From: Eubacteriales bacterium
GTDB taxonomy: Bacteria > Bacillota > Clostridia > Oscillospirales > CAG-272
NCBI GenBank assembly: GCA_050946195.1
Contig: JBMNUI010000001.1
Location: 2,283 to 66,282, forward strand
Direction: 5' to 3'
DNA length: 64,000 nt
Shown: in pieces, positions 1 through 64,000 of the stretch
Layout: the number at the start of each line of letters is the position of its first letter
How positions within the stretch are numbered: the first letter of the stretch is position 1
Notes under the pieces: model-generated
The model's database searches: none
Told to the model about the DNA's origin: nothing
The model's input: the letters and a program-made list of their open reading frames with translations, nothing else
Program-made: the position numbers and the translations under genes

Positions 1-1
1 C

Positions 2-304
2 GATTATCTCAGGTCGGATATCGTTCAGGTGTCGCACCACGGCTACTCGACATGGGGCAATGATAATGGCGTAATAATGGCATACATGTATATGTTGCCA
101 GAAACCCTGCTTTGGCCGCAGGGGTCTAATGCTTACCCGAACTACAAGACCAAAAAATACAACGTGGTGTTGTTCTCGCCTGAGTATGTTTCCGGAGGGC
201 AGAATCCCAACTTCAAGGAAGTGTATGTAACAGGAGTGCAGGGCGACACGGTCATACTGCCGATACCTTACAGCGTCGGGTCAGGCATAGTGACCAGAAA
301 ATAA
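2..304 (+). CDS. 3' end of an unidentified protein-coding gene (frame open to window edge)
   Basis: The reading frame is open from nt 2 to the TAA at 302-304, and a strong terminator follows 13 nt later. I recognise no family from the ~100 C-terminal residues. Confidence 0.4.
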   Translation, partial: DYLRSDIVQVSHHGYSTWGNDNGVIMAYMYMLPETLLWPQGSNAYPNYKTKKYNVVLFSPEYVSGGQNPNFKEVYVTGVQGDTVILPIPYSVGSGIVTRK

Positions 305-316
305 ACCACAATTTTG

Positions 317-358
317 CGGGGCTGCTGCAGAAAGATCTGCGGCAGCCCCGTATTTTTT
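317..358 (+). terminator. Rho-independent terminator
   Basis: 14-bp stem CGGGGCTGCTGCAG (317-330) / CTGCGGCAGCCCCG (337-350) with one G-U pair, a 6-nt loop, then TATTTTTT. Confidence 0.8.
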
Positions 359-440
359 GTTTTTTGCATGTGCAAAGAAACACGCTCAGATATTAGCTAT
401 ATGTCGCGTGAAATAAAGCGCGCGTTTTTTTGCGAAATAG

Positions 441-546
441 AGTTGTTAGTTTTTGAGGATTCTTAAGGAACTTTTTTCTTACTTAAGTGGGGGTACGGGG
501 GCAAAGCCCCTGAAAAAAGCGGGGGTCCGGGCGCGGAGCCCCGGAG
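441..546 (+). repeat. Copy A of the dispersed modular GC-hairpin repeat family (truncated module 1 plus 2 hairpin units)
   Basis: TTTTGAGGATTCTTAAGGAACTTTTTT followed by GGGGGTACGGGGGCAAAGCCCCTGAAAAAAGC and GGGGGTCCGGGCGCGGAGCCCCGG. The copy ends 1 nt from the ATPase stop codon (547-549). Confidence 0.8.
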
Positions 547-3339
547 TTAATACCCCTTTTTTCCGACAAGGGCGCGCCAGAGCAGCTTGCGGAGGAATTC
601 GGCAGGGAAGACTAAAAGGGAAATAAACATGGTTGTCAGCATTTCGGAGGGGAGCAGCGGCATGGTCCGCAGGACGCTGCCGCCCAGATAGACGAAAATC
701 AACTGCACAGCCAGCACCGAGAACACAATGAAAATAAAAGTGCGGTTTTGGCCGATCCCGGCGAGAAGCCGCAGGCGGTCGGTGCGCGCGTTGAAGCAGT
801 TGAACACAGAGGAGAAAATAAAGAGCGCAAAGAAGGCGGTCATAAGGCAAAGGTTGTCGGGCATAACTCTGAAGCGCGACACAATGACAGGCATTTTCAG
901 GAAGGCAATGCAGAGCGCCACCGTGAAACCGCCGAGGATGACGATTTGGTTTATCATGTAACTGTTGAGTATCGGTTCGTCGCGGCGCTTGGGCTTTTCC
1001 TTCATGTATGAGGACAGCGCCGGCTCACCGGCGAAGGCCAGCCCGCCGAGGGTGTCCATCACAATATTGATCCAGAGCATCTGCACCACGGTGACCGGAG
1101 CGTCGACGCCTATAAAGGGGCCTATCATAGACACACCTACCGCGCAGAAGTTCATGGTAAGCTGAAGTGTGATGAATTTCCGTATATTCTTGAAGATGCT
1201 TCTGCCGTAGAGCACGGCGCGCGATACCGAGGCAAGGTTGTTGTCGAGGATGATTATATCCCCGGCCTCCTTGGCTACCTGCGTCCCGCAGCCCATTGAA
1301 AAACCGATATCGGCGCGCTTGAGAGCCGGTGCGTCGTTGATTCCGTCACCGGTCATCCCCACGACGAGGCCAGCCTCCTGAGCGACTCTCACCAACCGGC
1401 TTTTGTCTGAGGGCAGCGCCCGCGCGAGCACCCCGAGCCGGGGCAGTATTTCCTTGAGCTTCATGTCCGACATTCCGGCAAGCTCGCTCCTGTCAATGCA
1501 GAGGTCAACGCCGCCTCCGAGTATGCCGCAGCGCGCGGCAACAGAGGCGGCGGTCTCACGGCTGTCGCCGGTTATCATCACCACGTGAATTCCCGCGCCC
1601 CGCAACTCGGACACCGCGGCGGCAGCCTCTCGGCGCAGCTTGTCGTCAAGAATCACAAGGCAGACCAGCGTCAGCGCGCCAAAATCCTGCGGCTTTAGCC
1701 CCCCGGTGCCCTCGGCGAGCAGTATTACACGGTTGCCGGCTGAACTGAGTTTTTTTATAAGTCCGGAAATGCCGCGGATATTTGCCGGGGTAGTGCTGCC
1801 GTCGGGGAGGTATGTGCTGCGGATGTAGGGCAAAAGCAGCTCGGGTGCGCCTTTTATCAGGGTGAGCCTTTTGTCGCCGGTTATCTCTGCTGCCGAATAC
1901 TTGCGTACGCTGTCAAAGGGCAGTCGCCGGAGGGTCCGCCAGCCGGAAGGTTTTCGGTTTCCCGCTACGGCGGCAAGCAGCGCGCGGTCGGTCGAGTTGC
2001 CGCCTGAGAGTTGGCCGCCTTCAAGGCTTGCCGAATTATTAAGGTGTGCCGAGATGCAGAAGCGGCTGTACAAAAAGCCGCTTTTTTTTCGCAGGTCGCT
2101 AACCCCGGAGAATTTTGTGCCGTCGCCTGCATATATGTCGCCCACGCTGAGCCGCCCCTCGGTCAGAGTTCCGGTTTTGTCGGCAAACAGAATATTCATG
2201 CTGCCCGCCGCCTCGATTCCGGCTGGATTGCGGACCAGCACATTGTCGCGCACCATGCGCCGCATGTTGGCCGCAAGGACGACGGCTATCATCATGGGCA
2301 GCCCTTCGGGCACCGCTACGACGATCACCGTCAAGGCAAGTGTGAGCGCATGGAGCAGGGACGAAGCCATAAAGCGCCAGTCGGCTAGCTTTTGTAGGAT
2401 TATATCGTACTTAGAGCCGCTGTCTATCACCAGTATGTCAAAAAGATATACCGCGGCGACCAGAGTCGCCATGACATAACCAAGCCTGCTTATCTGCCCG
2501 GCCAGCTTTGCCAGACGGAGTTTTAAGGGGCTGTCGCGCTTTTCCTCCTGAACCTCGCGCGAGATTTCTCCAAGGAAGGTGGAATCGCCGACGGCGCAGA
2601 TGAGCGCCTCGCCCTCGCCCGACATGACAGCGCACCCCCGCAGCACTGCCGAGGGCGCCGCAGGATCAATTCGCCGGTTTGAGGACGGCCTTTTTTCAAC
2701 CTCGCGGTTCTCACCGGTCATAGCCGACTGGTTGACAAACACGGCCCCGCTTATCATAAGCCCGTCAGCCGGGACCTTGTCCCCGGGGGAAAGCAGGACA
2801 ATATCGCCGACGACCACGTCAGCGGTTTTGATTCTTTGAATTTTCCCGCTCCGCCTGACCCGGCAGTATTCCTGACCGGCCTCGGCGTTGAGTCTTTCAA
2901 ATGCGGTCTCGCTGCCGTATTCCGAGATTGTTGAGATAAAGGTGGCAATAAGGACGGTCACTGCAATGCCGACGCACTCGACCCAGTCGCCGCCGCGCAA
3001 TTTTACGATGAGGTTGACGGCAAGCGCGGCAATAAGTATTCTTGTGACCGGGTCCCACATATTTATAAGAAAACGTCTGAAAAAGCTTTTCTTTTTCCTT
3101 TTGCTGAGGATATTCGGGCCGTAAAGCGCTCTTGATTTGGCGACGGCCGCCTCGTCAAGGCCGCCCGGCGAGCCCGCCAGCGCGGCTGTGCCGGCGGGCT
3201 GCCGCCCCGCCCCGTCAATCCCGGCGGGGCGGGGTATACTGTCCCCCGGGGGGCGGCCGGGTCTGCCGGCTTCCGTTGCGGAACAGACCCCCCGGGGGGC
3301 AGCGCCGGGCGGCCACCTGTAGCATTTTTCGTCGTTCAT
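547..3339 (-). CDS. P-type cation-transporting ATPase (Ca2+-ATPase-like, P2 type)
   Basis: Contains the DKTGTLT phosphorylation motif, MITGD, TGDGINDAPALKRADIG, PEGLP and a multi-TM C-terminal half. I placed the start at ATG 3339 (SD GGGAGA upstream) rather than the ORF-track start at 3441. The N-terminal ~70 aa are Pro/Gly/Ala/Arg-rich low complexity. Confidence 0.85.
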   Translation of the reverse strand: MNDEKCYRWPPGAAPRGVCSATEAGRPGRPPGDSIPRPAGIDGAGRQPAGTAALAGSPGGLDEAAVAKSRALYGPNILSKRKKKSFFRRFLINMWDPVTRILIAALAVNLIVKLRGGDWVECVGIAVTVLIATFISTISEYGSETAFERLNAEAGQEYCRVRRSGKIQRIKTADVVVGDIVLLSPGDKVPADGLMISGAVFVNQSAMTGENREVEKRPSSNRRIDPAAPSAVLRGCAVMSGEGEALICAVGDSTFLGEISREVQEEKRDSPLKLRLAKLAGQISRLGYVMATLVAAVYLFDILVIDSGSKYDIILQKLADWRFMASSLLHALTLALTVIVVAVPEGLPMMIAVVLAANMRRMVRDNVLVRNPAGIEAAGSMNILFADKTGTLTEGRLSVGDIYAGDGTKFSGVSDLRKKSGFLYSRFCISAHLNNSASLEGGQLSGGNSTDRALLAAVAGNRKPSGWRTLRRLPFDSVRKYSAAEITGDKRLTLIKGAPELLLPYIRSTYLPDGSTTPANIRGISGLIKKLSSAGNRVILLAEGTGGLKPQDFGALTLVCLVILDDKLRREAAAAVSELRGAGIHVVMITGDSRETAASVAARCGILGGGVDLCIDRSELAGMSDMKLKEILPRLGVLARALPSDKSRLVRVAQEAGLVVGMTGDGINDAPALKRADIGFSMGCGTQVAKEAGDIIILDNNLASVSRAVLYGRSIFKNIRKFITLQLTMNFCAVGVSMIGPFIGVDAPVTVVQMLWINIVMDTLGGLAFAGEPALSSYMKEKPKRRDEPILNSYMINQIVILGGFTVALCIAFLKMPVIVSRFRVMPDNLCLMTAFFALFIFSSVFNCFNARTDRLRLLAGIGQNRTFIFIVFSVLAVQLIFVYLGGSVLRTMPLLPSEMLTTMFISLLVFPAEFLRKLLWRALVGKKGY

Positions 3340-3471
3340 TTTTTCTCCCGTCAATTCTGCTATCCGACTTTGTACAGAATATATATTCACACCGACAGCA
3401 CGAAATGACAGGCTACACGGCCACCTAATCAGCCGAAGCAAACAAAACGACCAAAAACCGGGCTAACACCA

Positions 3472-3509
3472 TGTTATAACTCTTACAATATATGGCTGTT
3501 GTTATAACT
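3472..3509. repeat. Two copies of TGTTATAACT (self-complementary core GTTATAAC) 28 bp apart in a divergent intergenic region; possible operator pair
   Basis: Exact 10-mers at 3472-3481 and 3500-3509, between the ATPase start and the lipoprotein promoter. Confidence 0.3.
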
Positions 3510-3596
3510 ACTGAAATCAATAGACAAAACAAGCCCGCAAACGGAAATTTTCAGCCGGCTGACAGATAAAATTCACACGCAGCCAACACTCCGGCA

Positions 3597-3625
3597 TTGA
3601 CAAAAGCAAAATGTCGCGATAGAAT
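3597..3625 (+). promoter_or_regulatory. Sigma-A-type promoter for the lipoprotein gene
   Basis: TTGACA (3597-3602), 17-bp spacer, TAGAAT (3620-3625), 28 nt upstream of the ATG at 3653. Confidence 0.45.
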
Positions 3626-3652
3626 TATGAAAAAACAAAGGATAATTAACCA

Positions 3653-4750
3653 ATGAAGCGAATTATAACAGCTATTGTTGCCCTCATTCTGCTGGCGTCG
3701 CTTGCGGCCTGCCGGGGGAATGGCGGCAAAGACGAGACCACCACGATGAGTCCCGAAGAAATAATCGAGAGCATCTCAAGGGCACTTGAGGACGGCTCAT
3801 ACTGGACGACTATCAGCAGCGAGCCGGAGCTTTTGGTTGAAGCATATGACAATTACGCCGAAATTACCGGCTGCAAAAACGCAATAGGCAGCATTGTAAT
3901 CCCGGCCGAATACGCCGGCAAGCCGGTAACAAAGATCGCAAACGGCGCATTTGAGGGCATGCTCAACATCACCTCGGTACTCCTGCCCGACAGCATAATT
4001 GAGATAGGCAACCGCGCCTTCATGAGCTGCAGCGGCCTTACCTCGATAAACATACCCGATTCGGTCAAAAAAATCGGACAGGCTGCGTTTTACGGCTCCG
4101 GACTGAAAACCATAAATATCGGCGCCGGGGTGGATGAAATCGGTCAGAACGCCTTCGGCAACTGCACAAAGCTTGAGTCAATCATAGTCTCGGACGCCAA
4201 CACCGCCTATGCCGACGAGTCGGGTGTCCTCTACTCGTTTGACCGGACCGAGCTTGTAAGGTACCCGGCCGGCCGGACCGACGAGAGCTATACCATTTAC
4301 AGTACCGTGACACATGTCCGGGAATTTGCTTTTTCGTATTCGCAGCATCTTAAGTCGGTAACCGTCGGTAATTCTGTTGTCTCGCTCGGCAACTACACCT
4401 TCCTGTCCTGCCAAAAGCTTGAGAATATAAGCCTCAGCCAATCCCTGACATTTATCGGTGCAAATACATTCGACTCCTGCACTTCGCTGACCTCGGTGAC
4501 AATCCCCGAAGGAGTAAAGACCATCGGCTACTTGGACGGCGAGCTTGAATGCGGGGGCAGCTTTATAGGCTGCACGGCGCTGACCGAGGTGAACCTGCCC
4601 TCAACACTTGTCGCTATATACCAGCGCAGCTTTGAGGGATGTACAAACCTTGCCAGGGCAAACTTCGCCGGCAGCGCCGCAGCCTGGGCCGCCATTACAA
4701 TCGGGGAACACAATGAACCGCTGGCCGGGGCTGAGATAAAATTTAAATAA
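3653..4750 (+). CDS. Leucine-rich-repeat (BspA-like) surface lipoprotein
   Basis: Signal peptide with lipobox LLASLAAC. Repeated ~23-aa units of the form I-P-x-S-V-x-x-I-G-x-x-A-F-x-x-C-x-x-L. Confidence 0.7.
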   Translation: MKRIITAIVALILLASLAACRGNGGKDETTTMSPEEIIESISRALEDGSYWTTISSEPELLVEAYDNYAEITGCKNAIGSIVIPAEYAGKPVTKIANGAFEGMLNITSVLLPDSIIEIGNRAFMSCSGLTSINIPDSVKKIGQAAFYGSGLKTINIGAGVDEIGQNAFGNCTKLESIIVSDANTAYADESGVLYSFDRTELVRYPAGRTDESYTIYSTVTHVREFAFSYSQHLKSVTVGNSVVSLGNYTFLSCQKLENISLSQSLTFIGANTFDSCTSLTSVTIPEGVKTIGYLDGELECGGSFIGCTALTEVNLPSTLVAIYQRSFEGCTNLARANFAGSAAAWAAITIGEHNEPLAGAEIKFK

Positions 4751-4809
4751 TCGGTTTTGGACAATAATAACACAGTACCGCCTTAATCTGATTCAAGTAA
4801 ACCTTATTT

Positions 4810-4973
4810 AGCTTTTCGGGGCAGACCGACGGCGAAATTTCTGCTCGGATCGGGTGTCGGATACCGCCCTGTGGCGGTTGGTTTCGGGTTTGTATAACTT
4901 ATTGAATTTGCCGCTTTTCATCCTGTGAAAACAGTGCGAATGTCCGAAATTTAAGTAAATGCCCCGAAAAGCT
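4810..4973. repeat. Perfect 14-bp inverted repeat enclosing 136 bp
   Basis: AGCTTTTCGGGGCA (4810-4823) and TGCCCCGAAAAGCT (4960-4973). The arms resemble the two halves of the TTCGGGGGC...GCCCCCGAA unit hairpin of the repeat family. Confidence 0.5.
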
Positions 4974-4974
4974 A

Positions 4975-5003
4975 TTGCCAAACATGGTATAATAATATAT
5001 AAT
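4975..5003 (+). promoter_or_regulatory. Sigma-A-type promoter for guaB
   Basis: TTGCCA (4975-4980), 17-bp spacer, TATAAT (4998-5003). Confidence 0.45.
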
Positions 5004-5053
5004 ACATCAAATAAAACTGTAAGCTTGTTAAGAATCTCTTTTCGGAGGGCATA

Positions 5054-6565
5054 ATGGCATATTATTACAACGAACCGTCCCGTACCTTCAGTGAGTACCT
5101 TCTCATTCCCGGGCACACTTCGCCGGAGTGTATCCCTTCGAATGTTTCGCTCCGTACGCCGCTGGTAAAATTTAAAAAAGGCGAAGAGTCTTCGTTATAC
5201 CTCAACATCCCGCTCGTATCCGCGATTATGCAGGCTGTCTCGGATGATAAAATGGCTGTTGCACTCGCGCGTGAAGGCGGGCTTTCATTTATTTACTGCT
5301 CACAGCCCATAGAGGATCAGGCTGCAATGGTCGCCCGCGTCAAGGCATACAAGGCGGGCTTTGTAGTCAGCGATTCCAACCTGCGGCCTGATGACACGCT
5401 TGCCGACGTCCTGAAGCTGGTCCAGAAGACCGGACACAACACGATTGCGGTTACCGATGACGGCACGGCGCACGGCAAACTGCTCGGCCTCGTTACCAGC
5501 CGGGACTATCGTGTAAGCCGTATGGCTCCGACCCTTAAGGTCAGGGAATTCATGACCCCGCGCGAAAAGCTTATCACGGCACCCGAGAACACAACCTTAA
5601 AGGAAGCAAACGACATAATCTGGGACAACAAGCTGAATCAGTTGCCGATAGTCGACAGCGAGGACAGGTTGCTCTATCTCGTTTTCCGCAAGGACTACTC
5701 GCAGCATAAGGAAAACCCGCAGGAGCTGCTCGACTCGAAAAAGCGCTATTTAGTGGGAGCCGGTATCAATACCTACGATTATGAAAAGCGGGTTCCGGCG
5801 CTGCTTGAGGCAGGGGCAGACGTGCTCTGCATTGACTCCTCCGACGGGTACACCTGCTGGCAGAAGCATACGCTTGATTTTATCCGCGAAAAATACGGCG
5901 ACAGTGTCAAAGTAGGGGCAGGGAATGTGGTCGACCGCGAGGGCTTCCTTTTCCTCGCCCGCGCCGGCGCCGATTTTGTCAAGGTAGGCATCGGAGGCGG
6001 CTCTATCTGCATTACCCGCGAGCAAAAGGGCATCGGGCGCGGACAGGCCACCGCTCTGATTGAGGTTGCCGCCGCCCGCGACGAGTATTTCAACGAAACC
6101 GGCATATACATCCCGATTTGCTCGGACGGTGGCATCGTGTACGACTACCACATGACGCTTGCCCTTGCCATGGGTGCTGATTTCCTTATGCTCGGCCGTT
6201 ACTTTGCCCGGTTTGACGAGAGCCCTACGTCAAAACTCATGATTAACGGCACATATGTAAAGGAATACTGGGGCGAGGGTTCAAACCGTGCCCGCAACTG
6301 GCAGAGATATGACCTCGGCGACAAGGAAAAAGAAAACCTGTCCTTTGAGGAAGGCGTCGACTCTTATGTCGTCTATGCCGGTCCGCTGCGCGACAACGTG
6401 GCAAAGAGCCTGTATAAGGTCAAATCGACCATGTGCAACTGCGGCTGTACAAATCTGGCTGATTTCCGTAAGAACGCCAAGATCACCCTGGTATCCGCAA
6501 CCAGCATTGTCGAAGGCGGATATCACGATGTAATACTCAAGCAGACAAGCGGGAGCATGACATAA
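5054..6565 (+). CDS. guaB: IMP dehydrogenase
   Basis: 503 aa with a TIM-barrel interrupted by a CBS pair. The catalytic loop reads [15 protein letters not shown] (family consensus GIGPGSICTTR). SD GGAGGG precedes the ATG. Confidence 0.85.
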
Positions 6566-6594
6566 TCTTTTTTTGGCAGGAGGCTGATATTTTA

Positions 6595-7740
6595 ATGGAC
6601 AACTTAAAATGGGTGGCCGGCTGGGGTGCTTCAATCTCATACATCGCTCAGAACTATGCCGACCATATTGAAGACCAGACCTTCCGTTATGTGATATTCC
6701 CGACCATGAACGCCAAGGCCCTGCGGCTGCACTTCTCCAACCAATACGGGGCGGAGAGCGTGACGGTCGACAAGGTTTACCTTGCCCAGAGGACGACCGG
6801 CGAGTATGTAGACCCGGCGACAAATGCAGAGGTGACCTTCGGCGGGCAGGGAAGCGTGACTATCCCGGCGGGTGGCGAAATTGTGAGCGATGAGGTCCCC
6901 TTTGCCGTTGAGGCCGGGCGGGAATTCTGTGTGAGCATGTATATTGCCGGCCTCACACAGGTAATGACCGGCCATTCAAACAGCGGACCTTATATTACAA
7001 AGTATTTCGGTAAGGGCGACTGGGCGGCAGAAGCCGGCATGCCGCTTGAGGAGTACGGCGAGGGCGGCCCGTATCTCTTCCTGCACACGATTGACTTTCT
7101 GACTTCAGCCGACTGCGCGGCAATTGTTGCCTTCGGCGACTCGATAACCGCGCAGCCCTGGCCCGACTGCCTGGCGCGCAAGATCTATTCGCTGGGAATT
7201 ACCAACCGCTCGATAATCCGCAAGGGAATCGGAGGCAACCGGATTTTGCGCGAGTATAGCTACCGCATAAAGAAACATTGGGGCGAGGCCGGAATAAAGA
7301 GATTTGAGCACGATATTACGCAGGCCGGCGCCGACCGCGTCTTTGTGCTCCACGGGATAAACGACATCATCCACCCCGGGTCAAGATACTGCCCCATGAG
7401 CGAGTTGCCCGACGCCGACGAGATGATTGAGCGGGGATACAAAAAGTACATAGAAATTGCCCGGCGGCAAGGGATGAAGATTTATCTGGCGACACTGTTG
7501 CCCTGCCCGCGCTGCCTTGCCGGCGACGGCGTGCGCGAAGAAACCCGCTGCCGCGTCAACGAGTGGATAAGGGCCACCGACCTGGTCGACGGGGTAATAG
7601 ACTTTGAGCGCGCGGTAATGGACCCCCATGACCACAAGCGTATTGCGCCAGAGTATGACAGCGGCGACCAGCTCCACCCGAGCCTCGCCGGTGCCGAGCG
7701 CATGGCAGACTCTATTCCGCTGGAATTCGTGACCGGCTAA
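6595..7740 (+). CDS. SGNH/GDSL-family hydrolase with an N-terminal beta-rich domain
   Basis: Block I is FGDSIT, block III is GINDI, and block V is DQLHPS. SD AGGAGG. Confidence 0.7.
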   Translation: MDNLKWVAGWGASISYIAQNYADHIEDQTFRYVIFPTMNAKALRLHFSNQYGAESVTVDKVYLAQRTTGEYVDPATNAEVTFGGQGSVTIPAGGEIVSDEVPFAVEAGREFCVSMYIAGLTQVMTGHSNSGPYITKYFGKGDWAAEAGMPLEEYGEGGPYLFLHTIDFLTSADCAAIVAFGDSITAQPWPDCLARKIYSLGITNRSIIRKGIGGNRILREYSYRIKKHWGEAGIKRFEHDITQAGADRVFVLHGINDIIHPGSRYCPMSELPDADEMIERGYKKYIEIARRQGMKIYLATLLPCPRCLAGDGVREETRCRVNEWIRATDLVDGVIDFERAVMDPHDHKRIAPEYDSGDQLHPSLAGAERMADSIPLEFVTG

Positions 7741-7756
7741 AGGCCTCAAAAAGCTA

Positions 7757-7785
7757 TTGACAATTTATGCTCTTTGTGATACAAT
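7757..7785 (+). promoter_or_regulatory. Sigma-A-type promoter of the T-box/gatCAB-aspS operon
   Basis: TTGACA (7757-7762), 17-bp spacer, TACAAT (7780-7785) preceded by TGa (extended -10). Confidence 0.6.
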
Positions 7786-7791
7786 AACGAA

Positions 7792-8033
7792 ATAATGGCG
7801 CTGATGAGAGAAGTAACCCTTATTGTTTGGTTTCAGAGAGCCGCGGGGCGGTGCGACGCGGTACCGGCAGAGGGCGAACAACAACTCGGAGCCGGCGGAA
7901 GAAAGCATCTGGCAAGTAGAACCGCCCGTAGGCAGAGCGTTAATCTGCAAGAGTGAGTTGGCAGACTGCCGGCTAATTTGGGTGGCACCGCGGAAGTCGT
8001 CTTTCGTCCCAACAGGGAAAAGACGACTTTTTT
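7792..8033 (+). promoter_or_regulatory. T-box riboswitch leader (tRNA-sensing transcription attenuator)
   Basis: Stem I base with GA/K-turn motif GCTGATGAGAG...AGTA (7801-7818). AGAGAG and GGTGCGA distal motifs at 7836-7858. Candidate specifier region GAACAACAAC at 7878-7887. Conserved T-box sequence AATTTGGGTGGCACCGCG at 7975-7992. Terminator AAGTCGTCTTT / AAAGACGACTT plus TTTTTT at 7994-8033. Confidence 0.85.
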
Positions 8034-8166
8034 GTTGCCGCTATTGATAGAAATACTTGCAGACGTGGACCCTGCGAAACCGAGAAAGCAAAAGCCCTGC
8101 TGCAAAAAGCATCGGGGCAGACAAGCCCTCAACCGACAAGACAAAATATATTGACGGAGGTATACA

Positions 8167-8454
8167 ATGCGGATAACCAAAGAGTATGTGGAATATGTAG
8201 CCGAGCTGTCAAGAATAAAGCTTGACGATAGCACAACCGAAAAGATGAAAAAAGAGCTCGGGGCGGTCATTGAATATATTGATATTTTGAATCGGCTCAA
8301 TACCGAGGGCGTCGAGCCGATGTCGCATGTCTTCCCGATTACCAACGTCATGCGCGAGGATATAGTCAAACCTTCGTATGACCGGGAGGAGATTCTCAGA
8401 AACGCTCCCGCGCGAACAGACGAAACCCTGGTAGTTCCAATAACTATAGAATGA
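8167..8454 (+). CDS. gatC: Asp-tRNA(Asn)/Glu-tRNA(Gln) amidotransferase subunit C
   Basis: 95 aa with typical GatC length and sequence (KLDDSTTEKMKKELGAVIEYIDILNRLNTEGVEPM). Directly upstream of gatA. Confidence 0.9.
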   Translation: MRITKEYVEYVAELSRIKLDDSTTEKMKKELGAVIEYIDILNRLNTEGVEPMSHVFPITNVMREDIVKPSYDREEILRNAPARTDETLVVPITIE

Positions 8455-8463
8455 GGTGTCGGA

Positions 8464-9936
8464 ATGAACGATATACTGAACATGTCTGCGCTCCAGCTCG
8501 GTTCTGCCATAAAAAAAGGAGAGATAAGCAGCCCCGAGGTTGTCGGGATGCTGTTTGATGCCATTGAAGCAAATGACAAGGCCATAAACGCATATATCAC
8601 CCTCAACCGCGAGGCGGCGACAGCGCGCGCCCGTGAGGTCCAGAAAAAAATCCAGAGCGGCGAGCTGACCTCTCCGCTTGCAGGCGTGCCGGTTGCAATC
8701 AAGGACAATATATGCACAAAAGGGCTCAAAACCTCCTGCGCCTCAAAAATCTTAGGGGACTTCACGCCGCCCTACAACGCAACTGTCATTGAGCGGCTTG
8801 AAGCGGCAGGGGCTGTGATAGCCGGAAAACTCAATATGGATGAGTTTGCGATGGGCTCGACAAACGAGACTTCGTATTACGGCCCTGTCAAAAACCCCTG
8901 GGACACAAGCCGGGTGCCGGGAGGCTCCTCGGGCGGGGCGGCGGCCGCGGTTGCGGCGCGCGAGGCGGTCTTTGCCCTCGGCTCGGACACCGGCGGAAGC
9001 ATCCGCCAGCCGGCGGCCTATTGCGGGGTGACCGGATTTAAGCCGACCTACGGGACCGTGTCGCGCTACGGGCTTATTGCCTATGCTTCCTCGCTCGACC
9101 AGATAGGCCCGGTTGCAAAAGACGTCGCCGACTGCGCCGCGATTATGAATCTTATCTGCGGCCGTGACCCTGCCGACTCGACCTCGCTTGACATAAGCCA
9201 CCCTGACTACCTCGCCGCGCTTGACGGGGAAGTCAAGGGCATGAAAATCGGCCTGCCGCGCGAATGCTTTGAGGCGGGTCTGGACGACGATGTTGCCGAG
9301 AGAGTCAGGGCGGCTGCCGAAACCCTGCGCTCTGCGGGGGCTGTGGTCGATGAGGTAAGCCTGCCTTTCCTTGACTATGTGGTGCCGACCTATTATATCA
9401 TCTCCTCGGCAGAGGCCAGCTCGAACCTCTCGCGCTTTGACGGAATCAAGTACGGAATCCGCAGCAAGAACTACGACGGGCTCACCGATCTCTATAATGC
9501 CACGCGCAGCGAGGGATTCGGCGACGAGGTCAAAAAGCGCATCCTGCTCGGCACCTTCGTGCTCTCATCCGGGTATTATGACGCCTATTACCGCAAGGCA
9601 TTGCAGGTAAAGGCAATTATAAAAAACCACTTTGACACCATATTTGAAAAATACGACCTTATAATCTGCCCGACCTCCCCGCGGACGGCTCCGCTGCTGG
9701 GCGAAAGTCTTTCGGACCCGCTTAAAATGTATCTGTCCGATATTTTCACGGCCTCGGCCAATATCGCGGGGCTACCCGGCTTGTCGGTCCCCTGCGGTTT
9801 TGACCATGAGGGTTTGCCGGTCGGCATGCAGATTATCGGCCAGCGGCTCGGCGAGGTGAAGGTGCTCAGAGCCGGATATGCATACCAGCAGCTGACAAGC
9901 TATCACAAAACAGCTCCCGGAGGTGACCTGAAATGA
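8464..9936 (+). CDS. gatA: Amidotransferase subunit A
   Basis: Amidase signature GGSSGGAAAAVAA...GSDTGGSIRQPA. 490 aa. Confidence 0.95.
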   Translation: MNDILNMSALQLGSAIKKGEISSPEVVGMLFDAIEANDKAINAYITLNREAATARAREVQKKIQSGELTSPLAGVPVAIKDNICTKGLKTSCASKILGDFTPPYNATVIERLEAAGAVIAGKLNMDEFAMGSTNETSYYGPVKNPWDTSRVPGGSSGGAAAAVAAREAVFALGSDTGGSIRQPAAYCGVTGFKPTYGTVSRYGLIAYASSLDQIGPVAKDVADCAAIMNLICGRDPADSTSLDISHPDYLAALDGEVKGMKIGLPRECFEAGLDDDVAERVRAAAETLRSAGAVVDEVSLPFLDYVVPTYYIISSAEASSNLSRFDGIKYGIRSKNYDGLTDLYNATRSEGFGDEVKKRILLGTFVLSSGYYDAYYRKALQVKAIIKNHFDTIFEKYDLIICPTSPRTAPLLGESLSDPLKMYLSDIFTASANIAGLPGLSVPCGFDHEGLPVGMQIIGQRLGEVKVLRAGYAYQQLTSYHKTAPGGDLK

Positions 9937-11375
9937 AGTGGGAAACGATAATCGGGCTTGAGGTTCACGTCGAGCTTGCCACAAAATCAAAGATATTCTG
10001 CGGCTGTTCCACCGAGTTCGGTGGCGCGCCTAACACCCACTGCTGTCCGGTCTGCGCCGGCATGCCCGGCACGCTTCCGGTGCTCAACAAAAAAGTTCTC
10101 GAATACGCCCTGATGGCCGGCATTGCGCTGGACTGCAAAATCAACCGCTACAACAAATTCGACCGGAAAAACTACTTTTATCCCGACCTGCCTAAGGCTT
10201 ATCAGATCTCCCAGCTCTATCTTCCCTTTGCGGTCGACGGGAGGGTCGAGTATACCACGTGCTCGGGCGAGAAAAAAGTCGTCCGAATACGCGAAATACA
10301 CATGGAAGAGGACGCCGGAAAACTGATTCACTCGTCCTATGGCGACTACTCCTACCCGGACTACAACCGCTGCGGGGTTCCGCTGATTGAAATCGTATCC
10401 GAACCGGACATGAGGTGCGCCGAGGAGGCGGTAGGGTACCTCATGTGGCTCAAATCCACCTTTGAGTATATCGGCATCTCGGACGTCAAGATGGAGCAGG
10501 GCTCAATGCGTGCCGACATAAACCTGTCGGTACGCCCGGCCGGCTCCGATAAGCTCGGGGTGCGTACCGAGATGAAAAACCTCAACTCATTTAAGTCTAT
10601 CGAGCGGGCGATAATCGACGAGTCGCAGCGGCAGATAGAGCTGCTCGAGGCAGGCGGGACCGTAATTCAGGAAACCCGGAAGTGGGACGATAACAAGGGC
10701 AGGAGCTTTTCCATGCGCACAAAGGAGAACGCGCAGGACTACAGGTATTTCCCCGAGCCCGACATACCGCCGGTCCTGATTGAAGATGAGTGGCTGAAAT
10801 CGCTTGCCGGGAGCATCCCCGAGCTGGCGCATGAGAAGCGCGAGCGCTATATCAGGGAGTACGGGCTCACGGAATACGATGCGACGCTTCTGACCGAGAA
10901 AAAACAGCTTGCCGAGCTTTTTGAGCGCACCGTCACGCTTTGCAATGACCCCAAGGAGACCGCAAACTGGATGCTTGGCGACATGATGTATCTGATGAAC
11001 AGGGATTCGGTCACCGCCGAGGAGCTCAATATTGACCCTGCTCAGTTTGCCGACTTCGTTATAGCGGTAAAAAGCGGGGTAATCAACCGGACGGTCGCCA
11101 AGCCGGTGTTTGAGAAGATATTTGCCTCGCATGACTTTAATGTTGCAAAATATATTGAAGAAAACAACCTAAAGCAAATCGACGACGCCGGGCGCATCAG
11201 GGAGGCTGCGCTCGAGGTAATCGCCGGGAACCCCAAAACCGTCGAACAGTATAAAAGCGGCAAGACCAAGGTGTTTGCCTTCTTTATCGGGCAGACCATG
11301 AAAAAGCTGCACGGCAAAGCCAACCCGGCGCTGGTCAACGAGATAGTCACGGAACTGCTGAACAAAGCCGATTAA
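9933..11375 (+). CDS. gatB: Amidotransferase subunit B
   Basis: N-terminus WETIIGLEVHVELATKSKIFCGC. 480 aa. ATGA overlap with gatA. Confidence 0.95.
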   Translation: MKWETIIGLEVHVELATKSKIFCGCSTEFGGAPNTHCCPVCAGMPGTLPVLNKKVLEYALMAGIALDCKINRYNKFDRKNYFYPDLPKAYQISQLYLPFAVDGRVEYTTCSGEKKVVRIREIHMEEDAGKLIHSSYGDYSYPDYNRCGVPLIEIVSEPDMRCAEEAVGYLMWLKSTFEYIGISDVKMEQGSMRADINLSVRPAGSDKLGVRTEMKNLNSFKSIERAIIDESQRQIELLEAGGTVIQETRKWDDNKGRSFSMRTKENAQDYRYFPEPDIPPVLIEDEWLKSLAGSIPELAHEKRERYIREYGLTEYDATLLTEKKQLAELFERTVTLCNDPKETANWMLGDMMYLMNRDSVTAEELNIDPAQFADFVIAVKSGVINRTVAKPVFEKIFASHDFNVAKYIEENNLKQIDDAGRIREAALEVIAGNPKTVEQYKSGKTKVFAFFIGQTMKKLHGKANPALVNEIVTELLNKAD

Positions 11376-11396
11376 ATACAGAAAGAAGGTAGGACA

Positions 11397-12770
11397 ATGG
11401 AATTCCTTGATATCAGCAAAAAGCCCGATTTGACAGATATTTCGGCTGTTTTGGAAAAATTCAGAAACGGTGAGATAAAGAACGGGTCCCCGATTACCGT
11501 CAGGGGCACGCTGTACAGGATAAAGGAGATGAGCGGGTTTGCCTTTGTCATTGTCCGCTCGCCCCGCCTGGTCTTTCAGTGCATCTGGGATGCCGAGAAG
11601 TCGCAGTGCGATATTAAGGACTTTTCGGTTGAGGAGTGTGTGGAAATCGAGGGCACCATAGTCGCCGAGCCGCGTAGCCGGCTGGGGTTTGATATTCATA
11701 TCAAAACAATGAAGCGGCTCTCGGGCCGGGCGGCAGTCCTGCCGGTTGAGATCGGCAACGACAGGAAAATCGAGAAGCTGAATCTCAACACGCTGCTCGA
11801 CCACAGGGTGCTCACCCTGCGCAACCCCAAAGTCAGAGCGATTCTGAAAATCTGCGACGGGGTCATGTATGCTTTCAGGACCTTTTTGCGCAGCGAGGGC
11901 TTTACCGAGTTTGTAGCTCCGAAGCTGGTCAGAGCCGGCGCGGAGGGCGGCGCCGATATGTTCGAAGTGGATTACTTCGGCCGCAAGGCTTATCTTGACC
12001 AAAGCCCTCAGGTATACAAGCAGATAATGGTCGGCGTGTTCGGCAGTGTCTTTACGGTAGGGCCGGTTTTCAGGGCAGAGAAATTCAGCACCAACCGGCA
12101 TATAAACGAGTTTCAGGGGCTTGACCTTGAGATGGGGTTCATCGACTCCTTCGAGGACATCATGGCTCTTGAGGCACGCATGTTTAAGTTTATGTTCGAG
12201 ACCCTAAATGAGCAGTATGCCCCCGAGCTTGAGATGTACCTCGGGCAGGGAAAGAGGCTGCCGGAGCTTAAAACATTCCTGAAAATAAAGTTCATGGAAG
12301 CCAAAAAGCTCTTTGCCGACGCCCATCCCGGCGCCAAGGGGCAGGCAGTCCTGCTCGAGCCCGACTTTGCCCCCGAGGAGGAGAAGTGGCTCGGCGAATA
12401 CTTCAACCGTGAATACGGTTCCCCGATAGTCTTCGTGACCCACTACCCGACCGTCAAGCGCCCATTCTATACCATGGAGGACCCCGAAGACCCGACCTAC
12501 ACCCTGAGCTTTGACATGCTGCTGAACGGCCTTGAGGTCACGACCGGCGGCCAGCGCATACACGACTACGAACAGCAGGTTGAAAAAATGAAGCGCCGCC
12601 GCATGAATATCGAAGATTTCTCGGACTATCTGACAATGCACAAATACGGCATGCCGCCGCACGGCGGGCTGGGGTGCAGCCTTGAGAGAATTACGGCAAG
12701 CATCCTTGGTCTTGACACCGTAAAACGTGCCGCAGCCTTCCCGAGAGACCGCGACAGGCTCAATCCGTAG
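11397..12770 (+). CDS. aspS: Aspartyl-tRNA synthetase, archaeal/type-2 form (probably non-discriminating)
   Basis: Class IIb motifs SPQVYKQIM, FRAEKFSTNRHINEF, GGQRIH and GMPPHGGLG...FPRDRDRLNP. These match archaeal-type AspRS rather than AsnRS (which ends FPRTPRNASF in E. coli). The gene is co-oriented with gatCAB. Confidence 0.8.
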   Translation: MEFLDISKKPDLTDISAVLEKFRNGEIKNGSPITVRGTLYRIKEMSGFAFVIVRSPRLVFQCIWDAEKSQCDIKDFSVEECVEIEGTIVAEPRSRLGFDIHIKTMKRLSGRAAVLPVEIGNDRKIEKLNLNTLLDHRVLTLRNPKVRAILKICDGVMYAFRTFLRSEGFTEFVAPKLVRAGAEGGADMFEVDYFGRKAYLDQSPQVYKQIMVGVFGSVFTVGPVFRAEKFSTNRHINEFQGLDLEMGFIDSFEDIMALEARMFKFMFETLNEQYAPELEMYLGQGKRLPELKTFLKIKFMEAKKLFADAHPGAKGQAVLLEPDFAPEEEKWLGEYFNREYGSPIVFVTHYPTVKRPFYTMEDPEDPTYTLSFDMLLNGLEVTTGGQRIHDYEQQVEKMKRRRMNIEDFSDYLTMHKYGMPPHGGLGCSLERITASILGLDTVKRAAAFPRDRDRLNP

Positions 12771-12782
12771 AGTACGCATACG

Positions 12783-12812
12783 CCGGACGGGAAAAGCCCG
12801 TCCGGTAGTTGT
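12783..12812 (+). terminator. Hairpin terminator after aspS
   Basis: CCGGACGGG (12783-12791) / CCCGTCCGG (12797-12805) with a weak U-tract (TAGTTGT). Confidence 0.5.
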
Positions 12813-12843
12813 AATGTTGCGAATACATATCAATGAATAATTA

Positions 12844-12857
12844 TACAATAGGGAATT
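12844..12857. promoter_or_regulatory. Candidate ARG box (ArgR/AhrC operator)
   Basis: TGAATAATTATACA compared with the TGAAT-WWWW-ATTCA core gives one mismatch. It lies 224 nt upstream of argG. Confidence 0.3.
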
Positions 12858-13015
12858 ACACACAGAACCGCCAAATGGACGATGCAACTCACAGAAAACG
12901 GGGTTCACAGAGCAAAATATATGTGCAAGCAGGATAAACATGCACAACAAGTAGAGTCTGATGTCCGGTCAAATGCAATAAATCCCACAAACATTGAGAA
13001 ATTTCAATAAAGCTA

Positions 13016-13044
13016 TTGCAATATTATGCAGGATAGTGTAATAT
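13016..13044 (+). promoter_or_regulatory. Sigma-A-type promoter for the arg operon, overlapped by a second candidate ARG box
   Basis: TTGCAA (13016-13021), 17-bp spacer, TAATAT (13039-13044). TGCAATATTATGCA (13017-13030) resembles the Firmicute TGCAT/TGAAT-N4-ATGCA/ATTCA operator. Confidence 0.4.
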
Positions 13045-13080
13045 ATATTCATTATCAATACACAAACGGAGAGACTTGAG

Positions 13081-14310
13081 ATGGATAAGAGCAAAATAAA
13101 AAAGGTTGTGCTGGCCTATTCCGGCGGGCTTGACACCTCGATTATTATCCCGTGGCTGAAGGAGAACTACAACAACTGCGAGGTCATAGCCGTATGCGGC
13201 AACTTCGGGCAGAGTGACGAGCTGGTCGGCCTTGAGGAAAAGGCGCTCAAGACCGGCGCCTCCAAACTCTACATTGAGGACCTTGCCCGCGAGTTTCTCG
13301 AGGAGTATGTCTTCCCCTGCGTTCAGGCCGGGGCGCTTTACGAGGACTACATGCTCGGCACCGCGCTTGCGCGCCCGCCGATTGCCAAACGGGTGGCAGA
13401 GATAGCGCTGGCAGAAGGCGCCGATGCGGTCTGCCACGGCTGCACTGGGAAGGGAAACGACCAGGTGCGCTTTGAGCTGGCGATAAAGGCCTTCGCGCCC
13501 GATATGCCGATAATTGCGCCGTGGCGCGAGTGGAACATCAAGTCTCGCGACGAGGAAATAGACTATGCAGAGGCGCACGGCGTGCCGCTGAAAATCAGCC
13601 GCGAGACCAACTATTCAAAGGATAAAAACATCTGGCACCTCTCGCATGAGGGGCTTGACCTTGAGGACCCGGCAAACGAGCCGCAATATAACAAACCCGG
13701 CTTTCTTGAAATGGGGGTATCCCCCGAGGCGGCGCCCGACAAGCCGACATATGTCACGATTCACTTTGAGGCCGGCGTGCCGACTGCGGTCGACGGGGAA
13801 GTGCTCGACCCGATATCGCTTGTCAGGAAACTCAACAAGCTCGGTGGCGAGAACGGTATCGGACTGCTTGACATTGTTGAGAACCGTCTTGTCGGCATGA
13901 AGAGCCGGGGGGTTTATGAAACCCCCGGCGGTACAATCCTCTACCGCGCGCACAAGGTGCTTGAGACCATCTGCCTTGACAGAGAGACCGCCCACTACAA
14001 GGCACTGGTCGCACAGAAGCTCGGCGAACAGGTATATTACGGGCTGTGGTTTACCCCGCTTACCGAGGCGATACTTGCCTTTGTGAAATCGACCCAGAAG
14101 TATGTCACCGGCGACGTCACCCTCAAACTCTACAAGGGCAACATGATAAATGCAGGCGTAACCTCGCCTTACTCGCTCTACGACGCAGAAATAGCCACCT
14201 TCAACGAGGACAACGTCTACAACCAGAGTGACGCCACCGGATTTATAAATCTCTTCGGGCTGCAGTCAAAGATAATCGCCAAAAAGAAGAAAGGAAACAA
14301 CATTAAATAA
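13081..14310 (+). CDS. argG: Argininosuccinate synthase
   Basis: N-terminus [12 protein letters not shown] with [13 protein letters not shown]. 409 aa. Confidence 0.95.
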
Positions 14311-14383
14311 TCGCAGGTTTTGATATTGCTACCCCGCGGCAAATTGAATGGATATATGACCCGCGAAAACTAAAAGCAAGAGG

Positions 14384-14540
14384 TTTGTGAAAGTTTTTTG
14401 AAGATTCTTAAGGAACTTTTTTGAAAAAAGTTCCTTAAGCAGGGGTTCGGGGGCAGAGCCCCCGAAGAAAAAATGGGGGTTTGGGGGCAATGCCCCCGAA
14501 GAAAAAATGAGGGCCCGAGGGCAGAGCCCCCGAAGAAAGG
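14384..14540 (+). repeat. Copy B (archetype) of the repeat family: 33-bp perfect palindrome plus 3 tandem 33-nt hairpin units
   Basis: CTTAAGGAACTTTTTT-G-AAAAAAGTTCCTTAAG (14407-14439), followed by GGGGTTCGGGGGCAGAGCCCCCGAAGAAAAAAT, GGGGGTTTGGGGGCAATGCCCCCGAAGAAAAAAT and GAGGGCCCGAGGGCAGAGCCCCCGAAGAAAGG. The last unit supplies the argH SD. Confidence 0.85.
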
Positions 14541-14551
14541 ATAGAGACATT

Positions 14552-15934
14552 ATGGCAAGTGAAAAGCTTTGGGCCGGGCTCACGGCGGGCAGGCCGGAGC
14601 GTGCGGCTGACGACTTCAACTCGTCAATTCGCTTTGACTGCCGGATGTTCAGGCAGGATATTGCCGGCTCAAAGGCGCACGCGGCCATGCTCGCACAGCA
14701 GGGATTAATCTCACAGGATGAATATCAGAAGATAAAAAGCGGACTTGAGGGTATTCTTGCCGACCTTGAGGCAGGGAAGCTTGAGTTTGACCCGCAGGCC
14801 GAGGACATACACATGTTCGTCGAGGCCGAGCTGACCCGGCGGATTGGGGAGGCCGGGAAAAAGCTGCACACCGCGCGCAGCAGAAACGACCAGGTAGCGC
14901 TTGACCTGCGGATGTACCTGAGAGATGAGGCCGGAGAGATAATAAGCCATATCAAACGGCTGATGAGAGCGATACTCGCGCAGGCCGAGGCAAACACCGA
15001 CGTGATTATGCCGAGCTACACACACCTGCAGCGCGCCCAGCCGGTTGTCTTTGCACATCACATTCTTGCATATACGAGCATGCTCAAGCGGGATATTGAC
15101 CGGATTTGTGATGCTACAGGGCGCATGAATTACTCGCCGCTCGGCTCCTGTGCGCTTGCCGGAACGACATATGACATCGACCGCGAGATGACGGCAGAGC
15201 TGCTCGGGTTCTCGGGAATAATCAGAAACAGCATTGACGGCGTGTCCGACCGCGATTTCTGCCTTGAGATGATGGGTGCGCTCTCGATACTGATGATGCA
15301 CCTCTCAAGGCTGTCCGAGGAGCTGATTCTCTGGTCGTCATGGGAATTTAAGTTCATCGAGCTTGACGACGGCTACACCACCGGCTCCAGCATCATGCCG
15401 CAGAAGAAAAACCCCGACATGGCAGAGCTGATACGCGGCAAGACCGGGCGGGTATACGGGAACCTTATCGCGCTGCTGACCACCATGAAGGGTCTGCCGC
15501 TTGCCTACAACAAGGATATGCAGGAGGACAAGGAAGCGGTCTTTGACAGCATCGACACGGTAAAGGCCTGCCTTGGCATCATGGCGCCGATGGTCGCGAC
15601 AATGAAGGTCAACCGAGAGCGGATGCACGCAGCGGCGCAGGAGGGCTTTATTAACGCCACCGACCTGGCCGACTACCTTACAAAGCGCGGCCTGCCCTTC
15701 AGGTCCGCATACAGAACCGTCGGGGAAATAGTCGCCTATGCGATAAAGAACAAAAAGGTGCTCGAGACTCTGACGCTTGAGGAGTATAAATCCTTCAGCG
15801 ATTTGTTGGAAGCAGACCTTTATTCTGAAATTGACCTTTCAAATTGTGTTGCCAGGCGGATATCGGCCGGAGGGACCGGACCCGATTCGGTCGCGGCACA
15901 GATAAAATGGCTCAGGGAGTATCTTCGCGAATGA
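14552..15934 (+). CDS. argH: Argininosuccinate lyase
   Basis: Fumarate-lyase signature GSSIMPQKKNPD. Start placed at ATG 14552 (MASEKLWAG, SD AAAGGA); the ORF-track extension to 14507 runs through the repeat. Confidence 0.95.
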   Translation: MASEKLWAGLTAGRPERAADDFNSSIRFDCRMFRQDIAGSKAHAAMLAQQGLISQDEYQKIKSGLEGILADLEAGKLEFDPQAEDIHMFVEAELTRRIGEAGKKLHTARSRNDQVALDLRMYLRDEAGEIISHIKRLMRAILAQAEANTDVIMPSYTHLQRAQPVVFAHHILAYTSMLKRDIDRICDATGRMNYSPLGSCALAGTTYDIDREMTAELLGFSGIIRNSIDGVSDRDFCLEMMGALSILMMHLSRLSEELILWSSWEFKFIELDDGYTTGSSIMPQKKNPDMAELIRGKTGRVYGNLIALLTTMKGLPLAYNKDMQEDKEAVFDSIDTVKACLGIMAPMVATMKVNRERMHAAAQEGFINATDLADYLTKRGLPFRSAYRTVGEIVAYAIKNKKVLETLTLEEYKSFSDLLEADLYSEIDLSNCVARRISAGGTGPDSVAAQIKWLREYLRE

Positions 15935-16860
15935 AAAAGATTTTTATTGACGGAGAAGCCGGCACGACCGGCCTGAGAATACACAAGCGCCTCTCGGAGA
16001 GAAGCGACATACAGCTGCTTGCAATAAAACCCGAGTTAAGAAAAGACCCTGCCGAGCGGGCAAAACTGCTCAACGAAGCAGATGTTGCATTCCTATGCCT
16101 GCCCGACGCTGCGGCGGTCGAAGCGGTGGCGCTGGTCGAAAATCCCAACACCGTGATAATCGACGCCTCAACCGCACACCGGACCTCCCCCGGCTGGGCA
16201 TACGGCTTTCCCGAACTGTCAGAGCGACACTTCGAGGCTATAAGAAAATCAAAGCGGATTGCGGTGCCGGGCTGCCACGCTGCCGGTTTCATCGCGCTTG
16301 TCTATCCCCTGATTGAGGCTGGCATACTGCCGAAGGACAAGAGGCTGACCTGCTTTTCGCTGACCGGCTACTCGGGCGGCGGCAATAAGATGATAGCCGG
16401 GTACGAAGCCGAGGGCCGCGCGCCCGAACTTGACTTCCCGCAGGTTTATGCCATCGAGCAGTGCCACAAACACCTGAAGGAAATGATGGCGATATCCGGG
16501 CTTGAGAAGGCGCCGCATTTTTCGCCGATTGTAGCCGATTACTACAGCGGCATGCTGGTGACAATCCCGCTTTTTGCCGAAATGCTGAGCGATGCCGATG
16601 TGTCTGACATCATAAAGATATATAAAAAGAAGTATAATGGCGAAATTGTACGGTATTGTGATGCGATTGACAAGGCCGGCTTCGTGTCGAGCGGGGCGCT
16701 TTCGGGATTCGATTATATGAACATATGTGTCATGGGCAACGAGGACAGAATAACACTATGTGCCCAGTTTGACAATCTCGGAAAGGGCGCCTCGGGCTCT
16801 GCGGTCGAGTGCATGAACATCGTGCTCGGACTTGACCCCAAAACCGGGCTTGTACTGTGA
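15931..16860 (+). CDS. argC: N-acetyl-gamma-glutamyl-phosphate reductase (short type-2 form)
   Basis: MKKIFIDGEAGTTGL..., active site VPGCHAAG. ATGA overlap with the argH stop. Confidence 0.9.
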   Translation: MKKIFIDGEAGTTGLRIHKRLSERSDIQLLAIKPELRKDPAERAKLLNEADVAFLCLPDAAAVEAVALVENPNTVIIDASTAHRTSPGWAYGFPELSERHFEAIRKSKRIAVPGCHAAGFIALVYPLIEAGILPKDKRLTCFSLTGYSGGGNKMIAGYEAEGRAPELDFPQVYAIEQCHKHLKEMMAISGLEKAPHFSPIVADYYSGMLVTIPLFAEMLSDADVSDIIKIYKKKYNGEIVRYCDAIDKAGFVSSGALSGFDYMNICVMGNEDRITLCAQFDNLGKGASGSAVECMNIVLGLDPKTGLVL

Positions 16861-16945
16861 ATTTACATCACAAAATGAAAAATGCTTAAAAATCTGACAA
16901 GTCTTTAATAAAAATAATAACGAAATAATCGGAGTATTTGCACAA

Positions 16946-18157
16946 ATGAAGATGATTGACGGCGGCGTCTGCGCCGCCCGGGGTTTTACGGCAAGCGGCA
17001 TTCACTGCGGAATCCGTAAAAACCGCACTAAGCGTGACCTTGCCCTGATATTCAGTGAGAAACTCGCTTCGGCTGCCGCGGTTTACACCACGAATCTGGT
17101 TTGTGGCGCGCCGATAACCGTAACAAAACAGAACATATCCGACGGGTATGCGCAGGCAATAATCTGCAACAGCGGCAACGCCAACACCTGCAACAAAGAC
17201 GGAGTTGAAATAGCCAATGAAACCTGCCGGCTGCTGGCTCGCGAGCTCGGCATATCCGAAAAGGACGTGATTGTGGCCTCTACCGGTGTAATAGGTCAAA
17301 AACTTGACATTACCCCGATAAAAGAGGGCATACCCGCGCTGGTAAAGTCGCTCGGTAAAAACAGCTCGAATGCCGCCGAGGGGATAATGACGACCGACAC
17401 CACAAAAAAGGAGGTCGCGGTCGAGTTTGAGTTAGGCGGGAAAGTCTGCCGGATGGGTGGTATCGCCAAGGGCTCGGGCATGATTCACCCCAATATGGCA
17501 ACAATGTTGGTCTTTATAACCACCGACGTAACGATTTCGCCGGCGATGCTTCAAAAAGCCCTCTCGGAAGATGTCAAAAACACTTTTAATATGATAAGCA
17601 TAGACGGCGACACCTCGACCAACGACATGGTCGCCATACTTGCCAACGGCATGGCGGGCAATCCCGAAATTCTCGACGAAGGCGAAGATTTTGAAACCTT
17701 CAAAAAGGCGCTGGGTGCCGTGACGCTGCCGCTGTGCAGAATGATTGCAGCCGACGGCGAGGGAGCCACAAAGCTGCTTGAATGCCGGGTTACAGGAGCC
17801 GCCGACGAGGAGACCGCCCGGGTTGTGGCCAGAAGCGTTATATCCTCAACGCTTGTCAAGGCTGCGATGTTCGGGGCGGATGCCAACTTCGGGCGCGTGC
17901 TCTGCGCCATAGGCTACAGCGGTGAGCAGGTTGACGTGAATAAAATTGACGTCTCGTTTTCATCTGTTGCAGGGACGGTCAAGGTCTGTGAGGACGGCGC
18001 CGCAGTCGATTTCTCCGAGGAGAAGGCCAAGGCGGTTTTGCTAAAAAAAGAAATAAACATTTTGATTGACCTAAAGAGCGGCGGCGCCGGGGCGGTTGCC
18101 TGGGGCTGCGACCTCACATATGATTATGTCAAAATCAACGGTGCCTACAGGACTTAA
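16946..18157 (+). CDS. argJ: Bifunctional ornithine acetyltransferase / N-acetylglutamate synthase
   Basis: Autoprocessing site PNMATMLVFITTD. 403 aa. Confidence 0.95.
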   Translation: MKMIDGGVCAARGFTASGIHCGIRKNRTKRDLALIFSEKLASAAAVYTTNLVCGAPITVTKQNISDGYAQAIICNSGNANTCNKDGVEIANETCRLLARELGISEKDVIVASTGVIGQKLDITPIKEGIPALVKSLGKNSSNAAEGIMTTDTTKKEVAVEFELGGKVCRMGGIAKGSGMIHPNMATMLVFITTDVTISPAMLQKALSEDVKNTFNMISIDGDTSTNDMVAILANGMAGNPEILDEGEDFETFKKALGAVTLPLCRMIAADGEGATKLLECRVTGAADEETARVVARSVISSTLVKAAMFGADANFGRVLCAIGYSGEQVDVNKIDVSFSSVAGTVKVCEDGAAVDFSEEKAKAVLLKKEINILIDLKSGGAGAVAWGCDLTYDYVKINGAYRT

Positions 18158-18170
18158 AGGAGGCAGGGCA

Positions 18171-19037
18171 ATGACCGACATTGATAACTTCAAGCGCGCA
18201 GAGGTGCTCACACAGGCGCTGCCGTATATCCAGAAGTACTATAACAAGATAATAGTCGTCAAATATGGCGGGAATGCCATGCTCAACGAGGACTTAAAGC
18301 GCCAGGTCATGGACGATATAATCCTGCTCGGGCTGATAGGCGTCAAGGTTGTTGTGGTGCACGGCGGCGGCCCCGAGATTACCGAGGTGCTTGATAAATT
18401 CGGCAAGAAATCTGTATTTATCGACGGCCTACGCGTGACCGACAGGGAATCCGCCGAAATCGTTCAGATGGTGCTGGCCGGCAAGGTCAACAAAAATCTG
18501 GTCAACCTGCTTCAGACCAAGGGCGGCAATGCAATTGGCATCTGCGGCATTGACGGCCGGCTGATTGAAGCCAGACGGCGCGACGAGGTGCACGGCTTTG
18601 TCGGCGAGATTACCCGGGTCAACGTAAAGCCGATTATAGACCTGCTCCAAAACGGCTACATCCCGGTGGTCTCGACGGTGGGCTGCGACAAGGAAGGGAA
18701 TATATACAACATCAACGCCGACACCGCTGCGGCATATATCGCCGGGGCGATGAAAGCCGAGCGCCTCATGACCCTGACTGATATCGCCGGGGTGCTGCGT
18801 GACGTGAACGACCCGTCCTCGCTTATTAAATTTATGAATGTAAACGAAGCAAAGGAAATGATAAAAAGCGGAGCCGTGTCGGGCGGCATGATTCCTAAAA
18901 TCCAGTGCTGCATTGACGCTATCGAGCTTGGAGTCAGCCGGGTCACCATCATCGACGGGCGGGTGCCCCATTCGCTGCTCATCGAGATGCTGACCGACGA
19001 GGGCGCCGGAACCATGATAGCCGCCGATGACGAGTAA
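18171..19037 (+). CDS. argB: Acetylglutamate kinase
   Basis: VVKYGGNAM and VVVHGGGPEI. Start at ATG 18171 after SD AAAGGAGG. Confidence 0.95.
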   Translation: MTDIDNFKRAEVLTQALPYIQKYYNKIIVVKYGGNAMLNEDLKRQVMDDIILLGLIGVKVVVVHGGGPEITEVLDKFGKKSVFIDGLRVTDRESAEIVQMVLAGKVNKNLVNLLQTKGGNAIGICGIDGRLIEARRRDEVHGFVGEITRVNVKPIIDLLQNGYIPVVSTVGCDKEGNIYNINADTAAAYIAGAMKAERLMTLTDIAGVLRDVNDPSSLIKFMNVNEAKEMIKSGAVSGGMIPKIQCCIDAIELGVSRVTIIDGRVPHSLLIEMLTDEGAGTMIAADDE

Positions 19038-19059
19038 GTAAGCGGGGGAAGAGAGCCAT

Positions 19060-20223
19060 ATGGATATAATTGCAAAGGATCATGAGTATATCGCCGCTAC
19101 ATACGACCGCTTTCCGCTCAGAATTGTCCGCGGGAAGGGCGCGCTGGTCTACGACGAGCAGGGAAACGAGTATATCGACCTGGGCAGCGGGATTGCGGTC
19201 AACTCCTTCGGGGTGAGTGACGATGAATGGGTTGAGGCAGTCACAAAACAACTAAAAACCTGCCAGCATACCTCAAATTTATTCTATAGCGACCCGTGCG
19301 TCCTGCTTGCAGAGAAACTCTGTGAAATCTCGGGAATGAAGAAGGTCTTCTTTTCAAACTCGGGGGCCGAAGCTAATGAGTGCGCAATCAAAGCCGCAAG
19401 GAAATATGCGGCGGCAAAATACGGCACTGAAAGATATAATATTATCACGCTGAAAAACAGTTTTCATGGCCGCACGATAACCACTCTGGCCGCCACCGGG
19501 CAGGAGACTTTCCATACTGATTACCGGCCGCTCACCCCCGGATTTATTTATGTCGATGCCGGCGACCTTAATTCAATCGAGGAGCAGGCAAAGACCGGCA
19601 GGGTCGCGGCGGTGATGTTTGAGCTGATTCAGGGCGAGGGCGGAGTTTTGCCTCTTCCGCAGGATTTTGTCAGCGGTATTTCCCAGATTGCCGCCGAATA
19701 CGGGCTTCTCATGATTGTTGACGAGGTGCAGACCGGCTGCGGGCGTACCGGAGAGTATTTTGCCTACATGAATTACGGCATCACCCCGGATATAGTCACC
19801 TTAGCCAAAGGGCTTGGCGGCGGGCTGCCGATAGGTGCGACGCTGCTCGGCGAAAAAGTGAAGGATGTCCTCACCCCCGGCTCGCATGGCTCGACCTTCG
19901 GCGGCAATCCGGTGGTATGCGCCGGGTCGCTGAATATTTTATCGAGAATAAATAAAAACCTACTTGACAAAGTTAAGGAAAAATCGGATTATATTATGAA
20001 GGAGCTTCGCGGCGCTCCGGGGGTTGAGAATATCACCGGTATGGGGTTGATGGTAGGCATTAAAACTGCAAAGCCGACCGCCGAGGTCATCAGAAGATGC
20101 CGCGAGATGGGTGTCATAGTTATCAAGGCCAAAAACAAAGTCAGGCTGCTGCCGCCGCTGAACATCCCTGAGGATTTGTTGAAGAAGGCAGTAGCTGTGA
20201 TAAAAGCGGCCTGTGCAGAATAG
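19060..20223 (+). CDS. argD: Acetylornithine aminotransferase
   Basis: Class-III aminotransferase with [11 protein letters not shown] and PLP-lysine context [10 protein letters not shown]. Confidence 0.9.
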
Positions 20224-20233
20224 GAGGGCGACA

Positions 20234-21223
20234 ATGGTTAATCTTACCGGAAGGAACTTTATCACGCTCCTTGACTTTACCCCCGAGGAGATACTGGGCC
20301 TTCTTGACCTTGCCGCAGAATTTAAGGCAAAGAAAAAGGCCGGCATACCCCACAGACTTTGCGAAGGTAAGAACATCGCCCTGATTTTCGAGAAAACCAG
20401 CACCCGTACCCGCTGCAGCTTTGAGGTAGCCGCCTACGACCTCGGTATGAACGTCACCTACCTTGACCCGCAGGGTTCGCAAATAGGCAAAAAGGAGAGC
20501 ATTGCCGACACGGCGCGCGTGCTCGGCAGGCTTTATGACGGAATCGAGTACCGCGGTTTTGAGCAGTCGATAGTCGAGGAGATAGCAAAATATGCCGGCG
20601 TGCCGGTCTGGAACGGGCTTACCAATGAATTTCACCCGACACAGGTGCTCGCCGACATGCTCACAATAAAAGAGCATTTCGGATATCTTAAGGGACTGAA
20701 TATGGTCTATTTCGGCGACGCACGCTATAACATGGGCAACTCGCTCATGGTGGGCTGCGCAAAACTCGGGCTGAACTTCACGGCCGCCGCCCCCGCCGAA
20801 TATTTCCCCTCAAAAGAGCTGACAGAGAAGTGCAGGGAAATAGCCCGCGCCACCGGAGCTAAGCTGAATTTCATTTCAGACCCCGAGGAAGCTGCGCGCG
20901 GGGCACAGATTGTCTACACCGACGTCTGGCTGTCAATGGGCGAGCCCGAGTCGGCTTGGGGCGAGAGAATAAAGGCGTTGCTCCCATATCAGGTAAACGG
21001 CAAAATCATGAGCCTGGCCGACCCGGAGGCGATTTTCATGCACTGCCTGCCGGCTTATCACGACAGGAAAACTATTATCGGCCGGGAAATCGGCGAGAAA
21101 TACGGGCTTTGCGGACTTGAGGTTACAGACGAGGTCTTTGAGAGTCGACGGTCGGTGGTGTTTGAGCAGGCCGAGAACAGGATGCACACCATAAAAGCCG
21201 TAATGGCGGCGACGCTGATCTGA
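20234..21223 (+). CDS. argF: Ornithine carbamoyltransferase
   Basis: [13 protein letters not shown] and HCLPA motifs. Start at ATG 20234 after SD AGGAGGG. Confidence 0.9.
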
Positions 21224-21229
21224 ATACCA

Positions 21230-21273
21230 TTGAAAGATGAGTCACTGCCATTTGGCAAACGCTCATCTTTCAA
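21230..21273 (+). terminator. Hairpin after argF (weak or partial terminator; no clean U-tract)
   Basis: 12-bp stem TTGAAAGATGAG (21230-21241) / CTCATCTTTCAA (21262-21273). Confidence 0.4.
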
Positions 21274-21352
21274 TATGCAAAAAACTCATTTTGGGTTGGT
21301 CAAGTCCGGCGGCAATGGTAGATTCGTGCCGTCGGGGAAAGGATAAAAAAGA

Positions 21353-22420
21353 ATGAAAAGAGCTTATTTGGTGCTGGAGGACGGAACGGTTTTCCCGGGC
21401 GAGAAGTTCGGCGCGGATACCGAAAATGTCGGCGAGCTGGTCTTTACCACCAACATTTGCGGCTACATCGAGACACTCACCGACCCGAGCTACTATGGGC
21501 AGATCGTACTGCAGACCTTCCCGCTCATCGGCAATTACGGTATCATCGAGGAAGACTTTGAAGGTTCCTGCTGCGTGCGCGGCTATGTCGTGCGCGAGTG
21601 GTGCGATTTCCCGTCAAACTTCCGCTGCCAGTATGACCTTGACAAGTTCCTCAAAGACCACAATGTTGTCGGGCTGTGCAGTATTGACACCCGGCAGGTG
21701 ACAAGAATCATACGCAAGCATGGGGTCATGAACGCGGCTATCTGCGACAGTGTCCCCGAGGACCTCTATTTTATCAAAAACTACAGAATAAAAGACGCCG
21801 TGCTGAATGTGAGCCGCCGGGAAAAGACGGTCTACCCGGCAGAAAACGAAAAATACAGGGTTGCCCTGATTGACCACGGCGCCAAAAACTACATTATAAA
21901 ATCCCTGCAGCTCCGAGGATGCAGCGTAACCGTGTTTCCTGCAACGACATCGGCCGAGGAGATTCTGGCCTTTTGTCCCGATGGTCTGGTGCTGCCCAAC
22001 GGTCCCGGTGACCCGGCAGAAAACAAGTACCAGATAAAGCAGCTTGAAAAATTACTCGGCAGGCTACCGATATTCGGCATCTGCCTCGGCCACCAGTTGT
22101 TGGCGCTTGCAGCAGGGAGCAGGACGATTAAGCTGAAATACGGCCACCGCGGGGCAAACCAGCCGGTTCGCGACCTTTTTGGTACCCGGACCTATATAAC
22201 AAGCCAAAACCACGGCTATGCCGTCGACAATTCAAGTATAAAATGCGGGGTGCTGATGTTCCAGAACGCCAACGACGGCACCTGCGAAGGGATAGATTAC
22301 CCCGACCTGAAAGCCATCTCGGTCCAGTTTCACCCCGAGGCAAGCGCCGGGCCGCTTGACACCTCGTTTTTGTTCGACCGGTTTACCAGGATGATGGATG
22401 CGGAAGGGGGAAGCAGGTAA
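21353..22420 (+). CDS. carA: Carbamoyl-phosphate synthase small (glutaminase) subunit
   Basis: GATase triad context GICLGHQ...HPE. 355 aa. Confidence 0.95.
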   Translation: MKRAYLVLEDGTVFPGEKFGADTENVGELVFTTNICGYIETLTDPSYYGQIVLQTFPLIGNYGIIEEDFEGSCCVRGYVVREWCDFPSNFRCQYDLDKFLKDHNVVGLCSIDTRQVTRIIRKHGVMNAAICDSVPEDLYFIKNYRIKDAVLNVSRREKTVYPAENEKYRVALIDHGAKNYIIKSLQLRGCSVTVFPATTSAEEILAFCPDGLVLPNGPGDPAENKYQIKQLEKLLGRLPIFGICLGHQLLALAAGSRTIKLKYGHRGANQPVRDLFGTRTYITSQNHGYAVDNSSIKCGVLMFQNANDGTCEGIDYPDLKAISVQFHPEASAGPLDTSFLFDRFTRMMDAEGGSR

Positions 22421-25400
22421 TGCCGCTTGACAAAAGTATTAAAAAGGTGCTGGTTATCGGCTCCGGCCCTATTGTGATAGGACAGGCCGCCGAGTTTGAC
22501 TACGCCGGCGCGCAGGCCTGCCGCGTGCTGAAGGCGGCCGGTATTAATGTGGTATTGATCAACTCGAACCCGGCAACTATAATGACAGACAGCGCGCTGG
22601 CCGAAGAGATATACCTTGAGCCGCTCACCGCCGAAACTGTCGCAAGGATAATAGAGAAGGAGAAGCCCGACAGCCTTCTCGCAGGGCTTGGCGGCCAGAC
22701 CGGCCTGACGCTTGCCATGCAGCTGAATCGTCAGGGAATTCTCAAGAAATTCGGCGTGCGGCTTATCGGCACCAACACCGAAGCAATAGACAAGGCCGAG
22801 GACAGGCAGCTTTTCAAAGAGACCATGCGCTTGGTAGGCGAGCCTGTCGTGCCCTCGGATATTGCGACAGATATTGACACCGCGCTGAAAATTGCCCATG
22901 ATATCGGCTATCCGGTAATCATCCGCCCGGCCTTCACGCTCGGCGGAAGCGGCGGCGGGGTGGCATACAATGAGGAGGAAATGTACTCGGTGGCCACAGC
23001 CGGAATAGAAGCCTCCCCGATAGGCCAGATACTTGTCGAAAAGTATATATACGGCTGGAAGGAAATCGAATTTGAAACCATGCGCGACAGCAAGGGCAAC
23101 ACGATAGCGGTCTGCAGCATGGAAAACGTCGATCCCATCGGCATTCATACCGGCGACAGTATTGTGGTGGCGCCGGCGCTCACCCTGTCCGACAAGGAAT
23201 ACCAGATGCTGCGCTCCTCGGCGCTCAATATCATCGAGGCGCTCGAAATTGTCGGGGGCTGCAACTGTCAGTTCGCACTCAATCCCAACAGTTTTGAATA
23301 TGCGGTGATAGAGGTCAACCCGCGGGTCTCGCGCTCCTCGGCATTGGCCTCAAAGGCTACCGGCTACCCCATCGCCAAAATTGCGACCAAAATAGCGCTT
23401 GGCTACACGCTCGATGAAATAACCAACGAAATTACCGGAAAGACCTGCGCCTGCTTTGAGCCGGCGGTTGACTATGTCGTCGTGAAATTCCCGAAGTGGC
23501 CGTTTGATAAATTTATCGGTGCCTCAAGGAAGCTCGGCACCCAGATGAAGGCGACCGGCGAGGTCATGGCAATTGCCCCGTCGTTTGAGATGGCGCTGAT
23601 GAAGGCAATTCGCGGCGCCGAGCTCTCACTTGACACGCTGAATGTCGAACCGATAAACGACAAGGACATCACAGAACGCTTAATAGTTCCGGATGACAGG
23701 CGGATTTTTACGATATTTGAGGCCATAAAGAGCGGAATGTCGATTGACCGGATTTACGAGCTGACAAAAATCGACCGCTTTTTCATCAAGAAAATCAAAA
23801 ATTTAGTCGACTATGAAGCCGAAATATCAAAAGGGCTGACCGAAGAATTATATCTGAAGGGCAAAAAGCTCGGATACACCGACACCGCGCTAATGCGTAT
23901 TTCGGGCTGCCGAGAGCTGCCATATAAAGCTGACTGCGTCTATAAGATGGTCGATACCTGCGCCGCCGAGTTCGACGCGGTCACCCCGTACTTTTACTCG
24001 ACCTACGACATCGAATGCGAGTCCCGCAAAATGAAGCGGAGCGGCAAGCCGGTGATTCTGGTGCTCGGTTCGGGACCTATCCGCATAGGGCAGGGAATTG
24101 AGTTTGATTACTCGTCGGTTCACTGTGTCTGGACGCTCAAGAAGCTGGGTTATGACGTTGTTATCATTAACAACAACCCCGAGACTGTTTCCACCGACTA
24201 CGACACCGCCGACAGGCTGTATTTCGAGCCTCTGACCCCGGAGGACGTGATGAACGTCATCAAGGTCGAAAAACCTGTCGGCGTTGTGGTGGCTTTCGGC
24301 GGGCAGACGGCAATCAAGCTCACCCGGTATCTCGCCAAATGCAATATTCCCATTCTCGGGACCTCGGCAGAGGGGATTGACATCGCCGAGGACCGCGAGA
24401 AGTTTGACAAACTGCTTGAAAAATTCAATATAAAGCGGCCGCACGGGATGACGGTCACAACGCTGAAAGAGGCGATTGACGCCGCCAAGACCCTCGGCTA
24501 CCCGGTGCTGCTCCGGCCCTCATACGTCATCGGCGGGCAGAACATGAAGATAGTCTACAACGAGGACGAAGTCAAGACCTACATGAACCGCATACTGGCC
24601 GAGGGCATCGACAACCCGGTCCTCATCGACAAGTACATGAGCGGCTCCGAGATTGAGGTCGACGTCATCTCGGACGGCGAGGATGTGCTGATTCCCGGCG
24701 TCATGCAGCACATCGAGCGGGCCGGCGTTCACAGCGGCGACTCTATAGCAGTCTTCCCGCCATACAACATCAACGACAAGATGATGAAGCTGGTGGTCGA
24801 GAGCTCCATCAAACTCGCCAAATCGCTGGGTACCAAAGGGCTTGTGAATATCCAATACCTCATATACAACAACGAACTTTACGTTATCGAGGTCAACCCG
24901 CGCGCCTCGCGGACAGTTCCCTACATCAGTAAAGCCGCAGGCATTCCTATGGTGGATATCGCCGCCCGGGTCATGACAGGAAGCAGGCTGCGCGACCTCG
25001 GCTACGGTACCGGGCTATACAAGGCCCCGCCCTATTACGCGGTCAAGGTGCCGGTCTTCTCCTTTGAAAAGCTTAGCGACGCCGACTCATATCTCGGACC
25101 CGAGATGAAGTCGACAGGTGAGGTGCTGGGAATCGGCAAGAACCTGCAGGAGGCGCTCTTCAAGGGCATGACCTCGGCCGGCATGCTGCTCAAATCGACT
25201 GCAAACCACAGAGAGGTCGGAGTCTTGCTCAGCGTGGCCTCTCAGGACCAGCATGAGGTTGTCTCAATCGCCAAAAAGCTTGACGACCTGCATTTCAGAA
25301 TTTATGCCACGCCCGAGACCGCGGTCACCGTCTCAAAGCTCGGTATCGATGTGCAGATTGTAGTGAGTATTCGGGACCAGCGGGTCTACAAGCTGCTTGA

Positions 25401-26451
25401 GGATGGCAAAATCAACTTTGTGATTTATACCGGGGCGCTGATAGATAACACACTTGACGATTATATTGCATTCCACCGCCGCGCGCTCCAGCTTTCGGTC
25501 CCCTGCGTGACCTCGCTTGACACTGCAAACGCCTTCGCCGACACTATCGCAAGCCGATACAACCAGCAGAACACCGGTCTTGTGAATATAAACAAGATGC
25601 GCACCTTTCGCGAGAAGCTGAGGTTCACCAAAATGCAGGCCACCGGCGATGACTATATATGCATCGAGAACTTCGACGGCAGGATTGAAAGCCCCGAATC
25701 TCTCTGCGTCACCCTCTGCGACCGGCGGCGGGGAATCGGGGGAGACGGTATTGTCCTGATTGAAAAATCGGATATAGCCGACGTCAAGATGCGGGTTTAC
25801 AACCGCGACGGCAGCCGGGGCAAGCTGGCGGGGAACTCAATCCGCAATGTCGGTAAATATGTCTATGACAACGGGTATATCAGGCGCGACACCATCACTG
25901 TCGAGACCGACAGCGGCGTGAAAACCTTAACGCTATATACCTCGGACGGTAAGGTAACTTCCGTGAGCGTCAATATCGGCCATCCCGATTTTTCGACCGC
26001 CGCACTCCCGATGCTGACAGACCTCCCCGAGGCGGTAATGATGCCGCTTGAAGTGGGGGGCAGGGAATACAAGGTCACCTGCCTGTCGGTCGGGAACCCT
26101 CACTGTGTGGTATTCTGCGACCGGATTGACCAGATTGACATCGAAAACGTCGGCCCGCTCTTTGAATACCACAAGGTGTTCCCCGAAAGGGTCAATACCG
26201 AGTTTGTGAGGGTGGTCAACCAAAACACTCTGAAAATGCGGGTCTACGAGCGCGGAAACGGCGAGACTCAGGCTTGCGGTACCGGCGCCTGCGCGGCGGT
26301 GGCCGCCGCCATCAAAAACGGCTTCTGTAAAAAAGGCGAGGATATCACCGTTAAGGTGCTCGGGGGGGATTTGATTGTCAACTGGACCGAGAACGGCATT
26401 ATCCTGACCGGCGACACCGTCAAGGTCTTTGACGGGGAGATTGAAATATAA
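22420..26451 (+). CDS. carB: Carbamoyl-phosphate synthase large subunit fused in frame to a DapF-like (diaminopimelate epimerase fold) domain
   Basis: 1343 aa. Residues 1 to ~1059 are collinear with CarB (duplicated ATP-grasp halves, MGS-like end). Residues 1060-1343 are DapF-like. No stop codon separates the two parts. Confidence 0.9.
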   Translation: MPLDKSIKKVLVIGSGPIVIGQAAEFDYAGAQACRVLKAAGINVVLINSNPATIMTDSALAEEIYLEPLTAETVARIIEKEKPDSLLAGLGGQTGLTLAMQLNRQGILKKFGVRLIGTNTEAIDKAEDRQLFKETMRLVGEPVVPSDIATDIDTALKIAHDIGYPVIIRPAFTLGGSGGGVAYNEEEMYSVATAGIEASPIGQILVEKYIYGWKEIEFETMRDSKGNTIAVCSMENVDPIGIHTGDSIVVAPALTLSDKEYQMLRSSALNIIEALEIVGGCNCQFALNPNSFEYAVIEVNPRVSRSSALASKATGYPIAKIATKIALGYTLDEITNEITGKTCACFEPAVDYVVVKFPKWPFDKFIGASRKLGTQMKATGEVMAIAPSFEMALMKAIRGAELSLDTLNVEPINDKDITERLIVPDDRRIFTIFEAIKSGMSIDRIYELTKIDRFFIKKIKNLVDYEAEISKGLTEELYLKGKKLGYTDTALMRISGCRELPYKADCVYKMVDTCAAEFDAVTPYFYSTYDIECESRKMKRSGKPVILVLGSGPIRIGQGIEFDYSSVHCVWTLKKLGYDVVIINNNPETVSTDYDTADRLYFEPLTPEDVMNVIKVEKPVGVVVAFGGQTAIKLTRYLAKCNIPILGTSAEGIDIAEDREKFDKLLEKFNIKRPHGMTVTTLKEAIDAAKTLGYPVLLRPSYVIGGQNMKIVYNEDEVKTYMNRILAEGIDNPVLIDKYMSGSEIEVDVISDGEDVLIPGVMQHIERAGVHSGDSIAVFPPYNINDKMMKLVVESSIKLAKSLGTKGLVNIQYLIYNNELYVIEVNPRASRTVPYISKAAGIPMVDIAARVMTGSRLRDLGYGTGLYKAPPYYAVKVPVFSFEKLSDADSYLGPEMKSTGEVLGIGKNLQEALFKGMTSAGMLLKSTANHREVGVLLSVASQDQHEVVSIAKKLDDLHFRIYATPETAVTVSKLGIDVQIVVSIRDQRVYKLLEDGKINFVIYTGALIDNTLDDYIAFHRRALQLSVPCVTSLDTANAFADTIASRYNQQNTGLVNINKMRTFREKLRFTKMQATGDDYICIENFDGRIESPESLCVTLCDRRRGIGGDGIVLIEKSDIADVKMRVYNRDGSRGKLAGNSIRNVGKYVYDNGYIRRDTITVETDSGVKTLTLYTSDGKVTSVSVNIGHPDFSTAALPMLTDLPEAVMMPLEVGGREYKVTCLSVGNPHCVVFCDRIDQIDIENVGPLFEYHKVFPERVNTEFVRVVNQNTLKMRVYERGNGETQACGTGACAAVAAAIKNGFCKKGEDITVKVLGGDLIVNWTENGIILTGDTVKVFDGEIEI
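25597..26448 (+). other. DapF-like C-terminal domain of the CarB fusion; first catalytic Cys replaced by Ala
   Basis: FTKMQATGDDY, SVGNPHCVVF, NTEFV and ERGNGETQACGTGACAAV are present. The expected N-x-DGS-x-x-x-x-CGNG-x-RC motif reads NRDGSRGKLAGNSIRN (Ala codon GCG at 25828-25830). The second Cys is retained (TGC 26275-26277). No SD precedes Met1060 (ATG 25597). Confidence 0.8.
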
Positions 26452-26458
26452 TGTGCAA

Positions 26459-26520
26459 CGGGGGCTCTGCCCCCGAACCCCCGCTCATGGGTCTTGAGAA
26501 TCTCCAAAACTTTCAAACCA
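26459..26520 (-). repeat. Copy C of the repeat family (1 hairpin unit plus half of module 1, inverted orientation)
   Basis: CGGGGGCTCTGCCCCCGAACCCCC ... CTTGAGAATCTCCAAAACTTTCAAACC. It starts 7 nt after the carB stop codon. Confidence 0.75.
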
Positions 26521-26560
26521 TATTGCAAGTCAAGAACCGTAATTTATCAGTAAAAACAAT

Positions 26561-26600
26561 AAAGGGCTGTCACAATTTGTAAGGTTTGTGACAGCCTTTT
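26561..26600. terminator. Bidirectional hairpin terminator between convergent genes
   Basis: 11-bp stem GGCTGTCACAA (26565-26575) / TTGTGACAGCC (26586-26596), flanked by AAA upstream and TTTT downstream. Confidence 0.65.
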
Positions 26601-26705
26601 AGTTTATGCAAAGCAATTGGTTGTCAACAGGCGCGTCTTCGTAAATAGTATAGAAGGGAATAATACCCCGGCGCGCAACTCAGCCGGTATTATAGAAAAC
26701 CTGAC

Positions 26706-28250
26706 TTACTTGTTTGTTGAGACTTCAACCCCGGTTATACCAAAGTACTCCATTACTCCCTCAACCGTAATGACCTCAACGCTCTCAAAATATGAAAGCA
26801 AACCGATGGCAGCCAGCTTTCCCTTGGCAATTGAGAGCGAATAGTTGTAACTCTCGGCCGTGCTGACAATTTTGTTGGCAAGAGAGGTGACCCGGCTCTC
26901 ATAGTCAAGCCCTTTGGTTGAGTTCAATTCTTCCTCAAGCGCTCTCTTCATTTCGTCATATGCTCCGGTTTCCTCTGCCGGAATGGTGGTAATGCCGTAT
27001 TCCTTTATCAGATCCGAGCCGATCTGACCCACCGCCTCTATTACCGGGGCCATGTCATCGTTATTGCCGATGACTATCAGCGAGTTTGCCATAAGCTCTA
27101 TCGATTCGTCTGAAGTTGCTTCAACATCATTCCCGGTCAGGCTAAGAATGTTCTCCATCACCGAAGCTGTTCCCTCGTTTTTGCCGACCAGGGTATTCAG
27201 GATACCTCCGACATTTTCGGAGGTCGCGTTTTTAAACGACTGCATCACCGCACCTACGATTTTGCTCGCCGGACCGGAGTCCTTATCAGGCAGCTTCATT
27301 CCTAAAAACGCCTCATCGTTTTCCCAGGAATCGGCCGCCGCATTGAGCAGCTGCGAGGAGATTTCGGGAAGCAGCACCGACTGTTCCATGTAGGGCAGCA
27401 GGGCAGAAAGCGCGTTGACGGCCGCCAGCTCGGTTGATATTCCGGACCCGATGTTTTCGTTGTAGACCTTCAGAGCTTCGCCGGCAGCGTTGAGAATTAC
27501 GGACACCTCGTCGGTCAGGCTTGTGTCATATCCTTTAATGGTGGTGAGCGCTTCGGTCAGCAGGTCGGCGAAAAATCCGGCAAATGAAAAGCCGCTTGCC
27601 GAGAGCTTTTTATGTACTGCTGTGATATCGGCCCTCCCGCGCGAGATCGAATCTTTTGAATAATATACACCGGCAGTGTCGGTTTGCCGGATTTCGTAAC
27701 CCGGCATGCCGAGCGCCTCAAGCGCTTCGGGGTCAACCGAGCGCAGGATAACCACCGCACAGGAGATCGGAGCGAGCAGGACCGCGGCAATGAGCAATCC
27801 CTGAACCGCGCCAAGGCCGGCGCCTATCCAGCGGCTGGCCGGATTCATCGGATCGCCGTCTTTCTTCACCAGCCGGGTCAGCTTCTCGGAGATGACCTTA
27901 AGCTTTATCAGCGAGAGGAGCTGAAACACCGCAAAGATGAGCGCGAAAAATACCGGGGCGAGCATTGCTGCGATTATTTCGCCTAAAAGTTGTTCGGTCT
28001 GGGGCGACTTGAGCAGCAATTGCTTTATCGGCTCAGTGTAAAATCGGGCGGCAACACTTAAACCGAATTCGGAAAGGGAGCCTGAAATCCACTTGGCAAG
28101 GAAAAATGATAATACCGCGAGTAACGAAAGGTAAATCAGCCTTACAACCGAACGGCCGGTACCGCAGCGGTAGCCGAGCCAGATGCAGATGGCCAGAATC
28201 ACCACCTGAAAGGCCAGAAATGTCACAGACAATAGTGTAACCAGATTCAT
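26706..28250 (-). CDS. Membrane protein with a CvpA-like 4-TM N-terminal region and a ~350-aa helical C-terminal extension; function unknown
   Basis: Hydrophobic N-terminal ~200 aa (MNLVTLLSVTFLAFQVVILAICIW...). Start placed at ATG 28250 with SD AGGAGG. The C-terminal part has no motif I recognise. Confidence 0.45.
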   Translation of the reverse strand: MNLVTLLSVTFLAFQVVILAICIWLGYRCGTGRSVVRLIYLSLLAVLSFFLAKWISGSLSEFGLSVAARFYTEPIKQLLLKSPQTEQLLGEIIAAMLAPVFFALIFAVFQLLSLIKLKVISEKLTRLVKKDGDPMNPASRWIGAGLGAVQGLLIAAVLLAPISCAVVILRSVDPEALEALGMPGYEIRQTDTAGVYYSKDSISRGRADITAVHKKLSASGFSFAGFFADLLTEALTTIKGYDTSLTDEVSVILNAAGEALKVYNENIGSGISTELAAVNALSALLPYMEQSVLLPEISSQLLNAAADSWENDEAFLGMKLPDKDSGPASKIVGAVMQSFKNATSENVGGILNTLVGKNEGTASVMENILSLTGNDVEATSDESIELMANSLIVIGNNDDMAPVIEAVGQIGSDLIKEYGITTIPAEETGAYDEMKRALEEELNSTKGLDYESRVTSLANKIVSTAESYNYSLSIAKGKLAAIGLLSYFESVEVITVEGVMEYFGITGVEVSTNK

Positions 28251-28459
28251 AAGCCCGCCTCCTGTGTGTTTTGTCAGCTCTATTCTATTACATTCGGCAT
28301 TAATTGTCAAGAAAAAGATAAATTTTATAAAAATGGCGCGCCGTGGTCGTAGTGAAACCACAGGTCGCCAGCCTCACACCAATAATTACTTTGTTTATTC
28401 GCTCCGATAATAAGTAAACTATTATTGATAATATAACCACTCACGGCAAGGTGAATAAA

Positions 28460-29251
28460 ATGAACAACAAATTGATGTCTATTCTCATTATCGCATGCTG
28501 CGCCATGATGATTCTGACCATCTGCACCGACGCTGCAGGAGAAACTTTAAACTGGTACTGCAAGCGGAACAAAAACCACCTGCAGCCCCGCTGCGACCCT
28601 GACATGCAGTTCATAGAAAAATATGACGGCTACTATGTCGATAAGAATCACGGCGACACAGCTTCGAATCGCGTGGTCTATCTCACCTTTGACGCAGGAT
28701 ACGACAACGGAAATGTCGGCAAGGTGCTTGATGTTCTGAAAGAAAAAGAGGTCCGGGCGGCATTTTTTATTCTCGCCCACCTTGTAAAAAAGAACACCGA
28801 CCTTGTGCGGCGGATGGCCGACGAGGGACATCTTGTATGCAATCACACGGCAAGCCACAAGGATATGACAAAATTCCAAAGTCTTGAGGAATTCGGTGCT
28901 GAACTGAAGAAGCTCGAAGACATTTACACCGAATATACCGGTCGCGAAATTGCACGTTATTACCGGCCGCCGGAAGGGAAGTTCAACGAGGAAAACCTGA
29001 AATTTGCCCAGCAGATCGGTTACAAGACTATATTCTGGAGCCTGGCCTACGCCGACTGGGACAACGAAAGACAACCCGACCCCGAGGAGGCCTATAACCT
29101 TATAATGAGCAATATCCACAACGGCGCAATAATCCTTCTGCATCCCATCTCAAGCACCAACGCTAAAATTCTCGGACGGCTTATAGACCAGCTCAGGGGT
29201 GAGGGTTACAGCTTCGGCACTCTTGACCAACTGACCAACGGGGAAAAATGA
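28460..29251 (+). CDS. pdaA: Delta-lactam-biosynthetic de-N-acetylase-like polysaccharide deacetylase (PdaA-like)
   Basis: NWYCKRNKNH...VYLTFDAGYDNGN...VLDVLKEKEVRAAFF...GHLVCNHTASH is collinear with B. subtilis PdaA as I recall it. The ORF track starts at GTG 28451; ATG 28460 has SD AAGGTG. Confidence 0.7.
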   Translation: MNNKLMSILIIACCAMMILTICTDAAGETLNWYCKRNKNHLQPRCDPDMQFIEKYDGYYVDKNHGDTASNRVVYLTFDAGYDNGNVGKVLDVLKEKEVRAAFFILAHLVKKNTDLVRRMADEGHLVCNHTASHKDMTKFQSLEEFGAELKKLEDIYTEYTGREIARYYRPPEGKFNEENLKFAQQIGYKTIFWSLAYADWDNERQPDPEEAYNLIMSNIHNGAIILLHPISSTNAKILGRLIDQLRGEGYSFGTLDQLTNGEK

Positions 29252-29931
29252 AACGGCTTGTCTGTCTTGTTACTGCAGCCCTGCTTGTGGTCCTGGCTGT
29301 GCTGTCGGCCTCGGCGCAGGATTCTTCAATCGTGGTTTTCAAGAAAAAAATTGAGAATCCGAAGATAATCGCCCTGACCTTTGACGACGGACCGCACCCG
29401 CGCCACACAATGGAGATTCTCGATATCCTGCGCAAATATGATGTGAGAGCGACCTTTTTTGTTGTCGGGGAAAAAGCCGGGTACTATCCCGACGTGCTCA
29501 GGCGGATAGTGAAAGAAGGACACGAAATCGGCAACCATACATTCAGCCACAAATGCTTTAAAAACCTGACTGCCTCCCAGATGAAAAGCGAAATCGAACG
29601 CTGCGACAACTTGCTAAATGAAATATGCGGATATAAAACAAAGCTGTTCCGCCCGCCCGAGGGAGTGCTGCCGGGCTCGATATACCGATATATCAAGGAT
29701 GAAAACTATACCGTAATCCTCTGGAACATCGACACGCGCGACTGGGCAGGCACACCAGCCGAAGCTATGTTAAAAAATATCAAGGAGAATGTTTCATCCG
29801 GGGATATTATTCTCATGCATGACTATACGCGCAGGGGCCATACGGTTGAAGCGCTTAAGATGATAATACCTTATCTTATTGATGAGGGGTACAAATTTGT
29901 GACAATTAGTGAGCTTTTAGGGTATGATTAG
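29248..29931 (+). CDS. NodB-homology polysaccharide deacetylase with N-terminal signal/anchor
   Basis: ALTFDDGPHP, GHEIGNHTFSH, LFRPPEG and ILMHD motifs. ATGA overlap with pdaA. Confidence 0.8.
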   Translation: MKRLVCLVTAALLVVLAVLSASAQDSSIVVFKKKIENPKIIALTFDDGPHPRHTMEILDILRKYDVRATFFVVGEKAGYYPDVLRRIVKEGHEIGNHTFSHKCFKNLTASQMKSEIERCDNLLNEICGYKTKLFRPPEGVLPGSIYRYIKDENYTVILWNIDTRDWAGTPAEAMLKNIKENVSSGDIILMHDYTRRGHTVEALKMIIPYLIDEGYKFVTISELLGYD

Positions 29932-30022
29932 TCCGTTACCGGCAGTACCCGTGGGAATTGCTGTTTTGTGCAATTATCCCTCCGTCCCCTCATTAATATC
30001 ACATTCCACTAATGTCAAATAA

Positions 30023-30057
30023 CTAAAAAGGCGCGGGTATTGGACCTGCGCCTTTTT
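30023..30057. terminator. Bidirectional hairpin terminator
   Basis: AAAAAGGCGCGGGT...ACCTGCGCCTTTTT: an A-run, a 9-bp stem with one mismatch, then a T-run. Confidence 0.65.
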
Positions 30058-30076
30058 ATCAGCGATATAGGTATTA

Positions 30077-30187
30077 AAGTTTTTAGGGATTCTCAATACC
30101 ATTTTCTCGAAAAGGGTCTTGAGCGGGGTGTGGGGCGGAGCCCCGCGAAGAAAAGCAGGGGTTCTGGGACATTGCCCCCTAATAAAA
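30077..30187 (+). repeat. Copy D of the repeat family (degenerate module 1 plus 2 hairpin units)
   Basis: AAAGTTTTTAGGGATTCTCAATACC...GGGTCTTGAG, then CGGGGTGTGGGGCGGAGCCCCGCGAAGAAAAGC and AGGGGTTCTGGGACATTGCCCCCTAATAAAA. It ends 5 nt from the stop codon (30193-30195) of the minus-strand gene. Confidence 0.75.
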
Positions 30188-30192
30188 CCGGG

Positions 30193-31155
30193 TTACTCCG
30201 CCGGCTCGTCGGCAGACGGCTCGGTGTCCTCGGGCGGCGGCTCGATCATATATTTTTCGATAACCGGGTAAGCGGCGTATGTCGCGATATAGCCCGAGAC
30301 CGCCATGAAGTAGAAGAAGGGAAGTATCAGCGGAAAGATAATGTTAAAGGGCGCTAAGATGTAGAACAACAAGTAATTCAGGGCCAGCACGGTCACAATT
30401 CCGAGGGCCGCCATAGTATTGCGCTTAATGCCGAGCACCGTGAAAATCAGGGAGTTTTTGATTATCTTCCAGGTTTTCAGGTCAAATGTGATAAGCTGCA
30501 GATACACATAATAACGCATTGTAAAATATACTAAAATCAGGGCAATCACGGCCACGTAGAAGATGTTCATCAGGTAGGAGCCGCTGTTCTGGGAATAGAA
30601 CATGAGATTCCAGAAAAGCAGGAAAATCACCGAAATGTCAATAAGTCCGACAAAAAAGCCCTGCCGGAAATTCTTTTTTATGGCATAAAAGTAGTCCGAA
30701 ACTATAAAAACAGGGTCGCCCCGCACCAGCCCGCGCAGAAGGTAAGTTCCGCCCACATTTTGCCACCCAAAGGTCAGCACGTAGACTAAGGCTATTGCTC
30801 CGATGACGTAATAGACATAGGAATTGTAAACCGGAACGCCAAGCTGTTGGCTGACCGTGGCGAGCAAGAGGTCGTTTGCCGGCGACGGCGACATGAAGGC
30901 AGCACCGTAAGCGGTGGGATAGAGCACATCTATTGCCGTACTTCGGGTCGGCCCGGTCAAAAAGACAAAGACCGCCGCGATAATCGGCAGTATTTGAAAC
31001 ACCATGAGCAGGTTCACCGAGATCAGCTTGCCGAATTTCCTTTTAAAATACTTAAAGAAATTTCGGAAATTCTTTGGCCCGTCTTCGCCTTTCTCGACGC
31101 CCTTGCCGTCCCGGTTCATGTCAAAGAGTTTGAACTTCCTTTTTTTTGCTTCCAA
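30193..31155 (-). CDS. Multi-pass membrane protein, DUF624/YesL-like
   Basis: Polar N-terminus followed by about 6 TM segments. The pattern F-x-x-F-K-x-N-F-x-Q and N-L-L-x-x-x-x-x-L-P is reminiscent of YesL-family proteins. TTG start 9 nt after AGGA. AT-rich relative to the window. Confidence 0.45.
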   Translation of the reverse strand: MEAKKRKFKLFDMNRDGKGVEKGEDGPKNFRNFFKYFKRKFGKLISVNLLMVFQILPIIAAVFVFLTGPTRSTAIDVLYPTAYGAAFMSPSPANDLLLATVSQQLGVPVYNSYVYYVIGAIALVYVLTFGWQNVGGTYLLRGLVRGDPVFIVSDYFYAIKKNFRQGFFVGLIDISVIFLLFWNLMFYSQNSGSYLMNIFYVAVIALILVYFTMRYYVYLQLITFDLKTWKIIKNSLIFTVLGIKRNTMAALGIVTVLALNYLLFYILAPFNIIFPLILPFFYFMAVSGYIATYAAYPVIEKYMIEPPPEDTEPSADEPAE

Positions 31156-31168
31156 GTCAGGTAATCCT

Positions 31169-31810
31169 TTACAAAATCATGTTGAGCAGAAATCTGTATC
31201 CGAAATCGGCCAGTATTACATAGCCGAACAAAATCAAAAAAATCAGGTTGTATTTCCAGAAATACCAGGATTTCAGCAGGGAATAGATGTTTCTGTAATA
31301 CCTCCAGCGGTTTGAATACAACTCGGAGACAACCCCGCTCGAGATAATAACCGAGCACAAAACAAGCATACGCAAAAGAAACAGGATTGTCACAAGGATC
31401 CTTCCGCCCCCGGCTTGCTGCGCGTGCAACAGGTCAATGCACATTGAGGATGACAGGCCGTAGAACACGCCCGAAAACAGCAGAATAGTGCGGTCGATAA
31501 GCCCCGTTATGTATGTAAATCCTGCTATTAATATTATAAACGATATTTTAAAGATGTCAACCGAATTATAAACAATATCGTAGATAAGCCCGGTTGAGAG
31601 CGAGCCGGCAGGTGGAGGGAGGAACATCGTGCTGATTCGGGCTGTCATCACCTCCGGCAGGCTGTCAAGGAGAAAAAGATTGAGAAGCGCGCCGAGGCAG
31701 GCGGCAAAAGCAAAAAGGATTGTATAAATCACCGCCAGCCTTGTCCGGGCATATCCGGGACGGTTGAGCTGCCTGAGCCTCTCAATATCAATTCCGCCGG
31801 CCGTCTCCAT
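31169..31810 (-). CDS. Integral membrane protein (~5 TM), weak SpoIIM/DUF95-like pattern; function unknown
   Basis: Co-oriented with the gene above, 13 nt upstream of it. The YNSVDIFKISFIILIAGFTYITGLIDRTILLFSGVFYG spacing resembles the F-x-N...G...G...N-G-x-x-x-G core of SpoIIM-type proteins. This is pattern-level only. Confidence 0.35.
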   Translation of the reverse strand: METAGGIDIERLRQLNRPGYARTRLAVIYTILFAFAACLGALLNLFLLDSLPEVMTARISTMFLPPPAGSLSTGLIYDIVYNSVDIFKISFIILIAGFTYITGLIDRTILLFSGVFYGLSSSMCIDLLHAQQAGGGRILVTILFLLRMLVLCSVIISSGVVSELYSNRWRYYRNIYSLLKSWYFWKYNLIFLILFGYVILADFGYRFLLNMIL

Positions 31811-31816
31811 GCCAAT

Positions 31817-31858
31817 TTGTCCTCGCTTTATGTTCTATACTTAATGATATGAGGACAA
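31817..31858. promoter_or_regulatory. 8-bp inverted repeat TTGTCCTC / GAGGACAA involving the SD of the 31810 gene; also matches SpoIIID-box-like GGACAAG/GGACAAA
   Basis: TTGTCCTC at 31817-31824 (on the minus-strand mRNA this is the SD GAGGACAA, 9 nt before the ATG). GAGGACAA at 31851-58 with GGACAAG at 31853-59. 26-nt spacer. Confidence 0.35.
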
Positions 31859-32137
31859 GGCTGAAATTATCCGTGCGGCAGGTCAGAAGATATTTAAATG
31901 TCAGCGACCCCGGCGCATAATTCCAAGTGCATTGTTTTGTATAATTTGTATAATTTCCATTTAGTGTTTTTGCTTCGGCGAATTATTAAGCAGGCTTATA
32001 ATATTTGTTCGCCTTATGTCATAAGATTAAGTGAGGACTTGTACCCGGCAACTGTAGCACGGGCTTTTCCAAGAGACCTCATCATTTATTTTATCAAATA
32101 TTATTTTAGCCGCTCCGTGCGGCACGGGAGTAATATT

Positions 32138-32443
32138 ATGATGTATATATCCGGGAACAAGGAGAGATGCGTCCAGATTGCCGCATACATGATAGAAAAC
32201 AACGCGACGGTAAGGAGCGCCGCGAAAAAATTCGGGATAAGCAAAAGCACGGTACATAAAGACGTAACCCAGACTCTGCGCCAGATCAACAAGCCTTTGT
32301 ACTTTGAAGTTAAAAAGGTGCTTGAAATAAACAAACGCGAAAGACATATCCGGGGCGGCGAGGCGACCAGAAAAAAGTATTCGGCAATGGCCGGTAAGGA
32401 CACCGGCAACACGGGCGGCAAGCCGCAAAATCAGGCGCAATAG
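32138..32443 (+). CDS. spoIIID: Stage III sporulation protein D (mother-cell HTH transcription factor)
   Basis: ERCVQIAAYMIENNATVRSAAKKFGISKSTVHKDVTQTLRQIN...RHIRGGEATRKKY is collinear with B. subtilis SpoIIID. Start at ATG 32138 with SD GGGAG; the ORF-track 5' extension has no support. Confidence 0.9.
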   Translation: MMYISGNKERCVQIAAYMIENNATVRSAAKKFGISKSTVHKDVTQTLRQINKPLYFEVKKVLEINKRERHIRGGEATRKKYSAMAGKDTGNTGGKPQNQAQ

Positions 32444-32487
32444 TGTCTTTTTGTTAATAAAGGGAACCGTGGGCCGAGTGTGTAATA

Positions 32488-32515
32488 ATTATACAAAATG
32501 CAAATTTTGTATAAT
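32488..32515. repeat. Perfect 12-4-12 palindrome ATTATACAAAAT-GCAA-ATTTTGTATAAT
   Basis: Read directly from the sequence. It lies 45 nt downstream of the spoIIID stop and 242 nt upstream of the next gene. Confidence 0.7.
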
Positions 32516-32681
32516 AAGGGAGAGCGTTCAGGGCATCAGGAGGCTAAACCGGAGGTTATCAAAGCAAAAACGGTAGGAACAAAAAAGTATAAGATGTCCT
32601 CGTTTATTGTAGATATTATACAATCCGGCACAATAAATATGTCAAATGAACACAAAAATTGATTACTGAAACAAAAAATAT

Positions 32682-32710
32682 TTGCATGAAAGAACAATAT
32701 ATGATATAAT
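32682..32710 (+). promoter_or_regulatory. Sigma-A-type promoter for the 140-aa gene
   Basis: TTGCAT (32682-32687), 17-bp spacer, TATAAT (32705-32710). SD GGGAGG at 32743-32748. Confidence 0.45.
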
Positions 32711-32756
32711 TTAATTAGCTCTCTAATGTATAAAAAAATATTACGGGAGGAAGACT

Positions 32757-33179
32757 ATGGCTATAAAGATGAGAGTGCTCTACTGGTCCAAAAAGGCCAA
32801 AATGAGGACAATAGCAAATGTAATCAAGAACGAATTCGGACTTGCCATGAATGCAGTGGACGTTATCCCCCCGGCCTATTCTTGCGACAAGGAAAGAATA
32901 GTGATCCTCTGCATCTCAAGCAAGGAAGAACCCGAAGACCAGCTGAGACTCTTCTGTAACGGGCTTAACAAGCAAAGGGCTCAGAACGTCGCTCTCATAA
33001 TTGACGGAAATGAGAAAGGCGCAAAGTATATAAAGGATATGATCAATCAGGCCGGAGCCAACCTGATAGAAGACGTGCTGTTCGTAAAAGGCGGTCTGCC
33101 CTTCCTGTCAAAACTCAGCGATGAAGAGAAAAATGCGGTAATTGAATGGGCGCATAAGGTAGTCGACAATCTGCAGTAA
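32757..33179 (+). CDS. Small flavodoxin-fold-like protein with a degenerate phosphate-binding loop; function unknown
   Basis: 140 aa. VLYWSKKAKMRTIANVI occupies the position of the flavodoxin Y-x-S-x-T-G-N-T-E loop but lacks T-G-N-T. Confidence 0.45.
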   Translation: MAIKMRVLYWSKKAKMRTIANVIKNEFGLAMNAVDVIPPAYSCDKERIVILCISSKEEPEDQLRLFCNGLNKQRAQNVALIIDGNEKGAKYIKDMINQAGANLIEDVLFVKGGLPFLSKLSDEEKNAVIEWAHKVVDNLQ

Positions 33180-33201
33180 AAATCAGGCTTTTTGGAGTTT
33201 T

Positions 33202-33260
33202 ATTATACAAAATATTATTGGGGGTTCCCTTCTCAATTTTCAAAAACAATTATACAAAAT
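33202..33260. repeat. Two further exact copies of the 12-mer ATTATACAAAAT
   Basis: Copies at 33202-33213 and 33249-33260, just downstream of the 140-aa gene. Confidence 0.7.
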
Positions 33261-33326
33261 TTAAGATTATAACGGTACCGGGCGGCCGGGCCGTTTTTTG
33301 TTATTAGACATTAGGTCTATAAACTA

Positions 33327-33350
33327 TTCGGGGGCAGCGCCCCCGAAAAA
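33327..33350. repeat. Copy E of the repeat family (single unit hairpin)
   Basis: TTCGGGGGCAGCGCCCCCGAAAAAA, 5 nt from the stop codon (33356-33358) of the minus-strand gene. Confidence 0.6.
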
Positions 33351-33355
33351 ATACA

Positions 33356-34042
33356 TTACTTCATCGTTGCGTACTCGATTTTCTCAATCAAGAGTTTTCC
33401 GGTCTTGTTGGAAAGTGTGATATACTGCTTTCTTGATGCGTCACTGCCGATGTCGGTTCTGAAGGTTCCGTTGTTGTATCTTATCATGTATTCGAGCGTG
33501 AAGAGGTAGCCGTCGCCGGTTTCTGACATTTTTGTTATCATGATATTGTAGAGTTTCTGCATTGTGAAGGCTTCTTTTTTCTCATTTCCTTCTACCTCGA
33601 AATAAGCCTCCTCAAAACAGGCATTGTAAGACTCGGCATCCCCCGCAATGATATAGTTGACAAAATCCACCATGAAGCGCACGCCTTCGTCATAATTATC
33701 GTAGGTCTCGGGCTCGATTGCAACCGTCACACCGGTATCGAGTTCACGGTAGTATATGCTCCGGTCAAGCCCCATGTAATACTCGTCTTTGTATATGTCC
33801 TCGCTGTAGTCGGGCTTGTGGAATATTATAGTCTGCTTGGTTGGGTTATACACATCATTGTCGCGTTCTTCCAGCTTTTTGGCAATGAGATTTATCAGGG
33901 GCGCGGCCGAGTAATATAAAATGACAAAAAGCAGGATTGCCGCAAAACAGCAGAGAATTATCCTCTTTAATTTTCTGGTCTCTTCCCTTCCCCCGCGCCG
34001 CTGGATTTCGGGCGGGATTATCGGCTTATCGTTGTTATGCAT
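33356..34042 (-). CDS. Membrane-anchored protein of unknown function (single N-terminal TM)
   Basis: Basic N-terminus, then the TM segment IILCCFAAILLFVILYY, then a ~170-aa soluble domain rich in Tyr/Glu/Asp. No motif recognised. Confidence 0.5.
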   Translation of the reverse strand: MHNNDKPIIPPEIQRRGGREETRKLKRIILCCFAAILLFVILYYSAAPLINLIAKKLEERDNDVYNPTKQTIIFHKPDYSEDIYKDEYYMGLDRSIYYRELDTGVTVAIEPETYDNYDEGVRFMVDFVNYIIAGDAESYNACFEEAYFEVEGNEKKEAFTMQKLYNIMITKMSETGDGYLFTLEYMIRYNNGTFRTDIGSDASRKQYITLSNKTGKLLIEKIEYATMK

Positions 34043-34142
34043 GGCTCCGCCCTCTTTTCGTAGTGGTTATTACATTTCAATTTTATCACATTTAGACAAA
34101 TAACGCAAGTGCCGGATAAAGGTAAAATGTTGGCATATTCTA

Positions 34143-34171
34143 TTGATGTTTTGTCGGCCGTGTGCTATAAT
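34143..34171 (+). promoter_or_regulatory. Sigma-A-type promoter with a ~90-nt leader
   Basis: TTGATG (34143-34148), 17-bp spacer, TATAAT (34166-34171). Confidence 0.45.
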
Positions 34172-34264
34172 GAAATGAAAATCGGCGGCATTTGCGGCCT
34201 GAATCCGACCGCGGGATCATGTTTTCAGAATCCCGGCCGCAACAAACAAATTCCCGGAGAATCT

Positions 34265-35485
34265 ATGAAATACCTGACACTCATCCCAGACGGAATGGCC
34301 GACCGGCCGATACCTGGGCTTGACAACAAAACCCCGATGGAAGCAGCCAAAAAGCCCTGTATGGACAGGCTGGCACAAATGTCGATAGTCGGCACCGTCC
34401 TCAACGTGCCGGACGGAATGGTACCCGAAAGCGACACGGCGAATATGTCGATACTCTCTTTTGACCCGGCGATATACTCGCACGGCCGCTCACCGCTTGA
34501 GGCTGCCAGCATGGGGATTGAAATGGCCCCTGAGGACACCGCCTACAGGTGTAACCTCGTCACGCTCAGCGACAAGGGCGAATATGAAGCAAAAGTAATG
34601 CTCGACCACAGCGCCGATGAAATCTCAACCGAAGAAGCCGACATACTGATAAAGGCGCTCGACCAAAAGCTCGGCAACCCCACGATGAAGTTTTACACCG
34701 GGGTGAGCTACCGGCATTGCCTTATCATCAAGGGCGGCAACGACAAATACGACTTCATGCGCCCTCACGACATCATAGGGCGCAAAATCAGGGAATACCT
34801 TCCCCGAGAGGACAACGGCGGCGGGCAGTTCCTTGAGCTGATGAAAAAGAGCTATGAGATACTCGCCGACCACCCGGTAAACCGCAGCCGCCGCGCGCGC
34901 GGCCTCAAGCCCGCAAACTCGGCATGGCTCTGGAGCCCCGGCAAAAAACCGCAGCTGCCGTCATTCACCGAAAAATGGAAGCTCAGGGCCGCGGTCATCT
35001 CTGCCGTCGACCTTATCAAGGGCATAGGGCTCTGTGCCGGGATGACGCCTATCAGCGTGCCGGGTGCGACCGGGAACATTCACACCAATTTCAAAGGCAA
35101 GGCCGAAGCCGCAATTGGGGCATTTTGCGACGGCTATGACTTTGTATATATCCACATCGAAGCCCCCGACGAATGCGGACACCGCGCCGAGATTGAAAAC
35201 AAAGTAAAATCAATCGAAATCATCGACGAGGCGGTGCTCCGCCCGGTTTACGAGTATCTGCAGACCTGCGGGGACGATTATAAAATCCTCGTCCTCCCCG
35301 ACCATCCAACGCCGATTGAGATCCGCACCCATTCCCGGGAGCCGGTTCCCTTTTTCATTTACTCCTCGACCAAAAAGGAACGCGGAGTGCCGGCTTTCAC
35401 CGAAGAGGCGGCAAGGCAGACCGGCCTCTACATACCAGAAGGCCATCACCTGCTCGACTTAGCAATAAACAATCAAAAGAGGTAG
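34265..35485 (+). CDS. Cofactor-independent phosphoglycerate mutase family protein (ApgM-type; the same family includes proposed non-orthologous homoserine kinases)
   Basis: MKYLTLIPDGMADRPIPGLDNKTPMEAAKKPCMDRLA plus a C-terminal metal site HIEAPDECGH. Start at ATG 34265 with SD GGAGA. Confidence 0.75.
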   Translation: MKYLTLIPDGMADRPIPGLDNKTPMEAAKKPCMDRLAQMSIVGTVLNVPDGMVPESDTANMSILSFDPAIYSHGRSPLEAASMGIEMAPEDTAYRCNLVTLSDKGEYEAKVMLDHSADEISTEEADILIKALDQKLGNPTMKFYTGVSYRHCLIIKGGNDKYDFMRPHDIIGRKIREYLPREDNGGGQFLELMKKSYEILADHPVNRSRRARGLKPANSAWLWSPGKKPQLPSFTEKWKLRAAVISAVDLIKGIGLCAGMTPISVPGATGNIHTNFKGKAEAAIGAFCDGYDFVYIHIEAPDECGHRAEIENKVKSIEIIDEAVLRPVYEYLQTCGDDYKILVLPDHPTPIEIRTHSREPVPFFIYSSTKKERGVPAFTEEAARQTGLYIPEGHHLLDLAINNQKR

Positions 35486-35490
35486 CGTCA

Positions 35491-36147
35491 ATGGAAATGA
35501 GCAATGAGGGCGGCGGGAGCGTCAGCCCCGAATCTACAAGCATCCAAGTCCCTGACAGCGCCCCGAGCCGGGAGAAAAAGACCTCGCTTGCATCGGAACT
35601 TTTTGATTACGTCGAGATTTTCGTCTATTCGGTCTGCGCGGTAATTCTTGTATTTACATTCATCATCAGGCTCTGCAGCGTCGACGGGCCCTCTATGAAG
35701 CAGACACTCCACAACAAAGAGGTTCTTCTCGTCTCAAATCTCAACTATACGCCAAATCAGGGCGACATAATAGTCTTCCACATGACCGGCAGCCCGGATC
35801 CCGACCTGAACAAGCCGATAGTCAAGCGCGTGATTGCCACCGCCGGCAAATATGTCAGGATTGACTATGACGCCGGGCTGGTTTATGTCTCAGACGACAA
35901 TCTGTTTGAAGAGGACGACATACTCGACGAGAGCGGATATATTTATCTTTCAAACGGCAGATGGAATAAGTCCGGGGTATATGAAACCTATGTCCCCGAG
36001 GGGTATCTTTTCGTCATGGGCGACAACCGGAACAATTCCCGTGACAGCCGCGACTCCATGATCGACCTGCTCGACCAGCGCCGGGTATTCGGCAAGGTAC
36101 TCCTCAGGCTGTTCCCGCTCTCCAAGGCGGGAAGCGTGTATAAATAA
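35491..36147 (+). CDS. lepB: Signal peptidase I
   Basis: S26 boxes GPSMKQTL, GDIIVF, KRVIATAG and FVMGDNRNNSRDSR. Confidence 0.85.
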   Translation: MEMSNEGGGSVSPESTSIQVPDSAPSREKKTSLASELFDYVEIFVYSVCAVILVFTFIIRLCSVDGPSMKQTLHNKEVLLVSNLNYTPNQGDIIVFHMTGSPDPDLNKPIVKRVIATAGKYVRIDYDAGLVYVSDDNLFEEDDILDESGYIYLSNGRWNKSGVYETYVPEGYLFVMGDNRNNSRDSRDSMIDLLDQRRVFGKVLLRLFPLSKAGSVYK

Positions 36148-36167
36148 GAAATTTCAAGGAGCGTCAA

Positions 36168-37043
36168 ATGGCACCGAAGGAGATACAGTGGTTTCCCGGC
36201 CACATGGCCAAAACCCGCCGGATGATAAAGGAGAATCTCCGGTATATTGACGCGGTGATTGAAATTCTTGACGCCCGGATTCCCTGCAGCTCGCGCAACC
36301 CCGAGATGGAAGACCTCATCGGCAAAAAGCCCGCGCTGGTGCTTCTCAACAAATCCTCGCTGGCCGACCCCTGGCAGACCGGGCTCTGGCAAAAAGATTA
36401 CACCGGCGAAAACACGGTCTGCATCGCCACCGACTTTATCACCGGTCAGGGGCTCAACCAGATCCCCACGGTACTTCGCGAGCTTTGTGCCGAAACACTT
36501 GAGAAAAACGCCCGGCGGGGTATCAGCCGCCCGCTGCGGGCGATGGTGCTCGGTATCCCTAATGTCGGAAAGTCCACACTGATAAACAGGCTCAGCCGCA
36601 CAAAGAAGGCAAAGGTTGAGGACCGCCCGGGGGTGACTCGGGACAGGCAGTGGGTATCAACGCCGCTGGGTCTCGACCTGCTCGACATGCCAGGCCTGCT
36701 CTGGCCGAAATTCAACGACCGGCTGGTCGGCGAGAATCTGGCAATCACCGGCGCCATACGCGATACCCTGCTTGACCCTGAGGAGATTGCCATAGCTCTC
36801 ATCGCCCGGCTGCGCAGCTATTATCCGGAGCTGCTCTGCGGGCGCTTCGGGCTCGGGAAAATTGAGGATTACTCGGACATGAGCGATTTCTCCCTCATTG
36901 AAGTCATAGGAAAAAAGCGCGGATATCTTGCCGCCGGCGGCGAGGTCGACACTCTCCGCACCGCAGAGATGCTGCTCGATGAACTGCGCGAGGGGAAAAT
37001 TGGAAGAATTACACTTGATTATAAAGAGGCAAAAAATGCTTGA
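36168..37043 (+). CDS. rbgA: Ribosome biogenesis GTPase A (YlqF)
   Basis: IQWFPGHMAKTRR with circularly permuted GTPase motifs NKSSL and GIPNVGKST. Confidence 0.9.
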   Translation: MAPKEIQWFPGHMAKTRRMIKENLRYIDAVIEILDARIPCSSRNPEMEDLIGKKPALVLLNKSSLADPWQTGLWQKDYTGENTVCIATDFITGQGLNQIPTVLRELCAETLEKNARRGISRPLRAMVLGIPNVGKSTLINRLSRTKKAKVEDRPGVTRDRQWVSTPLGLDLLDMPGLLWPKFNDRLVGENLAITGAIRDTLLDPEEIAIALIARLRSYYPELLCGRFGLGKIEDYSDMSDFSLIEVIGKKRGYLAAGGEVDTLRTAEMLLDELREGKIGRITLDYKEAKNA

Positions 37044-37641
37044 CTACACGCTTGAGGCGCTGGCTGTTGAGCGCGGCTACAGGCTTGTCTGCGGAGTCGA
37101 CGAGGCCGGCCGCGGCCCGCTCTGCGGACCGGTCGTGGCGGCGGCCTGCATACTGCCGCACGGCCTTCTCATACCGGGGCTCAACGATTCAAAGCAGTTG
37201 AGCGAGAAGCGGCGCGAGGAGTTGTATTCGGTTATCACGAAAAAAGCGATTTCTTATGCGGTGGCGCTGGCGACGGTGGACGAGATAAACGAATATAATA
37301 TACTTGAGGCCACTATGCTCGCAATGCGCCGCGCCATACATAACCTTCAACAAAAGCCCGATTATGCGCTAATTGACGGTAATGTCGCCCGCGGCTTTGA
37401 CATCCCGGTCGAGTGCGTGGTGCACGGCGATTCGCTCTCCCCTTCAATAGCCGCGGCCTCGATTCTCGCCAAGGTCACCCGGGACCGGCTCTGCCTTGAG
37501 CTTGACCGCAAATACCCCGGCTACGGCATCGCCGAACATAAGGGCTACTGCACGAGGGCCCACGTAGAGGCGCTGCTGCGCCTGGGGCCGTCACCCGAGC
37601 ACCGGGTGCGCTTTATCAGGTTTCTTGACGATGCGAAGTAA
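37036..37641 (+). CDS. rnhB: Ribonuclease HII
   Basis: GVDEAGRGPLCGPVVAAA. Start at ATG 37036 (SD AAGAGG), overlapping the rbgA end. Confidence 0.9.
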   Translation: MLDYTLEALAVERGYRLVCGVDEAGRGPLCGPVVAAACILPHGLLIPGLNDSKQLSEKRREELYSVITKKAISYAVALATVDEINEYNILEATMLAMRRAIHNLQQKPDYALIDGNVARGFDIPVECVVHGDSLSPSIAAASILAKVTRDRLCLELDRKYPGYGIAEHKGYCTRAHVEALLRLGPSPEHRVRFIRFLDDAK

Positions 37642-38035
37642 AGGGATCAGCACAACAGTATCCGGGCACCACGGCGAGCGTGCCGCGGCCGATTATCTAA
37701 TCAAAAAAGGCTTTCGGATACTTGAGATGAACTACCGCAGCTCGCACCTGGAGATAGACATTATCGCCGAGGACGACGTGCGGTTGATTTTCGTCGAGGT
37801 CAAGTCGCGTACAGCCTGCCCCGAAAACCCCGGCAGGTTCGGCCGGCCGGGCATGGCGGTAACATATAAGAAACGGGCGCATCTGGTTGCGGCGGCACAG
37901 AGCTACCTGCGCACCCAAAGACCCGGAAAGCGCGTCCGGCTTGACGTCATTGAGGTCTATTTCAAGCCCACAGAATCCGGCCTGCCCGAAATAGCCAAAA
38001 TAAAGCATATCGAAAACGCTTTCGGAGCCAAATAA
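37631..38035 (+). CDS. YraN-family (UPF0102) endonuclease-like protein
   Basis: GERAAADYLIKKGFRILEMNYR...EIDIIA...IFVEVKSR. Confidence 0.8.
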   Translation: MRSKGISTTVSGHHGERAAADYLIKKGFRILEMNYRSSHLEIDIIAEDDVRLIFVEVKSRTACPENPGRFGRPGMAVTYKKRAHLVAAAQSYLRTQRPGKRVRLDVIEVYFKPTESGLPEIAKIKHIENAFGAK

Positions 38036-38052
38036 ATGTCTGGGGGTACATA

Positions 38053-38988
38053 ATGAAGCTTATTGACCTGCATTGCGACACCGCAAACCGGATACACCGG
38101 AAAAATGCGATTCTGGCGAAAAACGATTTTCACATTTCGCTTGATAAAGTCACAAAATACGATAATTATGCCCAATTCACGGCATTTTATATTGAATCGC
38201 GACTATCGGATGAAGAAGGCTATCTGAAATTTTATGAAATGTACGGTTATTTTTCAGCCGAGCTGGCTGAAAATAAGGAGAGGATAGCCAAAATTACAGA
38301 CGGCCGTGAGCTCACGGCGGTCTGGGAGAGCGACCGGGCGGCGGCAGTCTTCAGCGTCGAGGATGCCAGAATCCTCGCCGGGGATATAAGCCGGCTCGAC
38401 ACGCTATACAGGAAGGGTGTCCGCTCGCTGGTGCTGCTTTGGGGAGGCGAGACCATTATCGGCGGCTCGCACAACACCGATGTGGGTCTTACCGATTTCG
38501 GTCGCCGGGTGATGCTCCGCTGCTTTGAGCTCGGCATCATCCCCGACGTCTCGCACGCCTCCGAGCGGTCTGCCGACGAGATGATTGAAATAGCCCGGAC
38601 CTGCAGCAAACCTGTAATCGCCTCTCACTCAAATTCATATGCGGTCTACCCGCACAGCCGGAACCTGCGCGACAGGCATTTTTCGGCGATACGCGAGCTC
38701 GGCGGGCTTGCGGGCATCAGCCTCTGCCGCTCGCACCTTGCCCCCGGCAAAGGAGCGAATGCCGACGATGTCCTGCGCCACATCGAGCATTATCTCTCGC
38801 TCGGCGGCGAGGACACAGTCGCGCTGGGCTGCGATTTTGACGGCGCCGATCTCCCCGACGGTATCAGGGATATTACATACCTTGATGTAATCGCCGACCG
38901 GCTGGCAAAGGCCGGATACAGCGATGAGATAATCGAGAAAATCTTCTGGAAAAACGCAAAAAGATTCATAGAGGAGAACATCCGGTAA
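38053..38988 (+). CDS. Membrane dipeptidase (peptidase M19 family)
   Basis: LIDLHCDT, DVSHAS, ASHSN and GCDFDG motifs. Confidence 0.8.
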   Translation: MKLIDLHCDTANRIHRKNAILAKNDFHISLDKVTKYDNYAQFTAFYIESRLSDEEGYLKFYEMYGYFSAELAENKERIAKITDGRELTAVWESDRAAAVFSVEDARILAGDISRLDTLYRKGVRSLVLLWGGETIIGGSHNTDVGLTDFGRRVMLRCFELGIIPDVSHASERSADEMIEIARTCSKPVIASHSNSYAVYPHSRNLRDRHFSAIRELGGLAGISLCRSHLAPGKGANADDVLRHIEHYLSLGGEDTVALGCDFDGADLPDGIRDITYLDVIADRLAKAGYSDEIIEKIFWKNAKRFIEENIR

Positions 38989-39027
38989 AACTGAAGGAAA
39001 GTTAAAGCAAAGGAACGGACGAAAAAT

Positions 39028-40503
39028 ATGCTTTATAAGAGCACCAGAGACTCAGGTGATGCAAAGTTTACCTCTGCCGAGGTCATAAAGCGGGGTATTG
39101 CCGAAGACGGCGGGCTGTATGTCCCCGCGGAAATACCTGCTCTCGGCAGGGATGAAATAGAAAAGCTCCGCCAAATGCCCTATTCTGAGCGGGCAGTCTT
39201 CATCCTCTTAAAATTCCTCGACGATTACTCCTATGACGAGCTGCTCGCCGACTGCAAAGCCGCCTACAGCGCCGAATCCTTCCCCGGCGGCCCGGCCCCC
39301 CTCGCGAGGCTTGACGACAGGCTCTACTCACTTGAGCTCTGGCACGGGCCGACCGCGGCATTTAAGGACATGGCGCTGCAGCTCATGCCGCGGCTGCTCA
39401 CCCGCGCGCTCAAAAAAACCGGCGAGGGCAGGACAGTCCATATTCTGGTCGCCACCTCAGGAGACACCGGCAAGGCGGCGCTTGAGGGATTTAAGGATAT
39501 CGACCAGACCAGAATAACCGTATTCTACCCGGAGTGCGGCGTGAGTTTAGTCCAGAAACGGCAGATGGCCACACAAACCGGTTCGAATGTCGACGTCTGC
39601 GCGGTGCGCGGCAACTTTGACGACTGCCAGAACGGCGTCAAGCGGCTATTTTCGGACATAGAGCTTGCAGCAGAACTTGACCGGCGGGGGTATTTCCTCT
39701 CAAGCGCCAACTCAATCAACTGGGGGCGGCTTGTACCGCAGATAGTCTATTACGTCTCGGCCTATTGCGAGCTGTTGAACAGCGGCGCACTGAAGCTCGG
39801 CGAGAAATTCTGCGTCTGCGTGCCGACCGGGAATTTCGGCAACATACTTGCCGGGTATTTCGCCGGGCTGATGGGAATTCCGATAAAAAAGCTCATCTGC
39901 GCCTCAAACCTCAACAACGTGCTGACCGATTTCCTGCGGCAAGGCAGGTACGACCGTAACCGCACCTTCCACAAGACAATGTCGCCCTCGATGGATATAC
40001 TGATATCGAGCAACCTTGAGCGGCTGCTCTATTATGTCGCCGGCGCCGAAAAAACCCGGAAATATACCGCCGAGCTCGGCAAGACCGGCTGCTATCAGAT
40101 ATCGGGCGAGGAAAAAGATAAAATCTCAGAAAAATTTATCGGCTATTTTGCCGACGAGACCGAAACCCCGGCGACCATAAGCAGCATTTTTGAGAAGTAC
40201 GGCTACCTTTGTGACACGCACACCGCCGTGGCTTTTAGCTGTGCCGAAAAATACCGGCAGGAGACCGGCGATGACAGTATCATCACCGTAGTATCCACCG
40301 CAAGCCCCTATAAATTTGCAGGCGACGTATACCGAGCGCTGACCGGCAGCGACCCCGCCGGGGAATTTGAGGCCTTTGACCAGCTGCATAGCCTCACCGG
40401 CGTGCCTATTCCCTACCCGCTTGCCGGCATCGGTAGCCGGCCGGTCAGGTTCACGACTTCGGTTGACAAAGAAGAAATGAAAAAATACATTCTTGGTATG
40501 TAA
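39028..40503 (+). CDS. thrC: Threonine synthase (long form)
   Basis: MLYKSTRD..., PLP-lysine context PTAAFKDMALQ. 491 aa. Confidence 0.9.
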   Translation: MLYKSTRDSGDAKFTSAEVIKRGIAEDGGLYVPAEIPALGRDEIEKLRQMPYSERAVFILLKFLDDYSYDELLADCKAAYSAESFPGGPAPLARLDDRLYSLELWHGPTAAFKDMALQLMPRLLTRALKKTGEGRTVHILVATSGDTGKAALEGFKDIDQTRITVFYPECGVSLVQKRQMATQTGSNVDVCAVRGNFDDCQNGVKRLFSDIELAAELDRRGYFLSSANSINWGRLVPQIVYYVSAYCELLNSGALKLGEKFCVCVPTGNFGNILAGYFAGLMGIPIKKLICASNLNNVLTDFLRQGRYDRNRTFHKTMSPSMDILISSNLERLLYYVAGAEKTRKYTAELGKTGCYQISGEEKDKISEKFIGYFADETETPATISSIFEKYGYLCDTHTAVAFSCAEKYRQETGDDSIITVVSTASPYKFAGDVYRALTGSDPAGEFEAFDQLHSLTGVPIPYPLAGIGSRPVRFTTSVDKEEMKKYILGM

Positions 40504-40505
40504 AT

Positions 40506-40525
40506 GCCGGCATTTTCATGCCGGC
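40506..40525. terminator. 8-bp hairpin between convergent thrC and the DUF1540 gene
   Basis: GCCGGCAT-TTTC-ATGCCGGC with no clear U-tract on either strand. Confidence 0.35.
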
Positions 40526-40578
40526 GGGCGGCGCCTCTTGCTGCGGCTGCCGCCTTATCCTCTCCGGTTATGCCCGGC

Positions 40579-40797
40579 TTATTCGGATTTTGGTCTGAAA
40601 GTAGTGCACAGAGTTTCGGCGCTGGTCTCGGCACTCCCGGGACCGACGTTTATCTGTTCGGCGGTGCAGTAATTGCTGCTGTCATGGTAGTAGCAGTTTT
40701 TGACGTCACAGCTGATACACTTCTGTATGCCGACGTTGCTGACTTCTCGCCCCTGTCTGTGCTCCTGCCTGTTTTTCTCTTTCATTTTTATGACCAT
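40579..40797 (-). CDS. DUF1540-type small cysteine-rich protein (family typical of spore formers)
   Basis: ISCDVKNCYYHDSSNYCTAEQINV matches the C-x-V-x-N-C-x-Y-H...C-x-A-x-x-I-x-V pattern. The overlapping plus-strand ORF 40504-40932 is rejected. Confidence 0.65.
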   Translation of the reverse strand: MVIKMKEKNRQEHRQGREVSNVGIQKCISCDVKNCYYHDSSNYCTAEQINVGPGSAETSAETLCTTFRPKSE

Positions 40798-40891
40798 TCC
40801 TTTTTCTTTTTTATATCCGCTGACCGGACCTGTTTTATTATATGTAAAACCATGTCACTTATTCGAAAAGACCACGAAAGGAGCCTCTTGT

Positions 40892-41611
40892 TTGCCTGTT
40901 TTTGTGATATCCGATCTTCACCTGTCCTCTGACGCCACAAAATCCATGGAGGTTTTCGGGCCCCGCTGGCGCAATTACATGTCGCGCCTTGAACAAAACT
41001 GGAACAAGGTGGTCGGGGACGGTGACACCGTGGTAATCCCGGGCGATATTTCCTGGGCGCTGACACTTGAAGGAGCCTTGCCCGACCTTATCTTTTTGGA
41101 CCGGCTCCGCGGCAAAAAGATCATAGGCAAGGGCAATCACGACTACTGGTGGTCGACGCAGAAAAAGCTCAGGACGCTCTTTGAGAGTAATCGGATTTCC
41201 ACAATTGACATACTCTATAACAACGCTCATGTTGCCGGGGACATAGTGATATGCGGCACCCGCGGGTGGTACAACGAGCAAGCCCGGCCGCCGGCCGAAA
41301 ACCAGCCCGACTATGCCAGAATCATAAACCGCGAGGCCATCAGGTTCAGACTAAGCATAGCGGCGGCCGAGCCGCTTGCAAAGGAGTCCGGCTACCCTAT
41401 CGTAGCCTTCTTCCACTTCCCTCCCGTGTGGAATGATTTTGTCTCTCGGGAACTGGTTGATATCCTCCATGAGCATAACATAAAAAAATGCTACTATGGT
41501 CACATACACGGATATTATGGCGCGGAATCCAAGTTTGTTTTTGAAGATGTGACTTTCCAGCTTGTCTCTTCGGATTTTCTTGATTTTATGCCTGTACCTG
41601 TCAGAATTTAG
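40892..41611 (+). CDS. Metallophosphoesterase (calcineurin-like phosphohydrolase)
   Basis: ISDLHL, GDISW, GNHDYW and YGHIHG motifs. Start placed at TTG 40892, 8 nt after SD AGGAG; the longer ORF-track 5' extension overlaps the divergent gene. Confidence 0.7.
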   Translation: MPVFVISDLHLSSDATKSMEVFGPRWRNYMSRLEQNWNKVVGDGDTVVIPGDISWALTLEGALPDLIFLDRLRGKKIIGKGNHDYWWSTQKKLRTLFESNRISTIDILYNNAHVAGDIVICGTRGWYNEQARPPAENQPDYARIINREAIRFRLSIAAAEPLAKESGYPIVAFFHFPPVWNDFVSRELVDILHEHNIKKCYYGHIHGYYGAESKFVFEDVTFQLVSSDFLDFMPVPVRI

Positions 41612-41640
41612 GATCGGTTGGCCGATATTTGATAAAACTA

Positions 41641-41669
41641 TTGACAAAAGACGTATATTGATGTAAAAT
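41641..41669 (+). promoter_or_regulatory. Sigma-A-type promoter for tig
   Basis: TTGACA (41641-41646), 17-bp spacer, TAAAAT (41664-41669). Confidence 0.5.
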
Positions 41670-41709
41670 ACAGAGGTTGCAAAAATTTCTTCCGGAGGAA
41701 TTGTTCTAA

Positions 41710-43140
41710 ATGAGTTTGGTCAAAGCCGAAAAAACCGATAAGAATTTATACACCCTTGAGTTTTCGGTTGACAAGGATGCATTCGAGGCTGCAATTGAGA
41801 ATGCATACCGCAGGAAAGTTAAGAGAATCAGTATCCCGGGCTTCAGGCCGGGCAAGGCTTCGCGCAGCATAATCGAAAAGACATACGGCAAAACCTATTT
41901 TTATGACGACGCGATAAACGAAGTGCTGCCCGGCGCATATGAGGCGGCAGTAGGCGAGGCCGGTATTGAGGTAGTAAGTCGCCCCGAGATAGACGTACTC
42001 TCTACCGACAACGGAGTGCTCTTCTCTGCCAAGGTATATGTAAAGCCCGAGGTTTCGATTGAGGGATATAAGGGCATTGAGGTCGAGAAGCATGTCCACA
42101 AGACGACCGACGAGGAGGTTGACGCTGAAATCTCAATAATTCAAAGGCGCAACGCCCATGAAATCAGCATTACCGACCGCCCTGCACAGAGCGGCGATAC
42201 CGTATATATTGACTTTGAGGGATTCTGCGACGGCACCGCCTTTGAGGGCGGAAAAGCCGAGAACCGCCCGCTCACACTCGGCTCGAACACCTTCATCCCC
42301 GGATTTGAGGACCAGGTAATCGGGCAGAGAATCGGCGACGAGTTCGAGGTCAACGTGACATTCCCGGAGGATTATCATACCAAAGAGCTTGCAGGAAAGC
42401 CCGCGGTATTCAAGTGCAAGCTCAGGTCGATAACAAAAACCGAGCTCCCCGCCCTTGACGACGAATTTGCCAAGGACGTATCCGAATTCGATACCTTTGC
42501 TGAATACAGAAACGACGTCAGGGCAAAAATTCAGAAAAGACACGAGACCGAAGCCGACCGCGAGGTTGACAACGCGCTCTCTGAAGCCTTGGTAAATAAG
42601 CTTGTCGCCGACATTCCGGAACCGATGTTCGAGGCCGAGGTCGACAGCTCGGTACGTGATTATGACAACCACCTGCGCATGCAGGGACTGAGTCTTGATT
42701 TGTACCTCAAGTACACCGGGCAGACGCTTGAGGATATGCGCTCAATACTCCGTCTCGGCGCCGAAGCACAGGTAAAGCTCAGGCTCGCACTTGAGAAAAT
42801 CGCCGAGCTTGAGAGCATTACCGCTACCGAAGAAGAAATTAACGCCGAATACGAGCGGCTCCAGAAAACATATAACACCGAGCCCGAAAAGATCCGTGAA
42901 ATGGTGAGCGCCGAGGTTGTCAAGAAGGATCTGGTGCTGCAGAAGGCCATGAAATTCGTGCGCGACAACGCGGTTATCAAGGAAACCGAATGTCACTGCG
43001 ACGTCAATGACAAAACCGAAACGCAGACTGAAGCCAAATCCGAAAGTGAAGAAATGCCCTTGTACCCATTGTCGTCGAGCAGACCAGCAGGGGGGAAAGA
43101 TCCTATGATATTTTCTCAAGGCTGCTCAATGACCGGATAA
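41710..43140 (+). CDS. tig: Trigger factor (C-terminal ~50 aa extension runs into clpP)
   Basis: Ribosome-binding motif FRPGKA, FKBP-type domain ([20 protein letters not shown]). The core ends near ...[10 protein letters not shown] (about residue 425). The ORF has no stop codon until TAA at 43138-43140. Confidence 0.85.
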
Positions 43141-43637
43141 TATTCCTCTCGGACGAGGTCAACGACACCACGGCCTCGCTGGTTGTGGCCCAGATGCTCT
43201 TTCTTGAGGCACAGGACCCGGATAAGGACATCAACTTCTATATCAACTCCCCGGGCGGTTCTCTCACGGCCGGCATGGCGATTTACGATACCATGAATTT
43301 TGTCAAGTGCGATGTTGCCACCATCTGCGTAGGAATGGCAGCAAGTATGGGCTCATTCCTGCTCGCCGCAGGCACAAAGGGCAAGCGCTCGGCGCTGCCC
43401 AACAGCCTAATCATGATCCATCAGCCCATGGGCGGCGCAAAAGGCCAGGCAAGCGATATTAAGATTCAGGCCGAGCTGATTTTGCGCATGAGAGATAACA
43501 TCAACACTATTTTAGCAGAACGCACCGGCAAGTCGGTTGAACAGATAGCCCGCGACACGGACCGCGATTTTTATATGACCGCTGCCGAATCCAAGGAATA
43601 CGGGATTATCGATACGGTGATGACCAAACGTCCCTAA
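43054..43637 (+). CDS. clpP: ATP-dependent Clp protease proteolytic subunit; the 5' end needs a frame change relative to the only nearby ATG
   Basis: Frame 0 from 43056 encodes [51 protein letters not shown]..., catalytic Ser in GMAASMGSF and His in MIHQPMGG. The first canonical in-frame start is GTG 43185, at residue ~45 of the family. ATG 43054 is in the tig frame, offset by one nt. Confidence 0.75.
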
Positions 43638-43727
43638 CCGCTACCCACAATTTTCCTATCACATGTCCTTCTTTGTCGCGGCAGGGCTGCGGCGGAAGGC
43701 ACAGAACCCAAAGAGAGGCACTATAAA

Positions 43728-45053
43728 ATGGCTGGCGCAAACACCACCAACCGCAACAAAACAACAACTCGCTTCTGCTCGTTTTGCGGCCGTAACGAGA
43801 ATCAGGTCAATTTCCTGATTCCTTCGCCTACCGGCCTTTATATCTGCGACTTCTGCGTGGATGCCTGCGAGGAGCTGATTTACAACAGTCTGCCGCAGGA
43901 AAAGGATATCGGCTCGCTCACACTTGAAGCACTTCCCCGCCCCAAGGATATAAAACAAACCCTTGACCAGTATGTCATCGGTCAGGACAGGGCCAAAATT
44001 GCCTTGTCGGTGGCTGTTTACAACCACTACAAGCGGGTACTCAGCTCTGACCTCAGCAAGCGGGGGCGGCGGCGCTTACAGCGGCAACGGGCGCAGGAAA
44101 AAGCAGACGACGAGAGTGAAATCGAGCTTCAGAAAAGCAATGTCCTCTTGATAGGACCTACCGGCGTCGGCAAGACTTATCTGGCACAGACGCTTGCCAA
44201 GACCCTGAAGGTTCCCTTTGCCATTGCCGATGCCACGACACTCACCGAGGCGGGATATGTCGGCGAGGACGTCGAGAATATTCTTCTGCGCCTGATTCAG
44301 GCTGCCGATTACGACATCGAGCTTGCCGAACGCGGAATCATCTATATCGACGAAATCGACAAAATATCGCGCAAGAGCGAAAACCCCTCTATTACCCGCG
44401 ACGTCTCGGGCGAGGGTGTCCAGCAGGCCCTTTTGAAAATCCTTGAGGGCACGATATCAAACGTTCCCCCGCAGGGCGGCCGGAAGCACCCTAATCAGGA
44501 ATTCATTCAGATAAACACCGAAAACATCCTATTTATATGCGGCGGTGCCTTTGACGGGCTTGACAAAATCATCGAGCGTCGCCGCGGCAACAACACGGTC
44601 GGGTTTCTCGGTGAAATTAAGAACAAGGAAGAAAAGCGCGCAAACGGCATCCTCAGGGATATTATCCCCCATGACCTGATTAAGTACGGCCTTATCCCCG
44701 AGCTTGTCGGGCGCCTGCCGATAATCGTCACGCTTGACGAGCTCGACAACGACGCGCTTGTAAAGATCATCAGCGAGCCGAAAAACTCACTGCTCCGCCA
44801 GTATATAAAGCTCTTCCAGATGGACGGGGTCGAACTCCATTTCGACGAAGCGGCGCTGAGAGCAATCGCCGACCTTGCGATATCACGCAACACCGGCGCA
44901 CGCGGTCTGCGCTCGATAATGGAGGGAATTATGACCGAGCTCATGTTTGAAATACCGAGCCGGCGGGATGTCGAGTCGGTCCGCATTACCGAAGGCTGTG
45001 TGAGGGGCACCGAAAAACCAATCGTGACCTTCAGAAGCGCGAATGCGGGGTAG
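43728..45053 (+). CDS. clpX: ATP-dependent Clp protease ATP-binding subunit ClpX
   Basis: N-terminal zinc ribbon CSFCGR...CDFC, Walker [17 protein letters not shown]. Confidence 0.95.
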
Positions 45054-45099
45054 TAGGAACAAACGATTTAAACGTTAAAGCATAAAGCACAATCGGCGA

Positions 45100-45148
45100 C
45101 CGGATATCCGAAGCTCTGAGGCTAGGATATCCGGCCGCCGGTTTTTTT
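45100..45148 (+). terminator. Rho-independent terminator after clpX
   Basis: CCGGATATCC (45100-45109) / GGATATCCGG (45125-45134), then CCGCCGGTTTTTTT. Confidence 0.75.
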
Positions 45149-45168
45149 GTCTGTTACTTTTTTACCTC

Positions 45169-45999
45169 TTAGTTTCCGCATCTCTTATCGATGCTGCCGG
45201 GAATCATCATGGGCGGGCTGAACTCGCTTATCGGGAATGCCATCTTTCTGAACAGGCTGCAGGGGTCATCCTGTGCCGCCTCAACGCACTCCTTGTCGGG
45301 CACCGTGTATTCGGTCGCATTGATGAGGAACTGGTCCGGCCGGACAATCCTGACAATCGAGAAGATTCCGAGGGTCACGGCAAGATACTTCTCGCGTTTG
45401 CTGTCGTCGCTGAGATTACCGCTCAGCCGGTAGGTAACCGCTTCGGGGATGTCGCAGGCACAGCAGCAGCAATAACATTTACGCTCGTCGCAGGGGTCAA
45501 TCACCTTGGTCTCAAGCACCACTGGGTCGACCACTTCGACAACCGCGCTGGGCACATTCTTGACGCAGCAAATCGGGTCGGGGTTATGACAATAATCATT
45601 CGGGTCGGAATTGCTCTTGAAGATGCAGACATTGCTCTCGCTGCCGTAGAGGACCACCTTCTTTTCAACTACGGCTACCCCGTCGAATTCCTGTGCCTTC
45701 CCTCCGATGCAAGCCTCACATACCAGCTTGATGTAGAACCTGATTGTGACGGTGTAGAACCCGCGGTTGAAGAGTACCGGCTCGATGTTTATGTAGGTCC
45801 ATGCTATACACGCGCTTTTTGTTCTCACTACCGACGTGCGCTCTATGATATCATTTCCGAAATCGGTGAGTATTACCCGGACATTCTCGAAGCAATCGCG
45901 GTCACGGCATGAGTCAAGGATTCTGTTTGTCTCGATGCAAACCATTTCCCTGCCGGACGAACCACCCGGACATCCGCATGAAAATCGATTTTCTGCCAT
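45169..45999 (-). CDS. Cysteine-rich protein of unknown function (22 Cys in 276 aa)
   Basis: Strong SD GGAGG 11 nt before the ATG. Cys clusters FSCGCPG, DSCRDRDC, PICC and KCYCCCCACD. No signal peptide or TM segment. No family recognised. Confidence 0.6.
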   Translation of the reverse strand: MAENRFSCGCPGGSSGREMVCIETNRILDSCRDRDCFENVRVILTDFGNDIIERTSVVRTKSACIAWTYINIEPVLFNRGFYTVTIRFYIKLVCEACIGGKAQEFDGVAVVEKKVVLYGSESNVCIFKSNSDPNDYCHNPDPICCVKNVPSAVVEVVDPVVLETKVIDPCDERKCYCCCCACDIPEAVTYRLSGNLSDDSKREKYLAVTLGIFSIVRIVRPDQFLINATEYTVPDKECVEAAQDDPCSLFRKMAFPISEFSPPMMIPGSIDKRCGN

Positions 46000-46228
46000 T
46001 ATTTCTGTAACCTCCAGTTTTTGTGCGGAGATAATTCAATCTCCTATAATATGTTATGCGTTTTTCTGAAATTTGACATTGCTCGGGGATTTTATTTGTT
46101 TTTTTACATGCAGAATCGGCGTCCGGGGACCTAAAATTGAGCTTTTCCGGCGGAGGACTGTCCTGACACCGCGCGGGAGCGGGCTTTGCGAGTGTCCAGC
46201 GGCCTTTTTTGGCGATGGCGAAGCCCCA

Positions 46229-46263
46229 CAAAAAAGAGAGAAGCCTCATGTTAGAAGCTTCTC
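46229..46263 (-). terminator. Rho-independent terminator after the FAD oxidoreductase gene
   Basis: On the minus strand: GAGAAGC-loop-GCTTCTC followed by TCTTTTTTGT. Confidence 0.6.
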
Positions 46264-46279
46264 CCAAAATCGCGCTCTA

Positions 46280-47644
46280 TTATCTAAGTATCGCTTTATC
46301 TTTCTGCAGGATACCGACCACTTCGCGGTAGTTGACATCCCTCGGGCTGATGCCCTTATGCACGGCGCAGGCTGCAAGCGTCCCGGCGCCCTGGCCGACT
46401 GCCATGCAGGTCGGCATCACCCGCATGGAGGCGAGCGATTCGTGGTCCATTGAGATGCACCTGCCCGAGAAAAGCAGCCCGTCTATGTCAGCGCTTATAA
46501 GCGAGCCGAGCGGTATCCCGTAGGGCTCAACAACCTCCTTCAGGACGGTTCCCTCCCCCTTGCCGCTGTGGATGTCGATTTTAAATCCGCCAAGGGCAAT
46601 AGTATTCTCGGGCTTGTAGCCCGCGAGCACCTGGTCCACGGTCAACTTTTCAATCCCGCGGAACCGCCGGGTCTCGCGCACGCCTATTGCCGGACTTATT
46701 GAGTCGAGAACCGCGTTTTCAAAACCAGGGAAATACTCGCGCAGGACCCGGAAAATGCCCTCGACCTGAAGCTGCGCCTTGACCTCGGCATCGGACAGGC
46801 TCTCGATATCTGAGCAGTCGCAGTTCGTGATACGCACAATGTTGAGAAATACCTTGCCGGGTATTGTGGAATTAATAATAATGATGTTCTCGCGTAAAAT
46901 CGGGCAGTCGGTTTTTTCCCTGATTTCGTCAAGATATGCCTTCATGCCGACCAAGACATAGGTGTCGGTCGAGCGCCAGAGCTTTGTGTCGTAACCTTCC
47001 CCCACGCTGACAGTATCAATCTGCTTTTGATTCTCGGGGTGCGCTTCAATGAAGCTCATGAGTTTTTCTTTGTCAAATCCGATGACCGAGAACATGAGCG
47101 TCGGCGGCTGCAGCATACGGTCAGCAGCGCTGCCCTTCTCGTATTGCGCCCCCGCAATATATGCAAGGTCGCCGTCACCGGTGGCGTCTATAAACACTTT
47201 GGCGCTTATCTCTACCTGGTCACCCTTGCCGGTCACAATCGCCTTCTGAATCCTGCCATCTTTAACAACAGCGCCGGTGACCTCGGTGTGGAAGAGCAGC
47301 CGCACCCCGGCCTCAAGGCACTTTTTGAGCGCAAGCAGCCTGAACCTGTCGGGGTGAATCAGCGTCACCGAATTGTGGAGCGGGCAGCGCACATGACCAA
47401 AAGAATCGCCGCTCGCCATGAGATCGTCGATAAACTCCTGGGCTATCCCGCCGATAATCTGCCGGCCATCCTGCGCAAGGTACCCGAGCAGCGGCAGGCC
47501 GGTTGCGGCGCAGCCGCCGAGGTGGCCGTTTCTCTCGCACAAAATCACACTTGCTCCGTGTCTTGCAGCGGCTAAAGCCGCCGGAATACCGCCCGGCCCC
47601 CCGCCAAGGACCGCGACGTCACAAGACAACTCCCCTTTTCCCAT
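46280..47644 (-). CDS. FAD-dependent oxidoreductase
   Basis: N-terminal Rossmann motif DVAVLGGGPGGIPAALAAARHGASVILCERNGHLGG. Start placed at ATG 47644, 10 nt after AGGAG (the ORF track begins at TTG 47653). Confidence 0.7.
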   Translation of the reverse strand: MGKGELSCDVAVLGGGPGGIPAALAAARHGASVILCERNGHLGGCAATGLPLLGYLAQDGRQIIGGIAQEFIDDLMASGDSFGHVRCPLHNSVTLIHPDRFRLLALKKCLEAGVRLLFHTEVTGAVVKDGRIQKAIVTGKGDQVEISAKVFIDATGDGDLAYIAGAQYEKGSAADRMLQPPTLMFSVIGFDKEKLMSFIEAHPENQKQIDTVSVGEGYDTKLWRSTDTYVLVGMKAYLDEIREKTDCPILRENIIIINSTIPGKVFLNIVRITNCDCSDIESLSDAEVKAQLQVEGIFRVLREYFPGFENAVLDSISPAIGVRETRRFRGIEKLTVDQVLAGYKPENTIALGGFKIDIHSGKGEGTVLKEVVEPYGIPLGSLISADIDGLLFSGRCISMDHESLASMRVMPTCMAVGQGAGTLAACAVHKGISPRDVNYREVVGILQKDKAILR

Positions 47645-47672
47645 ACCGGTCAAACTCCTTTATTCTTATAAT

Positions 47673-47707
47673 CGGATATACCCGGAAGCCGAGCTTCCGG
47701 CATATCC
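47673..47707 (-). other. Long hairpin in the 5' leader of the FAD oxidoreductase gene
   Basis: CGGATATACCCGGAAGC / GCTTCCGGCATATCCG, about 15 bp with one bulge, ending ~20 nt upstream of the SD. No U-tract. Confidence 0.4.
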
Positions 47708-47834
47708 GTGCCGCGGTTCAATGGGCAAACACGCCATTATTATAACACCATATTCGCCGATATGTCAATAATACCAAATGTTTTTTCTAATACGTCCGGA
47801 TTTGAGATAAAAAAGGAAATTTCGCCGGCCACTA

Positions 47835-47863
47835 TTGATTTTTTCTTTATGTATTGATATAAT
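47835..47863 (+). promoter_or_regulatory. Sigma-A-type promoter for the malic enzyme gene
   Basis: TTGATT (47835-47840), 17-bp spacer, TATAAT (47858-47863). Confidence 0.5.
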
Positions 47864-47900
47864 TTACACTGATTTTAAACCGATAAAAAAGGAGATAACC

Positions 47901-49076
47901 ATGAACTACGCCGAAGAATCGCTGAAAATGCACGCTCAATGGAAAGGCAAAATCGAGGTGGTAGCCAAAGTTCCGGTTTCGAGCAAACAGGACCTTTCGC
48001 TTGCATATACCCCCGGTGTTGCACAGCCTTGCCTTGAGATACAGAAGGATGTCAATAAAAGCTACGAGCTGACCCGCCGCTGGAATCTCTGTGCGGTTAT
48101 AACCGACGGAAGCGCGGTGCTGGGTCTGGGCGACATCGGACCCGAGGCCGGAATGCCGGTTATGGAGGGCAAATGCGTGCTCTTCAAGGCCTTTGGCGAC
48201 GTCGATGCCATCCCGCTCTGTATCAAGTCCAAAGATGTTGACACGATAGTCGAAACAATTTACCTGCTCTCAGGCTCCTTCGGCGGCATCAATCTTGAGG
48301 ATATCGCAGCTCCCCGTTGCTTTGAAATCGAGCGCAAGCTGAAAGAGAAGTGCGACATTCCGATCTTCCACGACGACCAGCACGGCACCGCAGTCATCAC
48401 TCTTGCCGGGCTTGTTAACGCCCTGAAGGTCGTAAACAAGAAGAAGGACGAGGTCAAAGTTGTAATTAACGGCGCAGGCGCCGCGGCCATCTCAATTGCC
48501 AAGCTGCTGCTCGCCGACGGATTTGGTGATATCATCCTGTGCGACAGGAAGGGCGCAATCTATGCCGGGCGCACAGAGGGTATGAACTGGATTAAAGAAG
48601 AAATGGCCCAGGTGACAAACCTCTCGGGCAAACGCGGCTCGCTTGCCGATATACTGGTTGGCGCCGACGTGTTTATCGGCGTCAGCGGCCCGGGCGTGGT
48701 GACTACAGATATGGTCAAGACCATGAACCGTGACGCAATTGTATTTGCCTGCGCCAACCCGGTTCCAGAGATCTTCCCCGATGACGCCAAGGCCGGCGGA
48801 GCAAGAGTCGTGGCAACCGGCCGCTCCGACTACCCGAACCAGATAAACAACGTGCTCGCCTTCCCCGGCATCTTCAGGGGAGCCTTTGACGTGCGGGCCT
48901 CGGATATCAACGACGAGATGAAGCTGGCTGCCGCGTACGCGCTCGCCGGGCTCATCTCCGACGAAGAGTTGAACGAGAATTATATCATCCCTGCCGCATT
49001 CGACAAGCGCGTCGGTCCCGCGGTCGCCAAGGCAGTCGCCGAAGCTGCCCGGAAATCCGGCGTGGCAAGGATATAA
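47901..49076 (+). CDS. NAD(P)-dependent malic enzyme (short, ~390-aa form)
   Basis: [26 protein letters not shown] and [14 protein letters not shown]. Start at ATG 47901 after SD GGAG. Confidence 0.9.
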
Positions 49077-49084
49077 AGATTTTC

Positions 49085-49165
49085 GAAGCGTTGCCCCACA
49101 CTCCGCTTAAGGAGCTTTTTGAAAAAAGTTCCTTAAGAATACTCAAAACTTTTAATCTAAATACA
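49085..49165 (-). repeat. Copy F of the repeat family (near-perfect module-1 palindrome, degenerate unit, inverted orientation)
   Basis: CTTAAGGAGCTTTTTGAAAAAAGTTCCTTAAG followed by AATACTCAAAACTTTT. It begins about 8 nt after the malic enzyme stop codon (49074-49076). Confidence 0.75.
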
Positions 49166-49169
49166 ACCA

Positions 49170-49198
49170 AGCGCGGGTCCTACATCCCGCGCTTTTTA
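49170..49198 (+). terminator. Rho-independent terminator
   Basis: AGCGCGGG (49170-49177) / CCCGCGCT (49186-49193) followed by TTTTT. Confidence 0.7.
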
Positions 49199-49294
49199 GT
49201 TGTTAGATATTATATACTATTAGTGAATGCAGGGAATTTGAGAGGTAGGCGTACTTGGTAGGTGCTTTGTGCGATATAGAAATGAACAAGATCA

Positions 49295-49330
49295 ATAGAA
49301 ACGAGACCTGTCATCATAACAGGTCTCGTT
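49295..49330 (-). terminator. Terminator after the tRNA pair
   Basis: 12-bp stem AACGAGACCTGT / ACAGGTCTCGTT, followed on the minus strand by TCTATTGAT (U-rich but interrupted tract). Confidence 0.6.
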
Positions 49331-49331
49331 A

Positions 49332-49407
49332 TGGTGGAGCATAGGGGACTTGAACCCCTGACCCCAACACTGCCAGTGTTGTGCGCTCCCAACTGCGCTA
49401 ATGCCCC
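49332..49407 (-). tRNA. tRNA-Ala (anticodon GGC)
   Basis: The reverse complement GGGGCATTAGCGCAGTTGGGAGCGCACAACACTGGCAGTGTTGGGGTCAGGGGTTCAAGTCCCCTATGCTCCACCA folds as a cloverleaf with a G3-U70 identity pair, anticodon loop CTGGCAG and an encoded CCA. Confidence 0.95.
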
Positions 49408-49463
49408 GGGAATATTTTGCCGGAAGCCCGGCTTTTTTGTTGCACACCGCCCGATATTCGGGC

Positions 49464-49540
49464 TGGTGGAGACAGCAGGGCTCGAACCTGCGACCTCACG
49501 GATGTGAACCGTGCGCTCTGACCAACTGAGCTATGCCTCC
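49464..49540 (-). tRNA. tRNA-Val (anticodon CAC)
   Basis: The reverse complement GGAGGCATAGCTCAGTTGGTCAGAGCGCACGGTTCACATCCGTGAGGTCGCAGGTTCGAGCCCTGCTGTCTCCACCA folds as a cloverleaf with anticodon loop TTCACAT and an encoded CCA. Confidence 0.95.
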
Positions 49541-49643
49541 TCAACGCCGCCATTATACCATATTGGCGGCGAAAATGCAATAGTAAATTTAAATTTCCGG
49601 CAAAAATCGCTTTATTTTTAAAGAATCTTTTGCTATACCGCGC

Positions 49644-52600
49644 TTACGCGAAACTGAAGGTGAGCTGGTCGGTTTCGTCAAGCCCGTCGAGCACGCCGTT
49701 ATTGCGTAGAATCTCAATCACGCTTTTGTTGAGCCCCGCGCGTACCCTCAGGTCCTCAACCGAGGAGAAGGGCTGTTTATTCCTCTCGTCAACTATGTTC
49801 TGCGCGGCGGCCCCGCCCAGCCCGCTCAACGAGCAGAAAGGTAGCCTGATAGCCCCGTTCTCGGGCAGAAAAGCGTAGGCGTCGGACTTGTTCAGGTCAA
49901 CCTTAAGGAACCTGATTCTGCGCGCATAGCATTCGTTGATAAGCTGCAGCACCGGAACCATTCCCTGCTCTTTCGGCGAGGCATCCTTGCCGCGGTTTTC
50001 AATGTCCCGCAGAGTCTCGGCAACGGCCCTTTTTCCCTTCATGACCAGCTCGGCGTCAAATCCGGTCGGGGCAACCGTAAACATGGTGCAGTAAAATTCA
50101 AGCGGCCGGTGAACCTTGAACCACCCGAGCCGGATTGCCGACATGACATATGCGGCGGCGTGCGCCTTTGGAAACATATACCTGATTTTCCAGAGTGAAT
50201 CGATATACCATTCTGGAACATTGTGCTCACGCATAAGGCGAACCATGTCCTCGCCGAGCGGCTTGCCGCGCTTGTTTTTCCGTACAAATTCCATGATGTT
50301 GAATGCGTCCTGGCTCTCAAGGCCGTAGCGCATCAGCGTGAGCATGATGCCGTCGCGTGTTCCTACAACCTGCGAAATGTCGCAGATATTGTTCTTGATA
50401 AGCTCCTGCGCGTTCCCGAGCCAGACGTTGGTACCGTGAGTAAGTCCTGATATCTGAATAAGGTCGGCAAAGTTTTTAGGCTTGGCGTCGAGCAGCACCT
50501 GCTGGATGAACCGCGTGCCCATCTCGGGCAGCCCGAAGGTGCCGAGCTTGCAATCGATATCATCGGGGCTGACACCGAGCGATTTGGTTGAGAGAAATAG
50601 TTCGTAGACCGCAGGGTCGTTCATCGGGACATCCGCAATTTTAATTCCGGTCAGATGTTCGAGCCACCAGTATTTTGTGGGAATATCGTGCCCGAGCGCA
50701 TCGATTTTCAGGACGGTCTCATGCAGATATGTAAAGGCAAAGTGGGTGGTAATAATGTCTGATTTCGGATCGTCTGCCGGCCGCTGAACCGGTGTGAAGT
50801 CATACACATCAAACTGGCGGGGGATGACTATCAGCCCGCCGGGGTGCTGGCCGGTCGTGCGCTTTATTCCGACACAGTTCATCACAAGCCGATTAAGTTC
50901 GGCCCTCGGCAGCGATATTTCTTTTGATTCGAGATATTTTTTTACAAACCCGTAAGCGGTTTTGTCGCCAAGAGTGCCGATTGTCCCGGCCCGAAATACG
51001 TTGTCGGCGCCGAAGAGCTCTTCGGTGTATTTATGTACCTTTCCCTGAACCTCGCCGGAAAAATTAAGGTCTATATCCGGGAACTTGTCGCCGTGGAATC
51101 CGAGGAAGGTTTCAAACGGGATGTCCTGTCCGTCGATATTCATCTTGTGCGAGCAGACCGGGCAGAGTTTTTCAGGCAGGTCGAAGCCCGAGCCCACCGA
51201 GCCGTCGGTGATAAACTCGCTGTGGCGGCAGCCCGGGCACCAGTAATGCGGGGGCAGCGGGTTGACCTCGGATATCCCGGCCATGGTAGCCACAAACGAG
51301 GAGCCGACCGAGCCGCGCGAGCCGACGAGGTACCCCTCGTCCTCACTGAACTTCACCAGCCGCTGGGCAATAATGTAAAGCACCGCAAAGCCGTGCTTGA
51401 TGATAGCATTCAGCTCCTTTTCAAGTCGTGCGGCCACAATCGGCGGCAGCTCGTCGCCGTACATGCTCCGGGCCCGCTCATAGCAGATCCGCTGCAACTC
51501 TTCCTCGGCGCCCTCCATGCTCGGGGTGTAGAAGCCCTCGGGAATCGGGCGGACATCCTCAATCATATCGGCGATTTTGTTTGTGTTCTTTACCACAACC
51601 TCATATGCCGCCTCATCGCCGAGATAAGAAAATTCCTTGAGCAACTCTTCGGTCGTGCGCAGATAAATCCGGGACTCGCGTTCGGCGTCCCTGAATTTCA
51701 TGCCTGAGAGCAAGATTTTTCGGAAAATCTCCTCGTCCGCGTTTAGAAAGTGCGCGTCGCTGGTCGCCACCACGAGCTTGCCGAGCTTTTTTCCGAGGTT
51801 GTAGATTTTCCGGTTGATCTCCCTTATGGCATCCTCGTCGCGCAGCACTTCTTCTTCTATCAAAAACCGGCTGTTTGATACCGGCTGGATTTCAAGATAA
51901 TCGTAAAACGCGGCGATTTTTTCAATCTCGGCATCCGGCTTGTTTTCAAGAATTGCCGAAAACAGCTCGCCTGAGCTGCAAGCCGAGCCGACAATCAGCC
52001 CCTCGCGGTATTTTTCAAGCAGGGTTTTCGGGATTCTCGGAGTCCGGTAAAAGTAATTCAGATAGCTCTCGGATATTATCCGGTAGAGGTTTTTCAGTCC
52101 GGTCTGATTTTTGACAAGGATAACCTGGTGATAAGTTTTAAGCCTTAAGGGGTCGGAATTCTCGCTCATCTCGCGGACAAGCTCAACAAAGCTGTAAATG
52201 CCGAGCGAGCGCATTTTCTCTGTCATGCAGAGAAAGATATGGGCCAGAATCTCGGCGTCCTCATGCGCTCTGTGATGTCTGAAATTGCCCAGCCCGAAGT
52301 AATCTGCCAGGGTGTCGAGCCGATGATTTTTCAGGTCCGTGTTTATGTATCGAGAGAGCGCAAGCGTGTCAAGATAGGAGTTGTCAAATGGTATTCCGGC
52401 GCGCTCGCAGGCAATTCTGATAAAACCAACGTCAAAGTCGGCGTTGTGCGCGACCAGCATCCGGCCCCCGGCAAACTCAAGAAATGCACTCACCGCCTCT
52501 GTCTGGGACGGTGCGCCGGCGACCATAGAGTCGTCAATCCCGGTCAGCCGGGTAATTTCATTTGATATCGGCTCCTCGGGGTCGACAAAGGTGTGAAACC

Positions 52601-54056
52601 TGTCGCCGATTTTGCCGCCCGAGACCAGCACGGCGCCGATCTCAATAATCTTGCAGCTTTGAGCCGACAGTCCGGTTGACTCGATATCAAAGACAACAAA
52701 TTCTCCGTCAAATTCGGGCGCCTGTCCGAATACCGCGCTCGGAGTGTCGTTGACAAAATAGCCCTCGACGCCGTAGATCGGCTTTACACCCTGCTCCTTT
52801 GCGGCGAGCATGATTTCGGGGTAGGCCTGCAGGGTGGCGTGGTCGGTGACGGCTATAGCCTTGTAACCCCACTTCTTGGCGGTCTTAGTCAGGTCCTGCG
52901 GCGATATCAGCGCGTCCATTGTCGACATCGAGGTGTGTACATGCAGCTCGACACGCTTGTTTATGGCAGTATCGGTGCGCTCGATGCGCTTTATTTTAGC
53001 GGCATGGCTGAAGGACATATACAGCTCCTCCCCCGCCCCGCCGCCGCGGCGCCGCTCGCGCTTTACCGAGCCGTAGAGGGCAAGTGTGGCGCCGTCGCTT
53101 ACAAAGGCCGAGATTTCGTCGGCCTCGTCGGGCTCGAGGCCAAAGCAACGGACGTCTATTGAGGAATTGTAATCTGTAATTGAAAAGGATATGTTTACTT
53201 TGTCGCCCGACCTTATTTCGGTTTTCTCAAAGCCGAAAACATCGCCGGCAATAAGGACCTTCTTCACCGGCGAGGTGATTTCGGCGATTCTGGTCGGCGT
53301 GACCTCGAATTCCCCGCCATACACGAATTCCGGGTTTGTGATGTCGAATTTTCTGCAACCCGAATTGTAAATTCCTCTTACCTGTTCAATTTCAACCTCG
53401 GGATAGAGCGTCGTTACACGCCGGAAGGAAGGCTGCTTGTCACTATCAGTCCCGTCGCGTTCATTGTCCCGCGAAAAGCCGTTGCGCGACTGGTATTCCT
53501 CATATTTCCTGTCGGCATAATAAAGCTCGCGGTCAATTTCCTCAAGCTTTTGGCGTATGCTCTCTGAATAGTCCCCCCCGCCCGAATTAACAAGTCTGAC
53601 CTTTACCCCGACGCCGAACTCCCGCCTGATAATTTCTCCGATAATCCGCGGTGTTTCGTAGTCTTCAAGCAGATCAATTCCGGCCGGTGGTGTTTCAATG
53701 TCGACAATTAACTCCTCGCCGTCGAAGCTGTAGTTGTAATCAGAAAAGAAACCGCGTGCCACAGTGCCTGTGCGCTCGGCTTCCTTCAGTATTTCGGGTA
53801 TATAATCTTCGGTCAGCAGCCCGGCCGGGTACTTCGGAATAATTCTCACACCCCGCATCCGGTAGGTTGACATGAGCTGTGTTTCAACCGCATAGAGCAG
53901 TGATTTTGGAATAATTTCATCAAAATCAAGCTCAACCTCAAGCAGACGCCGCTCGCGGTCGCATCTGACCGCACACCCGCCGGCTTTCTTCAAGCATCCA
54001 AAAGCCGCGTCGTCCGGCTCATATTTTGTAAATATATCAAAAAAGGTTCTTGGCAT
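49644..54056 (-). CDS. polC: DNA polymerase III, PolC type
   Basis: 1470 aa. PHP domain HVHTSMSTMD, inserted 3'-5' exonuclease FVVFDIESTGL...HRAHEDA, polymerase core and C-terminal HhH region. Confidence 0.97.
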   Translation of the reverse strand: MPRTFFDIFTKYEPDDAAFGCLKKAGGCAVRCDRERRLLEVELDFDEIIPKSLLYAVETQLMSTYRMRGVRIIPKYPAGLLTEDYIPEILKEAERTGTVARGFFSDYNYSFDGEELIVDIETPPAGIDLLEDYETPRIIGEIIRREFGVGVKVRLVNSGGGDYSESIRQKLEEIDRELYYADRKYEEYQSRNGFSRDNERDGTDSDKQPSFRRVTTLYPEVEIEQVRGIYNSGCRKFDITNPEFVYGGEFEVTPTRIAEITSPVKKVLIAGDVFGFEKTEIRSGDKVNISFSITDYNSSIDVRCFGLEPDEADEISAFVSDGATLALYGSVKRERRRGGGAGEELYMSFSHAAKIKRIERTDTAINKRVELHVHTSMSTMDALISPQDLTKTAKKWGYKAIAVTDHATLQAYPEIMLAAKEQGVKPIYGVEGYFVNDTPSAVFGQAPEFDGEFVVFDIESTGLSAQSCKIIEIGAVLVSGGKIGDRFHTFVDPEEPISNEITRLTGIDDSMVAGAPSQTEAVSAFLEFAGGRMLVAHNADFDVGFIRIACERAGIPFDNSYLDTLALSRYINTDLKNHRLDTLADYFGLGNFRHHRAHEDAEILAHIFLCMTEKMRSLGIYSFVELVREMSENSDPLRLKTYHQVILVKNQTGLKNLYRIISESYLNYFYRTPRIPKTLLEKYREGLIVGSACSSGELFSAILENKPDAEIEKIAAFYDYLEIQPVSNSRFLIEEEVLRDEDAIREINRKIYNLGKKLGKLVVATSDAHFLNADEEIFRKILLSGMKFRDAERESRIYLRTTEELLKEFSYLGDEAAYEVVVKNTNKIADMIEDVRPIPEGFYTPSMEGAEEELQRICYERARSMYGDELPPIVAARLEKELNAIIKHGFAVLYIIAQRLVKFSEDEGYLVGSRGSVGSSFVATMAGISEVNPLPPHYWCPGCRHSEFITDGSVGSGFDLPEKLCPVCSHKMNIDGQDIPFETFLGFHGDKFPDIDLNFSGEVQGKVHKYTEELFGADNVFRAGTIGTLGDKTAYGFVKKYLESKEISLPRAELNRLVMNCVGIKRTTGQHPGGLIVIPRQFDVYDFTPVQRPADDPKSDIITTHFAFTYLHETVLKIDALGHDIPTKYWWLEHLTGIKIADVPMNDPAVYELFLSTKSLGVSPDDIDCKLGTFGLPEMGTRFIQQVLLDAKPKNFADLIQISGLTHGTNVWLGNAQELIKNNICDISQVVGTRDGIMLTLMRYGLESQDAFNIMEFVRKNKRGKPLGEDMVRLMREHNVPEWYIDSLWKIRYMFPKAHAAAYVMSAIRLGWFKVHRPLEFYCTMFTVAPTGFDAELVMKGKRAVAETLRDIENRGKDASPKEQGMVPVLQLINECYARRIRFLKVDLNKSDAYAFLPENGAIRLPFCSLSGLGGAAAQNIVDERNKQPFSSVEDLRVRAGLNKSVIEILRNNGVLDGLDETDQLTFSFA

Positions 54057-54058
54057 TT

Positions 54059-55141
54059 TTATTTTGTGATGTCCTTAATTTCTTTTATCAGCGTGTTGAT
54101 GATTTCTTCTTCCTTGACTTTCCCGACTATTCTGCCGCGCTTGAACAGCAGCGCCTCGCCGACCCCGCCGGCAACCCCGATGTCGGCCTCTCTTGCCTCG
54201 CCCGGGCCGTTTACCGCACAGCCCATGAGCGCCACGGTCAGGGGCTTGTCCAGCAGCCCCTCGCGCCGGGCCGCGGCTTCAAATTCCCGGTGGAGCCTGA
54301 TTAAATCAACAGAGGTCCGGCTGCAGGTGGGGCAGCTTATGATATTAAGCCCTCGCTGGCCTTCGATACCGAGGGCTGTCAGCAGTTCGCGCGCCGCGCT
54401 CACCTCATTCAAAGGGTCGTCGGTCAGCGAGATTCTTATAGTGTCGCCGATTCCGCGGCAGAGCAGCGCTCCGATTCCCACCGCACTCTTGACAAGCCCT
54501 ATCCTGCCGGCGCCGGCCTCGGTCACCCCGAGGTGAAGAGGGTAGGCCGACCTCTCGAAGAGCAGGACGTTTGCGTCAATCATGGTCTTGACGTCCGAGG
54601 ATTTGATTGACACCACAATGTCAAAAAAGTCAAATCTCTCAAGCAGGGCAATATTCCGCAGCGCCGACTCGCAGAGCGCCCCGGCACTCGGCGCGCCGTA
54701 CTTATTTAAAATCTCCCGCTCAAGTGAGCCGCTGTTGACCCCGATTCTTATCGGTATGCCCCGCGCCCGGCAGGCACGGCAGACCTCCCTGAGAGCTTCT
54801 TCGCCGCCGATGTTCCCGGGGTTTATTCTGATTTTATCGGCGCCCCGCTCGGCCGCAAGTATGGCGAGCCGGTGGTCGTAGTGTATATCGGCGACAAGGG
54901 GGGTGGCGATTCCCTTCTCCTTCAGGTACCCGATTGTCCGGGCGGCCTCGGCGCTCGGTACAGAGACGCGGATAATGTCGCACCCGGCCTCCTCAAGCGC
55001 CCCGACCTGCCGCAGTGTGGCCTCGCGGTCCTCGGTTTTGGTGTTAGTCATCGACTGTATGGCGATTTTATTTCCTTCGCCGATTGTGACCCGCCCGATT
55101 TTGACTTCTCTTTTCGGGGCTCTTATCTCGTTGTATACCAT
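54059..55141 (-). CDS. ispG: 4-hydroxy-3-methylbut-2-en-1-yl diphosphate synthase
   Basis: 360 aa with TIM-barrel plus 4Fe-4S domain (ISCPTCSRT...GCAVNGPGEA). Confidence 0.95.
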   Translation of the reverse strand: MVYNEIRAPKREVKIGRVTIGEGNKIAIQSMTNTKTEDREATLRQVGALEEAGCDIIRVSVPSAEAARTIGYLKEKGIATPLVADIHYDHRLAILAAERGADKIRINPGNIGGEEALREVCRACRARGIPIRIGVNSGSLEREILNKYGAPSAGALCESALRNIALLERFDFFDIVVSIKSSDVKTMIDANVLLFERSAYPLHLGVTEAGAGRIGLVKSAVGIGALLCRGIGDTIRISLTDDPLNEVSAARELLTALGIEGQRGLNIISCPTCSRTSVDLIRLHREFEAAARREGLLDKPLTVALMGCAVNGPGEAREADIGVAGGVGEALLFKRGRIVGKVKEEEIINTLIKEIKDITK

Positions 55142-56244
55142 TGCCTTATAATGCTCCGAACGTCCTTCATGGTTATGATAATCATCAGAGTAAAGAGCAG
55201 TATTATCCCGATGAAGTGAATATATGCCTCGATGTTCTTGTTTACCGGCTTGCCGCGAACCGCCTCGACAATCAGAAAGACCAGCCTCCCCCCGTCAAGC
55301 GCCGGGAGCGGAAGCAGATTTACTACGCCAAGGTTTATGCTTATCATGGCACAGATAAAGAGCAGGTTTGTAACCCCGGTTCTGGCAGCGTCCTCAATTT
55401 CTTTGGTTATTCCCACCGGCCCCGAGACCATCTCAAAGCCGTATCTGCCGCCGATAAGGCCGAGGAGCGAGTCCCAGACCATCTTTATTGTGAATATCGA
55501 GCGATACCAGGTGTGCTTGATAACCGAGCCGAAGGTCTTTGCTTCGCCATAGACATAAAAATCAAGGTCGCCGAAGGCGGTGTTTGCCTCGGTAAATCCG
55601 GGGAAAAGGACATCTCGGAGCATAATCTTCTCGCCCTGGCGGATTACAGTCAGGTCCACCGGCCGACTTCCCTGATTCATAATTTCATAGGCCAGATCAT
55701 AGCCGGTGTGCACCCTTACTTTGCCGACCCTGACAATCCTGTCGCCGACCATAAGCCCCGACTCGGAGCTCATCGCACCGTCTTTGAACTGCGCGACGAC
55801 ATTTGAGGAAAGCTGCGGCGTGGACGAGAGCACAATTATAAACATAATCAGAAAGCCGAGAAGCAGGTTCATGAGTGCCCCCGAGACAATGATAAGCATG
55901 CGACGCGGGACGCTGATTTTGTCGAAGGCATCCTCGGCGTCGCTCTCCTCGTCCTCGCCTACCATGCTGACAGAGCCGCCTATCGGCAGAAGGCGCAGCG
56001 AATACCTGATATTGTTTTTCTTCGAGGTCCTTGACAGTATTCTCGGCCCCATGCCTATCGAGAATTCCTTGACCCCGACGCCGCAGAGCCGGGCGGTGGT
56101 ATAGTGGCCGAGCTCGTGAACGAGTATCATGACCCCGAAAATAAAAAGTGCCAAAAGTATATACAGCGCGGTAATAACTTTATCCTCCTTTTGACCTGTC
56201 GAGTATGCGCCCGGCGTACTCGCGCGCGAGCCTGTCAAATTCAA
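55123..56244 (-). CDS. rseP: RIP metalloprotease RseP/RasP (site-2 protease, M50)
   Basis: HELGHY motif, PDZ domain and C-terminal NLLPLPALDGG. The start is uncertain. TTG 56244 (SD GAGGA, 65-nt overlap with dxr) is one option. The other is a start near 56175-56178, directly after the dxr stop, where SD AAAGGAGG is followed only by GTT ATT. Confidence 0.85.
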   Translation of the reverse strand: MNLTGSRASTPGAYSTGQKEDKVITALYILLALFIFGVMILVHELGHYTTARLCGVGVKEFSIGMGPRILSRTSKKNNIRYSLRLLPIGGSVSMVGEDEESDAEDAFDKISVPRRMLIIVSGALMNLLLGFLIMFIIVLSSTPQLSSNVVAQFKDGAMSSESGLMVGDRIVRVGKVRVHTGYDLAYEIMNQGSRPVDLTVIRQGEKIMLRDVLFPGFTEANTAFGDLDFYVYGEAKTFGSVIKHTWYRSIFTIKMVWDSLLGLIGGRYGFEMVSGPVGITKEIEDAARTGVTNLLFICAMISINLGVVNLLPLPALDGGRLVFLIVEAVRGKPVNKNIEAYIHFIGIILLFTLMIIITMKDVRSIIRQWYTTR

Positions 56245-57349
56245 GTATTTCCTCTATGCTGTCCGATGCCGCCCTGCCCGAGAAATGCTCAAGCGTCTGA
56301 AGAACTGTCGCCGGAATGTCAAGGAAGCCAATTGTCCCCTCAAGGAAGGCCGAGACGGCAACCTCGTCGGCGGCATTGAGTACAGCCGGCATCGCACCGC
56401 CCTCAAAAAGGCAATCAAACGCGGCGCGTAGTAGCGGGAAGGCTTCTGTGTCGGGCCGACCGAAGGTCAGCCTGCCGATGGCCGCCAAATCCAGCGGCTC
56501 TATCACCGCGGGCTTTATTTCGGGGTAGTTTACGGCATACTGAATGCAGAGGCGCATATCCGGCACCGACAGCCCGGCTGTGATGCTGTTATCAAAATAT
56601 TCAACCAGCGAATGAATTATACTTTCCCGCTGGATTAAAACCTCGATTCCGTCGGGCCCGACGCCAAAAAGGTGAGAGGCTTCTATAACCTCAAAGCCCT
56701 TGTTCATGAGAGTGGCGCTGTCGATTGTAATCCGCTTCCCCATCTCCCATGTGGGGTGGGCCAGAGCCTGCTCTAAGGTCACATTTTTCAGCATCTCGCG
56801 GGTGTATCCGTAAAACGGGCCCCCCGAGGCCGTGAGGATTATCTTCTTTATTTCGTGTGGCGCCCGTCCGGCAAGGCAGCGGAATATCGTGCTGTGCTCG
56901 CTGTCCAACGGGATAATTTCGGCGCCGCATGCTCTTGCCTCGGCCATAATAAAGCCGCCAGCCATGACCAGCGACTCCTTGTTGGCCAGTGCCAGCCGCT
57001 TTCCGTACCTCACGGCTTCAAGCGTCGGAAAAAGGCCGGCAGCACCGGTGATGGCGTTTATAACCACATCGCAGGGCACTTGGTTTATTATCTGCCCGAT
57101 CCCCTCCCGGCCCGAGAGGACCTTTATATCTGTATCCAAAAGTGCGGTCTTAAGCTGCCTTGCTGCATTGATGTCATCAAGAACGCAGAATAATGGCCTG
57201 AATCTGCGGGCTTGTTTTTCAATTGTGACATAATCCGAGCCGGCGGCAAGCGCCACAACGCGCAGCCCCTCGGCCTCTGCAATGTCGAGAGCCTGTCGGC
57301 CTATTGAGCCGGTCGAGCCGAGTATTATAACAGACTTGCTTTGCTTCAT
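56180..57349 (-). CDS. dxr: 1-deoxy-D-xylulose 5-phosphate reductoisomerase
   Basis: ILGSTGSIG NADPH-binding motif. 389 aa. Confidence 0.95.
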   Translation of the reverse strand: MKQSKSVIILGSTGSIGRQALDIAEAEGLRVVALAAGSDYVTIEKQARRFRPLFCVLDDINAARQLKTALLDTDIKVLSGREGIGQIINQVPCDVVINAITGAAGLFPTLEAVRYGKRLALANKESLVMAGGFIMAEARACGAEIIPLDSEHSTIFRCLAGRAPHEIKKIILTASGGPFYGYTREMLKNVTLEQALAHPTWEMGKRITIDSATLMNKGFEVIEASHLFGVGPDGIEVLIQRESIIHSLVEYFDNSITAGLSVPDMRLCIQYAVNYPEIKPAVIEPLDLAAIGRLTFGRPDTEAFPLLRAAFDCLFEGGAMPAVLNAADEVAVSAFLEGTIGFLDIPATVLQTLEHFSGRAASDSIEEILEFDRLAREYAGRILDRSKGG

Positions 57350-57360
57350 TTTTGTTCCGT

Positions 57361-58179
57361 TTACCGAAGAATGTTTATCAGTGCGAAGAGTATAGTCATT
57401 ACCGAGGAAACCGCCAGCACCGAGTCAAACCTGTCGAGCACCCCGCCGTGCCCCGGGAAAATCCAGCCGTAGTCCTTGATGCCGTACTGCCGCTTTATAG
57501 CCGACATGGCAAGGTCACCCAACTGGGCAACAAGCGTGACGAGTATGCCGCCGGCAATGATATAGCCCCAGCCGATATAGGTGATATCGATAAGGTATGA
57601 GGTCAGTACAAATGCGCCGGCGCCGGCCATGCTCCCCCCTATGCTACCCTCGATTGTCTTTTTCGGGCTGATATCGGGGATGAGCTTGTGGCGGCCGAGC
57701 GAAACCCCGAAAAGATACGCAAAGACATCGGTGCTCCACGCGCCGATAAAAATCAGAAGGTATATGTGCGGGTTTTCAAGGTCTCTGAGGTAAACAATTC
57801 CCGAGAAACCGAACATAATGTAGCTGGCAAAAAGAAAAGCACATCCGGCGTCGGCGCAGGTTGTTTTTCTCTTTGTGAAGACCAAGAGCGCCAGAATGTA
57901 GAGCACAAGAAAAATGACAATCAGAACTGCCGTCTCGCCGAGGCTGATTTTTGAGGTGTCCGGCAGATACCTGACAACAAAGGGCAAAAGCGCTCCCGCC
58001 GCATACAGGGGTATGGTCAGAAGCAGGTTTTTTTCAACCTTTATGCAGCGGAACATCTCAAAGAGGGCAAGCAGCGTCAGCACCGCCATTGCAGACGGGA
58101 AAAAGGCGGTGTGCGAGAAGAGCAGCACCGGTATCAGCAAGATTATGCTGACCACCGTGGTCAGGCTTCTTTGTAACAT
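57361..58179 (-). CDS. cdsA: Phosphatidate cytidylyltransferase
   Basis: Signature SAIKRQYGIKDYGWIFPGHGGVLDRFDS. Multi-TM protein. Confidence 0.9.
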   Translation of the reverse strand: MLQRSLTTVVSIILLIPVLLFSHTAFFPSAMAVLTLLALFEMFRCIKVEKNLLLTIPLYAAGALLPFVVRYLPDTSKISLGETAVLIVIFLVLYILALLVFTKRKTTCADAGCAFLFASYIMFGFSGIVYLRDLENPHIYLLIFIGAWSTDVFAYLFGVSLGRHKLIPDISPKKTIEGSIGGSMAGAGAFVLTSYLIDITYIGWGYIIAGGILVTLVAQLGDLAMSAIKRQYGIKDYGWIFPGHGGVLDRFDSVLAVSSVMTILFALINILR

Positions 58180-58236
58180 AAGGCTTTATTGATATAAAAT
58201 ATCTTTCCCCCTGTCACAGATTTCATGAGTTTACGG

Positions 58237-58947
58237 TCAGGCTCCTCCGTACCTGCGCTGACGCCGGCCGAATTCCTCAATCGCCAGATCAACCTCGCGC
58301 GGGCCGAAATCCGGCCAGAGCACCTCGGTAAAGTAAAACTCCGAATAGGAGGCCTGCCAGAGCAGGAAGTTGGAGATGCGGCACTCCCCGGCGGTTCTGA
58401 CAATAAGGTCGGGGTCGGGGCAGCTGGCGGTATACAGGGCTCCTGAAATGTCTTCCTCGGTTATCTCCTTTTTTCCCGCAGCGGAGAGAATATTGAAGGC
58501 ACGCACCAGTTCGGCGCGGCCGCCGTAGTTGAGCGCGATGTTGAGCACATATTCGTTGGTTGCCGTCCGCTCGGCAACCTGCCTGATTTTTTCCTTCAGC
58601 CGGTCATCGAAGACCTCAATATTCCCCAGGAACCTAAAGGAAACCTTCTGGTCCTTCATCTCCTTGATACACTCGGAGAGATAGTCGTCAAGCAGGCTCA
58701 TGATAGAGTCGAGTTCATGCGCCGGCCGGTTTTTGAGGTTTTCGCTGGACAGGGCGTAGACCGTTACATATCTGATCCCGATATCCCGGCAGTATTTCAC
58801 CACCCGGCGGAAGGCCTTTGCCCCGGTGCGGTGTCCCTGCTCTTTCGGCAGGCCGTGCCTGGTTGCCCAGCGGCGGTTGCCGTCCATTATAAAGGCAATA
58901 TGCCGCAGGCCGTACAGGTTTTTCTTACCGGTTTTCTCGGCGCTCAT
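58237..58947 (-). CDS. uppS: Undecaprenyl diphosphate synthase (isoprenyl transferase)
   Basis: IAFIMDGNRRWA and RISNFLLWQASYSEFYF. Start at ATG 58947. Confidence 0.9.
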   Translation of the reverse strand: MSAEKTGKKNLYGLRHIAFIMDGNRRWATRHGLPKEQGHRTGAKAFRRVVKYCRDIGIRYVTVYALSSENLKNRPAHELDSIMSLLDDYLSECIKEMKDQKVSFRFLGNIEVFDDRLKEKIRQVAERTATNEYVLNIALNYGGRAELVRAFNILSAAGKKEITEEDISGALYTASCPDPDLIVRTAGECRISNFLLWQASYSEFYFTEVLWPDFGPREVDLAIEEFGRRQRRYGGA

Positions 58948-58998
58948 CTCTTCCCCTTCTATTTTTAGCGGGTGGCACCGAGGCCCCACCCGTATTGT

Positions 58999-59553
58999 TT
59001 ATATCTGCATTATTTCCTTATTCTTTTTCTCGGTTATTGCATCTATGTTCTTGATGTACTTGTCGGTGATGTCCTGAACCGCCTTCTCGGAGGCCTTTTG
59101 TTCGTCCTCGGTCATCTCGCCGTTCTTTTTCATTTTTTTGCACTGCTCGTTCGCGTCGCGCCTGATGTTCCGGATTGCCACCTTGGTTTCCTCTCCGAGC
59201 TTTTGTACCTGCTTTGTCAGCTCGCGTCTGCGTTCCTCGGTGGGCTGCGGGAAGACAAGCTTTATAACCTTGCCGTCGTTCATAGGCGTGATTCCTATAT
59301 CAGAAGCCAGAATGGCCTTTTCAATTGCTTTCAGAGTTGAGCCGTCATAGGGAGTAATGGTAATTGTCTTAGGGTCGACCACGCGGATGTCGGCCATTGT
59401 GTTTATCGGCGTGGGTGTTCCGTAATACTCGAAAGTCACCCTCGAGAGCACCAAGGGGTTGGCCTGTCCGGCCCTGATGGTAGCCAGATTTGCCTCATAT
59501 GCGGCTATGGTTTTTTGCATTTTCGCTTCATATTCTTTCGTGTCGAGTTTCAT
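58999..59553 (-). CDS. frr: Ribosome recycling factor
   Basis: 184 aa with IRAGQANPLVLSRVTFEYYG and IRNIRRDAN. Confidence 0.95.
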   Translation of the reverse strand: MKLDTKEYEAKMQKTIAAYEANLATIRAGQANPLVLSRVTFEYYGTPTPINTMADIRVVDPKTITITPYDGSTLKAIEKAILASDIGITPMNDGKVIKLVFPQPTEERRRELTKQVQKLGEETKVAIRNIRRDANEQCKKMKKNGEMTEDEQKASEKAVQDITDKYIKNIDAITEKKNKEIMQI

Positions 59554-59595
59554 GGTCTGCTTCCCCGGTATAACCGGTCTCCTTTCTTTTATTTT

Positions 59596-60309
59596 TTACA
59601 CGCAGGTAAGCGTCCCGATATTCTCGCCCGTAGCTGCACGATAGATGTCCATCGGGTCGCGCAGGGCGAAGGCATAAGTTTTAATTCCGTTTGCGGCGCA
59701 GAAGGCTGTGGCGGTGAGGTCATACGCGGCAAGCTTTTTGCTGAGAATCTCGTCGTAGGTCACGGTATCGTATTTCTTGGCATCGGGGTATACCCTCGGG
59801 TCGCGGTCGTATATGCCGTCGACATTCTTTGCCATGAGCACGATATCGGCACCCAGTTGTGCGGCTCTCAGCACCGCGCCGGTATCGGTGGAAAAGTAGG
59901 AGTTTCCGGTCCCGCACCCGAGAATTACAATCCTGCCCTCGCGCAGGTGCGCGCCGGCGGCCTCGGGCCGGTATCTTTCTGCGAAATCGGGCATATCTGC
60001 CGCAGTCATCACGGTTGCCCTGCCGCCCCGGCGTTCAATTACATCTTTGAGGGCTATTGAATTGATAACCGTCGCCAACATCCCCATCTGGTCGGCGCGG
60101 CAGCGGTCCATGCCGACAACCTGTTTTGCCCCCCGCCAGATGTTCCCGGCACCCGTCATGACCGCAACCTCAATTTTTGCCTTGTTGCAGAGTATCAGGG
60201 CGTCTGCGATTCTCTCGAGAAGCCCGAAATCGAGTATGCTGCAATCCTTTCCCTTCATGGCCTCGCCCGAGAGCTTGACCAGAACCCTTCTGTACTTTGG
60301 CTTTTCCAT
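59596..60309 (-). CDS. pyrH: UMP kinase
   Basis: RVLVKLSGEA, GAGNIWRG and GTGNSYFSTDT. Confidence 0.95.
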   Translation of the reverse strand: MEKPKYRRVLVKLSGEAMKGKDCSILDFGLLERIADALILCNKAKIEVAVMTGAGNIWRGAKQVVGMDRCRADQMGMLATVINSIALKDVIERRGGRATVMTAADMPDFAERYRPEAAGAHLREGRIVILGCGTGNSYFSTDTGAVLRAAQLGADIVLMAKNVDGIYDRDPRVYPDAKKYDTVTYDEILSKKLAAYDLTATAFCAANGIKTYAFALRDPMDIYRAATGENIGTLTCV

Positions 60310-60480
60310 CCGACACGCCTCTTTCGTGAGTATATATATATTTTACAGCATAAGGCGCAATTTGTAAACCACTTTTTCAGAAAAAGTTCGGCGCGCCGTA
60401 CATTAAAAAAGCTCTGATTTTGCTTGTCACACCTGATGTTATTCATTCTGCCAGTCTGATTGTTAAAACCGCACGGGGCT

Positions 60481-60505
60481 AAAAAACCGCCGGCTTTGGC
60501 GGTTC
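60481..60505 (-). terminator. Rho-independent terminator after the GGDEF gene
   Basis: On the minus strand: AACCGCC-AAAGCC-GGCGGTT followed by TTTTT. Confidence 0.65.
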
Positions 60506-60536
60506 AGGGTATATTTTAACTCAAAGCAGCATTAAT

Positions 60537-61754
60537 TTACTGCCGCATGGCATATACTGCGCAATTGCGTCTTTCCTTTGCCATGTATAAGGCTTTATCG
60601 GTGTCACTTATGAAATCATCAATAGACAATTCATCCGACGGGATTATTGTATTTATCCCCAGACTGATTGTTACATGGTCCGGGGCTTTGGAATGCATAC
60701 TCGATACAGCCCTTTCTTCAACCCCGGCCCTCATTAGTTCGGCAAGTCTCAGGGCGCCTTCTTTGTCGGTTTGCGGAAGAAGCACTATAAATTCATCCCC
60801 TCCGTACCTTGCCACCTTGCCTGCATACTGCCCTGCACAAACTGTCAGAACATCTGCAATCAGCTTTATACAGGAGTCACCGGTCTGGTGGCCGTATTTA
60901 TCATTAATCCTCTTGAAAGAATCAATATCCACTATTATCAATGACAAGGGTATTGAGTCCCGTTTGCATCTGTCCCATTCATCTTTAATAGTTTTCTCGA
61001 AACATAATCTGTTAAGAGTTCCTGTCAGGCTGTCGGTTCTCGACATTACCTCGAGCTTCTGATTGGCTTTTTGCAGCTCCAGATTAATCAAATTTAGTTC
61101 CTCATTTTTTTTCAATATGACCTTTTTATTGATAAAATCCTCCGCCTGCTTTTTATACCTCATGCAGGATATCATCCATGACATTACTACGAATGCCGAA
61201 GTGTTAACTGTGTTGGCAAACAACAGCTGTCTGGATTCCTGCAAGAACGGCAGCGCCATAAGAAACAATATATGAACTGTCAAATACACAAGCAACACTG
61301 AAACCGGCTCAAGGATGGGAGTGATGGCTACTGATATGATTGCCACAACATATACAATAACCTGTCCGTTCATTAATTGGTCAAGCAGCGATATTCCCGC
61401 GCACCATATCAGAATAAAGCCGATAAAAATAATCCCGGCAATACGGATAAAGGATATGTTTTTAGGCACATCAGCCCCCAGCTTGGTAAAGGCCGCGAAT
61501 AACGCAATCATTACCAGCAGCATCAGGACATACATAAATCCGTAGCATATGTAGGGCATTTCAAAAAGGTTTTCCCTGTTTATTACACAATGAATCAGAA
61601 GCATAATAGCTTCTATTATGACGAATGTCAGTGTTGTTATTTTAGCCCTCGCTATATTAATCCTGTTGATACTTACTGCAAACTCGTTTTTATCACAATC
61701 CGACAGAGGTGTTGTAAACAGGCCTTTTATAAACCTTACTATTCTGAATAGCAA
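60537..61754 (-). CDS. Membrane-bound diguanylate cyclase (GGDEF domain)
   Basis: About 6 N-terminal TM segments, a coiled linker, and a GGDEF domain with RYGGDEFIVLL and an RxxD-type I-site context. Markedly AT-rich compared with flanking genes. Confidence 0.85.
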   Translation of the reverse strand: MLFRIVRFIKGLFTTPLSDCDKNEFAVSINRINIARAKITTLTFVIIEAIMLLIHCVINRENLFEMPYICYGFMYVLMLLVMIALFAAFTKLGADVPKNISFIRIAGIIFIGFILIWCAGISLLDQLMNGQVIVYVVAIISVAITPILEPVSVLLVYLTVHILFLMALPFLQESRQLLFANTVNTSAFVVMSWMISCMRYKKQAEDFINKKVILKKNEELNLINLELQKANQKLEVMSRTDSLTGTLNRLCFEKTIKDEWDRCKRDSIPLSLIIVDIDSFKRINDKYGHQTGDSCIKLIADVLTVCAGQYAGKVARYGGDEFIVLLPQTDKEGALRLAELMRAGVEERAVSSMHSKAPDHVTISLGINTIIPSDELSIDDFISDTDKALYMAKERRNCAVYAMRQ

Positions 61755-61929
61755 TTCCGACCCCTCCTCTGTCAGAAGTGTTTGTAAAAAATGTGTTGAG
61801 TTTCGTTTTGAAACTATTTAAACATTTTAACACATGCTCAATTAAATTACAAGTATATAAAAGGAAAAATCCCCGCTTAGATGATAGCCCTTACTTGTAG
61901 TTAAGCCTGTCCTCATGCCGCGGGGCAAA

Positions 61930-61964
61930 TAAAAACCACCGGCTGGTGGTTGCCGGTGGTTTTG
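61930..61964 (-). terminator. Rho-independent terminator after tsf
   Basis: On the minus strand: AACCACCGG...CCGGTGGTT followed by TTTAT. Confidence 0.7.
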
Positions 61965-61967
61965 ACT

Positions 61968-62897
61968 TTATTGCTGACCGGTAAGCTTAGCTATCTCTTC
62001 GGCAAAATTGTCCTCACGCTTCTGGATCCCTTCGCCCTTCTCATAGCGCCAGAATCCAGTGACCTTAATATTGCCGCCGAGTTCCTTTGCCGTGGCCGCG
62101 ATATATTGACTGACCTTCAGGGCATCATCCTTGACATAGCCCTGCTCGAGCAGGCAGTTGTTCTCATAGAATTTCCCCAGCCGGCCGAGCACCATCTTCT
62201 CGATTATCTGCTGAGGCTTCTTGGCATTTGCCGGGTCGTTCTTTATCTGTGTCATGAGTATGGTCTTTTCCTCTTCAAGCACATCTGAGGGCACCGAATC
62301 CCGGTCGAGATATGCTACCGGATAGGCGCAGACCTGAAGCGCGATGTTCTTGGCGAACTCCTCGAATTCGGGTTTCTCGGCCACATTCTTGTCGGCGTCA
62401 AACCTGACTATGACCCCGATTGCACCCATGCCGTGGGTATAGTTGCTGGTGATTCCCTCGACTATGACAAACCGGCGGATTGTTATCTTTTCTTTGATGA
62501 CAAGAATGAGGTCCTGCAACTTGGTCTCAACCGTAAAGTCGCTCTCGGGATAAGGCAGGGTGAGCAATTCTGCCACATCCTTCGGCCTCTTTTCAATAAT
62601 GATGCCAAGGAGATTGTCGACATAAGCCTTGAACATATCGTTCTTGGCGACAAAGTCGGTCTCGGTGTTGACCTCGATCATGGCGGCGACGTCGCCGACC
62701 TTGCGAATGCTGACAAGCCCGTCGGCCGCGATTCTCGATTCTTTCTTGGCCTGAGCCACAAGGCCTCTTTCGCGCAGCAGCTTTATTGCCTTGTCCATAT
62801 CCCCGCCGGCATCCACCAGCGCCTTTTTACATTCCATAATACCTGCATTTGTCTTTGCGCGCAGGTCGGCTACATCTTTTGCTGTGATATTTGCCAT
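61968..62897 (-). CDS. tsf: Elongation factor Ts
   Basis: MANITAKDVADLRAKTNAGIMECKKAL. Start at ATG 62897; the ORF-track 5' extension overlaps rpsB. Confidence 0.95.
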   Translation of the reverse strand: MANITAKDVADLRAKTNAGIMECKKALVDAGGDMDKAIKLLRERGLVAQAKKESRIAADGLVSIRKVGDVAAMIEVNTETDFVAKNDMFKAYVDNLLGIIIEKRPKDVAELLTLPYPESDFTVETKLQDLILVIKEKITIRRFVIVEGITSNYTHGMGAIGVIVRFDADKNVAEKPEFEEFAKNIALQVCAYPVAYLDRDSVPSDVLEEEKTILMTQIKNDPANAKKPQQIIEKMVLGRLGKFYENNCLLEQGYVKDDALKVSQYIAATAKELGGNIKVTGFWRYEKGEGIQKREDNFAEEIAKLTGQQ

Positions 62898-62931
62898 TTT
62901 TCCATACTCCCGTACTTTATTGGTTATAAGC

Positions 62932-63738
62932 TTACTCTGCGGTTTCCGCTGGCGCGGCCTCTTCGGCGGTTCCCTCAGCAGGGGCTTCTGCCGGGGTCCG
63001 AGCCTCTGCGGTCGGGGTCTCCTCAGCCGGCGCCGTTGCTTCCTCGGTCGTTTGCTCGCCCTGTTTTCCTTCGATAACCGCATTGGCAAGCGTGGCTGAA
63101 ACCAGCCGAATAGCCCGGATTGCATCGTCGTTTCCGGGGATTATATAATCTGCGTCGTCTGGGTCGCAGTTGGTGTCGACGATTGCTATTACCGGAATAC
63201 CGAGCTTTCTTGCCTCAAGTACCGCGTTTCTTTCTTTTTTTATATCCACGATAAAGACGGCGTCGGGCAGCTTCTCCATGTTTTTGATGCCGCCGTAGTT
63301 CTTCTGGAGGTTGTAAATCTGCTTCAGTTTTGAGGTGACTTCCTTTTTCGGAAGCTGGTTGAAGGTGCCGTCCTCCTGCATTGCGAGAAGGTGGTCAAGC
63401 CGCTGGATAGAGCGTCTTATGGTCTTGAAGTTGGTGAGCATTCCGCCCGGCCACCTGACGTTGACATAGAACATGCCGCAGCGCGTTGCCTCTTCGCGGA
63501 TTGAGTCGGCGGCCTGCTTTTTGGTTCCCACAAAGAGGATAGTGCCGCCGTTTGCCGCAAGGTCGCGCACGAACATGTAGGCTTCATCAAACTTCTTGAC
63601 GGTCTTCTGCAGGTCGATGATGTAGATACCGTTTCTCTCGGTGAAGATGTACTCGGCCATCTTCGGGTTCCATCTTCTTGTGTGGTGTCCGAAATGGACG
63701 CCGGCTTCAAGAAGCTGCTTGATTGTTACAACAGGCAT
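62932..63738 (-). CDS. rpsB: 30S ribosomal protein S2 with an acidic Ala/Glu/Pro/Thr-rich C-terminal tail
   Basis: [27 protein letters not shown]. Start at ATG 63738 after SD AAGGAG. Confidence 0.95.
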
Positions 63739-63866
63739 ACTTTTTATTCTCCTTTTTTGGTTTTTCCGCCACACCGGCCCGGGCGATGCAGCTTGCGATA
63801 CGGCAAGCACCGGCATTCCCATCCGGTGTGTGTGTTTTCGGGGCTGAAAATAAACAGCCAAATTGT

Positions 63867-63895
63867 ATTATATCATGGTCGCATTTGCCATGCAA
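63867..63895 (-). promoter_or_regulatory. Sigma-A-type promoter for rpsB-tsf with a ~120-nt structured leader
   Basis: On the minus strand: TTGCAT (63895-63890), 17-bp spacer, TATAAT (63872-63867). The leader contains hairpins CACCGG...CCGGTG and GCTTGC...GCAAGC. Confidence 0.5.
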
Positions 63896-64000
63896 GAGCC
63901 TAATACATTGTTCACAAATTATTTACAAATTTACCTGAACCATGAGCCTCTTTTTCTCGGCCGCTCGCAGCAGGCAAACTCCCCGGTCGGGATTTTAACC

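Follow-up and report, generated by a model that had tools for sequence, protein, structure and literature searches.

The last gene of the arginine operon in the window, the 64-kb stretch of clostridial DNA analysed here, encodes a complete CarB, the large subunit of carbamoyl-phosphate synthase (CPS), and a complete domain of the diaminopimelate (DAP) epimerase (DapF) type in one open reading frame of 1343 amino acids, stop-free between the two parts according to the ORF listing and its translation. The DapF-like domain carries an alanine where the first catalytic cysteine would be and retains the second, and this one-Cys fusion is conserved in more than 100 uncultured Clostridia from gut, rumen and digesters. 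Judged from the sequence, the C-terminal 277 residues may be a DapF derivative that is dead as an epimerase, still binds DAP or a close analogue, and serves as a working part of the arginine-operon CPS, regulating or stabilising it; this is the reading favoured here, at somewhat less than an even chance.

The carB::dapF* gene and its surroundings

The arginine genes and the parts of the fusion gene are arranged as follows:

13081..21223, + strand: argG, argH, argC, argJ, argB, argD and argF (Pfam), the arginine operon upstream of the fusion
21353..22420, + strand: carA, the small (glutaminase) subunit of CPS (Pfam CPSase_sm_chain and GATase)
22420..26451, + strand: carB::dapF* open reading frame, 1343 codons plus stop, encoding CarB joined to a DapF-like domain with one catalytic thiol
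22420..25557, + strand: CarB portion, residues 1-1046, with two ATP-grasp synthetase halves, oligomerisation domain and allosteric domain
25255..25512, + strand: MGS-like allosteric domain, residues 946-1031 (Pfam PF02142)
25558..25620, + strand: junction, residues 1047-1067, where the CarB C-terminal tail runs straight into DapF strand 1
25621..26448, + strand: DapF-like domain, residues 1068-1343 (TIGR00652, PDB phmmer, Foldseek)

The last base of carA overlaps the start of carB, and carA lies immediately upstream of the fusion in 55 related loci; the gene order argJ-argB-argD-argF-carA ahead of the fusion is likewise kept in relatives. No conserved partner gene was found downstream of the fusion among the related loci, and no second dapF in the 64-kb window or within 8 kb of any related locus. 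A weak tblastn match to dapF at 61388-61158 belongs to a GGDEF protein.

The CarB portion is recognised over residues 1-1046 by the equivalog model NF003671 (1443 bits, cutoff 599) and by TIGR01369 (1419 bits, cutoff 1027), and contains the Pfam domains CPSase_L_D1 (twice), CPSase_L_D2 (twice), CPSase_L_D3 and MGS. It aligns with E. coli CarB 799-1051, and in this alignment the equivalents of S948, T974, T977, T1016 and T1042 are conserved in the fusion. The equivalents of K954, K993, N1015 and T1017, which we take to be IMP/UMP contacts of the E. coli enzyme, are unconserved, and in this respect the fusion differs from E. coli CarB. It shares with the latter (PDB 1jdb/1bxr) all CarB domains, the adjacent carA, the MGS-like domain and the equivalent of the ornithine-site Thr1042, and is further set apart from it by the additional C-terminal domain of 277 residues.

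The frame is open across the CarB/DapF junction SLDTANAFADTIASRYNQQNTGLVNINKMRTFREKLRFTKMQATGDDY in the translation of the window, and the alignment places the beginning of the DapF part near residue 1067, immediately past the end of CarB. The initial annotation had taken the fusion to be genuine and the junction to lack a stop codon, and both points hold: NCBIfam and Pfam models match both parts of the protein, the exact 1343-residue protein is encoded a second time on a JGI metagenome contig of independent origin, one unbroken frame of 1340-1364 codons is present in every related locus whose upstream sequence is long enough, and 59 full-length orthologues have an uninterrupted fusion frame. 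It is exceedingly improbable, and refuted by the uninterrupted related loci together with the identical protein, that a sequencing or assembly error erased a stop codon or created the substitution; the latter would have required two base changes to turn Cys into Ala. The gene is, to be sure, frequently split in public gene calls, for example into 284- and 449-residue 'proteins', but these apparently standalone versions are gene-calling artefacts: L001 contains an N-gap, L002 comes from a single MAG with an in-frame TAG, and in other cases an internal Met was taken as the start at the end of a contig. Two further candidates were set aside: a 'standalone' Ala-type sequence (P0072) on a contig of 1.9x coverage looks chimeric, with the 5' end of a canonical dapF joined to the fused domain of P0030, and a truncated argF abutting a DapF-like domain (L085) looks like a mis-join.

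Met1060, originally proposed as the start of the domain, turned out to be a C-terminal residue of CarB that is replaced by Leu in 11 of the 59 orthologues. The accompanying remark that no Shine-Dalgarno motif precedes it was correct, such a motif being found upstream in none of the 59, and an internal translation start giving a free DapF-like protein was rejected on these grounds; the DapF-like domain is therefore produced only as an attachment of CarB. A promoter and terminator scan around the junction yielded nothing informative.

Fold and active site of the DapF-like domain

Residues 1068-1341 match the DapF model TIGR00652 with 269-274 bits (cutoff 114.65), Pfam finds DAP_epimerase twice in the C-terminal part, and the best match among solved DapF structures is the B. 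anthracis enzyme 2otn (E 9e-71, PDB phmmer). The AF2 model shows the two-lobe DapF fold and matches DapF structures in Foldseek with E 1e-32 and a target-normalised TM of up to 0.91, the value obtained with 9mro, a closed DapF with ligand. For the two-domain model the pTM is 0.64 and the junction is of low confidence (pLDDT 59-64), so that no interface with the CarB allosteric domain is defined. The domain evolves under the same constraint as CarB, with an equal dN/dS (0.04-0.14) and a mean pairwise identity of 64% vs 63.5% for the CarB allosteric domain. Four of its sites deserve separate mention:

25648..25650, + strand: Asp at the DapF Asn11 position (GAT, read directly)
25693..25704, + strand: PESL motif, common to CarB-fused DapF domains and missing from most standalone DapFs
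25828..25830, + strand: Ala in place of the first catalytic Cys, Cys73 in H. influenzae (GCG, read directly)
26275..26277, + strand: the second catalytic Cys, Cys217, kept (TGC, read directly)

In the alignment to solved DapFs the first motif reads GKLAGNSIRN in the window vs GKSCGNGLRC in 2otn; the second-Cys motif ACGTGACA is intact. The exchange of the first catalytic Cys for Ala with no replacement, as first noted, is fully borne out, since position 73 is Ala in 172 and Gly in 32 of the 204 members of the window's clade, with Cys, Ser and Thr all absent. As a possible compensating cysteine, that of the ...IRC motif was considered and dismissed; this position is Asn in the window and C, S or N among relatives. 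The second Cys had also been read correctly and is invariant in the clade. The domain thus lacks the full pair of opposed catalytic cysteines by which a DapF is defined, and as written two-thiol epimerisation should be impossible for it.

The pocket around the missing thiol is preserved. Among 194 aligned clade members N64, N157, N190, E208, R209, C217 and G218 never vary (100%); conservation is 98-99% at G74 and N75 and at least 99% at H159, and position 219 is always T or S. In crystal structures these residues hold DAP at its distal (L-centre) and proximal (carboxylate) ends (PMC12039745). Ligand and catalytic positions are enriched among those that are at least 99% invariant (7/10 vs 39/284 overall; hypergeometric p 5e-5). 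Only three positions invariant in canonical DapFs are altered in the clade, namely C73, N11 and D43, and both C73 and N11 contact the proximal α-amine of DAP (PMC12039745). Position 11 is Asn in 100% of the canonical DapFs sampled, and Asp (62%) or Asn (38%) in the clade; N11D is seen only in the Cys-less clade, and loss of D43, which adjoins Gln44, is nearly restricted to the D11 background. The change of GND to GDD reported initially is therefore present in the window, but it characterises only 62% of the clade.

In summary of this comparison, the domain resembles canonical DapF (EC 5.1.1.7; 2otn, 1bwz, 9mro) in its full-length match above cutoff, its two-lobe fold, its second catalytic Cys and the DAP-contacting N64, N75, N157, N190, E208, R209, G74, G218 and T219, and differs from it in having Ala for the first Cys and Asp for Asn11, in being attached to CarB, and in not lying beside dapL.

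Distribution and history of the fusion

Up to 133 genomes of a species-representative collection were confirmed by a scan to carry the fusion architecture, which is also present in hundreds of metagenome proteins with the public annotation 'CarB' or 'DapF, partial'. No paper on a CarB-DapF fusion or on a natural one-Cys DapF was found in the literature searched; the novelty claimed for the fusion stands in that no description turned up, but the architecture is not rare. Two-Cys fusions exist as well, among them that of the cultured Ruminococcus bicirculans and an Oscillospiraceae MAG protein (MGI6497870.1). They share architecture, junction and PESL motif with the window's fusion, and differ from it by keeping both Cys and Asn11 and by usually residing in dapL operons; presumably they are genuinely bifunctional, and no characterisation of them was found in the literature searched. 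In the domain trees, which are neighbour-joining trees without support values that include many fragments, the two-Cys fusions form the sister group of the window's Ala/Gly clade, and the fusion appears to predate the loss of the Cys.

The two groups differ in their genomic linkage. Downstream of two-Cys fusions, dapL is found at 0.15-2.1 kb in 9 of the 11 loci with enough downstream sequence; the operons often read ANTAR-carA-carB::dapF-pyrG-dapL or carB::dapF-dapL, and the fusion never follows argF. By contrast, argF lies upstream in 61 Ala/Gly loci, and dapL or pyrG follows in a single one (L100) of the 63 that extend 2.5 kb or more downstream; neither the window nor any of the 80 loci of the genome scan has dapL within 8 kb. 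Standalone dapF is linked to dapL in 27 of 40 cases. The loss of dapL linkage in the Ala/Gly clade, and its retention by the two-Cys fusions, fits the early suggestion that the domain is no ordinary two-thiol epimerase.

Loss of Cys73 occurred independently at least 13 times in fused DapF domains, sometimes along with Cys217, and the pocket residues were kept; in fused lineages outside the clade position 73 is occupied by Phe, Asn or Ser, or both Cys are gone. Among about 170 standalone DapFs only one is changed (P0194, with Ser for both Cys73 and Cys217). Catalysis is therefore often dispensable once the domain is fused, and the pocket is not.

From these data the following course of events emerges. 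A genuine dapF gene stood beside carB in an Oscillospirales operon of the type carA-carB-dapF-(pyrG)-dapL and was then fused end-to-start to CarB; the two-Cys fusions are still found beside dapL. In one lineage the fused gene lies in an arginine operon without dapL, and at the base of this lineage Cys73 changed to Ala or Gly, never to be regained. Remodelling of Asn11 and Asp43, which lie on the same active-site face, came afterwards, and Cys217 and the residues holding both ends of DAP stayed unchanged under strong purifying selection.

Possible roles of the fused domain

A non-catalytic, ligand-binding role is favoured because fused domains repeatedly lose the catalytic Cys and keep the pocket; a catalytic residue lost, with ligand-site residues retained under purifying selection, is what marks a pseudoenzyme. 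A precedent for regulation independent of catalysis is provided by E. coli DapF, whose C73A/C217A variant still binds and activates RppH (PMC4227774; PDB 6d13), acting by protein contact and not by epimerisation, although that DapF is a free, active, moonlighting enzyme, and the window domain is fused, naturally Cys-deficient, and has CPS as its putative partner. The domain would bind LL- or meso-DAP without turnover, and the open-to-closed lobe movement of DapF on ligand binding might be relayed through the nearly linker-less junction to the CarB allosteric domain; alternatively, dimerisation of the domain might stabilise the enzyme. The output of the arginine CPS would thereby be tied to the pool of DAP, lysine and cell-wall precursors, a physiological logic that is conjectural, and true DAP epimerisation would be left to a canonical dapF or to Ddh encoded at another place in the genome, a redundancy that is assumed. 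The more specific proposal that the Cys-less domain is a DAP sensor in CPS, a racemase-fold pseudoenzyme whose lobe closure allosterically tunes the arginine-pathway enzyme to cell-wall and lysine precursors, is put forward as a tentative possibility. The absolute invariance of Cys217 in the clade seems to exceed what a pure sensor would need, and the Ala-type fusion L100, still in an operon with dapL, speaks against the favoured reading as well.

That same invariance speaks for a neofunctionalised enzyme in which Cys217 alone would take or give the α-proton on one face of a DAP-like substrate, with β-elimination (e.g. lanthionine, 3-hydroxy-DAP), stereospecific protonation or mere proton exchange as outcomes in place of epimerisation. 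Little or no variation is seen in the clade at H159, at E208 or at the oxyanion-like N-termini of helices (G74, N75, G218, T219), position 73 tolerates only Ala or Gly and never Ser, the coupled changes at N11 and D43 look like remodelling and not decay, and the fold search places one-base enzymes such as PhzF and the 3-hydroxyproline dehydratases in the fold family. Single-Cys mutants of DapF were reportedly found by Koo et al. in 2000 to eliminate HF from 3-fluoro-DAP. We nevertheless consider a single-base enzyme rather unlikely: DAP itself has no β leaving group, no conserved downstream gene offers a partner for a new pathway, the arginine operon suggests no substrate, and Cys217 has been lost in other fused lineages, so thiol chemistry is no general requirement of the fused domains. 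The dehydratase analogy drawn in the initial annotation accordingly reduces to a resemblance. One-base trans-3-hydroxy-L-proline dehydratase, PhzF and PrpF belong to the same fold superfamily, and there the loss or replacement of one opposed acid/base residue accompanies a change of reaction, but their Foldseek identity is 11-17% and their pockets are remodelled, unlike the DAP pocket kept here; the Pfam search of the window protein gave no Pro_racemase or PhzF match with E of 0.01 or below. The DapF scaffold also diversifies functionally in the O-ureidoserine racemase DcsC, the histidine racemase HisR/CntK, PddB and Chlamydia DapF, which retain two Cys and change substrate-binding residues, the opposite of the window domain.

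Were the domain a purely structural relic on which CarB depends for folding, solubility or oligomerisation (by DapF-type dimerisation), with the ligand irrelevant, the seamless fusion without a linker, the repeated loss of catalytic residues and the PESL motif characteristic of fused domains, which may by inference form a contact surface with CarB, would be readily understood. The C-terminal aromatic residue equivalent to E. coli Y268, which we take to be a dimer-interface residue, is moreover retained as F or Y. Y268 is the residue mutated in the solved Y268A DapF (4ik0). The excess of invariant ligand and catalytic positions argues against this explanation, to which we give a low probability, as without a ligand one would expect drift among those cleft residues that are solvent-exposed in the apo enzyme. 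It is very unlikely that the domain is still the DAP epimerase of the cell, a water in the Ala/Gly cavity, perhaps activated by Asp11, substituting for the missing thiol. The conservation of Cys217 and of the whole pocket, the restriction of N11D to the Cys-less clade, the lack of a second dapF near any locus or in the window, and L100, with no other dapF within 6 kb, would agree with it, but 38% of the clade keep Asn11, the dapL linkage of two-Cys fusions and standalone dapF has been lost, and in some fused lineages outside the clade position 73 is Phe, Asn or Ser, or neither Cys is left. Furthermore, the C73A/C217A variant is reported to be inactive as an epimerase in PMC4227774, which cites earlier work.

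With this fusion nature has carried out an experiment on a textbook example of a two-base enzyme: hundreds of lineages have kept the entire DapF pocket and one thiol and given up the other thiol, and this only where the domain is attached to CPS. Should the domain sense DAP, CPS would have an effector site of a new class and a novel regulatory input, and a new cross-talk would connect cell-wall/lysine and arginine metabolism in abundant gut and rumen anaerobes, being widespread among the uncultured Oscillospirales of these habitats; should it act as a one-base catalyst, a new activity on the DapF scaffold would result. Annotation is affected in practice: pipelines label such genes 'CarB' or 'DapF, partial', so that a metabolic reconstruction may credit an organism with a DAP epimerase that is perhaps absent, or overlook the bifunctional enzyme that Ruminococcus presumably has.

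Architecture of the fused gene

The carB::dapF* gene is a single reading frame (ORF listing and translation), in which the CarB C-terminus runs into DapF-like sequence without an intervening stop.

22420..26451, + strand: single ORF carB::dapF*, 1343 codons
25648-50, + strand: GAT, Asn11 replaced by Asp (codon read directly)
25828-30, + strand: GCG, Ala replacing the first catalytic Cys, Cys73 (codon read directly)
26275-77, + strand: TGC, second catalytic Cys, Cys217, retained (codon read directly)

Curated models identify a complete CarB (NF003671, 1443 bits, residues 1-1046) and a complete DapF (TIGR00652, 269-274 bits vs a cutoff of 114.65, residues 1068-1341), Pfam finds every CarB domain and two DAP_epimerase halves, and alignments to E. 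coli CarB and the DapF model place them at an essentially linker-free junction. Among solved DapFs B. anthracis 2otn scores best (E 9e-71); its first catalytic motif reads GKSCGNGLRC vs GKLAGNSIRN in the window, while the second, ACGTGACA, is unchanged. The single ORF, the full matches to both profiles, the two codons and this alignment bear out the initial annotation, which had described carB reading through into a full-length DapF-like domain with Ala for the first Cys and the second Cys kept; its placing of carB at the end of an arginine operon also holds, with argG, argH, argC, argJ, argB, argD, argF and carA upstream.

Elsewhere the window has the content of an ordinary sporulating Clostridia chromosome, and no DAP-pathway gene was found in the rest of the 64 kb. 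ORFs of 551, 320, 213, 228 and 276 aa (26706-28361, 30193-31810, 33356-34042 and 45169-45999, all on the - strand) gave no hit to Pfam at E 1e-5. Of these, the one of 551 aa lies directly downstream of carB::dapF* and convergent to it, and beyond it are two polysaccharide deacetylase genes (28451-29931).

Occurrence in relatives and conservation of the pocket

A sequencing or assembly error as the source of the fusion was rejected: an independent JGI metagenome contig carries a gene for the identical 1343-aa protein, and the frame is uninterrupted (1340-1364 codons) at every related locus with sufficient upstream DNA. Scanning one genome per GTDB species gave 80 loci (133 candidate stretches confirmed in total), every one of them in an uncultured Clostridia MAG (with labels such as Oscillospiraceae, Acutalibacteraceae or Ruminococcaceae) of gut, rumen or digester origin, the closest being 97% and 92% identical to the window. 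Fusion and substitution both recur in these loci and in 194 clade domains, and the type is widespread and conserved. Where public gene calls show the gene split or the domain standing alone, the cause is an N-gap, an in-frame TAG in one MAG, or the end of a contig. A run of N breaks the gene at L001:5921-5930, a TAG replaces a conserved Lys codon at L002:5941-5943, and a long-read contig carries many frameshifts (L173:5057-10254); because assemblies break the gene in these ways, database entries consist of short pieces, and public records name the proteins 'CarB' or 'DapF, partial'. In one contig of 1.9x coverage (L090:826-2228), an ANTAR gene precedes a standalone DapF of 277 aa (P0072), canonical-looking over residues 1-43; its remainder matches the fused Ala-type domain in protein P0030 at ~99% identity, pointing to either a chimeric assembly or a recombination event.

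No conserved ribosome-binding site precedes either internal Met in the orthologues compared, in line with the reported lack of a Shine-Dalgarno sequence at Met1060, and 11 of 59 orthologues have Leu in place of Met1060; the DapF domain is therefore produced only within CarB.

Across the 194 fused-clade domains, position 73 is Ala in 165, Gly in 29 and never Cys or Ser. N64, N157, N190, E208, R209, C217 and G218 never vary among them, G74 and N75 show 98-99% conservation, and H159 is at least 99% invariant. In a 2025 structural paper (PMC12039745), the proximal carboxylate of DAP is bound by G74, N75, G218 and T219, the proximal amine by Asn11 and Cys73, the distal amine by N64 and E208, and the distal carboxylate by R209, N64, N157 and N190. 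Only three canonical-invariant positions are altered in the clade: C73 (100%), N11D (62%) and D43 to Y/F (41%), so that the change of GND to GDD noted earlier stands for the window and for part of the clade only. D43 loss is nearly restricted to the D11 background (Fisher p 5e-10, sequences treated as independent of phylogeny). The dN/dS of the domain (0.04-0.14, with dS saturated in more distant pairs) equals that of the CarB part and indicates strong purifying selection; mean pairwise identity within the domain, 64%, is close to that of the CarB allosteric domain (63.5%) and below that of whole CarB (77%). The last 448 residues, modelled with AlphaFold (mean pLDDT 84), are closest to the closed, ligand-bound DapF 9mro (TM 0.91), but with a pTM of 0.64 and a low-confidence junction no inter-domain geometry can be claimed.

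Two-cysteine fusions and genomic context

Fusions that keep Cys73 also exist, such as P0125 (1349 aa, Oscillospiraceae MAG), recovered via a search of 50%-identity representatives. A second protein search centred on P0125 gave 119 relatives, nearly all MGS+DapF fragments, with the cultured species Ruminococcus bicirculans and R. difficilis represented among them. In 83 the domain is canonical throughout; in the other 36 Cys73 has become Gly (18), Ser (10), Ala (5), Phe (2) or Asn (1), eight of these lacking Cys217 as well, and pocket residues are mostly retained. In a neighbour-joining tree of 514 domains (catalytic column excluded, no support values, many sequences fragments), the window falls in an all-non-Cys clade (n=204) whose sister is formed by two-Cys fusions, and Fitch parsimony gives 13 Cys/non-Cys changes with a Cys root. 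All non-Cys sequences but one are fused domains; of ~170 sampled standalone DapFs, all keep Cys73 save one Ser/Ser sequence.

In several fused domains (P0320, P0355, P0349, P0325, P0342 and others) neither catalytic Cys is left (Ser/Ser or Ser/Ala), and in a few the pocket residues are degenerate too; these domains seem to be wholly inactive DapF units that stay attached to CarB. The 1351-aa fusion P0287 / P0136 (Logan/ENA, 214-kb contig) keeps both Cys with an altered distal DAP site (GMGDCH, N157 = Asp; YESGCGET, R209 = Ser) and may be a two-base racemase for another substrate. Two fused fragments labelled 'MAG: ... [Treponema sp.]' (P0344, P0366; N64D and C73G) reflect either mis-binning or horizontal transfer beyond Clostridia. 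P0174 (776 aa) is a canonical two-Cys DapF fused C-terminally to a Mur ligase (Mur_ligase_M + Mur_ligase_C), sensible pathway-wise since MurE uses meso-DAP.

Context separates the dapL-linked two-Cys fusions from the Ala/Gly form in the arginine operon. Standalone dapF typically has dapL directly downstream; in R. bicirculans dapL (TIGR03542, 507 bits) follows carB::dapF by 130 nt, and at least six metagenome loci of two-Cys type share a longer order, sometimes with asnB after dapL, and glnA or amtB-glnK before.

L093:1-11916 and L098:1-9861 (also L095, L096, L097, L099): ANTAR response regulator, carA, carB::dapF, pyrG, dapL

This order points to ANTAR control over the joint expression of CPS, CTP synthase and the DapL route; the operon abounds in glutamine amidotransferases and is apparently one of nitrogen assimilation. 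Further two-Cys lineages have carA-carB::dapF in other settings. Upstream of 61 Ala/Gly-type loci lies argF, and among the matches listed none has dapL or pyrG downstream bar a sediment metagenome locus (L100:2860-12417; carA-carB::dapF*-pyrG-(PP-loop ATPase)-glmS-dapL), the sole Cys-less fusion near dapL. With Ala at position 73 (GVMAGNALRN) and Asn11 retained, L100 may be an intermediate or a counter-example.

Relation to known systems and proposed function

On every test applied, the window protein belongs to CarB. Its C-terminal domain resembles DapF in sequence, fold and pocket but lacks the defining cysteine pair and the pathway context, and annotation as an active EC 5.1.1.7 enzyme is therefore not warranted; with the one-base relatives of the DapF fold it shares at most a way of working, not membership. 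Literature searches found neither a CarB-DapF fusion nor a natural one-Cys DapF, in agreement with the initial annotation, which knew of no such fusion having been described. In the CarB part (25231-25434, residues 938-1005), the equivalents of E. coli K954, K993, N1015 and T1017 are Gln, Ser, Tyr and Gly, Tyr and Gly being fixed in the fused clade and the other two variable; those of S948, T974, T977 and T1016 are conserved. With all eight taken as nucleotide-effector contacts, the UMP/IMP site here may depart from the E. coli type.

In the simplest history, a genuine dapF adjoining carB would have fused to it, one lineage would have brought the fused gene into the arginine operon, and that lineage would then have lost Cys73, all else retained. 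The selection data rule out decay of the domain. Nor is an ordinary epimerase likely, since the two-thiol mechanism requires both cysteines and DapF C73A/C217A is reportedly inactive (PMC4227774), dapL linkage is lost, and in other fused lineages position 73 can be Phe, Asn or Ser, or both thiols are gone; that water or Asp11 assists an epimerase still at work is quite improbable. Single-base chemistry would fit the invariant Cys217 and the confinement of position 73 to Ala or Gly, and Koo and colleagues reportedly saw elimination activity in single-Cys DapF mutants in 2000; we consider it unlikely, and a purely structural role equally so.

E. coli DapF activates RppH without need for catalysis (PMC4227774), a precedent, by analogy, for a catalysis-independent role. 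Selection maintains an intact DAP pocket in a domain joined directly to the allosteric part of CarB, and for this reason we favour, tentatively and at somewhat less than even confidence, a putative DAP-binding, epimerase-dead module that would regulate or stabilise the arginine-pathway CPS, ligand-induced closure of the DapF lobes being a plausible signal to the enzyme.
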